From: Nemertoderma westbladi | Taxonomy: Eukaryota; Animalia; Xenacoelomorpha | Assembly (NCBI GenBank): GCA_032718475.1 | Contig: JAUCBJ010005935.1 | Span: 1 to 64,000, forward strand | Reading direction: 5' to 3' | Length of the DNA: 64,000 nucleotides | Shown here: positions 1 to 64,000 of the stretch, in pieces | Layout of the letters: each line of letters opens with the position of its first letter | How positions within the stretch are numbered: the stretch's first letter is position 1 | Position numbers and translations under genes: made by a program | Notes under the pieces: generated by a model | What the model was told of the DNA's origin: nothing | What the model saw: only the letters and a program-made list of their open reading frames with translations | The model's database searches: none

Positions 1-739
1 AACATACATCAACATCAACATCAACACATGAGGTTTACAGGGGCCAGTTTCTCCTGAAAAGCGAAGCAATCGGTTGATAGTGATTAATTCATAGCCGTAG
101 GACTTGATTAAATCGGCCCCAACGTAATGGCGTCTTAAACTCTCAATTCCATCACCTATTGAAGCTAAACTGTGTTGGTGGCGAGTAAAGTTATACCAAA
201 TTAGACAGGGTATTTTATTTATATGTACCCCTTTGTAATTCAGAATCGGTTCTTTCAATGAAATTTAAGAATATAACTTAGTGACGCATAATAACAGGAT
301 TAATATGGATTAGATAAAGGCACATGGGGCTTAGACTTTAAACTGCTTCGACGCCCCTTTCCAGTCTATCGATCACAAGCCATTATCTCTATAGGAAACA
401 CATTTTTTCATAAGAATCTGATACTGTTCGTTGCAGTTCTTTACTGACTTGCATTGCTGAAGTGATTCAGTCAATGTCAAGTATTGCCTAACATCAAAGC
501 TATGCAGTTCTAAATTTTTATTAAAATATTAATGGACATGATGTATTAACGGAATGTATTCACTCATTCTTTCCTTAATTTTCCTTTACTTAGCATAAAT
601 GTCTGTGTCTGTGTTGTTGGTTCAGTTTTCAGTTCATAGGGCCTACCGATCGTCACTGCAGTAAAATCACTCCTTGAGACTGAGGGGCAATCCTAACATC
701 TCCACCAACACCAACAGCACCCACTGCTACGAGTGCAAC

Positions 740-1860
740 TGTTCTGTCGCGTTTCGGCAACTGTCATGTTTAGGCAACTCAAATTCGCGTTTCGGCAACT
801 GAACAATTCGGCAACTCGTAGTTGCATTTCGGCAACTCGTAGTTGCATTTCGGCAACTCGTAGTTGCATTTCGGCAACCCGTAGTTGCATTTCGGCAACT
901 CGTAGTTGCATTTCGGCAACTCGTAGTTGCACTTCGGCGAACTGAAGTTGCGTTTTGGCAACTACAGTAGGTCACAAACCCTCGTATGTAATGTAACTGT
1001 GACTACACTCATTATGTATAAATGATGACAAGTTTAAGTTAGTTGTTGTTATTGACGGCAGTCTGTTTGAGTTAGTTAGTTAATTTTAAATATACCGCAG
1101 CTCAAGTTGTGGATGTGTACGTTTGGAACTGGAGTCTGTCTGTGTGAAACACAACCCGTTTACAATTTCCAAGGGGAGTTTTTCTAATAGAAAGCGAAGC
1201 GCACCTTGCTGGGCTGTGTTTCCACTTTCCAGCAACAACTTCAGTAATAATAATTAATTTCATTTATTATTTTGTTGAATTGGTAAATTGGCGACCTATT
1301 TTGAAAAACCAAATTGAAAAGGGGAATAGATAAACAGTACGGTATGAATTAATATCAGATTGAATTACTAATAGACATAATATATAGAATATGTAGACAA
1401 TATATGGAATTAATAATATTAGTTTCTATATAACTCGAAGTAAAAGTTATGGTTCAACAATTAAAGCGATAAAGCGACTCAAGAATGAATAAAGTATGTA
1501 ATAATTTTCACCCAAATATTATTATTTGTGTACGTTTACAACATCTACAGTATGGTTGATTAGATTATTGTTTCCGATGTATGCCAACGTACTGTATCTT
1601 CTTTGACCCTAGAGATAAGCTTGGTCATTAGCAACAGGAGTTGCCGAAACGCATCTATCAGTTTCCCTAAGCGCATCCTGTTAACATCAGTTGCCGAAAT
1701 GCAACTATGAGTTGTCGAAATGAAACTGCGAGTTGCCGAAATGCATCACTTAGTTGCCGAAACGCAACCTTGTTACCCTGTTGGCGAAACGCGACTATGA
1801 GTTGCCGAAACGGGGTTCAAACGCTACTATCAGTTGCCGCTTGCTGAAACGCGACAACAC
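740..1860. mobile_element. Foldback-like element with arms made of 21-bp repeats in inverted orientation
   Basis: Left arm ~745-965 (TTTCGGCAACTCGTAGTTGCA)n; right arm ~1630-1858 with AGTTGCCGAAAYGCA; ends TGTCGCGTTTC / GAAACGCGACA. No TSD identified. Confidence 0.6.
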
Positions 1861-1927
1861 CAGCGCAACCTAACCTAATCACTCCAATAAGGTTCACAGA
1901 CACATGCACCAACATTTAATGAGTATA

Positions 1928-2470
1928 TTATTAGGGTTGTTAACACTTGGATGTCATCGATAACTACAGCTGCAGCTTTAAATCATCGATTGTCTGTAGT
2001 CAGAAGACAGCAGGAGATGCAGTTGTATAAATATATGTGGGGTGCGTTCCCATAGGGATTAACCTTGTTTGGTCACCGAATCGCTACTGACTAGTGATGC
2101 GCAAAAGTTGTATAGTAATTGTTTATCCACCTGGCCCTGGGCTACTGGTATTCTCTACATATGACAATCTCTTGCTTGTGCCCCTCCAAGGTTGACTGAC
2201 ACATGTACCCACGTCTAATGAGTGTGATTGTGGGATTAACCGTGTTTAGTGTTTATATAAAACTCAGCCTCCTCCATTACAATATTAGGGTTGATAACAC
2301 TTGAATGATATCGATAACTACAGCTGTAGCTTTAAATCATAGATTGTCGGTAGTCAGAAGACAGCAGGAGATGCAGTTGTATAAATACAGTATATGTGGG
2401 GTGCGTTCCCAAAGGGTTTAACATGCGTGAATGTTATTCAGTAATTATTGTTTATCCATCTGACGCTGGA
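1928..2470. repeat. Diverged direct duplication (~355-bp offset)
   Basis: TATTAGGGTTG..ACACTTG...GTAGTCAGAAGACAGCAGGAGATGCAGTTGTATAAAT at ~1928-2065 and ~2283-2425. Confidence 0.8.
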
Positions 2471-2743
2471 GCACTAGAAAATTTACAGTATTAAAAATTA
2501 GTAGACAATTCGCCGTTTTGAAAACGAACAGTTACCGTGTCTAAAATTAATTATGTTTATCATGTATCATGTTGCCACATCATTAAAGGTAAAATTATAT
2601 GCACTGTTAGTACATAATTCATAGGGATGTAACCCACATGGCGCATATAATATGTGGCCCCAACAAATTGTTTTATAGACATAATATTCTTCAAATGCCG
2701 GAAGTTATATTTAGAATAGTTCCTGAGACAATCGTTGCTTTTC

Positions 2744-3075
2744 ATGTGGGGCGAGCCACGAAGTGAGCGAAGCCTTAACATATGGGTGCCATTGGCGAGT
2801 TGTCTGTCGTCGTCGTCGTCGTCGTCTGTCGTCGTCGTAAATTTTTGATCACTAATAACTCGGTTATTCCTCGATGAAATTAAACGAAACTTGGTACGTA
2901 TGTAGTCCGTCAATAGTTTAGAAAGAATCTGAAGTTTGGTCAAAAACGAACGAACGCAACGAGGCACAAGTGTTGTGTTGAAGACTTCTGACTAAAGGCA
3001 GACAACTCGTTAATGGTGCCCATATGCTAAAGGCTTTGCTCACTTCGTGCTGCGCGAAGGCCCCACGAACTTGTA
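2744..3075 (+). mobile_element. Non-autonomous DINE-1/HINE (Helentron-associated)-like interspersed repeat
   Basis: Subterminal inverted repeats CACGAAGTGAGCGAAGCCTT / AAGGCTTTGCTCACTTCGTG, internal (GTC)n microsatellite, AAACTTGGTAC core; related copy at 52021. Family assignment is by resemblance. Confidence 0.55.
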
Positions 3076-3826
3076 ATCCTATACAAACATTATATGGGTA
3101 CACTTTTTTTTAATTTAAAATTTAAAAATTATTTGTTACACATATATTGGGTGATATGAGAAGGTGTGAATTTTATTCATACCACCACGCACCACTCCTC
3201 ACACAAAGCTTAAAAAGCATATAACTTTCTTAAAATTCTTAAAGTATGAAATAGCGGTGCCAGCTTCTCTATTTTCTTTTGTTTACATAAAATATTATAT
3301 TATATTTATTTACATATTTTATTTACATAAATCTAATCTAAACTTCTTAGCTCAGTAAAATTACATGTTAATTCTCCAAACTAACTTATGTTTATTCATA
3401 AATTAAATTCATGTAGGCCTAGTAGTACCGGTCCGGTATCTAAATATAAAACTAACTCAATAGATGCGATGACTGCTCGTGATGGTTTCGGTACATATCG
3501 GATGAGCCATTCACCAGGACACGGTCCAATGATAATTCGCATGATAAGGTCCCAACAATCATCTTCATTACATGAGATAAGTGGATCAGAAGTCGGAGCC
3601 AGTAAAAGGGTTTCCTGTTTTTTGACTAGTTTATAGCTATTCTACTACAAGAGGCGACCACTAGCTAAGTGGGTTGATATGGGGCAATTATTTAATCATT
3701 TTTGCTCTACTTGGTGGGAACTTTCTTTTTGAGTTATCTATTTTGTGTGACATTTTCGTAAACAAGAAGGACCCACGTATTAAACATAAACAACCACGAT
3801 TCGTGTTTAAAAGAACCAGTACAAGA

Positions 3827-4287
3827 CAGTGGCGGATTTAGAAAACTGACGAGTGGGAACATGAATTTTTTTCATATAGCCTGCTCAATTTTTCAACTTG
3901 TCAAAGCGCATATTGTATACAACTTGCCACAACTATTTAATTAATATATTCAATATATTTGCCACAAATATATTAATTAAAATTATGATACATTATTTAT
4001 TCAAGCTTATAAGATATAATATTATTATTATGTTAAATTATTATTGCTCTGATTGGACGGCAATAACTCCGCTAATGACCAAACCTGATTTGTGTAACTT
4101 GTACAAACAATAATGGTAGGCCTACTTTCTAGTAATCTCTTCAGCTTAATAAAAAAAAGGATGTGGGTTGATATTGCCCTGGCATTGGATTCCCCGTCTG
4201 ATTGAGATGATTTAAGGAGGGGGGGGGGGGGGGCATATGACCCAATGCACCCCCCCCCCCCCCCCCCCCCCCCTAAATCTACCACTG
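3827..4287. mobile_element. Possible MITE with hAT-like TIRs
   Basis: CAGTGGCGGATTTAG ... CTAAATCTACCACTG (13/15 match); no 8-bp TSD visible. Confidence 0.35.
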
Positions 4288-4339
4288 AGTCACGCCCATA
4301 ATTCTATTGTAACTCCAGCTGTGAGCGCTAGTGGGAGCT

Positions 4340-4945
4340 CTCCAGAAAACGATTTAGTAAACGTAGATATTGTCGGATATAATAAATTATTTTAAATTTG
4401 TATCGCAAAACAAAACATTATAATTATAATGGTATGCGTTTTAGTGGTGGTGTTCTTGTATATTTTAAAACGGAACTTGATGTTACGACTTGTATTATGT
4501 TTGGGTTGAAATTGAGTAAAGTATATCTAGGTCTACCTAAGGATACCATTCTCTGCTGTACCTACAGTGTGCACATATACCTCCAATAGGTTCCACCAGC
4601 CACAATTACTGTACTTTAGATTTATTTGAAGACATAGAAAGTGGTGTGGCTTTTTATTGCGATTTGGCTGACATTTTGATAGTAGGCGATCTGAACGCTC
4701 GGACGGTTTTGGCTGAAGATTATATTATTAACGTCGGAAATAGTCGACTATCTTTTATAGGAGAGTTAATGGACGACGAAATAGATCTTCTAGAATGTGG
4801 TATTAGTAAATCTCGTAAAAATCGGGATCTTACGTCATCAACTTTTGGTAAAGCCTTAATAAACAAACATGCATAAAAATACCTTTTTGCGAATTTTTAA
4901 TGGCCGAATTGGAAAGGATAAAGAAAAGTGACTTCACTTTTCGTT
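4340..4945 (+). pseudogene. Decayed non-LTR retrotransposon APE endonuclease fragment
   Basis: Broken frames with RFSGGVLVYFK, ILIVGDLNART, FGKALI, IFNGRIGKD. Confidence 0.75.
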
Positions 4946-4989
4946 AAACAAATTGATTCGTCTGCCATTCATTATGTGCGTATGGTTGC

Positions 4990-6020
4990 GGTATGGTACG
5001 GTTGCTAGGTACGGTACGGTTGCTAGGTACGGTACGGTTGCTAGGTACGGTACGGTTGCTAGGTACGGTACGGTTGATAGGTACGGTACGGTTGCTAGGT
5101 ACGGTACGGTTGCTAGGTACGGTACGGTTGATAGGTACGGTACGGTTGCTAGGTACGGTACGGTTGCTAGGTACGGTACGGTTGCTAGGTACGGTACGGT
5201 TGCTAGGTACGGTACGGTTGCTAGGTATGGTACGGTTGATAGGTACGGTACGGTTGACGGTACGGTTGCTAGGTACGGTACGGTTGCTAGGTACGGTACG
5301 GTTGCTAGGTACGGTACGGTTGCTAGGTACGGTACGGTTGCTAGGTACGGTACGGTTGCTAGGTACGGTACGGTTGCTAGGTACGGTACGGTTGCTAGGT
5401 ACGGTACGGTTGCTAGGTACGGTACGGTTGATAGGTACGGTACGGTTTACGGTACGGTTGCTAGGTACGGTACGGTTGCTAGGTACGGTACGGTTGCTAG
5501 GTACGGTACGGTTGCTAGGTACGGTACGGTTGCTAGGTACGGTACGGTTGCTAGGTACGGCACGGTTGCTAGGTACGGTACGGTTGCTAGTTACGGTACG
5601 GTTGATAGGTACGGTACGGTTGCTAGGTACGGTACGGTTGATAGGTACGGTACGGTTGCTAGGTACGGTACGGTTGCTAGGTACGGTACGGTTGCTAGGT
5701 ACGGTACGGTTGCTAGGTACGGTACGGTTGCTAGGTACGGTACGGTTGCTAGGTACGGTACGGTTGCTAGGTACGGTACGGTTGCTAGGTACGGTACGGT
5801 TGCTAGTTACGGTACGGTTGATAGGTACGGTACGGTTGATAGGTACGGTACGGTTGCTAGGTACGGTACGGTTATTAGGTACGGTAAGGTTGCTAGGTAC
5901 GGTACGGTTGCTAGGTACGGTACGGTTGCTAGGTACGGTACGGTTGATACTGTAGGTACGGTACGGTTGCTAGGTACGGTACGGTTGATACTGTAGGTAC
6001 GGTACGGTTGCTAGGTACGG
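4990..6020. repeat. 18-bp minisatellite (GGTACGGTACGGTTGCTA)n, roughly 55 copies
   Basis: Directly visible; GCTA/GATA variants; explains the YGTVAR and GTVRLL ORFs. Confidence 0.95.
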
Positions 6021-6520
6021 ATATTTAAGCCAATCGTAATTAATTCGGCCACAATATAATTGTTGCTATGCAGCTGTTAAGAATAACAAACTGAGATTAT
6101 TTATGGCCCTAAAAGTAAAACAGTTTCCTATTGCGATTGCCATCATCTATATTTTGTTGGCAAAAATAAATATTATAATAATGGACATTTTTAGTACTAG
6201 GCCTATCCCCCTCCCAATATACTAAAACTACCGCAATACATAAATATCTACAGTATGTCGGAACTTTATATCCCGCTACCTCACTTAACAAAATAATATA
6301 TAATTATATTATTAACTAAATATATTCACACATTTCCAAATGTTAGTAACAAATTTTTTTTAGTAACAAACATTTTTACTCAAAATTATATAAAAACTAA
6401 AATTGTAATTGATAAAGCTACGTATTCCTAAATCTATAATAATATAGGTTAAATAAATATATTCACATCATTTGCCATTACAATTACTATAACAATGTGG
6501 GTCATGAGAATGTTTTTCAG

Positions 6521-7368
6521 TTAAGTTGATTCTATTATTAGTTTCTTCGGTCTCCGTAACAGTATCACCATAGCAACAGTAACTATGACAATAATGATAA
6601 ATAATGAGACTGAGAGTACTGGTAGCAGGTAGTTAACGCTAGATGGCGCGGCATTCTTTCTTCCCGGTTCTATTGAACTAATGGTACACTCTGGGCAATG
6701 TAGGTTGAGGGTGGACTCTAAATCCATTCTAAAGTCGTCAATTAACCTAAAAATACATTAAATTATTTTATTTGATATAGCGAAGGATTGGGATTGAAAC
6801 AACAGTATTGAAAAACAGGTAAATAAGATTCTTAGATGATAATAATTATACTTATGTCTTGTTATTGGAATGCATAACTAATGCTAATGGTACTTGGTGT
6901 GTCCTGGGCTGACACCTTTTATAGAACCTAAATCGTCTGACATACTAATGGACTTGGGGATCTAACTGTAACCTGTTCTAGTGATTCCACTTTACAGTTT
7001 AGATTTTCGAGATATTACTGAGATGGTAGTTGTGTCAATAGATCAAGTCCCATCTTGTCCCAGTTTGGTACATTATGTCAACTTTTTCACCGCTTTGGGA
7101 AAACATTATAGTGACGGTGCTCTGACGGCAGCGTTGCGCTCGCTAGGTGCAAACATACGGCTCAGGCCTTAACGTTGTAAAGAGCTACATTTAACTTAAT
7201 TAATAATGTAAATAATTATTATTACCACAATGTTATTGATATAAATATAGAGGATAAGGTATTGTGTCACTGGTTAAATAATGTAAAGTTACTGCTCACC
7301 TAAGCAAGGTTGATTGTCTCAGTAGTGTATAGGAAGTTGTATTCACTCCATAAAGAGATTCAGTATGG
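6521..7368 (-). CDS. Last two exons (7368-7300, 6746-6521): end of ectodomain, transmembrane helix, very short cytoplasmic tail
   Basis: YLLPVLSVSLFIIIVIVTVAMVILL followed by RRPKKLIIEST-stop; phase-2 junctions agree with the exon ending at 28606; YTLLRQSTLLRLIDD resembles the upstream module's YTLISDAQIKTLIDS. Confidence 0.75.
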
Positions 7369-10300
7369 CTGAAATAACAATTAATATAATTTACTATTAA
7401 AAAAATAATTAATTATTAAAATAGAGTATATATTTATTACAATACATATATATATATAGATATACGTTCGGGCTGAAGGGCCACTTTTGTATATCAAAAG
7501 TGGCCCTATTGCGACTTGGGGGGTATTAAAAAGTGGCCCTTTAGCCCCTTTTTGGCCCTTTAGCCCGAAACCGCAAACGGGCTTGGATGGCCCTTTGTGT
7601 ATATCCTTCCTCTAAAAAGTTATGCACCTTCATTTTATTACTAAATGAAAACACAATTTTCGGGCCACTTACCAAAATGTATAAAATGGAATTAGGGCCA
7701 AAAAAGTCAAAAGGGCCAAAATTTGCCAAAATTGGTCCTCTTACTGTCTGGAATAATATATCATTGGCCCGAACTGAGCTTACTATATAGTGAAGAAAGA
7801 AAGGGCCATAACAGGCCCTATTTGATGTGACTTCATATGAAATTTATCAAATTAGTTGAGAAGGAAACGGGCCGAACTGAAAATGAGATAAATAACATTA
7901 GGGCCATTATACAGTGGCCCTTTTGAATCCAATTTGATCCTACAAATAAACTGAGTTGAGAATTTGAGTGGCCCACTTGTTTCAAAATTGATTTCTTAAA
8001 TAAAATGACCCGAAGAAGGGGCCATTTTTACTATCATAAAGAATATATATAGCACAATAGTAGGTAAGGTAATAATTATAATGATGAAACGAAATAAAAA
8101 ATATGAATTTTAGAACAATTCAGAATATTAGATGCACAATGTAATGTTTTAAATAAATATATGGAATTTAGCACAATTTGAAGTTAGGAATTGAAAAATC
8201 ATAAAATTTATTTACTTTTAAGTATAGCCTACTGTATATTGTTTTAACGGTATAATATAGTTTTTTAATGGACATAAAAGTATACCACCACTAAAAATTG
8301 CTGAAACAAGTACAAAGTTACTAACCGGTATTCCATGAATATAACAATGATTACTAAAAGGAGTTTACGGAATTAATAAAAGTTATATACATAGTTTCAA
8401 TAGAAACATTAGTAACAATTAGAGTTGTTACCGAAGTAACGGTATAATTTGAGTTAAAATATTTAATTAAAATATAATCTATTTTAATTATATATCAGTC
8501 AAGCTGAGGTAATTCATTACTTAAGGCTATTCAGTGTTCTTATTCCGTAGATTAATAAATCCTCCAATGATGCGGTACGCATCAGCAGCTCTAGTGTTGG
8601 ACAACGAAGCTTCATAAGCAGATCGTTGAGTCGTCATAATAGTAAATAAAATGCCTTGAGAATAATGAAAAAAAAATTCTACTTTTTTTACCATGTAATA
8701 AATAATTATTTTGTAGCACCAATTCACATCCCCTGTGTCGGGATCAAGAGTAGTTATTTCGCGTTCGCGGATCTGAGCTGTGATGGCCCGCTTTGTTGAC
8801 TTCTTTCGACCCCGTAGAGTAGCCTCGGCGACAAACTCACCAATAATTTCTAATTATGCAATGCTCCTAGGTCACTCCTACCAAATTTCAGATGGAATCT
8901 GATGGTTGGTTCTACAATTACACAGCTACAGTACCTTTACGATTCTGTCAATTCGCCCCCCCCCCCCCCCCTAGCGGCAGACAGGGGAACTTTAAAGTCT
9001 GTCTGAATTTAGAATTTCTAAATAAGCAATGCTTGTGGTGTAGGTCACTCTTACCAAATTTCAAGAAGATATATCAACCATACATAAAATATGTTCAAAC
9101 AAAAATAATGCTTTATTAAAACTTTTATTATTTTAGTTTACTTAACTGTGGTAATTACATTGCAAGTCTTACAATTCATGTTACTATTCATGTCATTTTT
9201 TGAGAAAGTTTGACTGGCCCATTTGTTTCAAAATTGATTTATTAAATTAAATGAACGGGAAAAGGGCCACCTTTACTATCATAAAGAATGAGATGATTTA
9301 CATTAGGGCCACAAATATACATCTTTTACAGTGGCCCATTTGCATCCAAATTGATCTTACCAATAAACTGAGCTGAAAAAGGGCCAGAATGAAATACAAT
9401 GAGCTTAACAGCATTATGGGCCATACTGTAGCGCCATGGAGATATTTATGGACAAGGCTCTTTAGAGCTAGAACATAGTAACGAATAACGAACATAAGAA
9501 CTATAAAAGTCCGTCTAGGCATAGAATTTATAATTATGCAATGCTCCTTGTTCACTCCTACCAAATTTCAGATGAATCTGATGGTTGGTTCTATAATTAC
9601 ACAGCTACTTCTACGATTCTGTCAATTCGCCTCCCTAGCGGCAGACAGGTGAACTTTAAAGTCTGTCTGTGTGTATAATTTCTACTTAAGCAACGGCGAT
9701 AACTGCCCGTTGAAGACATGGGAACTTGAAAGTCTAACCGTACAGTACATAAAATATGTTCAAACAAAAATAATGTTTATTAAAATCTACATTATTTTAG
9801 TTTTAGGTTAACTGAGGTAAATATTACATTGCAAGTCTTACAAATCATGTTACTATTCATGTCATTTTTTGAGAAAGTTTGACTGGCCCATTTGATTCAA
9901 AATTGATTTATTAAATTAAATGAACGGGAAAAGGGCCACCTTTACTATCATAAAGAATGAGATGATTTACATTAGGGCCACAAATATACATAATTTACAG
10001 TGGCCTTTTGCATCCAAATTTATCTTACCAATAAACTGAGACGAAAAAGGGCCAGAATGAAATACAATGAGCTTAACAGCATTAGGGCCATACTGTAGCG
10101 ACATGGAGATATTTATGGACAAGGCTCTTTAGAGCTAGAACATAGTAACGAATAACGAACATAAGAACTATAAAAGTCCGTCTAGGCATATAATTTATAA
10201 TTATGCAATGCTCCTTCGTCACTCCTACCAAATTTCAGATGAATCTGATGGTTGGTTCTATAATTACACAGCTACTTCTACGATTCTGTCAATTCGCCTC

Positions 10301-13300
10301 CCTAGCGGCAGACAGGGGAACTTTAAAGTTTGTCTGAATTTAGAATTTCTAAATAAACAATGCTTGTAGGTGTAGGTCACTCTTACCAAATTTCAAGAAG
10401 ATATATCAACCATACATAAAATATGTTCAAACAAAAATAATGCTTTATTAAAACTTTTATTACTTTAGTTTACTTAACTGTGGTAATTACATTGCAAGTC
10501 TTACAATTCATGTTACTATTCATGTCATTTTTTGAGAAAGTTTGACTGGCCCATTTGTTTCAAAATTGATTTATTAAATTAAATGAACGGGAAAAGGGCC
10601 ACCTTTACTATCATAAAGAATGAGATGATTTACATTAGGGCCACAAATATACATCTTTTACAGTGTCCCATTTCCATCCAAATTGATCTTACAAATAAAC
10701 TGAACTGTAAGAATGAAGAGAAATAAGATAGGGCCATTGAGTTATATAGGTACACTATACCTACATATCTCACTTTATAGATATATAAGTTGGCCCTTTC
10801 GCTCGTTTTTTCATCTTTATGTATGTATATTAAAATGGTATATGTAGGAACATATATACACAAGATATGTAGATATACTAATGGCCCTTTTTACTTCCAT
10901 TCTGTATTATATAGGTACATAATACCCTTAATTTCAAAGATACATATCTATGGCCCTTTAGGCCGAACGTACATATATATATATATATTATTTCTTAAAA
11001 TAGAGCATATAGTACTTATTACTTATTAATTCTTTATGATTAGGTACATTAAATTATTATTTTAATAATATTCGATAATATCAAATTAGATATTAAATTG
11101 TTATATCTTATCAGCTACAGAGACAAAAAGACAAATTATATAGAATTATATTCCCTAAATGCCGTGGATTTTCAAAATTTTATTTTATTCGAATTAACTT
11201 TGTAAAGATTGCTTTGAGTTCTCATTCGTATTTGTTCTATCATTTGAACGCCTATTGGTCAAGTGGTTCAGTAGCTCAGTCGGTAGAGCGTTGGAAATTA
11301 TAATAATAATAATAATAATATTTAATAATTTGTATAGCGCCAACATTACCGGTAGTATTCTATGGCGCTAATCAGAGTTAGAAAAGAAAAGAAAAGAAAA
11401 GTAATAAGCAGGTAATAAACAGGTGAGTCTTTAGTTTTCCTTTGAATGATGCCGTAGACTGGATATCACGTAGCGAAGCTGGTAGTTTGTTCCACAGCCG
11501 GGGCGCGCATACCTCGAACGCCCGCCACCCGAGAGTGTAGCACTGGAACCGTGGTTCGACGAGACTTACTGTGCTACAACTTCTAGTTTGGAGGCGATCG
11601 CGACTAACTTTATGGAGCATTTCGATTATATATTTGGGAGCGTGGCCCACCAAGGCCTTGTGCGTCATCAGCAGTCAAATTATATGTGTAGTAGGTATTG
11701 AGTTCGAATCCTAGTAAGTGCGAATTATTTTTTGTGCAGAATTTCAACTCATTTAAATTGACCGCTACAAATTAATTGCATTTGTCTGTACCAATGAGAC
11801 TGTAGTTATTTGATTGTAACCAATGTCGTGCAAGTTATACATTAGCTGGACCAATAGCTATCTTTAAAACCTTGTTAGAACCTATAGAACAATCGAGAAT
11901 TTTCTCGATTGATTGCGGCACAAATTTGGTATATAAAGGTGCGATTTGTTCATTAGTTATCTCATTACTCTAACCATATTCGTATCTCTGAGTTATCTAA
12001 TATTTGTTTATTCTGTCATTAGTATTCAGATTACATTTTGTATTATTATCTGCAATAAATTCAGAAATACTGCTATCTGCCTTTCTTTTCACCATGGATT
12101 CACTACGGTGAACAAACCTAAGGGACAGGATGGCCGGCTAGAGATCGGGCCGCAGCAATGAACGGGAACATCACAGGAATGTAGACGAGAGACAACCCGC
12201 AATACCATCTTGAGTTATTCGCCCATCGCCTGAAAGGTTAGACAGCGTTCGACGCCTTGCTACCCAAGTGTAAGACCAAAAGATCAAAAGGTAGAAGTAG
12301 TGACACGCTGTGAGCCTAAAATTACATCTTAGGGACTGTACTGTCTTGATTCAGGAAAACCACAGTAGACCTTCATATTCCTACGGGGTAGAGGGAAAGA
12401 GCAGGCAGATACTAGTACGCAGATAGGACGTAGGCACACCGGTACGAAGCATACAAATTGGTAGGGTGCAGCAAACTGTACGCCTAACTCTTGCTAAGTA
12501 CAGGTGTGTGTGCGACTATTTGTAGTACGACGGTGTCCATTGCATTAGAGCTTGTAGGCTAGGGGTTGCTGTGTTTTCACCTGAATTGGGATTGTGCCGT
12601 TCAGGCGGTAGGGCAGTTTACAGCTAGGCGCAAATAAATTGAGGCTATTAGGGATACTAACATCTACCGTGTCCCCGCCAACGCCCTAATAGGAAGTTAC
12701 CCGGACTACCTGGGTGACTAAAATTCTAGATAGGAGCCAGGATAGCTATTAGTAACTGTACGCCTACAGTAGTAAACTAACACATCTCTTCTTAGTATCA
12801 GGGACCTGGTACCTAAAATTGCCGAATTCTGGGCGTAGCATTAACCTTATGCCTGAATTTGAGTCCTGGAAATACGCAGGAGGGGAAGGAACCTTATCAT
12901 TCGTGAGTATTGGACCTACAAGTTGCAAAATTAGAATATTCGTAAAATACACACCGTACCCAGTAATTATATATGTGAAGGAGCAAAACTGTTTTTGACC
13001 GTTCAGAATTAACACACGCGCGTTAGAAATTATTTACACCTCAAAATATATAAAATTAACTTTGTCCGTACTGTGCTTTGCCCGCTAGTTAGACATCTCC
13101 AAATCTCTGCCTGTACCTAGCTAGCGTCTCTTCGCCCAACCATATAAATCACACCGCGGCAAAGTATACGAGCCCCTTAGTCCATCAGTGAGTCAGCCTG
13201 ATTTTAGGATTCGCTGCGCGGGATTTTGTTTCATCGAAGTTTGTCTGCTCGTAGACTGTTTTCTGCCTCACCGGTTATAAGAGATCGATACTGCAATATA

Positions 13301-16300
13301 TTCGCTTACTTAGAGTTTACTGTTTTGGTGAGAAGGTCGGATTTATGATTTGATTTACAAACTTTACAGTAAGATATTGCAGGTATTGTTGCCGTCTCTT
13401 CGTATAGTAGGAATATGTTTTACTGAACTACGGTTCGGTAGGACTAAAGTTATTTGAAAATTTTGTATTTTGAGGTAAAAATTTATATTTGATTAGCTAA
13501 GTGCTAATTTTTTGAAATAAAATTTGATTTGAACCGCGTGTAAAATATTTTTGGAATTGAATACCGGTGTTTAAAAAGGGTTTAAATACCATATTGTACC
13601 GGTACAAAATTTTCGTAAAGTAAAACCTAACTCTTTTGTTTTTTCAGGATTCAGAACTCATTTCTAGACTGTAACGGGAGCAAGACCGTGTTTAGCAAGT
13701 TTGGGAGATAGATAACTCAACAACTTTGGTTGGGAAAATCGCGCTTCGTCCGCAACGCTGGAAACGGAAAGGTTCACGTTCGGTTTGTATCTGGGAATCT
13801 GTTTTTCTGGAGAATTATTGGAGTGGGTGAGTTCGAAAGGTTGCATAAATAAGTTAGGCATTACCGTATTAGTTAAAATTATTGTGGGTTCCACTGTCTC
13901 AAGTATTTATGCATTCCGTATGATTTCTTTGTTCATTGCTGAATTAGTCCGTATTATTGTATTTAATTTACCTTTTGATAACGCATATCGTTATCCGATT
14001 TATTTGTTATAAAATTGGCCGCTAGGCTAATTTTATTATATACTTATTCCGTGACATTTATTTGCTGTAAAATTGGCCGTTTAGGCTAATTTTATCCATC
14101 TGCTATAAAATCGGCCGGTAGGCTAATTTTATATGACTGTAATTAGTACCGTTTAGATATAAAAACGGTAAGTTTGATACTTTGACACTCACTTTACTTG
14201 ACTTGCAACTACCGAAATGAGTGACAAACAAGACTATACGAAGAATACACCTACCGACTATGACTCATGTGACGGAGATAAGTCAGCAGAGGAAGAACAA
14301 CAGGGGAAGACTCGCGAGCCTACCGAACCTACACCGTGTGCGTCACCAGTACATCCAACGGGAGTACCGGATGCCGTAGTACGAGGCGACGGCAGGACCG
14401 AGGACTTTCTAACTGTTCCGCAACCTAGATATAGGGAAACGGAATTGGTAAGTTCAGCAGGAAGCACAGAAAGTGTGGTTAGAAGCGTCGGAGGATACAT
14501 GGCGCATATAACCAGGAGTATTGGAGAAGGCCAACGCATATTAGACGAGTTGACCGCTCCGATGTCTCGGTTCGAGTTCTACACTCTACAGGTGAGAGTA
14601 CAGAGTAAAGTATATAAGTCCGTAGATAACCTAATTGGTCTACAAGATCTAGCTAGACAGAGACAGGATATGGACACTCAGCTTAGAATCCTCGAGAAAC
14701 TAATGATCGCTAGAGAGAAACTGATTCAGTTTAAGTCGACGATTAGACAGATACAACAGGAACAAGCGGACCAGTTGTTAGGTGAGTCAGTTTCGGACGA
14801 ATTATTGCAACCCGAGGAAGAACAGGAACTGTACCGACTGGATGGACAATTGAAACACCTAACGGATCACTTACGCATGTGCGGCGAGGACGTCGGAGAT
14901 TGGGAAACCGTGCCGGAGGCTACGAGGGAAACTTCACTCGCACAAATCGAACCGGCACCGGGAACACTAGATCAATCACTGGTGAGTATTCGCAGCGAAA
15001 TTGGCGAGGTGAGTATGGCTACGTCAGAAATTGCTCGACAACAGCAGATCTACAGACAACAACAGGAGTGGGAGGAACAAACTCAATTACTAATGGCACA
15101 AGTAGCAGCAGAAGAAGAGAAACTACGCGTTGCGAATGTTGCGAGAATCTCTCATCTGCAAGAACAAGCTGAGTTGGAAGTAGCCGAAATGGAAAGGTTA
15201 GAGTTGGACATTGCACAACAAGCAGCAGCGGCCGAGTTAGCGCAACGAACGGCAGCGGCCGAGTTAGAGCGACAAGCGGCAGCGGCCGAGTTAGAGCGAC
15301 AAGCGGCAGCGGCAGCGGCAGCGTCCGAGTTAGAGCGACAAAGGTTAGCTTCAGAAGCGAGAACCGAAATGAAAAAACGGCAAATAAAGGCTCAATCAGC
15401 GATACGACAAGCGGAGTTCGAGGCGCAACAACAACAAACGGAACAACGCGAGAAAGAAGTTAAACTTCGTTTTGAACTCGAGAAGAAGGCGAGAGAATTA
15501 GCCAACGCCAAGGAAGATCTGGATCTACAAGCCCGCGATCGATCAATGAGATCTCGAGACGGACATGACTTGGACCAGATAGAGGTAAGACATCGCCAAA
15601 TTCAGGAACGGAAGAAGGAAGGAAGCGTAGGAGCACCCGGACGGGAACGACAATTAGTAAAGGACTTGTGTCAAAGATTCCCACAGGTAACTCATATGTT
15701 TGCACCGGTTACGACTAAGGAACCTGTTTCGATTGCGGGTAGTAGTAACATTTCTCCTATCCATGGTGCGACGGAACACAGGTTTGTTATTCCGGACGAG
15801 TTTACACCGCCAAGAGCAACGTCGTCGCCTATTCCGAAAGTCAAGGTAAGTAACCCACCGATTACAGATCGTAGTAGTTTGTTGACTGGACCTGCACTAC
15901 TGACGACTAAACAGGTGAGTCCACCGTCGACACCTAAACCCGTTACACACTACGCTTACCCAATGACGTTTCGACCTACAAGGCCAGTTGATTCAAATGC
16001 TGTCATTCGCCCACCGGTTCAGTTTACATCGCAATCTACGACTTCGAGGAAGACTTGTGAGCCTACCGAACAACGGAGAACAGTGGATACGCGACCGAAC
16101 CAGTTTACATCGCAATCTACGACTTCGAGGAAGACTTGTGAGCCTACCGAACAACGGAGAACAGTGGATACGCGACCGGTTCAGTTTACATCGCAATCTA
16201 CGACTTCGAGGAAGACTTGTGAGCCGAACAACGGAGATCAGTGGACGATGTTCCGAAACGAAACGTTAGAATTCGTACGACGCAACGGACGCGAGCACGT

Positions 16301-19300
16301 CGACCGCCATATCCAGATGATAGTAGTACTTCGAGCGAATCGGATTACCCGAAACGCGAGGTATTTAGAACAGGGGCGGCCGATGAATATAAACGCGAGC
16401 GTTCAGACAACTCCTTTGTAGACAATCCTCCACAGAATACACCAACACCGAAGGCGTTACAACCAACGGACGCAATAAGTACACAACAGTTCGCCGACAT
16501 CCTGCGACCAGTTGTTAACAAGTTGGCTCAGATCGAGGAACGTCTGGAGGAAGGTTACACCGACAGTTCGAGAAATTCCGAATTCGAACACAATAGACAC
16601 CCGAAGGAACCACAAAGACCGGTACCTTCAAAACATACATAGTATCAGGGAAAAGCGCCAAGAAGGGAGAACATCAACCAGGTTACCAACCAAGGACGCG
16701 AAACTCTGAACGTTGCCGAGGAGATAGCGAAATTCGCAGCGAGACAAGGATTGCCGGTACAACAACCACCGAAGTTTTCCGGTAGTTCAAAACACTGGCA
16801 CACATTCGTAGACTATATCGAATCTCAGATCGCCGTGTGCGCCTTTACATCACGGGAGAAGTTTAATTACCTGCTTCAAACGTTGTCAGGAGAACCTAAA
16901 CGTTTGGCAGAGACCTTCGTTGGTGTACCGGACGCCTTCGAACTAGCGTACGATCGTTTAACTTCGATATACGGAGGTACAGTCAGTATGGCCAGGTCAG
17001 TAATAGAGGAACTCTGTAAGGGAGGGGCTATCACAAAACCCGTCGACTTATTAAAACTGGCCGACGAGATAAAGAACGCTATCACTACTTTAAGATCCAT
17101 TGGACAACTTGATTACGGGAATACCCCTACAGTCCTATTAAAGATCATAGGACGACTCCACCATCGACTTCGTCGGGAGTGGAGAAAGATCGAATACCAG
17201 CGAGAAGAGCGGGGTGGATTCTTAAAACTAGAGGATGTGTACCTTTTGATATCCAGGGAAGCAGTTGTAGAGACTCGATCCAACTACACTGACCAGCACA
17301 TCGTAGCAGAAGGGATCACCTTGCCATCCTCCAACCGACAAAAACCCCAGACAACATCCACCAAGACGGCCACTTACGCCACACCGACGGAATCACGACA
17401 ATTCTCGGACGGTAGTAGGGTATCTGCGCCCATTGGGACGAAACAGACTAGACAACAACTCAGTACCGACTTCAGCGGCTGCCAATACTGCGAGCATTTA
17501 GGCAAGCGGTATATCGGTCACAAGTTGCGAGGTTGTCGACAGTTTCGCGAGTTGAACTCGGAAGAACGACGGCTGCAAATACGACCATTGGACTCTTGTT
17601 GGCGGTGTACGCGACACGGACACGTCCGTAAAGATTGCCCAAATACCGACACTTGTCCATCCTGTGGACGCAACCACGACGGTCTGCTCCACACAGACAG
17701 CCACACGCCGACAAAACGCTTCGCCAGGGAACACCCGGAAGCAGCAGCGAGATGTGATGCGGCCTACAAAAGGCGAGAATCGAAAACGACTCCAACCTTC
17801 GTGACCCATATTGAGGATTGCTTCTCAGAACAATCCGGATCGTCGGACGAAGAGTCAGAAGACGACGACGTATATTCGGATGGATATGAACAGCCATCGA
17901 TCGCGCTTCTGACTACTGACCAACTGAAGGGATTCAGTGTAATTCCGATTAAGGTTACTGGCACAAAGGGGAGTAAGAGAATCTACGCGATTCTAGATTC
18001 AGCCTCATCTCACAGCTACGTGGATGAAAAGATAGCTGATGTAGTGACGGATCTCCGACAAGGTAAGCACGTCAGTTATACCGTAAGTAGTATGCACGGA
18101 CAGCGTGCAATACCAGTGACACGAGTCAAGTTAAACTTAGACTCTCTTCTTCCGAAATCGCAACACAGCGAGAGGGAGAGGTCTTTGTTACCCTTCAAGG
18201 ATTTGACCTTTGCGGCCACAAAAGACTTTAGTAACCTACTAGGTCCGGTCCCAGAACAATCCTTGGAGGACCGTAAGTATTTCAGACACCTTGGTGTACC
18301 TGAATGTCCTGTCAATTATAGATCGGTAGCCATGCTGATCGGGACAGACCAATTCAACCTACACCAAGTGTGGGAAACCAGACCATCGGCAGTTGTAGCG
18401 GGAAACGCATACGCCTGCAGAACGCCGATAGGATGGTATACTCGAGCGCCTGTGCGCACACTGGACATAAGTGACGAGGAAGACGATGTACAAAGTACAT
18501 GTAGTTTATTAAATACAAATTCAATTCATTCCTTCTCACACGACGTGAACCGTACTACCTTACAGACAAAACATAACAGACGTGTAACTAGTATGATAAG
18601 TCACAAGGAGCAGCTAATCCACCAGCGGAGTTTAGAACTTGGGGAGAAGACGAGTCAGCTAGAGATTCCATCGACGACAGATGATAACGCCGGAAGGCTT
18701 GCGAGTCTACCTACCCCAATGACATCAACGAGGCCCGTCGATATCGATGATGACGCGTTGAGAAATCATCAAATGGAACAAGCTGTACTGGACAAAGAAT
18801 TAACGGAGAAGACTATCAGGTGGTTAGAACAAGATACAGCTGAACCTGGTAGCTACGAACCTTGTATGTCGGAACAGGAGAAACAATCTCTGAAGATCAT
18901 GGAAGATACTATCCGACAGACGGAGGACGGACATTACGAGGTGGGGATGTTATGGCGTAGCCAAAGTCCTAAACTTATAAACAACTACCCACTAGCGTTA
19001 AGACGTCTACACTCAATCCGACAACGTCTATTAAAGGACGAGAAAGCCCATCTGCAGTACAACACTCAGATGGAGACGTATTTGACTAAGGGATACGCTA
19101 TCCGAATGACTAACCCGGAGCGAGTGACTGACCAGACGTATTACTTGCCACATCACTACGTGAGACACCCCGACAAACCAGACAAAGTACGCGTAGTCAA
19201 CGACTGTGCGGCTCTGTTTGAGGGAATGTCCCTCAATAGCGAGTTGATGGATGGACCAAACATGAATAATTATCTTATGGGGGTGATTATGCGCTTCCGT

Positions 19301-22300
19301 CAGCGTCAAGTAGCTTTTACTTGCGACGTTGAAGCGATGTTTCACCAAGTGAGAGCGTTAGAGTGAGACAGAGACAGTTTGAGGTTCCTCTGGTACCCGG
19401 AAGGAGACTTAAGTCTACCACCGGCGACTTACCAAATGCAAGTTCGCGTTTTCGGTGCCAGAGACAGCCCAAACTGCACAATGTATGCCCTAAAACAAGC
19501 CGCTAGAGATCAGAAACACCTATATGACCCAGAGATAGTTAGGATTGTGGAACGTGACTTTTACGTCGACGACGGATTACAGAGTTGCGACACAGTAGAA
19601 CGTGCTACAACAGTAGCACATCAATTACGGGACTGCTTAGCGGGCGGAGGTTTTAACCTCACCAAATTCGCCTCAAACAGTGCCGAATTAGTAGACTCAT
19701 TCGGAACGACTGAGCGTGGAGGTGGTGACATAGACCTAGAGTTCGAACCACTACCGACGACCAAGGTGTTGGGGCTCTTTTGGGACCCAAACACGGACAA
19801 CTTCCGAGTGAAGGTGAGACTGGACAGTCAAGAGAACACACTGACAAAGAGATCATGCTTGTCAAAATTGAGCCGATTGTTCGATCCGTTAGGATTCATC
19901 AGTCCAGTGATACTGCAAGCCCGCATTTATATGCGCAGTATTTGGAAGGATGGACTAACATGGGACGAGCCGATCTCATCAGACCAAGTGGACTTATGGA
20001 AGACCTGGGAGGCGGAATTATCTTCGCTAGAGGATTATTCCATACCCAGAGTTTACTTTCCATTACAAAGTACATTTCCTGACAACTTGGAACTACACTG
20101 TTTTTCTGACGCCAGTGACAACGGTTTTGGTGTGGCAGCGTACTTGCGCAGACAAGTAGACTCAGAAGCATTCGATGTTTCGCTCATTACTTCTAAGGCA
20201 AAAACAATGCCTACTAAGTATATGACGACACCACGAGCTGAGCTACAAGCCGCAACACTATCAACCACCATCGTAAACCTTATACAGACAGAACTACAGT
20301 GTTATTTCTTCGCTAGAGGATTATTCCATACCCAGAGTTTACTTTCCATTACAAAGTACATTTCCTGACAACTTGGAACTACACTGTTTTTCTGACGCCA
20401 GTGACAACGGTTTTGGTGTGGCAGCGTACTTGCGCAGACAAGTAGACTCAGAAGCATTCGATGTTTCGCTCATTACTTCTAAGGCAAAAACAATGCCTAC
20501 TAAGTATATGACGACACCACGAGCTGAGCTACAAGCCGCAACACTATCAACCACCATCGTAAACCTTATACAGACAGAACTACAGTCAAGTTTACAGATA
20601 TTTTATTGGACTGACGCGACGTTGGTTTTATTTTACATAAACAACGACACACTTGAATTCAAGACATTCGTAGCTAACCGTCGCGCAGAAATTCTAGACC
20701 GTTCAATAAAAGAGGATTGGCGACATTGTCCCGGACCACAAAACCCAGCTGATATTGCGTCGCGAGGAATGATGCCTGAGGAATTCTGTAAACCGGAGAA
20801 CAAAGAATTTTGGCAACACGGACCACAATTCTTACAAGGTTCAACACTACATTGGCCGCCACTATACGACAACAAGTCTAACACTATCCCTAAGGACGCG
20901 GAAATCAAGAAACCAAAAAAGGGGAAGGCAAAGAAAAAGACAACGGCGGCAAAACTCAAGAAAAAACCGAAGGCGAAATGGAAAGATATAACTTCAAAGG
21001 TCAAGAGAGGAAGACTTGCGAGCCTTTCTACACCAGACATATCGCCAGACGGTCAACCAGACACGTTACTGGACGGTCAATCAGACATTCTACCAGACAT
21101 TAGTAATGTATTGACTAACAGTAAAGCCGCAGTTTCCCTATTGGAGCGGCCTTGTATTGACAAACTACCAATTTTGACACACTTGAGCAACCATAAGCAC
21201 GGTGAAACCTCATGTATTACAGATGTGGGTAGTACCTACGCTAATGTAAATACAGGTGTTACTTTGCGCTCAAGAGACATACCGAACTTGCAACCTATGG
21301 TGAAACCTGGGATTAATGTCGGCAGAAAATTAAGTTTACCGAAACCTGCTGACCCCATAGAGTTCAAACCACCACCATTAACGATCGACTTACAAAGTAC
21401 CGACAATCAAGGTAAGAAGACGAAGAAGGACAAATTACTTGTAGACCCGGACGGATCAACAGTCAACAAGGGAATACTTACCGGCGGACCCGTGGGCCCT
21501 TCTAGTAATTCAAAACCTTCCAAAATCTCCATTGACTTACCTGATGACGTCACAAATACTCACGTCGACCGGATTGTAAACTTAACAGACTCTTGGTCAA
21601 ACGCTTGCCGAAAGTTAGCGTGGATTGTACGTTTTGTACAATACGTTAAAGGCAAACGTGACTTTACACGTCGACTTACATTGGCTGAGATTGACAGGTG
21701 TGAGATTAAATTAATTCGCCATTACCAACTGCGATATTTCGCGCGCGAATTCACATCTATAAATCAAGGTCAACCAATCAAGTCGTCACCAATACTGAGT
21801 TGGAGTCCGATTATTTATAATGGCTTAATTTGTCATAAATCTCGGCTTCAAAACATTGACTTTAACACAAACTTTAGGTACCCAATAATAATACCGCAAC
21901 ATCACGAACTACAACGTGCAATGATACTGGACGCACATTTACATCTGAAACACGCTGGAAGACACCACTGTCTTTCCTACTCACGTACAAGATTTGTATT
22001 AATTAGACCCAGTAAAGCGTTAAGTTCAGTGACACGTACGTGTATTATTTGTAAAAAGGTACATTCTAGAATCGGTACCCAAGAAATGAGTGAACTACCA
22101 CAAGCACGACTTCAAGCATTCAGACCACCTTTTACAGAGACTGGAATTGATTGCTTTGGTCCCATACATACGAAACGTGGACGTATACTAGTAAAACGCT
22201 GGGGACTGATTTTCACATGTATGTCCAGTAGGGCAGTTCACATTGAACGTGTGATGGATCTTTCCACCAACGCGTTTATACTAGCACTGCGGCGATTTAT

Positions 22301-25300
22301 CGCTAGACGCGGACTAGTGAAATGCTTGTACTCAGACCAAGGGACAAACTTTGTTGGTGCTCGGAATGAGATTGCTAGAGCCTTTAAGAAATTAGATCAT
22401 GATCAAATCTCGAACGAACTACAACCTCATAAGATTGTTTGGAAGTTTAATCCTCCAGATAGTCCATGGAGAGGCGGAGTCTGGGAGAGATTGATTAGAT
22501 CTATCAAGACAGCCATGGCAAAGGTCATTCCAGTAAACCACATACTGACAGACGACCAACTGACAACATTGTTTGTTGAAATCGAGGCAATACTAAATAC
22601 TAGACCAATAGTATTAGTACCCGATGACAAACAATCTCAGTTCGCTTTAACACCTGCACACCTGCTTATGCAGGCACCGACTACTTTGACGCCGATTTCT
22701 ATTCCAATTGAAGGCGATAGCTACGGTAGAAAGGCGTGGAAAATCACGCAACTACTGGCTAACAAATTCTGGGAAATATGGCAAAACCATTATTTGCCCT
22801 CTATTTCTACCAGAACAACTTGGTACAATAACACCCGCGCATTAAAGCCGGGAGATCACGTGCTGTTAGCAGAAGTGAATCTAAAAAGACGCTTCTGGAT
22901 AACAGGTGTAATTTTAGCCACACATCCATCTATGGATGGAGTGACAACAACTGTGACGGTACGGACAATTGACGGTCGTACAGTAGACAGACCGACTCAA
23001 CGTCTCGTACTTCTTGAAGAGACTCGTAACGAGTCTGGAGACTACAAATCTCCACCTAATACTAGTAAATAATTAGGAGTTTACAAATAGATTTCCACGT
23101 ACCTGTACACCGTAGTAAGGACAGCGGTAGAATTCCATTGTCTTTTTATGTGAACATTGAGGGTAGTACCCTTATGTGTCACATAGGAGCGGGATTTGTA
23201 GGTATAAGAAATTGAATTCTACTTGGAACTCACAATATTGAGACATTTTCGAAATTTTAGACAATCCATTTGGATTTGAAAAATTTTAAAATTTTCTCCA
23301 GTGAATAGATTTCAGGGTACAGTCGGGTGGAACTTAAAATTAGAGAAACAAGAGAGGAAGACTTGCGAGCCTTTCTTAAAATTTTAATTAAATTTTACAC
23401 GGTCTTGTTTCAATAAGTTACGTCAATAAATAGACTCCCCTATATTTATTACTAATTCTTGACTGCTTATTTTCTGATAATAGTTTGGGATCAAAAGGTG
23501 AGTATTTTAGACTCACAGCCAGTTTAGCCCAAATCCGTTTTTATTTCGGCAAAAAATTTTAGATAAGAAGCAGCGTGTCATTAAAGAAACCCTAGATCTT
23601 AGGCTATGGGTAGGAGGTTAGAGCGTTGTCGAGCCCAAAGGGCAGACGAAAACTCTCACGTCTCCTCACAACTAACTACAAACTCTGTTGTATTCCCTCT
23701 AGTAGTAATGATTATGTAACTACACCCCTAATTATGGAGAAAGGGATACAAGGAGAGCCGAGATGGGGATATGATATCCAAGAGGAAGCAGCAGCGCCAT
23801 TCGAAAGATTTGGAGCCAAGGACTACACTATATTTGGTATAAAGGAATTATCAGAAAGTACAGCGAAACTCGCAAAGACTAAATATGACAACCCTTCTAC
23901 AACTCCGACGCTCAGTGTAATGCCTTTACTCGAGCAGGATTTAGTATATTTCGAGACGTCTATCTTCGCTGTGCGGGATCTCTTATCGAAAGACCATCTA
24001 TGTTTACATTGTTACCCTATGAAGGAGAACGTATCGTGGAGATTACGGATGAATCACGGCAGACGCGCGCGCCTATCGGTCACCTTGGTGATGATTTCGA
24101 AGTAACTACTACGATCACTGACGATCCTTTAGAGGAACTTATTGAGATAGAAAGGAACCTCCCGAAGAAATCTCAGACGGAGATTCGACAACTTGAAGCA
24201 ACAGATGCTATAGTTTGTATACAACCTTCAGAAACCTACCAACCCATAGATCCAGATGATTACGATTATAGTGTGGGCGGAAGCGCTCGACCGATTGGAG
24301 ATCTTATATACGAACGAGTGTGGTACCCTGCCAATACGATGTGTAGTAAATGTGGCGTCGCTGGACATCATATGACAAAGTGCAGTGGAAAGCACATTAC
24401 TACGACTCAGCTAATCTGTGGATGGTGTGGGGATCAAGGGTCTCATACCTTTTATACTTGCTGGAGATTTATGGCTCAATGTACTTATTGCAATATAAAA
24501 GGGCATCGAGCATCTGAATGCCAACTAAGAGACATACCTTATGAACACGAATCTGTAAAACTCGTGAGGAAATTATTTGATGAGTGGGAAGATTTAGCCG
24601 ACGAACATGTATCGGCACAAAGAAGACGGTTTCCGATGAGAGCGCATCTTGGATTTTGGGCGGTAAATCCTCAAACGATGATGTCGGAAGGATACATCTC
24701 CGCTAGGCCCCAATATGACGAACTTATCGAGGTAGTCGATATTTTGCCCCACGACAGCGGATTTCGAGTAGTGCGCGAGTATCTACTACAGATTCACCCG
24801 GATAACAAAAACACGTGGAATTTTCAGAAAGTCGTTAACCGCATTACGTATGGTGAATTCGATCGTTTCCGAACTGAAAAGCGGAACAAAGGAGCTTGGT
24901 TAACCGTCGCATGGGCGTACCGAGCCGCGTTTTACCATAAACGTATACGAGCGAGCGTATTCGTGGAAGAAAAGGTCCTAGAGGCGACAAATATACCAGC
25001 CACTCCGGTTGCGCCGTCTGCACGTCACCCTCGGGAGGACGGACAGGGTAGGATCATACGGGTCCAGAAAGTGGGCCAACAATTAAAGAAAATTATTAAT
25101 ATAGAAGAACGCAAGGGAGTTGAGCCGACCATTCGAGTTACTCGGGATACGGTATCGCTTCCAAGAGAACCAGTAGGAGGATCGGGACATACACCAGCTG
25201 ATCAACAGGGGGCGCAAGCTACTCTTGGGTCTGCGTCGTCCGCTTCTCGCGCGTTCCCAGACGTTCTACCAACTGTAGTGACAACTGATCGGTCACGAGG

Positions 25301-28300
25301 AATCGGTCGAGGTTTTGGGATGCCAAATAGACGAATTTGCGAGGAAATAGTCGCACCGTCTCTCAACGTCCCAAGTAAACCAGTGACTCGTCCCATTAGT
25401 CCCATATCGCGAGCAAAGTCACCTGTGCGCAGTTTTCGAGGACGCGGCAGGGCTCGATCAACTAAGCGATAAAAGGGAGGGCAAGGGTGGACGGAAGACT
25501 CGTGAGCCTTTCTTGTGAATTTGTGATTTATTTGAATTTATATTTATATTTGTGTTTATTCCGAACTTATGCAATTTGTATTGTTCCGAATTTATGAAAT
25601 TTAGAAATAAGAACTCATATTTAGTAAGATTTATAGTTAGTAAGAATTTATATTTGCAAGATTTATATTTTGTAAGAATTTATATTTTATATTTGTGATT
25701 ATTCCGAACTTATGCAATTTATATTATTCCGAACTTATGCAATTTATATTGTTCCGAATATTATGCAATTTACATTTTATAGGCAGTATTACAGTGAAAT
25801 AGAAAGTAAGAGTAGATGGAAGACTCGTGGGCCTTTCTTATAGTTTTATTTGTAAAGTGTTATATTTTGTATTTAGAAAGTTTTATAGTCAGAAAGTTTT
25901 GTGCTTAGAAAGACTCATATTTGTAATTATTCCAAACTTATGCAATCTACATTTAGGTACGAAAGTATTTGTAATTACTTGAATTTATGCAATATTTGAG
26001 ATGCAATAGTAGATGGAAGACTCGCGAGCCTTTCTTATCGTTTTCATTTATTTGTATTTATAATTGTTTGAATTTATGCAATATTGAGATGCAATAGATT
26101 TATATTGGTGAATTTAATTTAGATTTATATTGTACTTACTTAGTAAAGCCTTAAATACGTAAAGTTTGAATTTGTAATTATTTTTGTATCGAATCATTAC
26201 GTAGAAAGGAAGTATTATTTGAAATTTAATTTGTAAATATGTAAGTACGCCCTAAGTATTCTATAGTTTGATTGATTATTGGTGAAAACCGTATATTTTA
26301 TGCACGATAATATCCTGTTTTCATGGAGCGGTATAGAATTATATTCCCTAAATGCCGTGGATTTTCAAAATTTTATTTTATTCGAATTAACTTTGTAAAG
26401 ATTGCTTTGAGTTCTCATTCGTATTTGTTCTATCATTTGAACGCCTATTGGTCAAGTGGTTCAGTAGCTCAGTCGGTAGAGCGTTGGAAATTATATGTGT
26501 AGTAGGTATTGAGTTCGAATCCTAGTAAGTGCGAATTATTTTTTGTGCAGAATTTCAACTCATTTAAATTGACCGCTACAAATTAATTGCATTTGTCTGT
26601 ACCAATGAGACTGTAGTTATTTGATTGTAACCAATGTCGTGCAAGTTATACATTAGCTGGACCAATAGCTATCTTTAAAACCTTGTTAGAACCTATAGAA
26701 CAATCGAGAATTTTCTCGATTGATTGCGGCACAAATTTGGTATATAAAGGTGCGATTTGTTCATTAGTTATCTCATTACTCTAACCATATTCGTATCTCT
26801 GAGTTATCTAATATTTGTTTATTCTGTCATTAGTATTCAGATTACATTTTGTATTATTATCTGCAATAAATTCAGAAATACTGCTATCTGCCTTTCTTTT
26901 CACCATGGATTCACTACGGTGAACAAACCTAAGGGACAGGATGGCCGGCTAGAGATCGGGCCGCAGCAATGAACGGGAACATCACAGGAATGTAGACGAG
27001 AGACAACCCGCAATACCATCTTGAGTTATTCGCCCATCGCCTGAAAGGTTAGACAGCGTTCGACGCCTTGCTACCCAAGTGTAAGACCAAAAGATCAAAA
27101 GGTAGAAGTAGTGACACGCTGTGAGCCTAAAATTACATCTTAGGGACTGTACTGTCTTGATTCAGGAAAACCACAGTAGACCTTCATATTCCTACGGGGT
27201 AGAGGGAAAGAGCAGGCAGATACTAGTACGCAGATAGGACGTAGGCACACCGGTACGAAGCATACAAATTGGTACGGTGCAGCAAACTGTACGCCTAACT
27301 CTTGCTAAGTACAGGTGTGTGTGCGACTATTTGTAGTACGACGGTGTCCATTGCATTAGAGCTTGTAGGCTAGGGGTTGCTGTGTTTTTACCTGAATTGG
27401 GATTGTGCCGTTCAGGCGGTAGGGCAGTTTACAGCTAGGCGCAAATAAATTGAGGCTATTAGGGATACTAACATCTACCGTGTCCCCGCCAACGCCCTAA
27501 TAGGAAGTTACCCGGACTACCTGGGTGACTAAAATTCTAGATAGGAGCCAGGATAGCTATTAGTAACTGTACGCCTACAGTAGTAAACTAACACATCTCT
27601 TCTTAGTATCAGGGACCTGGTACCTAAAATTGCCGAATTCTGGGCGTAGCATTAACCTTATGCCTGAATTTGAGTCCTGGAAATACGCAAGAGGGGAAGG
27701 AACCTTATCATTCGTGAGTATTGGACCTACAAGTTGCAAAATTAGAATATTCGTAAAATACACACCGTACCCAGTAATTATATATGTGAAGGAGCAAAAC
27801 TGTTTTTGACCGTTCAGAATTAACACACGCGCGTTAGAAATTATTTACACCTCAAAATATATAAAATTAACTTTGTCCGTACTGTGCTTTGCCCGCTAGT
27901 TAGACATCTCCAAATCTCTGCCTGTACCTAGCTAGCGTCTCTTCGCCCAACCATATAAATCACACCGCGGCAAAGTATACGAGCCCCTTAGTCCGTCAGT
28001 GAGTCAGCCTGATTTTAGGATTCGCTGCGCGGGATTTTGTTTCATCGAAGTTTGTCTGCTCGTAGACTGTTTTCTGCCTCACCGGTTATAAGAGATCGAT
28101 ACTGCAATATATTCGCTTACTTAGAGTTTACTGTTTTGGTGAGAAGGTCGGATTTATGATTTGATTTACAAACTTTACAGTAAGATATTGCAGGTATTGT
28201 TGCCGTCTCTTCGTATAAATTACATAACAAAAAATAATGACAATAATATTTATAATGTAATAATAAAATATATTAATAATGCAGGAACATGTTATCATAA

Positions 28301-31300
28301 AAATATTCAAAGAAATGTTAGAAAAGCTAAAAATGAATCCTTAGAAAAATAGCTCAAATGTTCAAAATACAGGAAATTAGAATTAAAATGAAATACGAAT
28401 TGAAAATAATTAGTTTAAGTCATCAAAAAAATACACCTTCTTTAGCAGCTGATGTGCATGTAAATATTGAACATTCATTGCAATAAACCACATGTGTAAC
28501 AGATTCTGAGTTCGTACACATTTAGCGATTCTGTATAATTTGTTTCAGTCTACACAGCACGGCTAAAAATATTTAATTTATATAAATATCATTGGAGAAA
28601 CAAACCTGCTAGTTGTAGCGTTCAATAACTTCCCAAGGTTCGCCATTCTTCCAAAAACTACATCATCGTACATTGTATCTAATTGGTTGACTAGTATATC
28701 GGTTGACATCTCCATGGCAACAGGGTCCCCGGTAATCACTAAATCAACGAGGTAATCCGAATCCAAAACGAATACCTAAAACAATAAAAATCAATATGCG
28801 ATAAAAGGCAACAGAATAATTATAAATATTATTTAGTAACTAATTTAATAATTTGAATAATGTTTAATTAGATAGGCCTATTCAAAGACTAATATTTCCT
28901 AACTAATATAACTTACCAGTAATTTGCTTGTGGCACGCCTATCCAATGGAATGCCAGGCTTTGACACGGTTACCATAGTTTCGTATGACTGACCAACAGG
29001 CAGCGATTGATTGTAACCAGTTCTGACTACCCCATCCACATCAACAGTAAGGATTGGATCGTTTACAGAGTAGAGTAACAATGCTGACAATCCATCTGGG
29101 TCGTGTGCCGTTAACTGTAATAAGTAAAGTGTATGCTATATTTAACGAAATTGAAGGTCTATGTTGTGTATACATATATGCACATATATGCGATTCTTAA
29201 TATGATTTTCAAAATATACAGTTCCTCCTGCTTATTGTTTTCTAATTGTTTAAACACAATCGTGATTTAGAAAACTATAATATATCCCGACAATATTTAA
29301 CAATATTTACCTGTAATATTGGTGTATTCGGAGGTGATTGGAATAGCTGTGCTCCGATAATGATCGTTTCAGTAAAATACGGAGCTTCATCATTCTCATT
29401 AATCACGTCGATTATTAAGTTAATCTTGTCCCCAAGAAGTCTGCCATTATCATCTTCATACACCGGAATCTGTTAAGGAACCAATCAAGGATAGTAACAA
29501 ATAAGTAGAGAGTTATTGTGTAGAAAATTATAGACCAGCAGAAATCTGTAGCATAATAGGATAGAATAGCAATGTAAACGAAATGAAAAATAAGTTAAAT
29601 TCATATTTATAAACAGCATTGCTTCTTCCAGTCCTGACAAAACCAACACAATAAGAAGATATTTATCCTCCTCATGATTTCTTTGTTACTGTTTATGGTT
29701 TGAAAATGTCACCACTAATATAGCATCACAGCTACTTTCCCGTAATTGATGGCAGCGCCGCCGGTAGATATGAGTAACATGCTTTTCTTTCAGCGGTTGC
29801 TATCACTGACCCATACGATATCATGGTGTGCCCATACAATGTGGTCTTCCTTGCTTTGGATGTGAAGCGATTTCGCAGCACATGTAGTACAATATCAACC
29901 TGTGACATGCCCAGCCAATACGGCGCCGTACATAAATGTGCCGCGAAATGCAATGATGTGTTGTGATATGCGTTACCACGATATAAAATTATTTGCTGTA
30001 GAATGACTTACAATGCGGTACTATACCGCGCGATACAGACTGCATGGGTTCCCTTTCAATGTTTCATACAATGCCGGCGCTGACAAGTTATTAAAATGAT
30101 ATCCATTACATGCTATGCTGCGGCTTATTATGGTCTGCCATTATCTGCTGTGCTATGCCACTGCTACCATGAAAACCAATAAATCACCAAAACACACCAA
30201 GCCAACTCATGTATTGACGTGTGGCACTGTGGAGTGTTATGATGCGCCACTCCATTGTCATGTCATACCCCATGATATTTTGTGATGAGTGTCAACCCGT
30301 AATCTCCAACGCCCTTTGATTCACCAGCCCTACTCTGTCATTCTAGGGCTATGTGGAGCATTGTAAACGTGCAAATTTCTTGACTCGCAGCTACATTATT
30401 AATTACACCGCTACCCCAACCCCACAACATAGCTATGTCACCAATGAATGCAGAACACCGTATAAAAAGCAATTAGTAAGTGGGTTGGGTAGCTATGTCA
30501 TTTCTCAAACATGAGAACCGATTATGTAAAAGACACCAATCAAAAAATAACACAAATTTTTTTAGTTATTATTTTCAGATCGTGGATAAGCAATCGATGT
30601 AAAATTATGTATAAAAATGAAATAGATAGATAGCAAATTTTAGGAATTTTAGGAATCAATATATTATATTTAAATAAATATAAATTATTAATTATCACCA
30701 TGTACATACATCTCTACGACGCCGTCTTCTCTCATTATCGGAGTCGGTGGGCTCCTGAGGAAGGAATATCTGTATGAAGTATTGTTTGCGGCCTTCGTAA
30801 TCGACGCCTCTGACCAAGAAGAACTTGTTTCCGATGATCGCCCAGACACCACCGGCGTCCCCGGACAGTATCTGGATGTCGCCACTTCCCCCAAACACCG
30901 GTAGGTTGGTTCCTTCCAACTGGAAGGGAGGGGTTGCCAGCTCACTCACTGTAGCTTGGCTATATAAATAAAATATATAAATATATTGGTAGATTGTTTG
31001 TTGTAGCTTCTCTATTATACATGTAAAACATTTAAATATGTTTTTAGTTTTATTCACAGTAGGCCAAAAATATATAAAAAAACTCCAGCCAAAATCTATT
31101 TATACGACAAACCAAAGCTCATATTCCTTCCTATCCTATAAAAGCTCCTCCTATTCGATACATTCTACCCGAAGGTAGGGATAGGAGCTACTCTTATACC
31201 TAGTTTACTCCCAGTAATTCAACTGGTCCTCAATTAATCGACCCTCTGGAAGGAAGGCTGAGTAAACCCTGGCGAACCGACAATACAATATAAATACTAA

Positions 31301-34300
31301 CACAAAGTATCCGACAGTTCCAGCCAACAGACGACAGTACTTGTCGCGGTCTGTTATCTTACGATAATCAATAATGGTGGCAGCGGAAGTGAATATGTTA
31401 TTTTGGAAATTATTTCGTATCAACGCAATCTTGGAATCAATCAACCTATAGGATATGAAAAGAAGGAAGTAAAATAATATAACAGATGATAAAAAACAAC
31501 AAACATCATTCTAATTACATAAATATATTGTCGCTCAGAAAAAGCGGAATTTTTAACCGAATATTTATGTTCCTTCAAAAGCATTTCATTTTTCAAACCG
31601 CCCAAATAAACAAATTAAAAATATATTATTATATTTATTAAATTATTATATTCAATATAATATAAATTAATTATGATTATGGTTAGTCTATAGTGCAATA
31701 ATCCCTATAAAATAATTAATTAAATAAATTTATAAAATTTTATATATTAATTAAATAAAATTAATTAATTTCGTTAATAAATAATACACTTACGTCTTTA
31801 TTTGAGCGTCAGATATGAGGGTGTATTGATCATTGTTATTGAAACTGAATACAGCGATAGTTAATGTGGAGGACACCGGTGTCGCATATTGGCAATCAAC
31901 TATGCGAGTTTCTATACGTTCGACGTTCACAATATATCCAGTCCCGAACGCCAACTCCAAAGTTCTGAAAAATAGGAAACATTTCGTTAATATAATATAT
32001 TATATAAAAGGGTTATAAATAGAAACGTTGCGACAATGATATCGTACGATTTAACTTTAATTTGAGATGTAGATATTACGAATAAACCTGGTGTATGCAT
32101 ATAATATATATGATATCCATCATATATATATATAGAGATAAATAATATATGAAGATATATGATTTCTATATAGCATTCCATGATTCTTTATGAAGCACTT
32201 TATAGGTAAGCTTTCTTTATTAGAATGCTCGCTTCGCTCGGCCTGTAAGAAAACTCAATGTTTTAAATTACAGTTCTGTTATACGGCTGGTACTAATCGT
32301 TGTGTTACGAAATATTTAACCAACCTTTCTATTTCGTATCGCTTTTGGTAGGAATCAATAGGAGCGATGTTGGTGTGCATCAGTATACTGGTACTGTCTC
32401 CGCTAATACCGATAACTACCTGCGCCGGTTGACTCTCCTTGCCAGTATCGTCAATGGCAACAGCTTCTAGATTGTTATACACCGTGCCTTCGTCGCTGGT
32501 TTTAAAAGCGATCGCATTTCGAATTAATCCAGTTTCATACATTATATCAAACGGTGCATTTGATGGGTTGTTTAAGTTGTAGAAGATATTTGTTCCGGCC
32601 ACTAAAAACATCATTGATTATATAACGTATAATAGCGTACAATAGATAGATCTAAACCCATAGTACCAATGTTGATTGTTTTTTTTTCATGATTATCCTT
32701 ACTAACTAGGAGAACTAATAAAGTCGCTCGCTATGCTCGTTAATGATTATTATTAGACCTACTATCTATAGGACAGATATTAGACTATTTTATTCCGGAC
32801 GCCACCAGAGAGGCTCTAGTAAAATAGTTAATGATGCTGATCAAATGCATCAATATGCGACAGGGACAGGGACAGTGTCTAGATGTTCAACAAAACTTGT
32901 AACTTGAAGGATAGAAACAGCTGATGTTATAAAGAAATGAGATGGCTAGTGAAAGAAATGGAATTTATTGAATTAGAATAAGAAGGCGGAATATTAGTAA
33001 GACACCCTTAAACATTTTGTAAATTAGTGGTTCATCTATTTTATATAACCTTGAATATTTTATAACATTTTTATTTAGCTATACTTCTTACCTAACGGGT
33101 CTGAGTCAACAGCTGATAGACGTATAACACTACTGAACGCCGGCGACATCGATTGAATTGATCCGACGTAGGGAACATTCGCTGCCGGGAACACTGGAGC
33201 TGCGTCATCTACGTTGGTAACTATGACAACCAATTGAGCGACTTCTCTTACGCCTATTAAACAAATTAATAAAACATATTATTATTAAATGCAATCAAAT
33301 AAAAAATGTATTCTGTTAAATTGGAATGTAATTTTTGTATAAAAATGTAAAATAATATGAGAAATTCAAATGAGAATTAAATAAAGAGATATATTTTCTA
33401 AATTAATTAATTAATCGAACTACTTATTGTAGTTAATTAATTACCTTCACTATCCCGCAACCCTATTGACAACGAATACTCTTTCCCGGTTTCATAGTCC
33501 AAAGACTTTTTCAGAACCACTTGGTTGTTGGTAATATCGAATATATTGAAAGTGTTCCCATTGGTTATCTCGTAAACTGAACCAGCGGGTGGCACCGGTA
33601 GAGTATTTCCGATTGGTGTTTCCGTGGAAACGGATTCGGGTACATGAACCATTCCTCTGAAAATAATTTCAGTTAGTATTTAGGAATTATTGAATTGTGC
33701 AATTTACCTAATTGAAAGTAAATTGAGGTGAATATTACAAAAAATCTTAAATTATACCATAAATTATCATATTAGGTGTCAGAATTTCATTAAATGTTAA
33801 AAGCCAAAAAATGTTATTGAACATGTTAATTGTGAATGTTATTGTAAAGTACTGTACATTAACATAAGCACATGAGCGACACGCCTATTAATTGCAGGTT
33901 TTAACGAGATAGCTTAAATAATATGAAATTATATAAATTTACAGATTTGTATTTTATGGTAATGTTTACGCGGTACAACTCAGGATAACTAACAGGAATA
34001 TGATTCCAGTATCGGTATCTGGAGTTAGACACGGCTGCTTCACAGCGTTCCGGAACAGCGTTATATCCAGCGGCTGTTTCCCAATAACGTTCTCCATCGA
34101 CTGTAACATATTCCCCTTCCATGTCGGCACCCCTACCTGAATCGAAGCGAAAACATCCGCCATATCTGTGGCAAGGGCGCAGGAGGTTGCGGTACATCTC
34201 ACCCCGTGCATCACAATCAGAGCGCTGGAAAATAAGTTGGTTCCTATTAAATCTAAATATATATTAGAGCCTTCGGCTTGCCTGCGGTGTTTCCTGGTTT

Positions 34301-37300
34301 AAGGTCATATTTAACTATCTTTTACTTATTGTGTACATATAAATTATTAAAAGTTAGGTTTTTTAACCAGGTCGGCTTTATCTTGTTAAATAAATTAAAG
34401 CAAACAATTAATATTGAACTATTTTTGAGAGGAAAATATAGTTTAGGGAGTGAAAATAAGACACCACAAAGTCAAAGAGTTAAATAGGTAATATTAAATA
34501 AAGGCCCACAGAGAATGAGAATTGGGTTCTTTCCTTTATATTCTATATTACCTTGAGGCATCTGGTATGTTGCAGTCCTGGTCGTAGACTGGAAGTATCT
34601 GATCGATGGACACTGAGGTCTGCGCGAAGTTCATCTTAAGTATTTCTTCTAGGGCAGATTGATGGTCGACCACATCAGTTGGTGTCGCCCCGGACAACAC
34701 GAACTGGAATCTATCCGAGTCAGTAACCACCAAAATCTATTGGATAAATATAAACACAGTAAACAATCTATAAAGTATCGATGTATAATGTACAAAATGT
34801 ATAATATGGATACAAAATTCTTCCGATATGCTGGTAGCAATGCGGCAGCTTAGCATAGTTGGTGCACCTTAACAGATATAGGGGATAGCAGCAATGCGCG
34901 TCAGTAGTGTAAGACAGCCCATCACTAAGAGAACAGGAAGAAAAATGTGCAAAGTACCAACAGTTTATGGTGAGACATAAATAATGCTTACCCAAACATC
35001 AGCAGTGTCCAACTTCTCCGCCTTTTCATAAAGATCCACATTAAAGTTATACGTCTTTCCAGAATTGTTTTCCAAAGAAGATACTAGATTTATATTACCA
35101 TTTACAGTGTCCAAACTGAAGTCACCGGATAGAGTCGATCCATCAGCTAACTTGTAGCTGACATCGGCATTCGCCAGTGGCACCTAAAACGGTATTAAGT
35201 ACAGGTAGACACATTGAAATTGTCTTTCTAAATCGCAGACATTTTTTTACAACTAATGCTATCCATCGCAACAGCTAACCGAAACCCCATAGAACTCTCC
35301 AATAAATCCTATGAATATTATTAATTAAAGACAAATAAATATAAATTCAATAAAATCTTGTGACGACTTCCACTCAACTAAACGCATCCCTGGATAAAAA
35401 AAAGCTATATGTTATAGGCTATATGGCTATACCAGGATTTCACTTTTCGGTCGACTTTTTATTGGAATTTTATCTATGGAGATTTTTCATTTTTTTTTAA
35501 TTTATCTTTATTAAGTGTTTTATAGCGCTTATTTCTATCTTATAACCTGTACATATACTAATTCGTTTATTGTTTTGGTTAGATTCAGCCTTTCTGTAAC
35601 CTGTTTTTTTTCAACGGAAAGTCTGGTATTCTTCACACATGGGCCGAAGCAAAGCCACATACATGTCTGAAAGCTTAAATCGAATTAAAGCCAAGTCTAT
35701 TGTTCACATATGTACGGTGGCTAAATGTGGCCAATTTAATTAATTTTAAAAATGGGAAATATAAAAAGAAATTAATGAAATATAATTCCTTAAAACAGAA
35801 ATTAATCAAATTTAATTCAGCCAGAAACAGAAATTAATCAAATATAATTCAACCCAAAACAGGAATTAATCAAATATAATTCAACCCAAAACAGGAATTA
35901 ATCAAATATAATTCAAACATTTTGGAGGGAAATTTAAAATACTGTCTCAGTGCAGTGCAGTAAATTGTCGTTTCCTTTTCAGTCTATCAGTGCAGTACTG
36001 CAGTAACGGTTGCCCGTAGCTCTGTAAGCTTAGTTCTGTGGTTAGTTGTTAATCTTTTAATCACTACAGCACTACTGACTACCGATCTACGTAATGATGG
36101 TAGTACAAAATGTCATGATGTCATGGGTGATAGGGAGTTGTGGCGGCGCAATTTTGTCGACAAGCCCGCACAGCATTCTTAAAAATGCAGCTGCAATGCA
36201 GCATGCAGATACTAGTAGTACACCTGCAGTACAGTTCTATATACAACTACTGAACTAACTAATCCTACGGAATTACCGGTCTTTCTGAAGATTGGTAAGG
36301 TAAAGCTGCCGGATTGCCCCGTAGTCAGGTCGTATCGGTCTGTTGGTAGTCAGTAGTGATTAAAAGATTAACAACTAACCACAGAACTAAGCTTACAGAG
36401 CTACGGGCAACCGTTACTGCAGTACTGCACTGATAGACTGAAAAGGAAACGACAATTTGCTGCACTGCACTGAGACAGTATTTTAAATTTCCCTCCAAAA
36501 TGTTTGAATTATATTTGATTAATTCCTGTTTTGGGTTGAATTATATTTGATTAATTCCTGTTTTGGGTTGAATTATATTTTATTAATTTCTGTTTCTGGT
36601 TGAATTATATTTGATTAATTTCTGTTTCTGGTTAATTATATTTGATTAATTCCTGTTTTGGGTTGAATTATATTTGATTAATTTCTGTTTCTGGTTGAAT
36701 TATATTTGATTAATTTCTGTTTTAAGGAATTATATTTCATTAATTTCCTTTTATATTTCCCATTTTAAAATTAATTAAATTGGCCACATTCAGCCACCGT
36801 ACATATGGCTGACAGGTTTATAGAAGTTTCTCACCTGAACGCTGCCAATATTAGTATAGACTGGTGTATTACTAGCGATTCCGAATAGGTATGGAAATAG
36901 CGACTTCGCGAAGTTCGGCGTGTCATTCACAAGAACAACCGTGCCAATAGATCTGGAGAAACCTGGAAAATGCAAGAAAACATTAAAATGAATTAGTTAA
37001 TTACATAATTTGTAATTTTATAAATAATTAGTTAACCAATGGCCTATTGGTTTGGGAAAGCTTATAAATTATTACCTGTATTGGTATCCATGATAAAGTT
37101 GAGAACATAGTTAGAGGCAACATCGTAATCCAATGACTTTATCAAAGTGATTCGACCGGTGCTATCAACATTGAATGTGTCGCTAACAGGCTCAATACGG
37201 TATGAAACTATAGCCGGGTTGGTGGGTAGCTGACCAATTACAGTTCCTGGGGTCTCATTCTCATCAACTGATATCTCGGGAGTCCTGCAATAATGATAAA

Positions 37301-40300
37301 TTCATATTAATTTATAGTATTGGGAATCTTAATGAATATAATCCAATAGGTTTCTACAGTATTGTTAAAATGTAATAAAAAATATTGAATCTCCGCTTAC
37401 AAAGAGAAAAGACTAGACAAAATGCGAAATTTTAAACAAACCCTGATTTTTTGACGAATTACATAATTCTATTTTTCAATTTAACTCACCAAGTAACGGT
37501 GTGCCCGAAACCTAAATCGCAATCTGTTGGCAGGGAGAATCGGAGGAAGTTTTTACCTTCTGGTAAAACGCGGTCGATTTCAACGGATATACTGCGAAAT
37601 GAAAGTAAATACTTAAATGTTAAATTAATAGATTAATAATTATATGAGTAAGTAACGCGTCATCAGGCAGAAATTATAATTTTATATATATAAATACAAC
37701 CAGAACTTTACTTAACACTTATTGTACCGCACAAAAACAAAACCTTACCTTTCGCTAAATTCTAGTAGTCGTGCTTCAATCTGCTGGCCTGTTAAGGTTA
37801 CAGACTTGGTATCTTCTCTTGCATAAGCTACTACGGAAATAGTTGATGTGTTCGGATCGTATTCACACTTATCCGTCACGCCTGGTGTGATAGAAACGCC
37901 CAAGACATCTACATGCAGCAGGGTTGGGGTGCTCTGCTCTAAATAATATTTCAATATCCTGACAAAGATAAAAAATACGATGCTTGATAGATTAATTTAT
38001 AGGCATTGGGACTGGGTGTACGTACTTGTCCGTCACGGTACAGGTTGAGGTACAGCTGGGTTTGGGGCAGCGGTACCTCTATATTCATTTCAAGTCATGT
38101 TAGTTCAGTAATTTCTCCAATGAACAACCACTCTCGACTATTGTGTTCAAGGTGGCGGCATCCCCAAACCTCATTACCATAAAAATGCTAAGATAATTCT
38201 ATATTTCAAACGGGATTGTGAAATTCTAATAAATTAATGAAAACTATGTGATCTACAGTTTCCACTGCCAATAATTTTTATATTACCGGGCAAAGTATGT
38301 ATGATACATCGATAAACTCACTCTGTTATAAAAGTTGAACTTCCTTGCAGTAATGCCGCAGTTGTATCCGTAGTAACAGCCAACCGACTTTCTCTATTGT
38401 ATCCACAGATACTCAATTCATCATCTGTTGGAGTTGTTACCCCGTCGCTCACTTCAACCTTGTTAAAGAGATCAAGTCAATATGAGAAGATAGAATAAAC
38501 TGATTGAACACAAATAAACACTCAAACTTCGTAGTGGTAGGTAATTGAACATACAACTGAACTTAATTGAGTGGTTTCTAAGGGTGATGTAACTTAACTA
38601 CTACAATACTATATCAGCATCATCTCTTTTTCGAGAGCAGAAATTACCGGTACTCCAAAGTGAGACGGTTCACCGATATAGCGGAATCTGTAGTTTTCCA
38701 AGTTTCACTTTGTCTTTTGAGTGGAAAGCTCAAGTGTGAATCTTGTATTTTCTCAAAAATCAATTATTCCAGCTGGGATATCATCACTTTCAGGTTAAAC
38801 ATTACTATCACCACCAGGGAACCCATCAGTATCAGACACTGTTACAATGCAAAATTTCTAAATGGACTGTAAAATTGAAACTTTTTACCAAATAATTGAT
38901 TTAATTATTGTAACAGGTTTTCATGCAACAACTGCTAGTACGAGGATCGGCATGCTGCATTGCAGCTGCATTTTTAAAAATGCTGTGTCGGCTTGTCGAC
39001 AAAATTGCACCGCCACAACTCCCTATCACCCATGACATTACTAGATCATCCGCATCTTCAAGGCCAGTGTCCTTTAAGATGCGTCTCAAGAAAGTCATGG
39101 GATGTCCACCATGCTTATTCACTCCATGAGGCTGCCAAAGTACAAGATTATGCACTGGCTGGTCCTCACGGCGAAAGTAATGTCCTGCAAAGCGGAGGCG
39201 ATTTTGTTCTAGTGTCAAGCTTGGGGGAACCAATGAGACACCTTCAATGTTATATAGTGTCTGGTTGGGTCATGCAACAAACACCGGTACAACTTATGTG
39301 GAGCCTATAATCAGTAACATTTCCACCTATTGTATTTATTTATTTTATTATTTTATTTATTTATTTCCTCCAAAATTATAAAATAAAAATAACGCACAAT
39401 ACCCTAGAAAATTGATTGCTGGGTTGATTGGTGTGAGCTTCCGCTATAGCATAGCTAGTGTAGTTTTAGCTCACCCCTGCATCTGGAGAGTTCTAGAATG
39501 TTTAAAGTAAATTTAATTATACAGATAGGTGGGTGCGGTGCGGTTGACTGCTGTCGGAATTTTATAAATATTTGTTTTTTCCTGCATGTAAAAAAATAAG
39601 TTTGTGGTATGTACAAGACTGCATAGCAAACTGATGATAACCAATAGGGGAGAATAAATGTAAAGAAAAAAAGTATGAAACTATATATATGACGCAAAAT
39701 ATGTAAAGGAAAATATATTTATATAACGCAAGTTGTTGATAACCAATTGGGGAGAATGTATATGAAAAAAGAATAATAAAAAAATATATGTATGCTATTG
39801 AAATTGAAATGGTTTAATCATATCTGCAGTAAGTGGTATTTTAATTTTTTCTTAAATATCGCCAGGTTTCGACTGTCCCTAATAAGTTGTGATAATGAGT
39901 TCCACAAAAGTGGCCCTTGCATAGATAATGAAAGATGGCGAATATCCAAACGAGCCGGAGGTAAATGATACAGGCCAGAGGAAGCAGAGCGAGTACTATA
40001 TGAGTGAACCGAAGAGGCTTTAGTAAAGAGGTAAGCTAGAGGGTGAGATGGATTATTATGGACTTCAAACATGAGTATTAGCACCTGGTATTTATAGAGG
40101 AGATCTAGAGGTAGGATACGTAATTGTTGGTAGATGGGATAGGATGAGGATTGAGAATGATTAAATGTGATACAACGCAATATTTTATTGATTTTTATTT
40201 TCAAAGGATCTGTGTTGGACTTGTAAGTGCCGCCCCAAACAATCAAGCCATAGAAAATGTAAGGATAAATTAATGTATTAAAAAGCATGCGGAGTAACTC

Positions 40301-43300
40301 TCTAGAAAGTATATGTCGAAGTTTATAGAACAGTCCACCTGTTTTAGAAATTTTTTTAAGTATGTATTTAATGTGCGCCTTAAATGTGAGTTTATCATCT
40401 ATAATTATGCCTAAGTATTTTGCAGCGGACGTGTATCTGATGGGTTTGTTGTTGATATTAATTGTTGTGCTTGGTAAGTTGAAATTTTGCGAGAATGTAA
40501 ATATGGAGTATTCTGTTTTATCTTTAATTTATTATCTATCAGCCAATCATTAATTAAATTACTTTCGGTATTTATAGTATTAGTTAATCTGGTTATGTTA
40601 CTATCGTGGAACATGAGAGATGTATCGTCTGCAAACAGAGTGGCAATGAGAGAGGTTGCATTTGGGAGATCATTTATATAAAGTAAAGTAAAAAAAGAAT
40701 TGGGCCTAGTACCGAACCTTGCGGGATACCACAGGTATTCCGGTTCCGGTACCGCTACCATCATTTTAACTGTTCTAGTATATAATACTGTCTACTCACC
40801 CCGCATACAATGCATGTAGCCTGCAGAATAGGCGGTGTATGAACTTCCCCAGTTGTAGGACTTATTGTACTTGAATCGCAACTATGGTCGTTATCAAGAC
40901 TGTATAGGGAGAAGGATAAACTGCTGATTTTGTCTTTGTCGGTGGCCTGTTATTTGGAAACAAAAATATTAAAAATGGTTAATAAAATTAAAAGTGAAAT
41001 ATTATAGGCATATGATTTATCTATGTCAAACTACAATAAATTAACTATATTGTTTCCGCTCTATATTATTTAACGTAGTAAAAACTAGTTGGGATTACCT
41101 TAACAGTAGCTGTTGGTCCAATTGTTGCCATGGATACTGGTACCAATGAAATGAGACTAGCTTGATCAAAGGTAGGTCTTTCATCATCAATGTCTATGAC
41201 ATAGACATTTAGGAAGGTTGTATAAGAACATTGCATTTTGTTGCTATAAACTTTGGCTCTCATGGAAAAGGAAGTGGTTGTTTCGTAGTCGAGTGGTTTC
41301 ATTAGTACCATTTCCGTATCTAAAAGGAAAATCCGCCGTATAAATTTAAATTAAATTTATAACCTGTATTAGAAATAAGCCGTTAAAAACCAACATATTG
41401 TACGAATATTATATATAGGCAACATCACAAGAATACAACTTGAGTATATAAAGTAGTTTATTACGTGTTTCTGAATAATAATATTCTGAAAAGTTCTAGA
41501 AAAAAATGAATTTATTGGCCTGAAATATTGAAATTAATTATATTTTAACTAACCTTTTCCTATCGGTCCACCATTCGGTATAATAGTAAAGTGATTAGCA
41601 GAACCGGTATCACAGCCTGGGTTATCGTCAATGAGAGACACGCCATCTAGCGATTCGTTAGGGAATGCATCACTAAAGTCGAACACGACTTTACATTGGT
41701 TGGCATCGCAAAGTGGGGTGGCCTCCGGTAGGTACAAATCTCTACAAGAGCATAATTTTATATAATTATATAACAATTATAATACAATAACAATCTATAT
41801 AATATACTATCACAAAAGACAGAAACAATTTTAACAGTAAGAGTATACCATACTATGATATAGGCACAATCAAGGGGCGCCCTAAATTTATGATCGGCCA
41901 AAATTGACGGACCGAAAAGAAGGCGAGAATAGTAGGCGAGGAAGGCGGCGCTCGCACAAAAACAACTTTCTTCTATTTCATGATATTTTCAGTAGAGTTA
42001 AAGAAAAAAATAATTAATTCATATAGTTACAACCATAAACACAAAGTACAGTACAGTACAAAACACAAAGTACAGAATTGAATGTTAACTACAGTAAATT
42101 ATAATAGGCCTACACACCGGAACAACACACACCCTGTCTTGTGTATTTGTGTCTAGGCCTACGCTCAATACAAGACTTACATATTGGCAGCATTGGCGTT
42201 GCAACACACGGGAGCTCTGGCAGGAGTTGGTAACACAGTGGTCGATACCACTGTTGTGGGACATGGTTCCGATGTTGTTGGGCAACTTATTGGTTGAATC
42301 GTAGTCGGCTCAACATCAATACAATCCACTGATACTAAGACCGACCCGTATCCAACACAACCATCTCCATTGCGTATGATGAGCTGTAAATACGCATCCG
42401 TGTCCTCACAGACGAGTGGCTTCACCAGAGAAATCCGACCATTATTTAAAACGAAATAGTCTGAAAATTAGTTAAATTAATTAGTTAAGTTAGTTAAATA
42501 ATATATTTTAGCGACATTAAAACACAGAAACATCTAATGTCTACATTTGTAATTATTCAATGTTATCAATGCTGCAATTATACGGGTGAGTGCCTAGTTT
42601 TTCCTTTATAAGACTTTTTACCTTTTACTAATATAACATATAATTATAATAACTACTATAAACTAATATAAATGGGTTACTTATACTTAAGGTGGCTCCT
42701 ACCGCTACACCAGTCAGATATTCGGTGAAATAAAGTAAACGCAATGATACTATACTGCAATAACACTATTCTTTCAGTTTCAGTATCATTTGTACCGCGT
42801 GTTTGTACCGCGTGTTATACTGCAATAACACTATTCTTTCAGTTTCAGTATCATTTGTACCGCGTATTCTTCGGTCACTTTGCGGTAGGTCTAACAGTAA
42901 GTCCTTCATCACAGGTGCATACAGCACAAGAAACATAGGTCGTATCGTAGCGCGGACGGGACCGGTGTCACTCTATTGCTGCCTAAACCTAGTAGGCCTA
43001 CGTAACGTACATTTACAACCTGTACGCTGCAGACAGCACTCTATTGCTGCCTAAACCTAGTAGGCTATACGTAGTACTGTACATATACATCCTGTATGCT
43101 GCAGACAGCACTCTATCGCTGCCTAAACCTAGTAGGCCTACGTTCATATACATCCTGTACGCTGCAGACAGCACTTTATCGCTGCCTAAATCTAGTAGGC
43201 CTACGTTCATATGTATACATCCTGTACGCTGCAGACAGCACTTTATCGCTGCCTAAACCTAGTAGGCATACGTTCATATACATCCTGTACGCTGCAGACA

Positions 43301-46300
43301 GCACTCTATCGCTGCCTAAACCTACTGTAGTAGGCCTACGTACATATACAACCTGTACACTGCAGACAGCACTCTATCGCTGCCTAAACCTAGTAGGCCT
43401 ACGTACATATACATCCTGTATACTGCAGACTGCACTCTATTGCTGCCTAAACCTAATAGGCCTACAGTATACGTAACACATATACATCCTGTACGCTGCA
43501 GACTGCACTCTATTGCTGCCTAAGCAGACAGCACTCTATTGCTGCCTAAACCTAATAGGCCTACAGTATACGTAACACATATACATCCTGTACGCTGCAG
43601 ACTGCACTCTATTGCTGCCTAAACCTAGTAGGCTATACGTAGTACTGTACATATACATCCTGTATGCTGCAGACAGCACTCTATCGCTGCCTAAACCTAG
43701 TAGGCCTACGTTCATATACATCCTGTACGCTGCAGACAGCACTTTATCGCTGCCTAAATCTAGTAGGCCTACGTTCATATGTATACATCCTGTACGCTGC
43801 AGACAGCACTTTATCGCTGCCTAAACCTAGTAGGCATACGTTCATATACATCCTGTACGCTGCAGACAGCACTCTATCGCTGCCTAAACCTACTGTAGTA
43901 GGCCTACGTACATATACAACCTGTACACTGCAGACAGCACTCTATCGCTGCCTAAACCTAGTAGGCCTACGTACATATACATCCTGTATACTGCAGACTG
44001 CACTCTATTGCTGCCTAAACCTAATAGGCCTATACGTAACACATATACATCCTGTGTACGCTGCAGACTGCACTCTATTGCTGCCTAAACCTAGTAGGCC
44101 TATACATAACACATATACTGTACATCCTGTACGCTGCAGACAGCACTCTATGGCTGCCTAAACCTAGTACTGTAGGCCTACGTACATATACATCCTGTAC
44201 GCTGCAGACAGCACTCTATCGCTGCCTAAACCTAGTAGGCCTACATACATATACATCCTGTACGCTGCAGACAGCACTTTATCGGGCCTAAACCTACTGT
44301 AGTAGGCCTACGTACATATACATCCTGTACGCTGCAGACAGCACTCTATCGCTGCCTAAACCTAGTAGGCCTACGTACATATACATCCTGTACGCTGCAG
44401 ACAGCACTCTATCGCTGCCTAAACCTAGTAGGCCTACGTACATATACATCTTGTACACTGCAGACAGCACTCTATCGGGCCTAAACCTACTGTAGTAGGC
44501 CTACGTACATATACAACCTGTACACTGCAGACAGCACTCTATCGCTGCCTAAACCTAGTAGGGGTAGGCCTACATACATATACAGTATATCCTGTACACT
44601 GCAGGCAGCACACACGCTACATGTTGTTACTGGAACGCTGAACGCACCAGTATAAAATAAGATTTCTAATAAATAAAACTTCGAAACCTGAAAATAAAAC
44701 AATTCGATTTATTCGATTTAAAAATGAAGAACCTATATTTCACTTTTAGGCTCTCGCTTCATATTTCACACTCGAGGCGGCGTGAAATACAATACTACTT
44801 TATTTAAATAGAATATATAGTTATTATTCTTCTAGATCTGCATTAAATGATGATTTTAAAACGAGAACGAGAACGAGATATCTTTTAGTTTTTGAGTTCT
44901 CGCTGTCTGACCGACTGCCGGTCTATCCATCAAAGATAAACACAGACATACAGACCATGAGACAACAAACAGATTACATGTCACCAAATATTAATGATTA
45001 ATTAATTAATTAATTATTGTCGCTACCCTAACGCCTCTCCATTATTGCTTTACAGCTTTCCTATTTAGCGCCGAACTTCAGTGTTCATTTCAGTTGCACA
45101 ATTATTTACTTCAACTGTATCAATTTAAATTCATTTTATTTCGCAGCTCGTTACTTTTATATCTGTTTTTATTTGATTTTATCAATCTGACAATTCTGAT
45201 CTACGGTCGATAATTACAAATAATTGTATTGAGACTTTTGTTTTATTTGTAACACTGAACCAAATGTTACCCTAATTCTACCCTATTAACAATTTAAGAA
45301 ATAATATAGTTTACATGAACTAAACCTAAATATTATTATTAATTAATTACAGTTGATTAACAACTCAAACTTCATTTCCTATAGTTAGTTGCATTATCAG
45401 TTATAGAAATTAAATGTTATTAATAATTATACTGTATATAATATATATATATTTATATTGTTTTTATTGATTGCTTGAAGATAACTTTCAGTTTGAAATG
45501 CATTGCAATTTTAGCGAAATATTTGAATATTAGTTTTATTTACATTTGAGATATTAAATAATAAATTAGCATTAATAACTGAATTAAAATTATTAACTAA
45601 ATCTAAGAAAGTTTATTTGTAATGGCTAAATATGGATGAATGGGAGAATCCTTTACGATCATTAAGAAATGCCTGCCGAGAATGCCATGATCTTCCACAG
45701 GAAACCCTTCCAGGGTTTCCTAAATACAACAAGCCATTAGCTGGAAACAGCAAATCATTAGTATTTGGTAAAATTAAGCAAATTAGATGGCAGGCAACAA
45801 TTACCTCTAAGCTATTGTATAATAGCTTACCATGGTAATATTGGTAGGTTTCCATTGAAATTAGCAAAGTTGACCCTATCCATTGAGTTACATCTAGTAC
45901 TAAAATGTCAACATATCCCGAAGGCACCCCAATTTGAGAATGAATTGTCAAGAGTTCGCAGCACTTGGTTGGCAAATTAGTTGTACAAGGAGTTGGAGTA
46001 GGTGTTGTTATAATAGCAGGACATGATGTTGCTTTATATGTAGTTGGGCAAGATACAGGAGTAGTTGTAGTTGTTGATTCAATGCAGTCTATTATGACAT
46101 TTACTGATCCATAACTATTGCAGTTATTGTTGGAGAATTGAAGTTGTAAATAAAAGTCTTTGGTATCGACACAGTCAAGCTCTTTCATCAAAACTATCAT
46201 ATAGTCTTTTATGGAGAAATAATTGTTCTTTGGATCAGGGTTTATGAGATAAACAGATGGCAGTTTTCCTTGAAAAACTACTGATATGTCCAATAACGAT

Positions 46301-49300
46301 GTTGTTATAGGTGAATTTTCTGGAATAGTCAATTCAGCATGTAGTGAAGGTATATCACAGCATGGGCGGGGAAGTTTTGTTGTCCAAGGAGTTGGAGTAG
46401 ATGTAGTTGTAGTTACCGCAACTGGGCATGACGTCGCTTTATATGTAGTTGGACAAGATACAGGAGTAGTTGTAGTTGTTGATTCAATGCATTCTATTAT
46501 GACATTTACTGATCCATAACTATTGCAGTTATTGTTGGAGAATTTAAGTTGTAAATAAAACTCTTTGGTATCGAAACAGTCAAGCTCTTTCATCAAAACT
46601 ATCATATAGTCTTTTATAGAGAAATACTTGTTCTTTGGATCAGGGTTTATGAAATAAACAGATGGCAGTTTTCCTTTAAAAACTACTGATATGTCCAATA
46701 ATGATGTTGTTATAGGTGAATTTTCTGGAATAGTCAATTCAGCATGTAGTGAAGGTATATCACAGCATGGGCGGGGAAGTTTTGTTGTCCAAGGAGTTGG
46801 AGTAGGTGTAGTTGTAGTTGTAGTTACTGATACTGGGCATGATGTCGCTTTATATGTAGTTGGACAAGATACAGGAGTAGTTGTAGTTGTTGATTCAATG
46901 CAGTCTATTATGATATTGACAGAACCGTAGCTATTACAGTTGTTGTTGGAGAATTTAAGTTGTAAATAAAACTCTTTGGTATCGAAACAGTCAAGCTCTT
47001 TCATCAAAACTATCATATAGTCTTTTACGGAGAAATAATTGTTCTTTGGATCCGGATTTATGAGATAAACAGAGGGCAATTTTCCTTCAAACACAGCTGA
47101 TATGTCCAATAATGATGTTGATATTGGTGAGTTATCTGGAATAGATAATTCTACATGTAGTGAAGGTATATCACAGCATGGACGGGGAAGTTTTGTTGTC
47201 CAAGGAGTTGGAGTAGGTGTAGTTGTAGTTACTGATACTGGGCATGATGTCGCTTTATATGTAGTTGGACAAGATACCGGAGTAGTTGTAGTTGTGGATT
47301 CAATGCAGTCTATTATGATATTGACAGAACCGTAGCTATTACAGTTGTTGTTGGAGAATTTAAGTTGTAAATAAAACTCTTTGGTATCGAAACAGTCAAG
47401 CTCTTTCATCAAAACTATCATATAGTCTTTTACGGAGAAATAATTGTTCTTTGGATCCGGATTTATGAGATAAACAGAGGGCAATTTTCCTTCAAACACA
47501 GCTGATATGTCCAATAATGATGTTGATATTGGTGAGTTATCTGGAATAGATAATTCTACATGTAGTGAAGGTATATCACAGCATGGACGGGGAAGTTTTG
47601 TTGTCCAAGGAGTTGGAGTAGGTGTAGTTGTAGTTACTGATACTGGGCATGATGTCGCTTTATATGTAGTTGGACAAGATACAGGAGTAGTTGTAGTTGT
47701 TGATTCAATGCATTCTATTATGACATTTACTGATCCATAACTATTGCAGTTATTGTTGGAGAATTTAAGTTGTAAATAAAACTCTTTGGTATCGAAACAG
47801 TCAAGCTCTTTCATCAAAACTATCATATAGTCTTTTATAGAGAAATACTTGTTCTTTGGATCAGGGTTTATGAAATAAACAGATGGCAGTTTTCCTTTAA
47901 AAACTACTGATATGTCCAATAATGATGTTGTTATAGGTGAATTTTCTGGAATAGTCAATTCAGCATGTAGTGAAGGTATATCACAGCATGGGCGGGGAAG
48001 TTTTGTTGTCCAAGGAGTTGGAGTAGGTGTAGTTGTAGTTACTGATACTGGGCATGATGTCGCTTTATATGTAGTTGGACAAGATACAGGAGTAGTTGTA
48101 GTTGTTGATTCAATGCAGTCTATTATGATATTGACAGAACCGTAGCTATTACAGTTGTTGTTGGAGAATTTAAGTTGTAAATAAAACTCTTTGGTATCGA
48201 AACAGTCAAGCTCTTTCATCAAAACTATCATATAGTCTTTTACGGAGAAATAATTGTTCTTTGGATCCGGATTTATGAGATAAACAGAGGGCAATTTTCC
48301 TTCAAACACAGCTGATATGTCCAATAATGATGTTGATATTGGTGAGTTATCTGGAATAGATAATTCTACATGTAGTGAAGGTATATCACAGCATGGACGG
48401 GGAAGTTTTGTTGTCCAAGGAGTTGGAGTAGGTGTAGTTGTAGTTACTGATACTGGGCATGATGTCGCTTTATATGTAGTTGGACAAGATACCGGAGTAG
48501 TTGTAGTTGTGGATTCAATGCAGTCTATTATGATATTGACAGAACCGTAGCTATTACAGTTGTTGTTGGAGAATTTAAGTTGTAAATAAAACTCTTTGGT
48601 ATCGAAACAGTCAAGCTCTTTCATCAAAACTATCATATAGTCTTTTACGGAGAAATAATTGTTCTTTGGATCCGGATTTATGAGATAAACAGAGGGCAAT
48701 TTTCCTTCAAACACAGCTGATATGTCCAATAATGATGTTGATATTGGTGAGTTATCTGGAATAGATAATTCTACATGTAGTGAAGGTATATCACAGCATG
48801 GACGGGGAAGTTTTGTTGTCCAAGGAGTTGGAGTAGGTGTAGTTGTAGTTACTGATACTGGGCATGATGTCGCTTTATATGTAGTTGGACAAGATACCGG
48901 AGTAGTTGTAGTTGTGGATTCAATGCAGTCTATTATGATATTGACAGAACCGTAGCTATTACAGTTGTTGTTGGATAATTTAAGTTGTAAATAAAACTCT
49001 TTGGTATTGAAACAGTCAAGCTCTTTCATCAAAACTATCATATAGTCTTTTATTGCAAAATAATTGTTCTTTAGATCAGGGTTTATGAGATAAACAGATG
49101 GCAGTTTTCCTTGAAAGACAGTTGATATGTCCAATAATGATGTTGATGGGGATGAATTTTCTGGAATATTTAATTCAGCATGGAGTGAAGGTATATCACA
49201 ACAAGGGCGGGGAAGTTTTGTTGTATATGGAGTTGGTGTAGGTGTCGTGAATGTAGCTGGACATGATGTTGCTTTATATGTTGTTGGACAAGATACAGGT

Positions 49301-52300
49301 GTAGTTGTAGTTGTGGATTCAATGCAATCTATTATGATATTGACAGAACCGTAGCTATTACAGTTGTTGTTGGAGAATTTAAGTTGTAAATAAAACTCTT
49401 TGGTATCGAAACAGTCAAGCTCTTTCATCAAAACTATCATATAGTCTTTTATGGAGAAATAATTGTTCTTTGGATCCGGATTTATGAGATAAGCAGAGGG
49501 CAATTTTCCTTCAAACACAGCTGATATGTCCAATAATGATGTTGATATTGGTGAGTTATCTGGAATAGATAATTCAGCATGTAGAGAAGGTATATCACAG
49601 CATGGGCGGGGAAGTTTTGTTGTCCAAGGAGTTGGAGTAGGTGTAGTTGTAGTTATAGCCACTGGGCATGATGTTGCTTTATATGTTGTTGGACAAGATA
49701 CAGGTGTAGTTGTAGTTGTGGATTCAATGCAATCTATTATGATATTGACAGAACCGTAGCTATTACAGTTGTTGTTGGAGAATTTAAGTTGTAAATAAAA
49801 CTCTTTGGTATCGAAACAGTCAAGCTCTTTCATCAAAACTATCATACAGTCTTTTACGGAGAAATAATTGTTCTTTGGATCCGGATTTATGAGATAAACA
49901 GAGGGCAATTTTCCTTCAAACAAGGCTGATATGTCCAATAATGATGTTGATATTGGTGAATTTTCTGGAATAGTCAATTCAGCATGTAGAGAAGGTATAT
50001 CACAGCATGGGCGGGGAAGTTTTGTTGTCCAAGGAGTTGGAGTAGGTGTAGTTGTAGTTATAGCCACTGGGCATGATGTTGCTTTATATGTTGTTGGACA
50101 AGATACTGGAGTAGTTGTAGTTGTGGATTCAATGCAGTCTATTATGATGTTGACAGAACCATAGCTATTACAGTTGTTGTTGGAGAATTTAAGTTGTAAA
50201 TAAAACTCTTTGGTATCGAGACAGTCAAGCTCTTTCTTCAGAATTATTATGTAGTCTTTTATTGCAAAATAATTGTTCTTTGGATCAGGGTTTATGAGAT
50301 AAACAGATGGAAGTTTTCCTTGAAATACTGCTGATATGTCCAATAATGATGTTGATATTTGTGAATTATCTGGAATAGATAATTCAACATGGAGTGAAGG
50401 TATATCACAGCATGGGCGGGGAAGTTTAGTTGTATATGGGGTTGGTGTAGGTGTCGTGAATGTAGCTGGGCATGATGTTGCTTTATATGTTGTTGGACAA
50501 GATACAGGAGTAGTTGTAGTTGTTGATTCAATGCAGTCTATTATGACATTGACTGATCCATAACTATTACAGTTGTTGTTGGAGAATTTAAGTTGTAAAT
50601 AAAACTCTTTGGTATCGAGACAGTCAAGCTCTTTCTTCAGAATTATTATGTAGTCTTTTATTGCAAAATAATTGTTCTTTGGATCAGGGTTTATGAGATA
50701 AACAGATGGAAGTTTTCCTTGAAATACTGCTGATATGTCCAATAATGATGTTGATATTTGTGAATTATCTGGAATAGATAATTCAACATGGAGTGAAGGT
50801 ATATCACAGCATGGGCGGGGAAGTTTTGTTGTATATGGGGTTGGTGTAGGTGTCGTGAATGTAGCTGGACACGATGTCGCTTTATATGTAGTTGGACAAG
50901 ATACTGGTGTAGCGATAGTAGTGAGAGAAATACATTCAAATTCTAACAATAATGTCCCATATGCAACACAATTACCATTGTCATATTTTAATTGCAAATA
51001 GTATTGTTCTATTTGCTGTAAACAATCAGGTGATTTGATGACAATGAGTTGGTTATTAGTCACACGAATGATATCTGAATGAACGGAAATTATGAAATGG
51101 TTATTACACAATTAAATTATGGAATGATATGAATGAAAATAAAAATAATACCTAAAATATAGATCACTATAACAGTTCCGGTACAAGTATAGAAAGTTAT
51201 ATGAGAAAAACACAATAAGTTTAATTGAGACAAATAGAAAACAATATATTATTTATATCATATTTTGAACATCCTACAGTACCAAATACTTTTTCATAAA
51301 TTGTAAGCTTTGTGTAACATTGTTGATTATATGACTCAACAAATTATAAGAGGAGTACTACTACAATCGGGATGCTGCATTGCAGCTGCATTATATATAT
51401 CACGTATATATTAAGAATGCTGTGTGCCGGCTAGCTTTATGTTATGATTATTATAATATATTAATTATTATTATGTCATATTGATACTTACCTTGCATGC
51501 AATGCGGTTCAACCAACGTTATAGATACATCGATATCAGAAAGGTAGGCATTCAGATTAAATTCAAAGCCAGGGATGGCAGTAGTATCTGGAGGAACAGT
51601 TAACTGCCTGCAAACAGTAATAAAGGTTGTAAATATGTGAATTTGAGTTCCTTTAGTCGGGAGCACCACTCCTCCTTACGGTAGTAGCATGGGTATGTTT
51701 GTTAAAAGTATAACAAGTTATGTTACAGTATATATTTTGATACTAGAAAGCCTGTGCCCCTTCGGGCCACAGCTTTCTAGTCCATGTACAGATGATACAT
51801 GAATATGTTGAGGAATGTGTGGCAGATTGGAGAACTGCATATGGAACAGATTCATACCATCATGAAATAAAACTCCACCCCCTTAGGATATAACTGTCAA
51901 GTTTCAGCTTAACGGCAATTCTAAGTAAATAACAAAATTTCGAGAAAATAGAAAATGTTAACTTTCAGAAATTTCACACTCTACCTGCAGACTGGTGAAA
52001 TGCAGACAACGCTGCATTTCTGTGGGGCGAGCCACGAAGTGAGTGAGCCTTAGCGTAGGGGTACCATTAATCAACCTGTCGTTCTGTCGTTCTGTCGCGT
52101 TTTTTTTCAGTATTTTATTTTAAACGTTAATAACTCGGCCAATCCTTGATGAAATCTATCCAAACTTGGTACACATGTTGTTTGGCAAAAGTTTGAAAAT
52201 TTTCCAAGTAGAATTTGCGTGGGGCCTTCGTGCAGCATCAGTGTAACTGTTATTGCAGTTATAATAAATTTATTTATCCAAATTTAAAATGCGTTAAATT

Positions 52301-55300
52301 ATTATTACTGTAGGATAAATCAGCTGGGTTTCTGGACAAATTTTGCAATACATTGGGGCAGTCTGCATGTACCATGTGTACCGGTACTGTCAGGCTGTAC
52401 TCAATCCCTGAATCGAGAATCCTGCAATCCACAATCAGTCAATACTGCAATACTGGTCAGCCGGTACCATACACTGCAGACATGCCATATCATGTAATCT
52501 AATTAAAGCAACCGGCAACCCTTGCGGTGATTATAGTTTAGGCCTAATTCAGTAATTAGCCCAGTACCGGCACCGGTAATAATAATATAATAGTTTAGAT
52601 AGTTACCGCTAATCATTCAGTTATTGGCACGGTACACCGTATTGCTGTACTGCCGTTGTAGTGCGCACCGTAGGTACCACCCTACTACCGGTACCGGCTG
52701 ACCGGTGGCAACCAGCACTTGCAGACTTGCACAGCAACAGCACTACCGGCGATACACAGGTTGGAATTTATGTAGAGTTTGCTCAACAGTACAGATATAA
52801 AATAGTTATCTAAATTATATATATTGCTATTGACAAGTATTGAAATATATACCGTTATTTGTGTTATCAGTATTTGCAACATCTGACATTGAAGAGGTGA
52901 GAGAAGATGAATACCGGCACTCAACAAAACCAACGCTTATCACAGGTCGGTATGGTTACCTCGAAACCGGCGCGACTGTCCACTCGAATACAACTTCAAA
53001 ACACAAACGCCAACAATAAACTGAAAGCGAATCGAACGTCTTCAGAAGAATCTGTCATTGGGACGAAGAAAAGGAAGCCGAAACCACGGGAATGGACCAC
53101 AGCTAAGATTGAATGCTCCCATTGTCAGAGTTCCTGGACCGAAATTGAAACACCAATTTCCGATGGGCTTGATCTCTCAAACCAAAACTTCCTCTGCGGG
53201 GTTTGCGCGGCAGTAAAGATTGAAAGTCTGGAAGCTGGCATCCCTAGGTATTATTATTATAAAGAGCGTCAGCCTGCGTTTAATAAATATATTTTAATAC
53301 AAAACAGGTCGAACGCAAAGAGGATTATAATGAAGACGAGTACTGCATTGATTATATTCCTATAAACCACCTGGCTTTGCATATTGAACGTGCGTTTGGA
53401 AATAAGTTCGTGCTACCCTTCCGTGGGTGGTAGATGTCGCGGTTATGTATTGGTGGGTGGGGGGGGGGGGGGGGGTGTGCAGATTAAAAGGGGTGAACAC
53501 GTACTGTCCCCCTTTCTTTGATTAATTGGTGGTGTGGGTTAATATCTCATAACCTGATTTTGTGACACAGTCGCACAATTTTAATTTGTATCTCATAACT
53601 GGGCCTCGTGCTGCGCGAAGGCCCCACGAACGTGTAAAGATGGAGTTTATTGTGAAATAAGATGCCTGCCAAGTTTCAGCATAAATAGATTGTAAATAAC
53701 AAAATTTGTTTCAGAGATTTTACCCTCTAGCGGTCTTCGCGGTAGACTGGGAAACTGTAGACAACTCTGCGACCCAGTAAAGATACAGCCTATATGCTGT
53801 AGTAGATGCTAGCAAGTTTCAGTACCCATGGATTGTAAATATCAAAGTTGGAGAAGATGTTCACTTTCAGACATTTCACCCCCTAGCAGCAGACTGAAGG
53901 ACTGGGGAAATGCAGACTGGTCAGTATCCTTCCAAAGAGTGAAAGACTACAGGACTGAACTGCTAGGCCTACCTTGCGCCCCACCTGTATAATATACCAC
54001 AAAAAGAAAATAAAAAGCTAGTCTGAATTGTACTGTTTGTTCTTACCAACAAACAATATAGGTCAAGAACCAATCACAGCATAGTTCCAGTCGGCTCTCC
54101 TGCTCGGTCCTATGTGTTGAGATTACTACACCTGACAGCACTAAGCAGTGATAACCAACCCAGCCTCCTGCCTGTAACCTCAAGAGATGATTGGCCTGTC
54201 AGTACCTACCTGCCTTGCTAATTCTTTACTCTCAGCTAAGGATTATTCGAATCACTTGTGATTTTGGCACACAACATGTTGCGGCGACCAAGAATTAAGC
54301 TTTCACGCAAACAAACATGTAAAATAAAACCTGGAGGTTGATTCCTTCCGATGGTTCGCTTCTGAAGGTTCGCCAACGATTGTTCGCTTCTGAATGTTCA
54401 TTTCCTATGGTTTCTCGCTTCAGATGGTTCAACTGCTTCATACTTCCTACACGTCCTACTCCTGCCCTCCCGACACGAATGACCAGCTGCCGAATTGAAT
54501 AATCATAAATACCCCCCCCCCCCCCCCCCCCCGTAAATTTTCCGATTATATAAAAAAAGGCCTTATTGCAAGTAGTATGGATTATATGTAATGTTGTTAG
54601 GGGTAATTGATCTTTTAAATGAGTTGAGATGATATTTTACATATTATGGCCGCATATTGTATGCACTTTTTGAAAAAATTTGAGTGTTACAAAAAGCGCA
54701 ACTTTTTTTCAAGAAAATAGTTTACCAAGCTATAAAATACACAATTTTGAAAGTAATAGATCATAGATCATTTTTTTAAAATCACGTTGAAGTGACGACT
54801 TGCTATCGCCAACTTAAGTAACTGTAATAACATTATCTGGAAGACTGTACACTACCAATAGAGTAGTAGCTGTCTGTATTGGAGACTTATCACTATACCA
54901 TCCTAAATTTTACTCTTTTCCATACCATTAGGCTCAGTGTTATACTCATTCTCTAAAATAATGAATTAAATATATATTTTTGACTATATGCACGTCGCAT
55001 TTTTTCGCAACAGCATAATGTCCCATGATCTACTGGTGGGAAAGGGGAAAATGACTGTTGTTCTAGAATCCTTATTAAATGAAATCCACGTTTTATTATT
55101 AAATTGTTCAACCATTTAAGTCATATATTTCCTGAGTTAGATTTTTCAGAACTGTAGTCCTATTTCAAAGTAAGTTATCAGGTACTGTATCATATTTGAG
55201 AATTTGTACTTACATTTGTGATACCTATTTAACATTTATTTAAATTAAATGTAACCGTCTCCAATTACTGTCTTTCTGTATGAATTCCAAATATTTGTAT

Positions 55301-58300
55301 TTGATAAAGTGAATTACAATACGGTTGATTGGTGACATAATACAAATAAACCGAGCCACTCCTGACACACCCATAAAAGAAGGTGCATCCACTGATATTG
55401 CACCAGTCGCACCGAGGAGGTTCAGTTAATCTTCGACATTAGCGTGGTTTATTAGTGCCATCAGAATAGTGGTGTTGCAAAGATTCCGAAACAAAATCAC
55501 CATCGAATTCGTTGAGAAATAGCTGAGGTATGAACGTTCAAATCGATTGTAGTTATACATTATAAACAAATGTTACTCTTTAAATTAAATTTTTAAACGC
55601 AGGTTCTTTGTTCAAGTTTCATTCCAAGAGTTTCCTTGCAGTACTGCGATTGTAGAAAATCAGTACCAAAACCGCAAGTCAATCAATTTGTTATACTGTT
55701 TCATCAGCACTATAATAACACATTAATAGAAGTTGGGGAGCACCACAACGCCTACGCATCTCCATTCTGCTGGGGGGGGGGGGGGGGGGGGGGGGGCTCT
55801 AAGGCAGACAAAAGTAGCCATTTTTAAACAAAAATGTTCTAGAAAACGTGTATTCATTAAATACAATAAATGGATTAAAAAATATGCAACTTTTTAAAAG
55901 TCAATATCTCGAGATATTTCTATACAAAATTCATATTTACCTCAGATTTTGAAAGGTTGCAACGTCAACATCACGAACAATCTACTTCAGGGTTGATGAT
56001 ATATTGCTATGCAATTGGTGAAATGTCGGCAGTGACACATTTTTGTTAAATTTATGGCCAACGATTTAAAAAAAACTATGGCTATTCGGTAGGCAAAAGT
56101 ATCCCGGGCTTGGGGTGGGGGGAGGGGGTCGTAAACATAAATAAAAACAGGGATATGGAGTATAAGTTTAAGTCTAAACGTGATCCTAGAGTACTGCACC
56201 GGCACATCGGAAGACATATGTTAGTGGACCCAGTCCGCTATGCGCTCCCATTATAAAGTGGTTCAGGGGCCAATTTACCAATATTGGCTGGAAGAAACAC
56301 CGGGGAGGTGAGTGAGCTAGTTAGCTATTAGCTCACTCACAGCACATGTAAAACCCAATAAACCCCGAGGAAAGAGTAGGGCGTGATGTTAAGTAACGAA
56401 TGTGTAGGGCGGATCAACTCTAAGACCACCATTATTTGGTGCGATTACCAATTCACAGTTGACAATCACCTGGCGTTGACTATACCAGGATGAACCCTGG
56501 ATAGCACGTCTAATGGCGATTTATCAGTTCAGAGGCTGCAACGTTTTGCACCTCTAGGTGACTAGCCTCTAGCTCTAGAGGTAAGTTACATAGGTTACCG
56601 GTCATTGTTCAGTTGCACATATCGACACATCCTGTAGTCATATTTAACTAACAGGAATACAAAAACTGACAAAAAAACTGACTATATTCAACCATATCCA
56701 AAAGCTAATATCCACAAGCAGCCTATCAGTCCACGGTCGGGAGTCGAGCCAACCAACTCCTGACACAAAAACAATTAGTACTGTACTTAATACTATATTA
56801 TTTATAAATATCAAACTTACATATTCAGAGCAGATACTTTGCAGCATTTTATAGGCAGCTTTGTAGTACATGGAGTTGGCGTAGGTGTAGTTATAAAAGC
56901 TGGGCATGATGTCGCTTTATATGTAGTTGGACAAGATACAGGAGTAGTTGTAGTTGTTGATTCAATGCAGTCTATTATGACATTGACTGATCCATAACTA
57001 TTGCAGTCATTGTTTGAGAATTTAAGTTGTAAATAAAAGTCTTTGGTATCCAAACAGTCAAGCTCTTTCTTCAAAATTATCATGTAATCTTTTATTTCAA
57101 AATGATTGTTCTTTGGATCAGGGTTTATGAGATAAACAGATGGGAGTTTCCCTTGAAAGACAGTTGAAATGTCCAATAATGATGTTGACAGAGATGAACT
57201 TTCTGGAATATTTAATTCAACATGGAGTGAAGGTATATCACAGCAAGGGCGGGGAAGTTTTGTTGTATATGGAGTTGGTGTAGGTGTCGTGAATGTAGCT
57301 GGGCATGATGTCGCTTTATACGTTGTTGGACAAGATACAGGTGTAGTTGTAGTTGTTGATTCAATGCAGTCTATTATGACATTGACTGATCCATAACTAT
57401 TGCAGTCATTGTTTGAGAATTTAAGTTGTAAATAAAACTCTTTGGTATCCAAACAGTCAAGCTCTTTCTTCAAAATTATCATGTAATCTTTTATTTCAAA
57501 ATGATTGTTCTTTGGATCAGGGTTTATGAGATAAACAGATGGGAGTTTCCCTTGAAAGACAGTTGAAATGTCCAATAATGATGTTGACGGAGATGAACTT
57601 TCTGGAATGTTTAATTCAGCATGGAGTGAAGGTATATCACAGCAAGGGCGGGGAAGTTTTGTTGTATATGGAGTTGGTGTAGGTGTTGTGAATGTAGCTG
57701 GACATGATGTCGCTTTATAAGTTGTTGGACAAGATACTGGAGTAGTTGTAGTTGTGGATTCAATGCAGTCTATTATTACATTGACTGATCCATAACTATT
57801 GCAATTATTATCTGAGAATTTAAGTTGTAAATAAAACTCTTTGGTATCGAAACAGTCAAGCCCTTTCTTCAAAATTATCATGTAATCTTTTATTTCAAAA
57901 TGATTGTTCTTTGGATCAGGGTTTATGAGATAAACAGATGGGAGTTTCCCTTGAAAGACAGTTGAAATGTCCAATAATGATGTTGACGGAGATGAACTTT
58001 CTGGAATATTTAATTCAGCATGGAGTGAAGGTATATCACAGCATGGGCGGGGAAGTTTTGTTGTATATGGGGTTGGTGTAGGTGTCGTGAATGTAGCTGG
58101 ACATGATGTTGCTTTATATGTTGTTGGACAAGATACAGGTATAGTTGTAGTTGTTGATTCAAAGCAGTCTATTATTACATTGACTGATCCATAACTATTG
58201 CAATTATTATCTGAGAATTTAAGTTGTAAATAAAACTCTTTGGTATCGAAACAGTCAAGCCCTTTCTTCAAAATTATCATGTAATCTTTTATTTCAAAAT

Positions 58301-61300
58301 GATTGTTCTTTGGATCAGGGTTTATGAGATAAACAGATGGGAGTTTCCCTTGAAAGACAGTTGAAATGTCCAATAATGATGTTGACGGAGATGAACTTTC
58401 TGGAATGGTTAATTCAGCATGGAGTGAAAGTATATCACAGCATGGACGGGGAAGTTTTGTTGCACAAGGTGTTGGAGTAGGTGTTGTTAAAATAGCTGGG
58501 CATGATGTTGCTTTATAGGTAGTTGGACAAGATACAGGTGTAGTAGTAGTTGTTGATTCAATGCAGTCTATTATGACATTGACTGATCCATAACTATTGC
58601 AATTATTATTTGAGAATTTAAGTTGTAAATAAAACTCTTTGGTATCAAAACAGTCAAGCTCTTTCTTCAAAATTATCATGTAATCTTTTATTTCAAAATA
58701 ATTGTTCTTTGGATCAGGGTTTATGAGATAAACAGATGGCAATTTTCCTTGAAAGACAGTTGATATGTCCAATAATGATGTTGATGGGGATGAATTTTCT
58801 GGAATAGTTAATTCAGCATGGAGTGAAGGTATATCACAGCATGGATGGGGAAGTTTTGTTGTAAATGGGGTTGGTGTAGGTGTCGTGAATGTAGCTGGGC
58901 ATGATGTTGCTTTATATGTTGTTGGACAAGATACAGGTGTTGTTGTAGTTGTTGATTCAATGCAGTCTATTATGATGTTTATTGAACCATAACTATTGCA
59001 GACCTTGTTTGAGAATTTAAGTTGTAAATAAAACTCTTTGGTATCAAAACAGTCAAGCTCTTTCTTCAAAATTATTATGTAGTCTTTTATTGCAAAATAT
59101 TTGTTTTTTGGATCAGGGTTTATGAGATAAACAGATGGCAATTTTCCTTGAAAGACAGTTGATATGTCCAATAATGATGTTGATGGGGATGAATTTTCTG
59201 GAATATTTAATTCAGCATGGAGTGAAGGTATATCACAGCATGGGCGGGGAAGTTTTGTTGTATATGGAGTTGGTGTAGGTGTCGTGAATGTAGCTGGACA
59301 TGATGTCGCTTTATACGTTGTTGGACAAGATACAGGTGTAGTTGTAGTTGTTGATTCGATACAGTCTATTATGACATTGACTGATCCATAACTATTGCAG
59401 TCATAGTTTGAGAATTTAAGTTGTAAATAAAACTCTTTAGTATCAAAACAGTCAAGCTCTTTCTTCAAAATTATTATGTAGTCTTTTATTGCGAAATAAT
59501 TGTTCTTTGGATCAGGGTTTATGAGATAAACAGATGGCAGTTTTCCTTGAAAGACAGTTGATATGTCCAGTAATGTTGTTGATGGGGATGAATTTTCTGG
59601 AATATTTAATTCAGCATGGAGTGAAGGTATATCACAGCATGGATGGGGAAGTTTTGTTGTATATGGAGTTGGTGTAGGTGTCGTGAATGTAGCTGGGCAT
59701 GATGTCGCTTTATATGTTGTTGGACAAGATACAGGAGTAGTTGTAGTTGTGGATTCAATGCAGTCTATTATGACATTGACTGATCCATAACTATTGCAGT
59801 TATTATTTGAGAATTTAAGTTGTAAATAAAACTCTTTGGTATCGAAACAGTCAAGCTCTTTCTTTAAAATTATCATGTAATCTTTTATTTCAAAATGATT
59901 GTTCTTTGGATCAGGGTTTATGAGATAAACAGATGGCAATTTTCCTTGAAAGACAGTTGATATGTCCAATAATGATGTTGATGGGGATGAATTTTCTGGA
60001 ATATTTAATTCAGCATGGAGTGAAGGTATATCACAGCAAGGGCGGGGAAGTTTTGTTGTATATGGAGTTGGTGTAGGTGTCGTGAATGTAGCTGGACATG
60101 ATGTCGCTTTATACGTTGTTGGACAAGATACAGGTGTAGTTGTAGTTGTTGATTCCATACAGTCTATTATGATATTGACTGATCCATAACTATTGCAGTC
60201 ATTGTTTGAGAATTTAAGTTGTAAATAAAACTCTTTAGTATCAAAACAGTCAAGCTCTTTCTTCAAAATTATTATGTAGTCTTTTATTGCGAAATAATTG
60301 TTCTTTGGATCAGGGTTTATGAGATAAACAGATGGCAGTTTTCCTTGAAAGACAGTTGATATGTCCAATAATGATGTTGATGGGGATGAATTTTCTGGAA
60401 TATTTAATTCAGCATGGAGTGAAGGTATATCACAGCATGGACGGGGAAGTTTTGTTGTATATGGAGTTGGTGTAGGTGTCGTGAATGTAGCTGGGCATGA
60501 TGTCGCTTTATATGTTGTTGGACAAGATACAGGTGTAGTTGTAGTTGTTGATTCAATACAGTCTATTATGACATTGACTGATCCATAACTATTGCAATTA
60601 TTATTTGAGAATTTAAGTTGTAAATAAAACTCTTTGGTATCAAAACAGTCAAGCTCTTTCTTCAAAATTATCATGTAATCTTTTATTTCAAAATAATTGT
60701 TCTTTGGATCAGGGTTTATAAGATAAACAGATGGCAGTTTTCTTTGAAAGACAGTTGATATGTCCAATAATGATGTTGATGGGGATGAATTTTCTGGAAT
60801 ATTTAATTCAGCATGGAGTGAAGGTATATCACAGCATGGATGGGGAAGTTTTGTTGCACATGGAGTTGGTGTAGGTGTCGTGAATGTCGCTGGGCATGAT
60901 GTCGCTTTATATGTTGTTGGACAAGATACAGGAGTAGTTGTAGTTGTTGATTCAATACAGTATATTATTACATTGACTGATCCATAACTATTGCAGTCAT
61001 TGTTTGAGAATTTAAGTTGTAAATAAAACTCTTTGGTATCAAAACAGTCAAGCTCTTTCTTCAGAATTATTATGTAGTCTTTTATTGCAAAATAATTGTT
61101 CTTTGGATCAGGGTTTATGAGATAAATAGATGGCAGTTTTCCTTGAAAGACAGTTGAAATGTCCAATAATGATGTTGATGGGGATGAATTTTCTGGAATA
61201 TTTAATTCAGCATGGAGTGAAGGTATATCACAGCATGGGCGGGGAAGTTTTGTTGTATAGGGGGTTGGTGTTGGTGTCGTGAATGTAGCTGGGCATGATG

Positions 61301-64000
61301 TCGCTTTATATGTTGTTGGACAAGATACAGGTGTTGTTGTAGTTGTTGAATCAATGCAGTCTATTATGATGTTTATTGAACCATAACTATTGCAGACCTT
61401 GTTTGAGAATTTAAGTTGTAGATAAAACTCTTTGGTATCAAAACAGTCAAGCTCTTTCTTCAAAATTATTATGTAGTCTTTTATTGCAAAATAATTGTTC
61501 TTTGGATCAGGGTTTATGAGATAAACAGATGGCAGTTTTCCTTGAAAGACAGTTGATATGTCCAATAATGATGTTGATGGGGATGAATTTTCTGGAATAT
61601 TTAATTCAGCATGGAGTGAAGGTATATCACAGCATGGGCGGGGAAGTTTTGTTGTATAGGGGGTTGGTGTAGGTGTCGTGAATGTAGCTGGACATGATGT
61701 CGCTTTATACGTTGTTGGACAAGATACAGGTGTAGTTGTAGTTGTTGATTCAATACAGTCTATTATGACATTGACTGATCCATAACTATTGCAGTCATTG
61801 TTTGAGAATTTAAATTGTAAATAAAACTCTTTGGTATCGAAACAGTCAAGCTCTTTCTTCAAAATGATCATGTAATCCTTTATTTCAAAATAATTGTTCT
61901 TTGGATCAGGGTTTATGAGATAAACAGATGGCAGTTTTCCTTGAAAGACAGTTGAAATGTCCAATAATGATGTTGTTGGGGTTGAATTTTCTGGAATATC
62001 TAATTCAACATGGAGTGAAGGTATATCACAGCAAGGGCGGGGAAGTTTTGTTGTATATGGAGTTGGTGTAGGTGTCGTGAATGTAGCTGGACATGATGTC
62101 GCTTTATATGTTGTTGGACAAGATACAGGTGTCGTTGTAGTTGTTGATTCAATGCAGTCTATTATTACATTGACTGATCCATAACTATTGCAGTTATTGT
62201 TTGAGAATTTAAGTTGTAAATAAAACTCTTTAGTATCAAAACAGTCAAGCTCTTTCTTCAAAATTATTATGTAGTCTTTTATTGCGAAATAATTGTTCTT
62301 TGGATCAGGGTTTATGAGATAAACAGATGGCAGTTTTCCTTGAAAGACAGTTGATATGTCCAATAATGATGTTGATGGGGATGAATTTTCTGGAATATTT
62401 AATTCAGCATGGAGTGAAGGTATATCACAGCATGGGCGGGGAAGTTTTGTTGTATAGGGAGTTGGTGTTGGTGTCGTGAATGTAGCTGGGCATGATGTCG
62501 CTTTATATGTTGTTGGACAAGATACAGGTGTTGTTGTAGTTGTTGATTCAATGCAGTCTATTATGATGTTTATTGAACCATAACTATTGCAGACGTTGTT
62601 TGAGAATTTAAGTTGTAAATAAAACTCTTTGGTATCAAAACAGTCAAGCTCTTTCTTCAAAATTATTATGTAGTCTTTTATTGCAAAATAATTGTTCTTT
62701 GGATCAGGGTTTATGAGATAAACAGATGGCAGTTTTCCTTGAAAGACAGTTGATATGTCCAATAATGATGTTGATGGGGATGAATTTTCTGGAATATTTA
62801 ATTCAGCATGGAGTGAAGGTATATCACAGCATGGGCGGGGAAGTTTTGTTGTATAGGGGGTTGGTGTAGGTGTCGTGAATGTAGCTGGACATGATGTCGC
62901 TTTATACGTTGTTGGACAAGATACAGGTGTAGTTGTAGTTGTTGATTCAATACAGTCTATTATGACATTGACTGATCCATAACTATTGCAGTCATTGTTT
63001 GAGAATTTAAGTTGTAAATAAAACTCTTTGGTATCAAAACAGTCAAGCTCTTTCTTCAAAATGATCATGTAACCCTTTATTTCAAAATAATTGTTCTTTG
63101 GATCAGGGTTTATGAGATAAACATATGGCAGTTTCCCTTGAAAGACAGTTGAAATGTCCAATAATGATGTTGATGGGGATGAATTTTCTGGAATATTTAA
63201 TTCAACATGGAGTGAAGGTATATCACAGCATGGGCGGGGAAGTTTTGTTGTATATGGAGTTGGTGTAGGTGTCGTAAATGTAGCTGGACATGATGTCGCT
63301 TTATATGTTGTTGGACAAGATACAGGTGTAGTTGTAGTTGTTGATTCAATGCAGTCTATTATGACATTGACTGATCCATAACTATTGCAATTATTATTTG
63401 AGAATTTAAGTTGTAAATAAAACTCTTTGGTATCGAAACAGTCAAGCTCTTTCTTCAAAATTATCATGTAATCCTTTATTTCAAAATAATTGTTCTTTGG
63501 ATCAGGGTTTATGAGATAAACAGATGGCAGTTTTCCTTGAAAGACAGTTGATATGTCCAATAATGATGTTGATGGGGATGAATTTTCTGGAATATTTAAT
63601 TCAGCATGGAGTGAAGGTATATCACAGCAAGGGCGGGGAAGTTTTGTTGTATATGGAGTTGGTGTAGGTGTCGTGAATGTAGCTGGACATGATGTCGCTT
63701 TATATGTTGTTGGACAAGATACAGGTGTAGTTGTAGTTGTTGATTCAATGCAGTCTATTATGACATTGACTGATCCATAACTATTGCAGTTATTATTTGA
63801 GAATTTAAGTTGTAAATAAAACTCGTTGGTATCAAAACAGTCAAGCTCTTTCTTCAAAATTATTATGTAGTCTTTTATTGCAAAATAATTGTTCTTTGGA
63901 TCAGGGTTTATGAGATAAACAGATGGCAGTTTTCCTTGAAAGACAGTTGAAATGTCCAATAATGATGTTGTTGGGGTTGAATTTTCTGGAATATTTAATT
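6521..64000 (-). CDS. Giant multi-exon cadherin-related/mucin-like type-I membrane protein (5' end beyond window)
   Basis: GT-AG exons read by eye, 5'->3': >64000-56821, 51607-51492, 51074-45831, 42460-42181, 41741-41554, 41319-41099, 40946-40800, 38866-38648, 38458-38287, 37958-37749, 37591-37490, 37284-37076, 36962-36835, 35183-34992, 34736-34552, 34224-33970, 33656-33445, 33253-33092, 32601-32325, 31964-31794, 31445-31363, ~30954-30710, 29469-29311, 29114-28917, 28775-28606, 7368-7300, 6746-6521. Phases were checked at several junctions, not all. Cadherin motifs: LDYE, DIDDERPTF, INENDEAPYF, AHDPD, xPE/DEN. Confidence 0.8.
7465..10969. mobile_element. ~3.5-kb non-autonomous TIR element in a (TA)n tract, containing ~665-bp tandem repeats
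   Basis: TA|CGTTCGGGCTGAAGGGCCA ... TGGCCCTTTAGGCCGAACG|TA; many GGGCCA/TGGCCC motifs; repeat landmark near 9221, 9890, 10553. Confidence 0.7.
11303..11676 (-). mobile_element. 5'-truncated L2-clade-like LINE inserted in the 5' LTR
   Basis: Absent from 3' LTR; 8-bp TSD AAATTATA (11295-11302, 11677-11684); ORF2 C-terminus (RAFEVCAPRLWNKLP...FKGKLKTHLF); 3' stem-loop TAGCGCCA...TGGCGCTA and (ATT)n tail. Confidence 0.9.
11930..12059 (+). promoter_or_regulatory. Putative LTR Pol II promoter (TATATAAA, Inr-like TCATT/TTAGTT) and first AATAAA
   Basis: TATATAAA 11930-11937, AATAAA 12054-12059 (3' LTR: 26741-26748, 26865-26870); second AATAAA 12633-12638 (27444-27449). Motif-only evidence. Confidence 0.5.
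13407..13417 (+). promoter_or_regulatory. Non-canonical primer-binding site GTAGGAATATG
   Basis: Directly abuts the 5' LTR end; lacks TGG; exact reverse complement CATATTCCTAC lies in the LTR at 12374-12384 and 27185-27195. Confidence 0.7.
14217..23072 (+). pseudogene. gag-pol: Disrupted single gag-pol ORF (coiled-coil gag, Zn knuckles, aspartic protease, RT, RNase H, integrase)
   Basis: ORFs 14217, 16241, 16751, 19379 and 20373 join into one frame after repairing a 4-bp deletion (~16225), TAG 16640-16642, TGA 19364-19366 and a 286-bp duplication (20021-20586). Motifs: CWRCTRHGHVRKDC, AILDSASS, YVDD, H-H-C-C zinc finger, D-D-E. Confidence 0.93.
16013..16245 (+). repeat. 81-bp in-frame tandem repeat (about 3 copies) within gag
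   Basis: CAGTTTACATCGCAATCTACGACTTCGAGGAAGAC... at 16020, 16101, 16182. Confidence 0.9.
23734..25472 (+). CDS. Extra ORF3 of the retrotransposon: three CCHC-type zinc knuckles and an Arg/Gly-rich C-terminus; probable frameshift near 23888
   Basis: 490-aa ORF 24000..25472 (frame open from 23889) with CSKCGVAGHHMTKC, CGWCGDQGSHTFYTC, CTYCNIKGHRASEC, ending FRGRGRARSTKR; upstream frame starts at ATG 23734. Confidence 0.75.
25555..26110 (+). repeat. AT-rich degenerate repeats in the retrotransposon 3' UTR
   Basis: Recurrent TTATTCCGAACTTATGCAATTT and variants. Confidence 0.7.
26332..28217 (+). repeat. 3' LTR (1886 bp)
   Basis: Direct repeat of the 5' LTR; preceded by short purine-rich GGAGCGG (26325-26331), the likely PPT. 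Confidence 0.95.
26458..26544 (+). ncRNA. tRNA-derived Pol III cassette inside the LTR (intact in 3' LTR; split by a LINE in 5' LTR, 11265-11733)
   Basis: A box TAGCTCAGTCGG (26465-26476), B box GAGTTCGAATCC (26511-26522), T6 run 26539-26544; acceptor stem does not pair, so not a functional tRNA. Confidence 0.65.
28606..42460 (-). CDS. Cluster of small exons encoding conventional cadherin (EC) repeats interleaved with non-cadherin SEA/MAD-like segments
   Basis: Peptides such as PLDYETTTSFSM...VIDIDDERPTF, SVDENETPGTVIG...IKSLDYD, VHVPESVSTETPIG...KSLDYE, VINENDEAPYF, LTAHDPDG. The SEA/MAD assignment is inferred from position, not from a profile search. Confidence 0.8.
35707..36807. mobile_element. 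1.1-kb palindromic MITE/foldback element with arms of ~370 and ~460 bp
   Basis: CATATGTACGGTGGCT...AGCCACCGTACATATG; arms ~35707-36081 and ~36348-36807, near-perfect except for the copy number of a ~32-bp subrepeat. Confidence 0.85.
38935..39240 (-). mobile_element. 3' fragment of an RTE-like LINE
   Basis: RLRFAGHYFRREDQPVHNLVLWQP...ILKDTGL; 3' motif CACAGCATT..TAAAAATGCAGCTGCAATGCAGCA also at ~36165-36205 (+) and ~51372-51427 (-). Confidence 0.65.
39500..40690 (-). mobile_element. 5'-truncated L2/CR1-type LINE (RT C-terminal half, frameshifted)
   Basis: LYINDLPN...LFADDTSL; YPYIFYGLIVWG; GPLLWNSL...FKKKLKYHLL. Lower boundary approximate. Confidence 0.85.
42968..44605. repeat. ~57-bp minisatellite with a 568-bp higher-order duplication
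   Basis: Unit CTGCAGACAGCACTCTATCGCTGCCTAAACCTAGTAGGCCTACGTACATATACATCCTGTACG; identical ORFs at 43044/43612 and 43096/43664 give the 568-bp offset. Confidence 0.92.
45831..51074 (-). CDS. Giant repeat exon B: 12 near-identical 399/405/411-bp units plus divergent half-units at each end
   Basis: Inside ORF 45613..51111; acceptor AG at 51075-51076, donor GTAAG at 45830; same unit family as exon A. Confidence 0.9.
52021..53637 (+). mobile_element. Second, expanded copy of the same HINE-like family
   Basis: Starts TGTGGGGCGAGCCACGAAGTGAG as at 2745 and ends TCGTGCTGCGCGAAGGCCCCACGAAC as at ~3045-3070; inner inverted copy at ~52217-52238. Confidence 0.55.
52907..53250 (+). pseudogene. Possible LINE ORF1-type Cys-finger fragment inside the HINE-like copy
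   Basis: IECSHCQSSW...FLCGVCAAVKIESLEA: two CxxC pairs followed by a helical segment; frame then runs into AT-rich DNA. Confidence 0.35.
56821..64000 (-). CDS. Giant repeat exon A: ~18 tandem 399-bp (133 aa) cadherin-like + Thr/Pro/Cys linker units, running off the window edge
   Basis: 2380-aa open frame of repeats (IPENSS...KKELDCFDTKEFYLQLKF...GSVNVIIDCIESTTTTTPVSCPTTYKATSCPATFTTPTPTPYTTKLPRPCC); donor GTAAGT at 56820; many unit differences are synonymous. Confidence 0.9.

Follow-up and report, generated by a model that had tools for sequence, protein, structure and literature searches.

The window, namely the whole 64,000-nt stretch of the Nemertoderma westbladi contig analyzed here, carries a 17-kb BEL/Pao LTR retrotransposon, which is a young but broken copy; features lie on the + strand unless stated otherwise. 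Its 5' LTR (11139..13406), delimited by alignment with the uninterrupted 3' LTR (26332..28217, 1886 nt), has TAT...ATA termini and is split by a 382-nt insertion, and the two LTRs differ by 4 mismatches in 1886 nt. A 5-bp target-site duplication AATTA, assigned to neither strand, flanks the element on both sides (left copy 11134..11138, right copy 28218-28222), and the two LTR copies together with this duplication fix the LTR boundaries. The insertion (11295..11676, - strand), recognized as an alignment gap, is present in the 5' LTR only; it has a short ORF (11378-11674) and a tandem ATT tail and looks like a LINE 3' end, and a Pfam search of it gave no match. It may belong to the L2/CR1 group. 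A short G-rich, PPT-like tract (26325..26331) directly precedes the 3' LTR, and similar tracts precede the 3' LTRs of relatives. In U3, tRNA-like A-box and B-box motifs were found by eye (26458..26530; in the 5' LTR the insertion splits them). Neither ARAGORN nor Rfam called a tRNA in this segment, which has no tRNA-like fold, and it was ruled out as a primer because it has no complement to the PBS (primer-binding site) and no tRNA call.

Assignment of the element to BEL/Pao, which had been made from the sequence in a preliminary description, is borne out by the Pfam domains DUF1759 (2e-11), Peptidase_A17 (9e-42) and DUF5641 (6e-20), all above the cut-off. The gag-pol region (14217..23072), defined by domain search, ORFs and homologue alignment, has Pao-type Gag and Pol domains in the order PR-RT-RH-IN and is colinear with full-length homologues; PF05380 is present in all named homologues. 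In the window copy this region is broken between 16421 and 16643, RT is interrupted by an in-frame stop (19364-19366), and the RNase H region contains an exact 286-nt tandem duplication (20021-20586). As the copy cannot make an intact Pol, it would either have been mobilized in trans or have decayed once inserted. An extra coding region 3' of the integrase (23614..25472), found by ORFs and domain search, consists of two overlapping ORFs with a weak CCHC knuckle, and no homologue of it was found among 7995 candidates. In a quick tree built without named reference sequences, the window row forms a long branch. A search of viral contigs found no relative, and the sole genome-contig hit (L081) was discarded: it arose by chance and shows no similarity to the window.

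According to ICTV, Belpaoviridae have an 18-nt PBS for tRNA-Arg or tRNA-Gly, their LTRs are 0.2-1.2 kb and their genomes 4.2-10 kb long, and their replication is poorly understood, a host tRNA primer being assumed (PMC8742986). The present element resembles them in its order of Gag, protease, RT, RNase H and integrase, its Pao-type Pfam domains, its two LTRs, its PPT and its target duplication, but differs from the description in the absence of a tRNA PBS, its 1.9-kb LTRs, its 17-kb length, its TAT...ATA ends instead of TG...CA, and its extra ORF. BEL/Pao membership rests on Pol, and the tRNA PBS is a descriptive trait.

The PBS (13407..13417) begins at the first base past the 5' LTR and is the exact reverse complement of an 11-nt stretch within the LTR, which is the predicted self-primer (12374..12384; 3' LTR copy 27185-27195). 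Neither 11-mer occurs elsewhere on the + strand of the window. Since no TGG is present at PBS offsets 0-6, the element lacks the BEL/Pao trait of an 18-nt PBS that pairs with the 3' end of a tRNA. These observations confirm the preliminary description, and its chance value of about 5e-4 for the 11-mer was also correct: an anchored match of at least 11 nt occurs at 10 of 12,893 mock PBS positions of the internal region (7.8e-4), and Markov estimates are 2.7-5.6e-4. Under relaxed rules (offsets 0-6, intron junctions, 10-nt threshold) the mock rate is 0.06-0.10 for this long LTR alone, and therefore the single copy is suggestive and the proof comes from relatives. Extension of the window element's primer by splicing was rejected, the junction match being no better (10 nt at offset 1 vs 11 contiguous).

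For this comparison, 27 families were used, namely the window element and 26 relatives at about 40% protein identity. The 26 representatives were taken from 80 loci, the remainder being redundant or without a usable LTR end; L002 and L043, which have a candidate end and less than 80 nt of LTR, were omitted. A family was counted when a stretch 0-6 nt past the LTR paired with its own LTR over at least 10 nt, any GT donor being permitted. Covariation of PBS and LTR among relatives, proposed earlier as the main test, was found: a complement of 10-18 nt to the own LTR is present in 24 of 27 families (the window element and 23 of 26 relatives), whereas mock sites predict 0.5 families and 25 of 702 cross-family pairs match, and the paired letters differ between families. 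The LTRs of the three other families are incomplete. For 17 of the 27 families, the LTR ends were assigned by eye with the inverted repeats already seen. Under free choice of any TIR-like end, 4.15 families are expected at a threshold of at least 10 nt and 1.05 at one of at least 11 nt; the observed numbers are 24 and 19. In 10 families a second copy or diverging flanks fix the LTR end, and all of these have the complement. A stricter first pass (GT[AG] donors only, earlier L005 end) gave 22 of 27, and the second pass, in which the L005 end was reassigned using flank divergence, gave 24. Because several families are close kin, this number overstates the independent cases.

In 15 families the complement runs across the junction of an LTR intron, and in nine, the window element included, the primer is contiguous. 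Ten of the 15 junction matches use a GTAAGT donor, though any GT was permitted, and the 3' LTR of L031 is exactly the spliced form of the L033 intron, with an 11-nt complement restored. Six relatives have a TATA motif, at a distance of 52-144 nt upstream of the primer. Of the 24 families, 15 have an AATAAA downstream of the primer.

In contigs of the window element's family, only one of the 11 primer positions is variable at 1% or more, and the following 20 nt are rich in substitutions and indels, a contrast that counts in favor of self-priming. The variant T12376C (primer position 3), which counts against it, accounts for about 25-41% of contig depth in runs X1-X3 and 94% in X4. Without a matching A13415G in the PBS, C12376 copies retain only 8 contiguous pairs; A13415G is not among the 40 of 222 differences listed. 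A purine-rich tract after the primer (12385..12410), predicted by folding to pair with 13239-13269, varies in length and sequence among copies.

A motif scan found a TATA-box-like motif at 11930..11937, which is the likely promoter of an upstream start; the distance from the TATA motifs to the 11-mer downstream is 442-444 nt, in agreement with the earlier figure of about 440 nt. AATAAA occurs at 12054/26865 and again downstream of the primer (12633..12638; 3' LTR copy 27444). A 1411-nt GT-AG intron (12237..13647), containing the primer, R-U5 and the PBS, is defined by a splice joint of 12236 to 13648 (tabulated as 12234 to 13646, GT..AG, cut +2) in one X4 contig with a depth of 249.8; the joint is absent from contigs of runs X1, X2 and X5. 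We infer that X4, labelled 'DNA?', is RNA. The runs were examined as contigs, in which molecule ends are not visible. Contig depth in X4 is also raised over 11691-11963, a rise not readable as expression. The donor of this intron is situated upstream of the primer, at a distance of 138 nt.

R-U5 is more structured than its shuffles (z = -4.4, 60 shuffles). When the sequence between primer and PBS is shuffled, the predicted primer-PBS helix still forms in 59 of 60 cases, and folding was dropped as support for the model since it is non-discriminating. The helix is absent when the RNA is folded from 11960 to 13460.

On this evidence, minus-strand synthesis is probably primed by the element's own internal RNA after a cut at the 3' side of the primer, with a PBS complementary to an internal stretch of the own LTR, a layout common to 23 of 26 relatives. 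As the preliminary description had proposed, the primer appears to lie inside the RNA rather than at its 5' end as in Tf1, because of the TATA spacing, the AATAAA positions, the intron-split primers and the upstream splice donor. An unspliced RNA would start upstream of the primer, probably at the TATA near 11930, and 12374-12384 would pair with 13407-13417. On the model of Tf1, a cut after 12384 by the RNase H of the element would leave a 3'-OH on the PBS, from which strong-stop DNA would be copied from 13406 back to 12385. The RNA would therefore have to end beyond 27196, presumably at the AATAAA at 27444; cis cleavage would require this signal, and its predicted use fits the downstream position seen among relatives. 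Splicing of 12236 to 13648 removes both primer and PBS, and its product may be an mRNA for translation only, unable to prime. In the 15 relatives with a split primer, the primer is completed only when the LTR intron is removed.

Exact Tf1-type self-priming, in which a separate genomic RNA starts at 12374 with the 11-mer as its 5' end and the TATA start serves the spliced mRNA only, is a rather unlikely alternative. The stretch 12373-12379 is, as we take it, initiator-like by consensus, which we counted in its favor, and an RNA starting at 12374 folds into the helix with p about 1. The helix is not dependent on this start, as it forms for 13 of 13 RNA starts between 12237 and 12374 (p at least 0.97), and the leader can also pair with sequence upstream of the primer (-19.9 vs -13.7 kcal/mol). 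The match length of 11 nt equals that reported for Tf1 (PMC7175516), and Tf2 switches priming competence by alternative starts (PMC5341516). Against these points, a TATA about 30 nt upstream of the primer is present in none of the 24 families, and the intron-split primers of the 15 relatives would require a first exon of only 4-11 nt.

Priming in trans is less probable again. Here a second RNA, either the other genome copy in the particle or a short LTR-derived RNA ending at 12384 or 27195, would be the primer, the template would stay intact, and R might lie upstream of the primer. The upstream AATAAA (12054) adjoins the TATA in the window element and gives a conventional U3-R layout, but this position is peculiar to it (1 of 24 families), as all 23 relatives with the complement lack an upstream AATAAA in the LTR part examined. 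No termination signal was seen at 27195. The Pol III-like boxes seen by eye in U3 could be cited for a short RNA, but a T run is present in that segment at about 26539, and the segment has no complementarity to the PBS.

Slightly less probable still is that the pairing is real and selected but acts as a structural or regulatory switch (packaging, translation, PBS masking), while priming depends on some host RNA, for instance a fragment of a tRNA. This would agree with the tRNA priming described by ICTV for Belpaoviridae (PMC8742986), and TGG is present at offset 0-1 in three of 27 families (L005, L036 and L037). The other 24 have no TGG at offsets 0-6, the pairing begins 0-6 nt from the LTR end, which is the required start for priming, and the paired letters vary by family and are not fixed by a host RNA. 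A chance match in one decayed element is very improbable and already contradicted: relaxed rules do give a 10-nt match in 6-10% of mock trials for the 1.9-kb LTR alone, but the anchored 11-mer has a rate of 7.8e-4 and 24 of 27 families have the complement against 0.5-4 expected.

An LTR-adjacent PBS complementary to about 11 nt of the own LTR, with no tRNA match, is reported for Tf1/Tf2 of Schizosaccharomyces pombe, Tj1 of S. japonicus, and the Tf1/sushi and Tcn1 Ty3/gypsy groups, and the RNase H cut in Tf1 falls between base 11 and base 12 (PMC7175516, PMC4600332, PMC5341516). The window element is like Tf1/sushi in that its PBS adjoins the LTR end and is complementary to the own LTR, whereas its Pol is Pao-type and not of the Ty3/gypsy chromovirus type, placing it in a different superfamily. 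Priming is proven for Tf1, where the first 11 nt of the RNA serve as primer, and predicted for the window element, where the primer appears internal; the intron-split primer of the 15 relatives is not described for Tf1 in those parts of the reports. Self-priming has also been predicted for plant Ty1/copia elements of the TAR lineage (Houba, Osr-1), on the basis of an LTR complement that is 10 nt or longer and starts 0-5 nt past the LTR (PMC6317226). This criterion, as far as the accessible text gives it, is nearly the one applied here; the TAR lineage differs in its copia domain order and plant hosts, and that text describes no intron-split primer. Helenus and Cassandra TRIMs, according to the accessible part of their report, have small-RNA-derived LTR promoters with a tRNA-like A-box and B-box not complementary to the PBS (PMC10886601). 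The window LTR likewise has such motifs, by eye, without PBS complementarity; those TRIMs, as described there, are short and non-coding with a tRNA-type PBS, whereas the window element is a 17-kb coding BEL/Pao element without an LTR tRNA call. We found no report in the literature of self-priming in BEL/Pao, whose clades are BEL, Pao, Tas, Suzu, Sinbad, Dan, Flow, Sparrow and Surcouf.

On balance, we lean to the wider view that a broad animal branch of BEL/Pao has swapped tRNA priming for an internal self-primer under splicing control. Intron removal would build the primer in most families, while here a long intron would delete primer and PBS and so separate mRNA from genomic RNA, and copying of the primer into each new PBS would keep both in step during drift. 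If internal self-priming holds, a third superfamily of LTR elements would have evolved self-priming, and would have done so in animals and in a way different from Tf1, with the primer internal and often assembled by splicing. It would account for BEL/Pao elements without a recognizable PBS, provide a sequence rule for locating BEL/Pao LTR ends, R regions and introns, and give base-precise predictions testable by RNA end mapping. Such elements would also escape tRNA-fragment silencing aimed at tRNA-type PBSs.

By its proteins, the 17-kb element is a BEL/Pao retrotransposon, as the preliminary description had it, and falls outside the Tf1/sushi group; DUF1759, Peptidase_A17 (two matches) and DUF5641 were found above the cut-off in Pfam. 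Its closest protein relatives show 33-44% identity across the RT/RNase H stretch; those with names are found in cnidarians, molluscs, echinoderms, fishes and frogs. The copy in the window is broken: it is interrupted between 16421 and 16643, runs into a stop at 19364-19366 and carries an exact duplication of 286 nt (20021-20586). For an extra coding region 3' of the integrase (23614-25472), which has a weak CCHC knuckle, no homologue was found among 7995 candidates, and the region is not env-like by Pfam. Since variant contigs number in the thousands (4991, 1993 and 215 in three sequencing runs of one organism), the family is large and diverse. The rest of the window contains an array of 12 copies of a 405-nt unit (45989-50912), inside a minus-strand ORF of 1832 codons, and one of 18 copies of a 399-nt unit (56860-64000), which suggest that a very large, mucin-like repetitive gene has exons here, as well as minisatellite arrays at 4990-6020 (18-nt unit, 57 copies) and 42969-44562 (63/130-nt units).

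Two-copy alignment placed the 5' LTR at 11139-13406 and the 3' LTR at 26332-28217, both starting with TAT and ending with ATA, and AATTA flanks the element on both sides. The LTRs differ by 4 mismatches over 1886 aligned nt; in addition, the 5' LTR alone carries a 382-nt insertion (11295-11676, minus strand), similar to a LINE 3' end in its short ORF and tandem ATT tail. The 11-nt PBS (13407-13417), beginning at the very first base past the 5' LTR, is an exact reverse complement to LTR positions 12374-12384 (27185-27195 in the 3' copy); the match reported in the preliminary description was thus found in full, and the complementarity is a real feature.

Other properties of the LTRs were also recorded. 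The termini TAT...ATA (11139-11141, 28215-28217) stand in place of TG...CA, and the related loci L007, L041, L061 and L065 have TGT at the LTR start and TATA at its end. In U3, the segment 26458-26530, which the insertion splits in the 5' copy, has tRNA-like A-box and B-box motifs with a T run after them; recognized by neither ARAGORN nor Rfam, it may be a captured SINE head or a Pol III promoter, similar to what Helenus TRIMs have. The segment 11960-12099, holding the first AATAAA, may be subfamily-specific, because some family contigs have different sequence in its place (joints in runs X2 and X4) and contig depth is far lower over it.

A metagenome scan gave 359 confirmed relatives, 80 of which were taken further; 26 non-redundant ones whose LTR end was usable were kept, making 27 families with the window element. 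For each, we searched for the longest own-LTR complement to the sequence beginning 0-6 nt past the LTR, allowing both contiguous pairing and pairing that spans a GT...YAG junction. A complement of at least 10 nt was found in 22 families in the first pass and, when any GT donor was permitted and one LTR end was reset from four diverging flanks, in 24 (contiguous in 9, junction-spanning in 15; lengths 10-18 nt), against 0.5 expected from mock sites; the PBS-LTR covariation proposed as a check is therefore present among the relatives. The three other families (L001, L014 and L037) all have incomplete LTRs. Cross-family PBS/LTR pairs passed in 25 of 702 cases, several of which in the first pass were close kin with a common PBS. 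Because the LTR ends of 17 families were set by eye, a control choosing any TIR-like end within 500 nt was run, and it predicted 4.15 families for a 10-nt minimum (24 observed) and 1.05 for an 11-nt minimum (19 observed); where ends were fixed by a second LTR or diverging flanks, 10 of 10 families passed. The donor was GTAAGT in 10 of the 15 junction matches, though any GT was permitted, and GT opens the PBS in 20 of the 24 families. In one BEL/Pao family, the 3' LTR at L031:6694-7103 is a precisely spliced version of the intron-bearing sequence in L033:1-854, and this intron-less LTR regains a complete 11-nt PBS complement. In a quick tree the contiguous and junction types are intermixed, with the window element on a long branch; since several families are close kin, independent cases are fewer than 24.

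Judged from these sequences, self-priming in some form, all variants together, is very likely, and we favor as the probable form an internal one. An unspliced RNA begun upstream of the primer would pair its internal 11-mer with the PBS, be cleaved between 12384 and 12385, the probable enzyme being the element's own RNase H as in Tf1, the fission-yeast LTR element, and prime minus-strand synthesis. Strand transfer would require an RNA 3' end beyond 27196, and hence an end at AATAAA 27444. If the primer were left attached and copied into the plus strand, its changes would enter the PBS, which may account for the covariation; this idea was prompted by the title of Atwood-Moore et al. 2006.

A Tf1-like RNA start at 12374 is unlikely. 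A TATA about 30 nt before the primer occurs in none of the 24 passing families, and a TATA consensus lies 52-144 nt before it in six relatives; AATAAA follows the primer in 15 of the 24 and precedes it in the window element only. In run X4, one contig (depth 249.8) joins 12236 to 13648 at GT-AG, a joint not seen in X1, X2 or X5. X4 has 88 A>G places versus 18, 19 and 4 in the other runs, and one of its contigs, over 12563-13263, shows 101 differences, among which A>G on the plus strand predominates, suggesting hyper-edited double-stranded LTR RNA; we infer that X4 is RNA, although the run is labelled "DNA?" and strain differences can mimic editing. If so, the joint shows that RNA extends 138 nt or more upstream of the primer and that splicing takes out the primer, U5 and PBS.

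Several results count against the favored model. Of the 11 primer positions, a single one reaches 1% variation within the family; its variant, T12376C, accounts for about 32% of contig depth in X1, 41% in X2, 25% in X3 and 94% in X4. The compensating A13415G was absent among 40 of the 222 differences, and pattern scans found no further element copies; T12376C alone would leave 8 contiguous pairs at the primer 3' end. For all 13 RNA starts tried from 12237 to 12374, the primer-PBS helix is predicted with p of 0.97 or higher, but it does not form with a start at 11960, and when the intervening 1 kb is shuffled it still appears in 59 of 60 cases; only the overall R-U5 stability is unusual (z = -4.4). 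Priming in trans, by an RNA other than the template, is improbable. That the LTR and PBS form a non-priming structure, a host RNA being the primer, is a shade less probable again. A chance match is scarcely credible, anchored matches of at least 11 nt occurring at 10 of 12,893 mock positions of the internal region (7.8e-4) and Markov estimates being 2.7-5.6e-4.

The nematode Cer7 was reportedly at one time suggested to encode a primer-like sequence of its own, which would be a partial precedent. ICTV describes BEL/Pao as having an 18-nt PBS for tRNA-Arg or tRNA-Gly and a poorly understood replication (PMC8742986). From the portions available, Tj1 and Tf2 are similar to Tf1 (PMC4600332, PMC5341516), and self-priming is predicted for the plant Tcn1 and TAR lineages (PMC6317226). 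The main text, as far as available, of four BEL/Pao surveys (PMC3118150, PMC554778, PMC6238403, PMC2774666) never mentions the PBS, and the available parts of PMC3601003, PMC8220671, PMC5443660, PMC3286476 and PMC10886601 contain nothing on BEL/Pao self-priming; no report of it was found in the literature covered, most subscription papers being outside this scope. The window element likely works as Tf1 does, but with an internal primer, which would be a known mechanism in altered form within a superfamily held to be tRNA-primed.

What the first reader, a model, noticed from the sequence alone, without database searches (positions are those of the whole stretch)
14305..26034. Ten dispersed copies of a 20-nt hairpin motif along the element, in coding and non-coding parts
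Seen: GGAAGRCTYGYGRGYCTWYC on the + strand at 14305, 16048, 16129, 16210 (truncated), 18692, 21009, 23356, 25493, 25818 and 26015. It is read in two different frames (GKTREPT/RKTCEPT versus GRLASL) and also occurs in UTRs, so the conservation is at nucleotide level. It folds as a stem with a YGYG tetraloop; the 18692 copy swaps an A-C mismatch for a G-U pair. Coding copies fall only in inter-domain linkers. I did not notice it outside the element. Inference: a distributed packaging, export or dimerisation signal bound by an element protein, possibly ORF3.
Basis: partly seen in the sequence, partly recalled or inferred. Interest (0 to 1): 0.85.

Follow-up and report, generated by a model that had tools for sequence, protein, structure and literature searches.

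The report
Twelve covarying hairpins along giant retrotransposon
A 17-kb BEL/Pao retrotransposon carries twelve copies of one 20-letter self-complementary motif, whose paired letters change together, in its protein linkers and untranslated parts; they likely act as RNA hairpins bound by the element's own extra zinc-knuckle protein, which would mark the long unspliced RNA for export.

Summary
Real. All twelve lie on the + strand inside a 17,079-bp BEL/Pao LTR retrotransposon; none is in the LTRs or the rest of the window. Pairing is conserved: 60 of 60 cells pair, 3 with double changes, and six one-sided changes all fit G·U pairs on the sense RNA. Coding copies sit in linkers; the two Pol linkers are about 100 and 200 residues longer than in relatives. 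Caveats: only about seven placements are independent, the sense-strand hairpin is predicted weak, and no related family was found, so cross-family conservation is untested. ORF3 is an orphan three-knuckle protein; one DNA contig shows its spliced form. Best reading (0.35): Rev-like binding sites for ORF3. Rivals: Gag packaging signals, RNA-RNA pairing points. The scan had not noted this motif before; it holds one unchecked note on a different hairpin array in a Perkinsus retroelement.

The parts
11134..11138 (+). 5-bp target-site duplication, left copy
   Evidence: same 5 bases flank both ends
11139..13406 (+). 5' LTR, with a 374-nt foreign insertion at about 11303-11676
   Evidence: blastn 164/164 and 1726/1730 identical to the 3' LTR
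13407..13417 (+). primer-binding position; no tRNA-type TGG start; 11-nt complement lies inside each LTR (12374-12384, 27185-27195)
13827..23702 (+). intron of the ORF3 subgenomic RNA (GT..AG; holds 8 of the 12 motif copies)
   Evidence: joint 13825->23702 in one DNA contig of run X4; donor GTGAGT, branch-like CTAAC near 23672, pyrimidine tract and AG in the sequence
14005..14175 (+). four strong leader hairpins, unrelated to the 20-mer, between splice donor and gag start (psi-position candidates)
   Evidence: z -2.9 to -4.9; repeat family D12
14217..16642 (+). gag N-terminal part (coiled-coil and Pro/Thr-rich); reading frame changes in 16220-16420 and a stop at 16640
   Evidence: no Pfam hit
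16643..19366 (+). capsid (DUF1759), three Gag knuckles, protease, start of RT; stop at 19364 inside RT
19367..23072 (+). RT, RNase H region (Peptidase_A17), long linker, integrase (H2C2, DUF5641); 280-nt tandem duplication 20021-20300/20307-20586 with a frame change
23889..25472 (+). ORF3: 527 codons stop to stop, three CCHC knuckles at residues 152, 177, 198, Arg/Ser/Pro-rich tail; its true start is unclear (an upstream frame opens at ATG 23734)
   Evidence: no full-length relative
26332..28217 (+). 3' LTR, 1886 bp, termini TATA...TATA
28218..28222 (+). 5-bp target-site duplication, right copy
14305..14324 (+). motif copy 1, gag N-terminus
16048..16067 (+). motif copy 2, gag linker, tandem unit 1
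16129..16148 (+). motif copy 3, tandem unit 2
16210..16229 (+). motif copy 4, tandem unit 3, 3' end lost
   Evidence: E 1.1
18692..18711 (+). motif copy 5, protease-RT linker; G·U in place of A·C
21009..21028 (+). motif copy 6, start of the RNase H-integrase insertion
21483..21502 (+). motif copy 7 (new), end of the same insertion; double changes at pairs 4-17 and 8-13
23356..23375 (+). motif copy 8, non-coding, between pol and ORF3
24058..24077 (+). motif copy 9 (new), ORF3 N-terminal part; double transversion at pair 8-13
25493..25512 (+). motif copy 10, 3' UTR
25818..25837 (+). motif copy 11, 3' UTR
26015..26034 (+). motif copy 12, 3' UTR

Best explanation
The twelve copies keep their base pairing as they diverge and likely fold as short hairpins in the element's sense RNA, where the three zinc knuckles of the element's spliced ORF3 protein would bind the two loop guanines and so mark the long unspliced RNA along its length for nuclear export, in the manner of Rev. 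Shown: the copies, their orientation, covariation, the invariant A·C (once G·U) position and the two invariant loop Gs, their seat in enlarged linkers and UTRs, the knuckles of ORF3, a DNA copy of the spliced form. Inferred: folding in the cell (probably protein-assisted, since the free hairpin is weak), ORF3 as the binder, export as the outcome. In this model the spliced ORF3 RNA is made first, ORF3 then coats the roughly 15-kb intron-containing RNA at sites about 2 kb apart, and the four copies that stay in ORF3's own RNA would allow feedback. That the motif is a structured RNA signal of some kind I put at about 0.8; that ORF3 is its partner for export at 0.35.
For: Covariation: 60 of 60 cells paired, 3 double-change cells, 0 of 500 shuffles as high for three of five measures (10 of 500 for the other two), slid registers 32-70% paired. 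Parsimony: 16 changes, 3 at the free pair 3/18, none of the rest leaves a broken pair beyond the kept A·C; six one-sided transitions (positions 9, 11, 13, 19) all give G·U on the + strand and would give A·C on the other, about 0.016 as coin flips (rough). Copy 21483 has double changes on both sides of the A·C position yet keeps it, which one template-switch event would not do (inference). Loop Gs at positions 2 and 4 are invariant; HIV-1 NC knuckles bind G9 and G11 of the G8-G9-U10-G11 loop (PMC7599994, passages). ORF3 has three knuckles and 13 Arg/Lys and 7 Ser in its last 50 residues; its only credible matches are to knuckle clusters. A spliced form is seen and 8 of 12 copies are in that intron. 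Both the motif-bearing linkers (RNase H-integrase span 335 residues against 87-169 in 166 of 166 homologs) and ORF3 are peculiar to this lineage, while Gag knuckles are general. Precedent for a spliced accessory export protein in an LTR retrotransposon: CERV of Cer1 (PMC10309623, passages).
Against: No binding or export data. The sense hairpin is predicted weak and mostly unformed in context, and the opposite strand folds better because A·C reads G·U there. The shuffle control ignores kinship, the structure was read from these same sequences, and the 10 rows stand for about seven placements. Four copies stay in the spliced RNA. No nuclear export signal was tested in ORF3, and its model is uninformative (pLDDT 33). 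Gag has three knuckles of its own. The splice joint rests on one contig in 1 of 4 runs with a 29-base short side. No RNA run is on record. Conservation in other families is untested.
Confidence: 0.35

Rival explanations
1. Multiple dispersed packaging signals: Gag nucleocapsid knuckles bind the same hairpins and condense an unusually long genome into the particle.
For: Same structural evidence. Dispersed stem-loops with a shared loop motif are the hallmark of packaging-signal-mediated assembly (PMC6281560, passages). The spliced form, which keeps 4 copies, exists as DNA and so was likely packaged at least once. The element is 17 kb against 4.2-10 kb usual (PMC8742986, whole text).
Against: Not selective for genomic RNA (4 of 12 in the spliced form). 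A separate cluster of strong hairpins sits where psi usually lies. Gag knuckles are general in BEL/Pao, yet motif-type peptides occur in only 3 of 221 homologs, singly (blind to non-coding copies and other motifs).
Confidence: 0.22
2. RNA-RNA pairing points: the 20-mers are pseudo-palindromes that pair with each other, within one RNA (compaction) or between two (dimer linkage), helped by NC; 18692 would be a preferred partner.
For: The loop is self-complementary in all 10 distinct rows once G·U is allowed (pairs 9-12 and 10-11), which also explains fixed G with variable pyrimidine. Self-duplexes are -15 to -25 kcal/mol in 9 of 11 rows against monomers of -0.4 to -4.9; 18692 pairs with the others at -20 to -32. 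HIV-1 DIS and MoMuLV DIS-1/2 are pseudo-palindromes that go from hairpin to extended duplex (PMC7599994, passages).
Against: Any hairpin can self-dimerise. The 16048 type is no better than background (39th percentile) and 21483 and 24058 pair poorly with the others. It does not explain the fixed A·C. Many interchangeable sites should invite mis-registered deletions; none of the 15 joints shown runs motif to motif (56 not shown).
Confidence: 0.15
3. The hairpin is read by a host protein (localisation or stability factor), or works on the minus strand (antisense RNA or cDNA).
For: The minus strand gives lower energies for 10 of the 12 copies with RNA parameters. Host-bound retroviral RNA elements exist (MPMV element binding NXF1, PMC10309623 passage; SPRE, PMC8579622 passages).
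Against: One-sided variants break pairs on the minus strand (pair 2-19 open in the U19 copies); with DNA parameters hairpins are near zero or unstable on both strands. No Rfam match; SPRE core shares only GGAAG.
Confidence: 0.1
4. A neutral mini-repeat spread by tandem duplication and template switching into places that tolerate insertions; symmetry kept by quasi-palindrome repair.
For: Several copies plainly arose with larger duplications; 28 identical bases at 21002 and 23349; copies sit in dispensable linkers.
Against: Flanks of most copies are unrelated while the 20-mer is kept; palindrome repair should erase the A·C position, which survives in 11 of 12; all copies face one way; CpG-type changes in the loop are C-to-T only, never G-to-A.
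Confidence: 0.1
5. Double-stranded DNA sites for ORF3 as an anti-silencing factor, like VANC on VANDAL transposons.
For: Many same-orientation motifs specific to one element, spread by duplication, beside an element-encoded accessory protein, as for VANC21 (PMC5735166, abstract and section 8).
Against: Compensatory pairs and G·U-type asymmetry are not needed for duplex DNA recognition; 8 of 12 copies are coding and none is in the LTR; CCHC knuckles bind single strands (established knowledge).
Confidence: 0.08

Closest known systems
BEL/Pao LTR retrotransposons (Belpaoviridae)
   Same: LTRs, 5-bp target duplication, DUF1759 capsid, three-knuckle Gag, PR-RT-RH-IN order, Peptidase_A17 and DUF5641.
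   Different: 17,079 bp with 1.9-kb LTRs (usual 4.2-10 kb and 0.2-1.2 kb, PMC8742986; up to 16,272 bp in the Flow group, PMC3118150 passage); third ORF is a knuckle protein, not env-like; no tRNA-type primer site; TATA termini; enlarged linkers holding the motif.
Cer1 CERV (C. elegans) and HIV-1 Rev/RRE
   Same: Accessory protein at the env position, made from a spliced RNA, in an element that must export an intron-containing RNA.
   Different: CERV has no recognised RNA-binding motif and the passages read name no RNA target; Rev binds one structured region. Here the protein has CCHC knuckles and the candidate target is twelve near-identical short hairpins spread through coding and non-coding RNA. 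No sequence relation shown.
Multiple dispersed packaging signals (MS2, picornaviruses, hepatitis B virus)
   Same: Many short stem-loops with a shared loop motif along the genome, individually weak.
   Different: Those vary widely around a small motif and bind capsid protein; these are near-identical 20-mers in an LTR element and the partner is unknown.
HIV-1 SL2/SL3 NC-binding loops; HIV-1 DIS and MoMuLV DIS-1/DIS-2
   Same: G at loop positions 2 and 4; pseudo-palindrome able to form hairpin or duplex.
   Different: Known ones are single sites in the 5' leader; these are absent from the leader and repeated through the body.
VANC/VANDAL anti-silencing system (Arabidopsis)
   Same: Element-specific motif multiplied in one orientation together with an accessory gene.
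   Different: VANC binds a 9-bp duplex DNA motif in non-coding DNA of a DNA transposon; no base-pair covariation is involved.

Membership tests
Belpaoviridae (BEL/Pao) | Two LTRs and a target-site duplication | tested here: met
   99.8% identical LTRs, 5-bp duplication
Belpaoviridae (BEL/Pao) | Gag with capsid and nucleocapsid; Pol order PR-RT-RH-IN; BEL/Pao-type domains | tested here: met
   Pfam DUF1759, Peptidase_A17, Integrase_H2C2, DUF5641; three Gag knuckles; best homologs carry the same Pfam set
Belpaoviridae (BEL/Pao) | Genome 4.2-10 kb, LTR 0.2-1.2 kb (descriptive range) | tested here: not met
   17,079 bp and 1,886 bp against PMC8742986; a range, not a diagnostic
Belpaoviridae (BEL/Pao) | 18-nt primer site complementary to a tRNA 3' end | tested here: inconclusive
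   no TGG start after the LTR; 11-nt complement inside the LTR instead; host tRNA set not available
Belpaoviridae (BEL/Pao) | Placement in a named clade by RT tree | not tested
   no labelled references were fetched
Rev-like export system | Accessory protein from a spliced RNA | tested here: inconclusive
   one GT..AG joint in a DNA contig of 1 of 4 runs plus consensus splice signals; no RNA run on record
Rev-like export system | RNA-binding domain in the accessory protein | tested here: met
   three CCHC knuckles by sequence; binding itself not shown
Rev-like export system | Structured response element in the unspliced RNA | tested here: inconclusive
   8 of 12 copies in the intron, 4 outside; covariation met, stability weak
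Rev-like export system | Protein binds the element and is needed for export; export signal | not testable with these tools
   needs binding and localisation experiments
Multiple dispersed packaging signals | Many dispersed stem-loops with a shared loop motif | tested here: met
Multiple dispersed packaging signals | Bound by the capsid/nucleocapsid protein and needed for packaging | not testable with these tools
   no protein-RNA tool
Retroviral dimer-initiation palindrome | Self-complementary loop; duplex stronger than hairpin | tested here: met
   10 of 10 loops self-complementary with G·U; 9 of 11 self-duplexes in the best 6.3% of background, 16048 type not
Retroviral dimer-initiation palindrome | One or two sites in the 5' leader | tested here: not met
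   no copy in 13407-14216; twelve in the body
VANC-type DNA target | Dense motifs in non-coding DNA, read as duplex DNA | tested here: not met
   8 of 12 coding, none in LTRs, pairs covary
Described RNA families (Rfam 15; SPRE) | Match to a family model or core | tested here: not met
   0 matches at E up to 1 in 11000-28500; SPRE 17-nt core differs

The most novel reading that the evidence does not exclude
An LTR retrotransposon has evolved its own protein-RNA address code: an orphan three-knuckle protein from a spliced third gene and a 20-nt hairpin that the element has copied into nearly every tolerant linker and UTR, so that the whole 15-kb RNA is tagged about every 2 kb: a distributed Rev/RRE, the RNA-level counterpart of VANC.
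Probability: 0.3. Interest if true: 0.88.

Novelty: new variant of a known kind. Interest (0 to 1): 0.7.

Why it matters
How BEL/Pao elements select, export and package their RNA is essentially unknown (PMC8742986 calls replication poorly understood), and the passages read on CERV, the one spliced export factor of an LTR retrotransposon that my searches listed, name no RNA target. Here a defined 20-nt candidate, natural variants that act as built-in controls, and a candidate binder sit in one element, so a binding test with short RNAs and isolated knuckle domains would decide the matter. If true it would show that retrotransposons can build a distributed recognition code by inserting a signal into protein linkers, and would give a compact new protein-hairpin pair. 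Even if ORF3 is not the partner, near-identical dispersed structured signals in an LTR element did not appear in my searches (open-licence library only).

Tried and rejected
Whole genome: none held, so genome-versus-element counts are limited to the window. Relatives with DNA: viral contigs by integrase and by motif gave none; metagenome contigs by ORF3 gave none; the motif scan gave 26 loci, each a single match, 0 of 26 with blastn or tblastn similarity to the element: chance. ORF3 relatives: none in the word-indexed search; 3 weak hits among 1.84 billion representatives, two to knuckle clusters and one spurious; Atlas leads under 0.9 to fungal knuckle proteins; no solved-structure hit; single-sequence fold useless, so no fold search. 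Family-level test: in 25790-26060 only 7 substitutions and 3 gaps were listed; 1 of 7 falls in a motif (25830, keeps the pair) where about 1 is expected, and it may come from contigs of the 25493 copy: no power. In one search none of the 40 substitutions shown (1062 not shown) lies in a motif, about 0.6 expected: no power; a 9-nt gap at 18686 in 3 of 4 runs removes the first three positions of copy 18692 and leaves the inner pairs. No RNA holder listed. Contig depths were not used. Candidate 21957 was dropped: perfect stem but other loop, no A·C, inside the integrase zinc domain, 8.2 bits, E 0.18. Regular spacing of clusters (1.7-2.6 kb) was not counted as evidence because domain sizes dictate it. 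p53-, ETS- and CTE-like resemblances were considered from memory only and not pursued. Supplements of papers were not read.


Full report
The observation. A weight matrix from 8 of these copies, blind to pairing, ranks two more next: 24058 (21.5 bits) and 21483 (13.9 bits). In 1000 shuffles of the internal region such scores arose 0 and 21 times per 1000, and 0 of 136 chance hits of 10 bits or more kept all eight pairs, which both new copies do. A covariance model of 10 copies finds 11 sites at E below 1e-5 (its own training set plus 16129), the damaged 16210 at E 1.1, and nothing else significant; the best outside hit is E 0.16. No Rfam family matches. The genome is not held, so 'absent outside' holds for the window only.

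The element. LTRs at 11139-13406 (with a 374-nt insertion) and 26332-28217 are 99.8% identical and flanked by a 5-bp duplication: a recent insertion of 17,079 bp. Pfam gives DUF1759, Peptidase_A17, Integrase_H2C2 and DUF5641, and 101 plus 260 homologs (221 listed) are BEL/Pao polyproteins, the best-scoring at 37% identity or less. This copy is broken: a frame change at 16220-16420, stops at 16640 and 19364, a 280-nt duplication in the RNase H region. The family is abundant in organism A (three studies) and partly covered in organism B. After pol lies ORF3 (23889-25472) with three CCHC knuckles and a basic Ser/Pro-rich tail. It has no full-length relative; its credible matches are to knuckle clusters, one in a copia-type polyprotein. 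One DNA contig of run X4 joins 13825 to 23702 with GT..AG ends; the donor, branch-like sequence and acceptor are textbook. So ORF3 is likely made from a spliced RNA that has also been copied into DNA; this rests on one contig in 1 of 4 runs. The intron holds 8 of the 12 copies.

Independence. 16048/16129/16210 are one 81-nt tandem repeat, and contigs in X1 and X3 skip 168 nt there. 21009 and 23356 share 28 bases. The three 3' copies lie in duplicated AT-rich units. About seven placements are independent.

Structure. In 10 aligned copies (16129 left out as identical to 16048, 16210 as damaged) G1, G2, G5, C7, G10, G12, G14, C16 and C20 never change. Six stem pairs are kept in 60 of 60 cells, with double changes at 4-17 (one copy) and 8-13 (two copies); 0 of 500 shuffles reach this on three measures, 10 of 500 on the other two, and slid registers give 32-70%. 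That control ignores kinship and the structure was read from the same sequences, so it is support, not proof. Position 6-15 is A·C in 9 rows and G·U in one; 3-18 is free; loop positions 9-12 and 10-11 are always complementary if G·U is allowed. A parsimony tree needs 16 changes; six one-sided transitions all give G·U on the + strand, roughly 0.016 as coin flips, which favours sense RNA over duplex DNA or the minus strand. Against this, ViennaRNA finds the + hairpin weak (-0.4 to -2.0 kcal/mol for most), formed in 120-nt context in 1 of 12 copies against 4 of 12 on the minus strand, where A·C reads G·U; with DNA parameters neither strand is stable; z-scores are unremarkable. The program does not score A+·C pairs or protein help. 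The 18692 swap could be one inversion of the motif's centre; it also makes 18692 the best partner of every other near-consensus copy (-20 to -32 kcal/mol over all ten others).

Position. The RNase H-integrase span is 335 residues here and 87-169 in 166 of 166 homologs; the protease-RT span is 330 against a median of 224 (1 of 53 reaches 300). Copies 18692, 21009 and 21483 lie in these additions; the gag N-terminal region and ORF3 have no homolog to compare. Motif-type hexapeptides occur in 3 of 221 homologs, singly.

Conservation across the family could not be judged. Collections gave no related DNA, and family contigs showed too few variants: 1 of 7 substitutions in 25790-26060 falls in a motif, keeps the pair, and matches expectation.

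Mechanism. The data describe a short, weak, sense-strand hairpin with a fixed internal A·C, fixed flanking G-C pairs and two fixed loop Gs, multiplied into tolerant places along the RNA. Fixed identities on top of covarying pairs point to recognition by a protein (inference). G at loop positions 2 and 4 is the pattern HIV-1 NC knuckles read in SL2 (PMC7599994, passages). The element has two knuckle proteins. Gag's are general in the family, whereas ORF3 and the motif-bearing insertions are both peculiar to this lineage, and ORF3 has the position and spliced origin of CERV, which Cer1 needs for export of genomic RNA (PMC10309623, passages). A separate strong hairpin cluster occupies the usual psi position, freeing the 20-mer for another role. 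I therefore commit to ORF3 binding for export (0.35), ahead of Gag packaging signals (0.22), RNA-RNA pairing (0.15), host factor or minus strand (0.10), neutral repeat (0.10) and VANC-like DNA sites (0.08). Binder and outcome are inferred, not shown; the first three are not exclusive.

Known systems and novelty. The element works like, and by domains is, a BEL/Pao retrotransposon, outside the size range and without the tRNA primer site given in PMC8742986 (whole text; PMC3118150, passages). The motif is not a member of a described RNA family. It resembles dispersed packaging signals (PMC6281560, passages), retroviral dimer palindromes and, at DNA level, VANC targets (PMC5735166, abstract and one section), and fails a defining feature of the last two. 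Searches (listings only, open-licence library) showed no report of such repeats in an LTR element; subscription papers and supplements were not seen. The scan's notes hold nothing on this sequence and one unchecked note on a different hairpin array in a Perkinsus retroelement leader, which I did not test.

Verdict. Observation confirmed and extended; structure supported within the element; function open but directly testable. New variant of a known kind, interest 0.7.

Noticed in passing
window 13407-13417 and 12374-12384 / 27185-27195: The 11 bases right after the 5' LTR are the exact complement of a stretch inside the LTR and do not begin like a tRNA primer site; a lead for self-priming as in Tf1/Sushi, Tcn1 and TAR (PMC6317226 passages). 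Against: the inferred start site (TATA at 11930) lies about 420 nt upstream of that stretch.
   Followed up: partly
window 14005-14175: Three related AT-stem hairpins with GC-closed 4-5-nt loops and a fourth hairpin, z -2.9 to -4.9, between the splice donor and the gag start: the classical place of a packaging signal.
   Followed up: partly
window 11139-11142, 28214-28217: LTR termini are TATA...TATA, not TG...CA.
   Followed up: no
window 25567-26082: Eight TTATG(C/A)AAT repeats in AT-rich duplicated units of the 3' UTR, interleaved with the three 3' hairpins; resembles a bZIP site (from memory).
   Followed up: no
window 26460-26530; 11303-11676: tRNA-like A- and B-box sequence near the LTR's 5' end (no tRNA called); in the 5' LTR it is split by a 374-nt insertion that begins with a (TAA)n run, likely the tail of a non-LTR element in reverse.
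   Followed up: no
window 13383-13647 and 23316-23497: Further consensus splice signals suggest a leader intron and a small non-coding exon holding copy 23356; no joint shown for them.
   Followed up: no
window 45613-51111 (-) and 56872-63954: Two arrays of 399-411-nt repeats, 30 copies at about 85-100% identity; the first is an open frame of 1832 codons on the minus strand with no Pfam domain above per-domain threshold.
   Followed up: no
window 35707-36807 and 804-1768: Long inverted repeats (275 nt at 99%; 80 nt with 21-nt subunits), foldback- or MITE-like.
   Followed up: no
window 4932-5996: GC-rich, strongly skewed stretch open in four frames, likely a simple tandem repeat.
   Followed up: no

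Follow-up and report, generated by a model that had tools for sequence, protein, structure and literature searches.

A conserved third gene with zinc knuckles, other than an envelope gene, in a 17-kb BEL/Pao-type retrotransposon of Nemertoderma westbladi

Retrotransposons of the Belpaoviridae are 4.2-10 kb long and have LTRs of 0.2-1.2 kb, a polypurine tract of about 10 nt and an 18-nt primer-binding site (PBS) complementary to tRNA-Arg or tRNA-Gly; the ICTV profile names gag, pol and env as their only genes and calls their replication poorly understood (PMC8742986). In the excerpt of PMC10309623, the accessory protein CERV of the C. elegans element Cer1 is made from a spliced mRNA, carries a Cys-rich finger and is required for the export of unspliced RNA. 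The excerpt of PMC6317226 defines self-priming by at least 10 nt of the 5' LTR being complementary to the sequence that starts 0-5 nt past the LTR.

Here we describe a 64,000-nt stretch of the N. westbladi genome (contig JAUCBJ010005935.1, positions 1 to 64,000; the window), which contains a young 17-kb LTR retrotransposon of the BEL/Pao type. Its third gene, ORF3, is conserved, belongs to the element itself and is not an envelope gene.

The host element and its predicted self-primer

Self-BLAST and the termini delimit a 5' LTR (11139-13406, + strand), which contains a 374-nt insertion (about 11303-11676), and a 3' LTR of 1886 nt (26332-28217, +). The LTR termini are TATA...TATA, not TG...CA, and a 5-bp target-site duplication (11134-11138 and 28218-28222) flanks the element, whose total length is 17.1 kb. 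With 4 mismatches in 1730 nt, the two LTRs are 99.8% identical; the family is young and very abundant.

The gag-pol region (14217-23072, +), recognised by its Pfam domains as being of the BEL/Pao type, is broken in this copy by a frame change near 16.3 kb, by stops at 16642 and 19366 and by a 284-bp duplication at about 20017-20586; the integrase ends with a stop at 23072. It contains DUF1759, Peptidase_A17, Integrase_H2C2 and DUF5641, and the RT has the YVDD motif. A Gag with capsid and nucleocapsid (NC) domains, DUF1759 and three knuckles of its own, a Pol with the order PR-RT-RH-IN and the Pao-type Pfam domains are shared with Belpaoviridae, as is, with their env-bearing members, the presence of a third gene after pol and before the 3' LTR (PMC8742986; PMC3118150, in its accessible part). 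The integrase is only about 32-41% identical to its best database relatives, and PF05380 and PF18701 occur in nearly all of its matches (best 120 of 1439). The element is classed as BEL/Pao-type because of these proteins, but it is not a textbook member of the group: it is 17 kb long, has 1.9-kb LTRs with TATA...TATA termini, only a short purine-rich run before 26332 and a self-complementary PBS instead of a tRNA PBS, and its third gene is not env-like. ARAGORN found no tRNA gene, and Rfam gave 0 matches across 11000-28400.

A tRNA-type PBS is not seen at 13407, and the sequence following the LTR does not begin with TGG. Instead, the 11 nt that directly follow the LTR (13407-13417, +) are an exact complement of an LTR segment at 12374-12384 (+), about 1 kb away. 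This match at offset 0 was equalled in only 13 of 3000 shuffled LTRs, and the self-complementary PBS proposed in the first-pass annotation is thus real. As the thermodynamic duplex is only marginally the best one in the LTR (-26.4 vs -25.4 kcal/mol), it is the exact complement that we take as evidence for a self-primer. The complement agrees with the definition of Tf1/Sushi-type self-priming, which the excerpted source places in chromoviruses and TAR Copia elements (PMC6317226), whereas the ICTV profile gives BEL/Pao elements tRNA priming (PMC8742986). A self-priming BEL/Pao element was not found in the open-access literature searched; the predicted self-primer would extend tRNA-free priming to BEL/Pao.

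Structure and conservation of ORF3

ORF3 consists of two overlapping + strand frames, located after the stop of integrase (23072) and before the 3' LTR (26332). The upstream frame, counted from ATG 23734, spans 23734-24105, and the downstream frame, 23889-25472, is open for 527 codons from stop to stop; at this composition, such a length has a chance of about 2e-13 per start. The ORF3 ATG is preceded by two short ATG frames (23708 and 23714). An N-terminal part of 52 codons (23734-23889, +) is followed by the main part (23890-25472, +), in which an acidic linker, the knuckles, a middle domain and a basic tail succeed one another. The three CCHC zinc knuckles (24342-24521, +) have the patterns C-x2-C-x4-H-x4-C (24342-24383), C-x2-C-x5-H-x4-C (24417-24461) and C-x2-C-x4-H-x4-C (24480-24521), and the Pfam zf-CCHC match to ORF3, with E=0.0044 only, fails the Pfam cut-off. 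The middle region (24534-24983, +) is a conserved segment of about 150 aa without a recognised fold. The Arg/Gly- and Ser/Pro-rich tail (25296-25472, +) has a net charge of +13 and 4 RG pairs in the last 58 aa, and the protein has three short basic clusters. Neither a signal peptide nor a C-terminal TM anchor nor any other hydrophobic segment was found in the 52 + 527 codons present in this copy (19-residue Kyte-Doolittle maxima of 0.78 and 1.02). Hence the third ORF, its three knuckles, its basic RG tail and its lack of a signal peptide and TM segment, all of which had been noticed at first pass, are borne out for the parts present. Judging from its CCHC and Arg/Gly motifs, the protein probably binds RNA.

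At 23889/23890 the frame shifts. Previously, this had been ascribed to a 1-bp lesion near 23888, the repair of which would give ~580 codons. The contigs of other copies, however, have loose ends on both sides of this position (23889-23890, +) in run X1, one of two flat DNA runs (X1 and X3), and in run X4, which is labelled 'DNA?', has its library off record and is taken as RNA by inference. In X4, 255 nt of loose end lie behind 23889 (1 contig) and a median of 191 nt before 23890 (2 contigs); in X1, loose ends occur in 9 contigs behind 23889 and in 4 before 23890. Such long loose ends mean that a longer stretch, kept by other copies, is missing here: this copy lost roughly 200 nt or more, and ~580 codons is consequently too short for the gene of the family. 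In the family, the 5' part also occurs as several short alleles. The upstream frame is rejected as coding in the overlap, where 2 of 2 variants (23890-24105) alter its amino acid.

A comparison across copies shows ORF3 to be under strong purifying selection throughout the length present. The counts rest on 40 of 51 variant places listed in contigs of other copies, and 32 of the 39 listed ORF3 variants are silent, compared with 11.7 expected (null maximum 23 in 5000 draws), which corresponds to a rough pN/pS of 0.09; with near-fixed differences left out, the count is 28 of 33. In the main part, 27 of 34 variants are silent in its own frame, and 4 and 1 of the 34 in the other two. All five listed variants of the N-terminal part are silent, as are 10 of 11 in 24531-24990, which covers the middle region, and 10 of 11 in 24991-25472. 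The summed depth of the ORF3 bins (41,856-51,059 in X1 and 35,033-52,605 in X3) lies within the gag-pol range, and since the DNA-run depth over ORF3 equals that over pol, the gene is not a one-off capture. A single-copy origin, a nested fragment and an absence of purifying selection, each of which would have spoken against a selected, non-env gene encoded by the element itself, were all looked for and none was found. This particular copy is dead for both ORF3 and gag-pol and hence would depend on other copies.

Searches for relatives returned little. None of 7995 candidates was a homologue of near length at E<=0.01, and none of 359 shorter proteins matched residues 1-380 at E<=0.1. Among 1.84 billion representatives there were three matches, two of which are generic CCHC regions of retroelement-like proteins (P0001, E=5e-8; P0002, E=5e-5); the third, a Listeria repeat protein, was judged spurious. 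Metagenome and viral contigs contained no locus for ORF3, for the integrase or for the 16-nt motif described below. The two matches in PDB sequences (E=1.3 and 5.8) are not significant, and the best ESM Atlas score, 0.87 to fungal DUF8363/CCHC clusters, is of low recognition and serves as a lead only. The middle region had no match in Pfam or PDB and no usable one in the ESM Atlas. AlphaFold single-sequence models were unusable (mean pLDDT 33 and 37), and Foldseek with the second of these unusable models gave no match at E<=0.001. An origin of the knuckles by duplication of the element's own NC was rejected, the best E-value against its Gag being 0.10. In the open-access literature searched, we found no case of a BEL/Pao element whose third gene has CCHC knuckles and is not env.

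Spliced expression

The first-pass annotation had proposed that ORF3 is expressed from a spliced subgenomic mRNA with its donor GT at 14168, its acceptor AG at 23701-23702 and its start at ATG 23734, all of which are present in the sequence. One contig of run X4 (depth 211; short side 29 nt) joins 13825 to 23702 with GT..AG at cut +1, whereas this joint occurs 0 times in X1, X3 and X5. The donor used, GG|GTGAGT (13824-13832, +), has its exon end at 13826 and its GT at 13827-13828. Of the proposed junction 14167^23703, therefore, the 23703 side stood and the donor side gave way to 13826 (15 of 57 joints listed). The candidate at 14168 (14165-14173, +) is a consensus match only; the internal region contains 9 such G|GTRAGT sites. 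No joint from it is among the 15 of 57 joints listed, so that it may still act as a donor but is rejected as a demonstrated one. The acceptor, with its branch point, pyrimidine tract and AG (23671-23702, +), is the sole match to the branch-point/pyrimidine/YAG pattern in 13407-26331, and the X4 depth jumps from 172 to 668 at 23703, where X1 is flat. Run X5, of low depth, contains unspliced pieces only and was left aside.

Spliced subgenomic expression is thus supported by one GT..AG joint in a run of inferred RNA, and ORF3 is likely translated from the RNA spliced at 13826^23703. As the donor lies before gag and the acceptor after pol, the primary transcript may keep or lose a 9.9-kb intron that contains all of gag-pol.

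A dispersed motif, possible functions and known systems

A 16-nt motif occurs 10 times in the element (14305-26030, all on the + strand), where 0 copies are expected (100 shuffles), and 0 times in the rest of the window. Seven copies are inside the intron (14305, 16048, 16129, 16210, 18692, 21009 and 23356) and three are in the 3' UTR common to both RNAs (25493, 25818 and 26015), with none within ORF3. Eight of the copies are independent, three being in a tandem repeat. As the copies occupy two codon phases, are confined to one strand and number 10 against 0 expected, the motif is a nucleotide-level signal. It is quasi-palindromic, and its variable positions are the C/T of two CpG sites. The dispersed hairpins of the earlier annotation hold as a repeated motif, but the hairpin itself is unsupported: no pair is changed on both sides, and the fold, which is weak, is no better than in shuffles. 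According to the excerpt of PMC5035970, RSV nucleocapsid knuckles bind a UGCG loop, which the motif centre YGYG resembles. The ORF3 protein may act on the motif or the self-primer, and so may the knuckles of the element's own Gag.

We tentatively favour, at somewhat short of an even chance, the reading of ORF3 as a Rev/CERV-like regulator of unspliced RNA that recognises the motif. The primary transcript would either retain or shed the intron, and its removal would bring ATG 23734 near the 5' leader. The triple CCHC array and Arg/Gly tail, to judge from the motifs, would bind single-stranded nucleic acid, with the ten + strand sites, seven of them intronic, as the putative target. Protein loaded on these sites could protect the intron-containing RNA from splicing, nuclear retention or decay, and the rescued RNA would then serve as gag-pol mRNA and genome. 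Selection, a spliced joint at the predicted acceptor, the motif count and the CERV precedent speak for this reading. Against it, NES-like matches in the protein are at chance level (2 vs 2.4 in shuffles), the motif hairpin is weak and shows no compensatory changes, three of ten motifs are in the 3' UTR common to both RNAs, where a strict Rev-response element would not be expected, Gag's own knuckles could read the motif, and the splice comes from a single contig with a 29-nt short side in one run of inferred RNA.

It is unlikely, if still a serious contender, that the ORF3 protein is instead a cytoplasmic NC-like RNA chaperone or packaging helper made apart from Gag, which would anneal the self-primer (12374-12384 with 13407-13417) or condense the long RNA at the motifs. 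Knuckles with a basic tail, as in ORF3, are the classic make-up of a retroviral NC chaperone. In addition, there is a real complement for the self-primer, and the RNA to be packaged is that of a 17-kb element in a family of 4.2-10 kb (PMC8742986). Gag already has three knuckles, however, those of ORF3 are unlike them, and a chaperone leaves the conserved middle region unexplained. A further point against this reading is that Tf1 self-primes without a known third ORF.

Rather less probable is a VANC-like, sequence-specific anti-silencing factor that would recognise the motif in DNA or nascent RNA and keep the copies of the family free of host silencing. A motif found many times in the element and nowhere else in the window matches the VANC signature as excerpted from PMC6719617; its C/T variation at CpG sites, the unsupported hairpin and the abundance and youth of the family fit as well. 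All 10 motifs (8 independent) are on one strand, however, which favours RNA over DNA as the target, and the LTR promoter is without a copy. Furthermore, CCHC knuckles are mostly binders of single strands.

We consider it improbable that the protein is directed at host RNAs or host defence, e.g. as a general suppressor of small-RNA silencing, with the motif being unrelated. Orphan status under selection would fit a conflict gene, and the ESM Atlas lead points to cellular fungal CCHC proteins, but the selection seen is purifying everywhere and gives no hint of rapid amino-acid change, and the searches run revealed no host homologue. It is very improbable that ORF3 is an env-like or cell-to-cell transmission protein that has diverged strongly: position and spliced expression are as for env (PMC8742986; PMC7264820, in part), but the 52 + 527 codons present in this copy, to which the search for a signal peptide and TM segment applies, contain neither although they include the C-terminus, where an env anchor would sit, and the cysteines form CCHC knuckles of the intracellular kind. 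Finally, a functionless passenger (nested gag fragment or captured host gene), to which the CCHC regions of P0001 and P0002 as sole database matches and the short 5' alleles might point, is largely refuted by the pN/pS of about 0.09, the dedicated acceptor with its joint and the family-wide presence.

Returning to the Rev/CERV-like reading, the element may, as a doubtful further step, represent a 'complex' BEL/Pao lineage, in which a 17-kb self-priming element would have its own Rev-like circuit, independent of retroviruses and Cer1, with a triple-CCHC protein from a spliced RNA and ten short response elements spread over coding and non-coding sequence. That a non-env gene with nucleic-acid-binding motifs is selected and spliced here means that BEL/Pao, too, evolves accessory genes. 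With the ten-copy motif as a candidate target for its protein, the long-standing question of how LTR retrotransposons retain and export an unspliced genome although their splice sites work becomes directly testable, as do the roles of their orphan extra ORFs.

Known extra ORFs in plants (eORF-3'F of SIRE, Athila/Tat) belong to Copia or Gypsy elements and often have a TM segment, and the excerpts of PMC7264820 and PMC6317226 offer no example with a CCHC array. VANC21 and VANC6 of VANDAL resemble ORF3 in combining an accessory gene with a short high-copy motif inside the element, but they belong to a plant DNA transposon and act on DNA methylation, with no homology shown (PMC6719617, excerpt). 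Like HIV-1 Rev, ORF3 has a spliced message and an Arg-rich stretch, and its candidate cis elements are mostly in the intron (PMC10309623, excerpt); it is much larger, however, with an NES not above chance and no homology, and where Rev has one large structured element, ORF3 would have 16-nt motifs scattered along the element. CERV, as described in the same excerpt (PMC10309623), resembles ORF3 in being an accessory product of an LTR retrotransposon that is translated from a spliced mRNA. Its Cys-rich finger is a putative RNA-binding one, it is not similar to known retroviral proteins, and its element, too, has to retain an unspliced RNA although its splice sites function. CERV is encoded by a five-exon mRNA that has sequence in common with Gag, and its finger is of the C4 type; ORF3 stands as a gene of its own 3' of pol, and its protein combines three CCHC knuckles with an RG tail. 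Compared by description, the export role is demonstrated for CERV and conjectural for ORF3; a Rev-like ORF3 would mean that this logic arose independently once more, in addition to its origins in retroviruses and Cer1.

ORF3 and the copy in the window

ORF3, the third open reading frame, is carried on the + strand by an LTR retrotransposon at 11139-28217, which has a clean 5-bp target duplication on both flanks and LTRs with 4 mismatches over 1730 aligned positions. Its internal frames match Pfam DUF1759, Peptidase_A17, Integrase_H2C2 and DUF5641, and its integrase region matches 1439 long proteins (E<=1e-30), the 120 listed being BEL/Pao-type at about 32-41% identity. By its proteins the element is therefore of BEL/Pao type, and sequence comparison indicates that it is without a close relative in the databases. 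Gag-pol of the window copy is interrupted at several places.

Two overlapping frames lie between the integrase stop at 23072 and the 3' LTR: one opens at ATG 23734, the other spans 527 codons at 23889-25472. The latter encodes an acidic stretch, three CCHC knuckles (24342-24521, + strand), a charge-neutral region of ~150 aa and a basic RG-rich tail; the first-pass annotation was right about both the knuckles and the tail. These knuckles are no duplicate of those in the element's own Gag (best E=0.10). Sequence searches with ORF3 gave nothing or generic CCHC matches only, an Atlas search yielded a lead that fell short of the threshold and no match to the middle region, and two structure models were unusable.

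Contigs of other copies from public sequencing runs diverge from the window sequence at both sides of 23889/23890. Among the loose ends listed (12 of 70), those of run X4 extend 255 nt behind 23889 (one contig) and have a median length of 191 nt before 23890 (two contigs), and DNA run X1 has 9 and 4 such contigs on the two sides. At least about 200 nt are therefore missing from the window copy, and the 1-bp lesion near 23888 and the length of ~580 codons proposed earlier are both wrong. Further short alleles join 23879->23919 (X1, X4), 23890->24031 (DNA run X3) and 25362->25434 (X4), and the only small indel with a share of at least 10% is at 23725, upstream of ATG 23734. The breakpoints of three or more distinct short alleles fall within about 150 nt of each other in the 5' part of ORF3 (23879-24031), which could mean common ancestry of these alleles or a site prone to deletion. 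By our arithmetic, the upstream frame stays open as far as the stop at 24103-24105 in all of these 5' alleles.

The first-pass annotation had made its reading depend on purifying selection, and this was found. Of 51 variant places in 23640-25500, 40 were listed and 39 were used, the one at 23727 being dropped as it lies upstream of ATG 23734. Silent variants number 32 of 39. When changes of the same types were placed at random 5000 times, silent ones averaged 11.7 and never exceeded 23; the rough pN/pS is 0.09. Without six near-fixed differences the count is 28/33; reading the other two frames instead gives 4/34 and 1/34. Even if all 11 unlisted places were protein-changing, 32/50 would be silent, still far above chance. 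By region, silent variants make up 5/5 in the N-terminal piece, 3/4 in the knuckles, 10/11 in the middle region and 10/11 in the tail, whereas the acidic part gives a weaker signal (4/8). The summed depth over ORF3 in X1 and X3 is within the gag-pol range, depth not being equal to copy number. ORF3 clearly belongs to the regular content of an abundant element family.

Probable splicing of the ORF3 message

A spliced form of the ORF3 RNA was observed once. The joint 13825->23702 reads GT..AG at cut +1, corresponding to an intron at 13827-23702, and comes from one X4 contig of one study (depth 211) with a short side of 29 nt, a class of joint that can be artefactual; there were zero such joints in X1, X3 and X5. 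Because it matches the predicted acceptor exactly and has a consensus donor, it is very probably a real splice. The acceptor of this joint is the one predicted in the first-pass annotation (AG 23701-23702), and its donor is GG|GTGAGT at 13827, 390 nt upstream of the gag ATG. The donor proposed there, GT at 14168, may be used as well, though it is absent from the joints listed (15 of 57).

X4 has no library record and its label "DNA?" is a guess. We infer that it is poly(A) RNA, since its depth ranges from 50 to 12,927 along the element, rising 3', whereas that of X1 and X3 varies no more than about fourfold; since a second depth peak stops next to an A-rich tract near 20910-20960; and since depth jumps at 23703 from 172 to 668 with no such change in X1. 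The acceptor is also crossed by an X4 contig that is unspliced and about as deep (201), so both forms exist. ATG 23734 is preceded by two tiny upstream frames (ATG 23708 and 23714), so ribosomes would have to reach it by leaky scanning or re-initiation. The long leader may hold a further intron, as suggested by a strong acceptor with a pyrimidine tract at about 13648 (13630-13650) and a donor-like site at 12903 (12900-12908); the joints listed included none for it.

The dispersed motif, a candidate self-primer and other features

A 16-nt motif has 10 copies, all within the element and on the + strand, whereas 100 shuffles gave 0. The count is partly circular, as the pattern was derived from these copies, but the motif's core of 11 invariant columns is far beyond chance. 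The copies occupy two codon phases of gag-pol and also non-coding DNA, so the signal lies at the nucleotide level. The intron holds seven of them and the 3' UTR three; ORF3 has none. The candidate hairpin has six pairs closing a YGYG loop; with one pair mostly mismatched and no compensatory changes across the motif copies, it is unproven. Its loop is similar to UGCG, a loop recognised by the nucleocapsid knuckles of RSV but found in the same paper to be dispensable for Gag specificity (PMC5035970).

The 11 nt directly after the 5' LTR (13407-13417) are the exact complement of 12374-12384, a match shared by 13 of 3000 shuffled LTRs. This agrees with the self-priming criterion of PMC6317226 and makes the pair a candidate Tf1-like self-primer in a BEL/Pao-type element. 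With such a primer, transcription would begin near 12374 and U5 would be several hundred nt long. By eye, an initiator-like sequence is seen at about 12373-12379, and AATAAA at 12054 and 12633 lies on either side of the predicted start.

The LTR termini are TATA...TATA (11139-11142, 13403-13406, 26332-26335 and 28214-28217) instead of the usual TG...CA, and the purine tract upstream of the 3' LTR is weak. A tRNA-like stretch in the upstream part of the LTR (26455-26535), with Pol III A-box and B-box lookalikes by eye, was not called by ARAGORN or Rfam. The 5' LTR holds a split copy of it, within which sits a 374-nt insertion (11303-11676) that shows an 8-nt duplication, ends in (TAA)n, resembles a SINE in reverse orientation and recurs at other places in X1 and X3 contigs. 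Gag has an unusually long N-terminus with coiled-coil-like repeats, and a long, low-complexity lysine-rich insert between RNase H and integrase (20880-21560) bears one motif copy. Elsewhere in the window, a host repeat array on the - strand (45613-51111 and 56872-64000; units of 399-411 nt, open for 1832 codons) codes for a 133-aa unit that combines a Thr/Pro-rich linker with a domain cadherin-like by eye, its Pfam matches looking spurious. Long inverted repeats at 35707-36807 (275 nt at 99%) resemble a foldback or MITE-type element.

Role of ORF3 and comparison with known systems

ORF3 encodes a soluble-looking zinc-knuckle protein, is under selection, occurs throughout the family and has its own acceptor; that this protein binds nucleic acid, and what it targets, we infer. 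If the donor before gag and the acceptor after pol both work, the element must still deliver RNA that retains the 9.9-kb intron. In Cer1, CERV is made from a spliced message, carries a Cys-rich finger and is required for export (PMC10309623). By analogy, the ORF3 protein would act on unspliced RNA in a Rev-like circuit, as CERV does, and would likely load at the dispersed motif. We hold this reading tentatively: nuclear export signal (NES) matches are at or below chance, three motif copies are present on spliced and unspliced RNAs alike, and Gag could read the motif instead.

That the knuckle protein is an NC-like chaperone is possible, if doubtful. An anti-silencing factor analogous to VANC (PMC6719617) is somewhat less probable, and a suppressor directed at the host less probable again. 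An env-like protein is very unlikely: no 19-residue hydropathy window of ORF3 exceeds 1.02, so the parts present are unlike env, and the non-env reading of the first-pass annotation holds for them. Since ORF3 is neither confined to a single copy nor a nested fragment and is under purifying selection, a mere passenger is hardly credible.

Searches of an open-access literature library found neither a BEL/Pao element with a non-env CCHC third gene nor a self-priming one. Accessory genes are known in LTR elements, among them CERV (PMC10309623) and extra ORFs of plants (PMC7264820, PMC6317226), and in retroviruses and some Gypsy clades (PMC2774666). For BEL/Pao, env is the only extra gene mentioned in the sources consulted, among them the ICTV profile (PMC8742986), and the present element departs from that profile in length (17 kb vs 4.2-10 kb), LTR size and primer.
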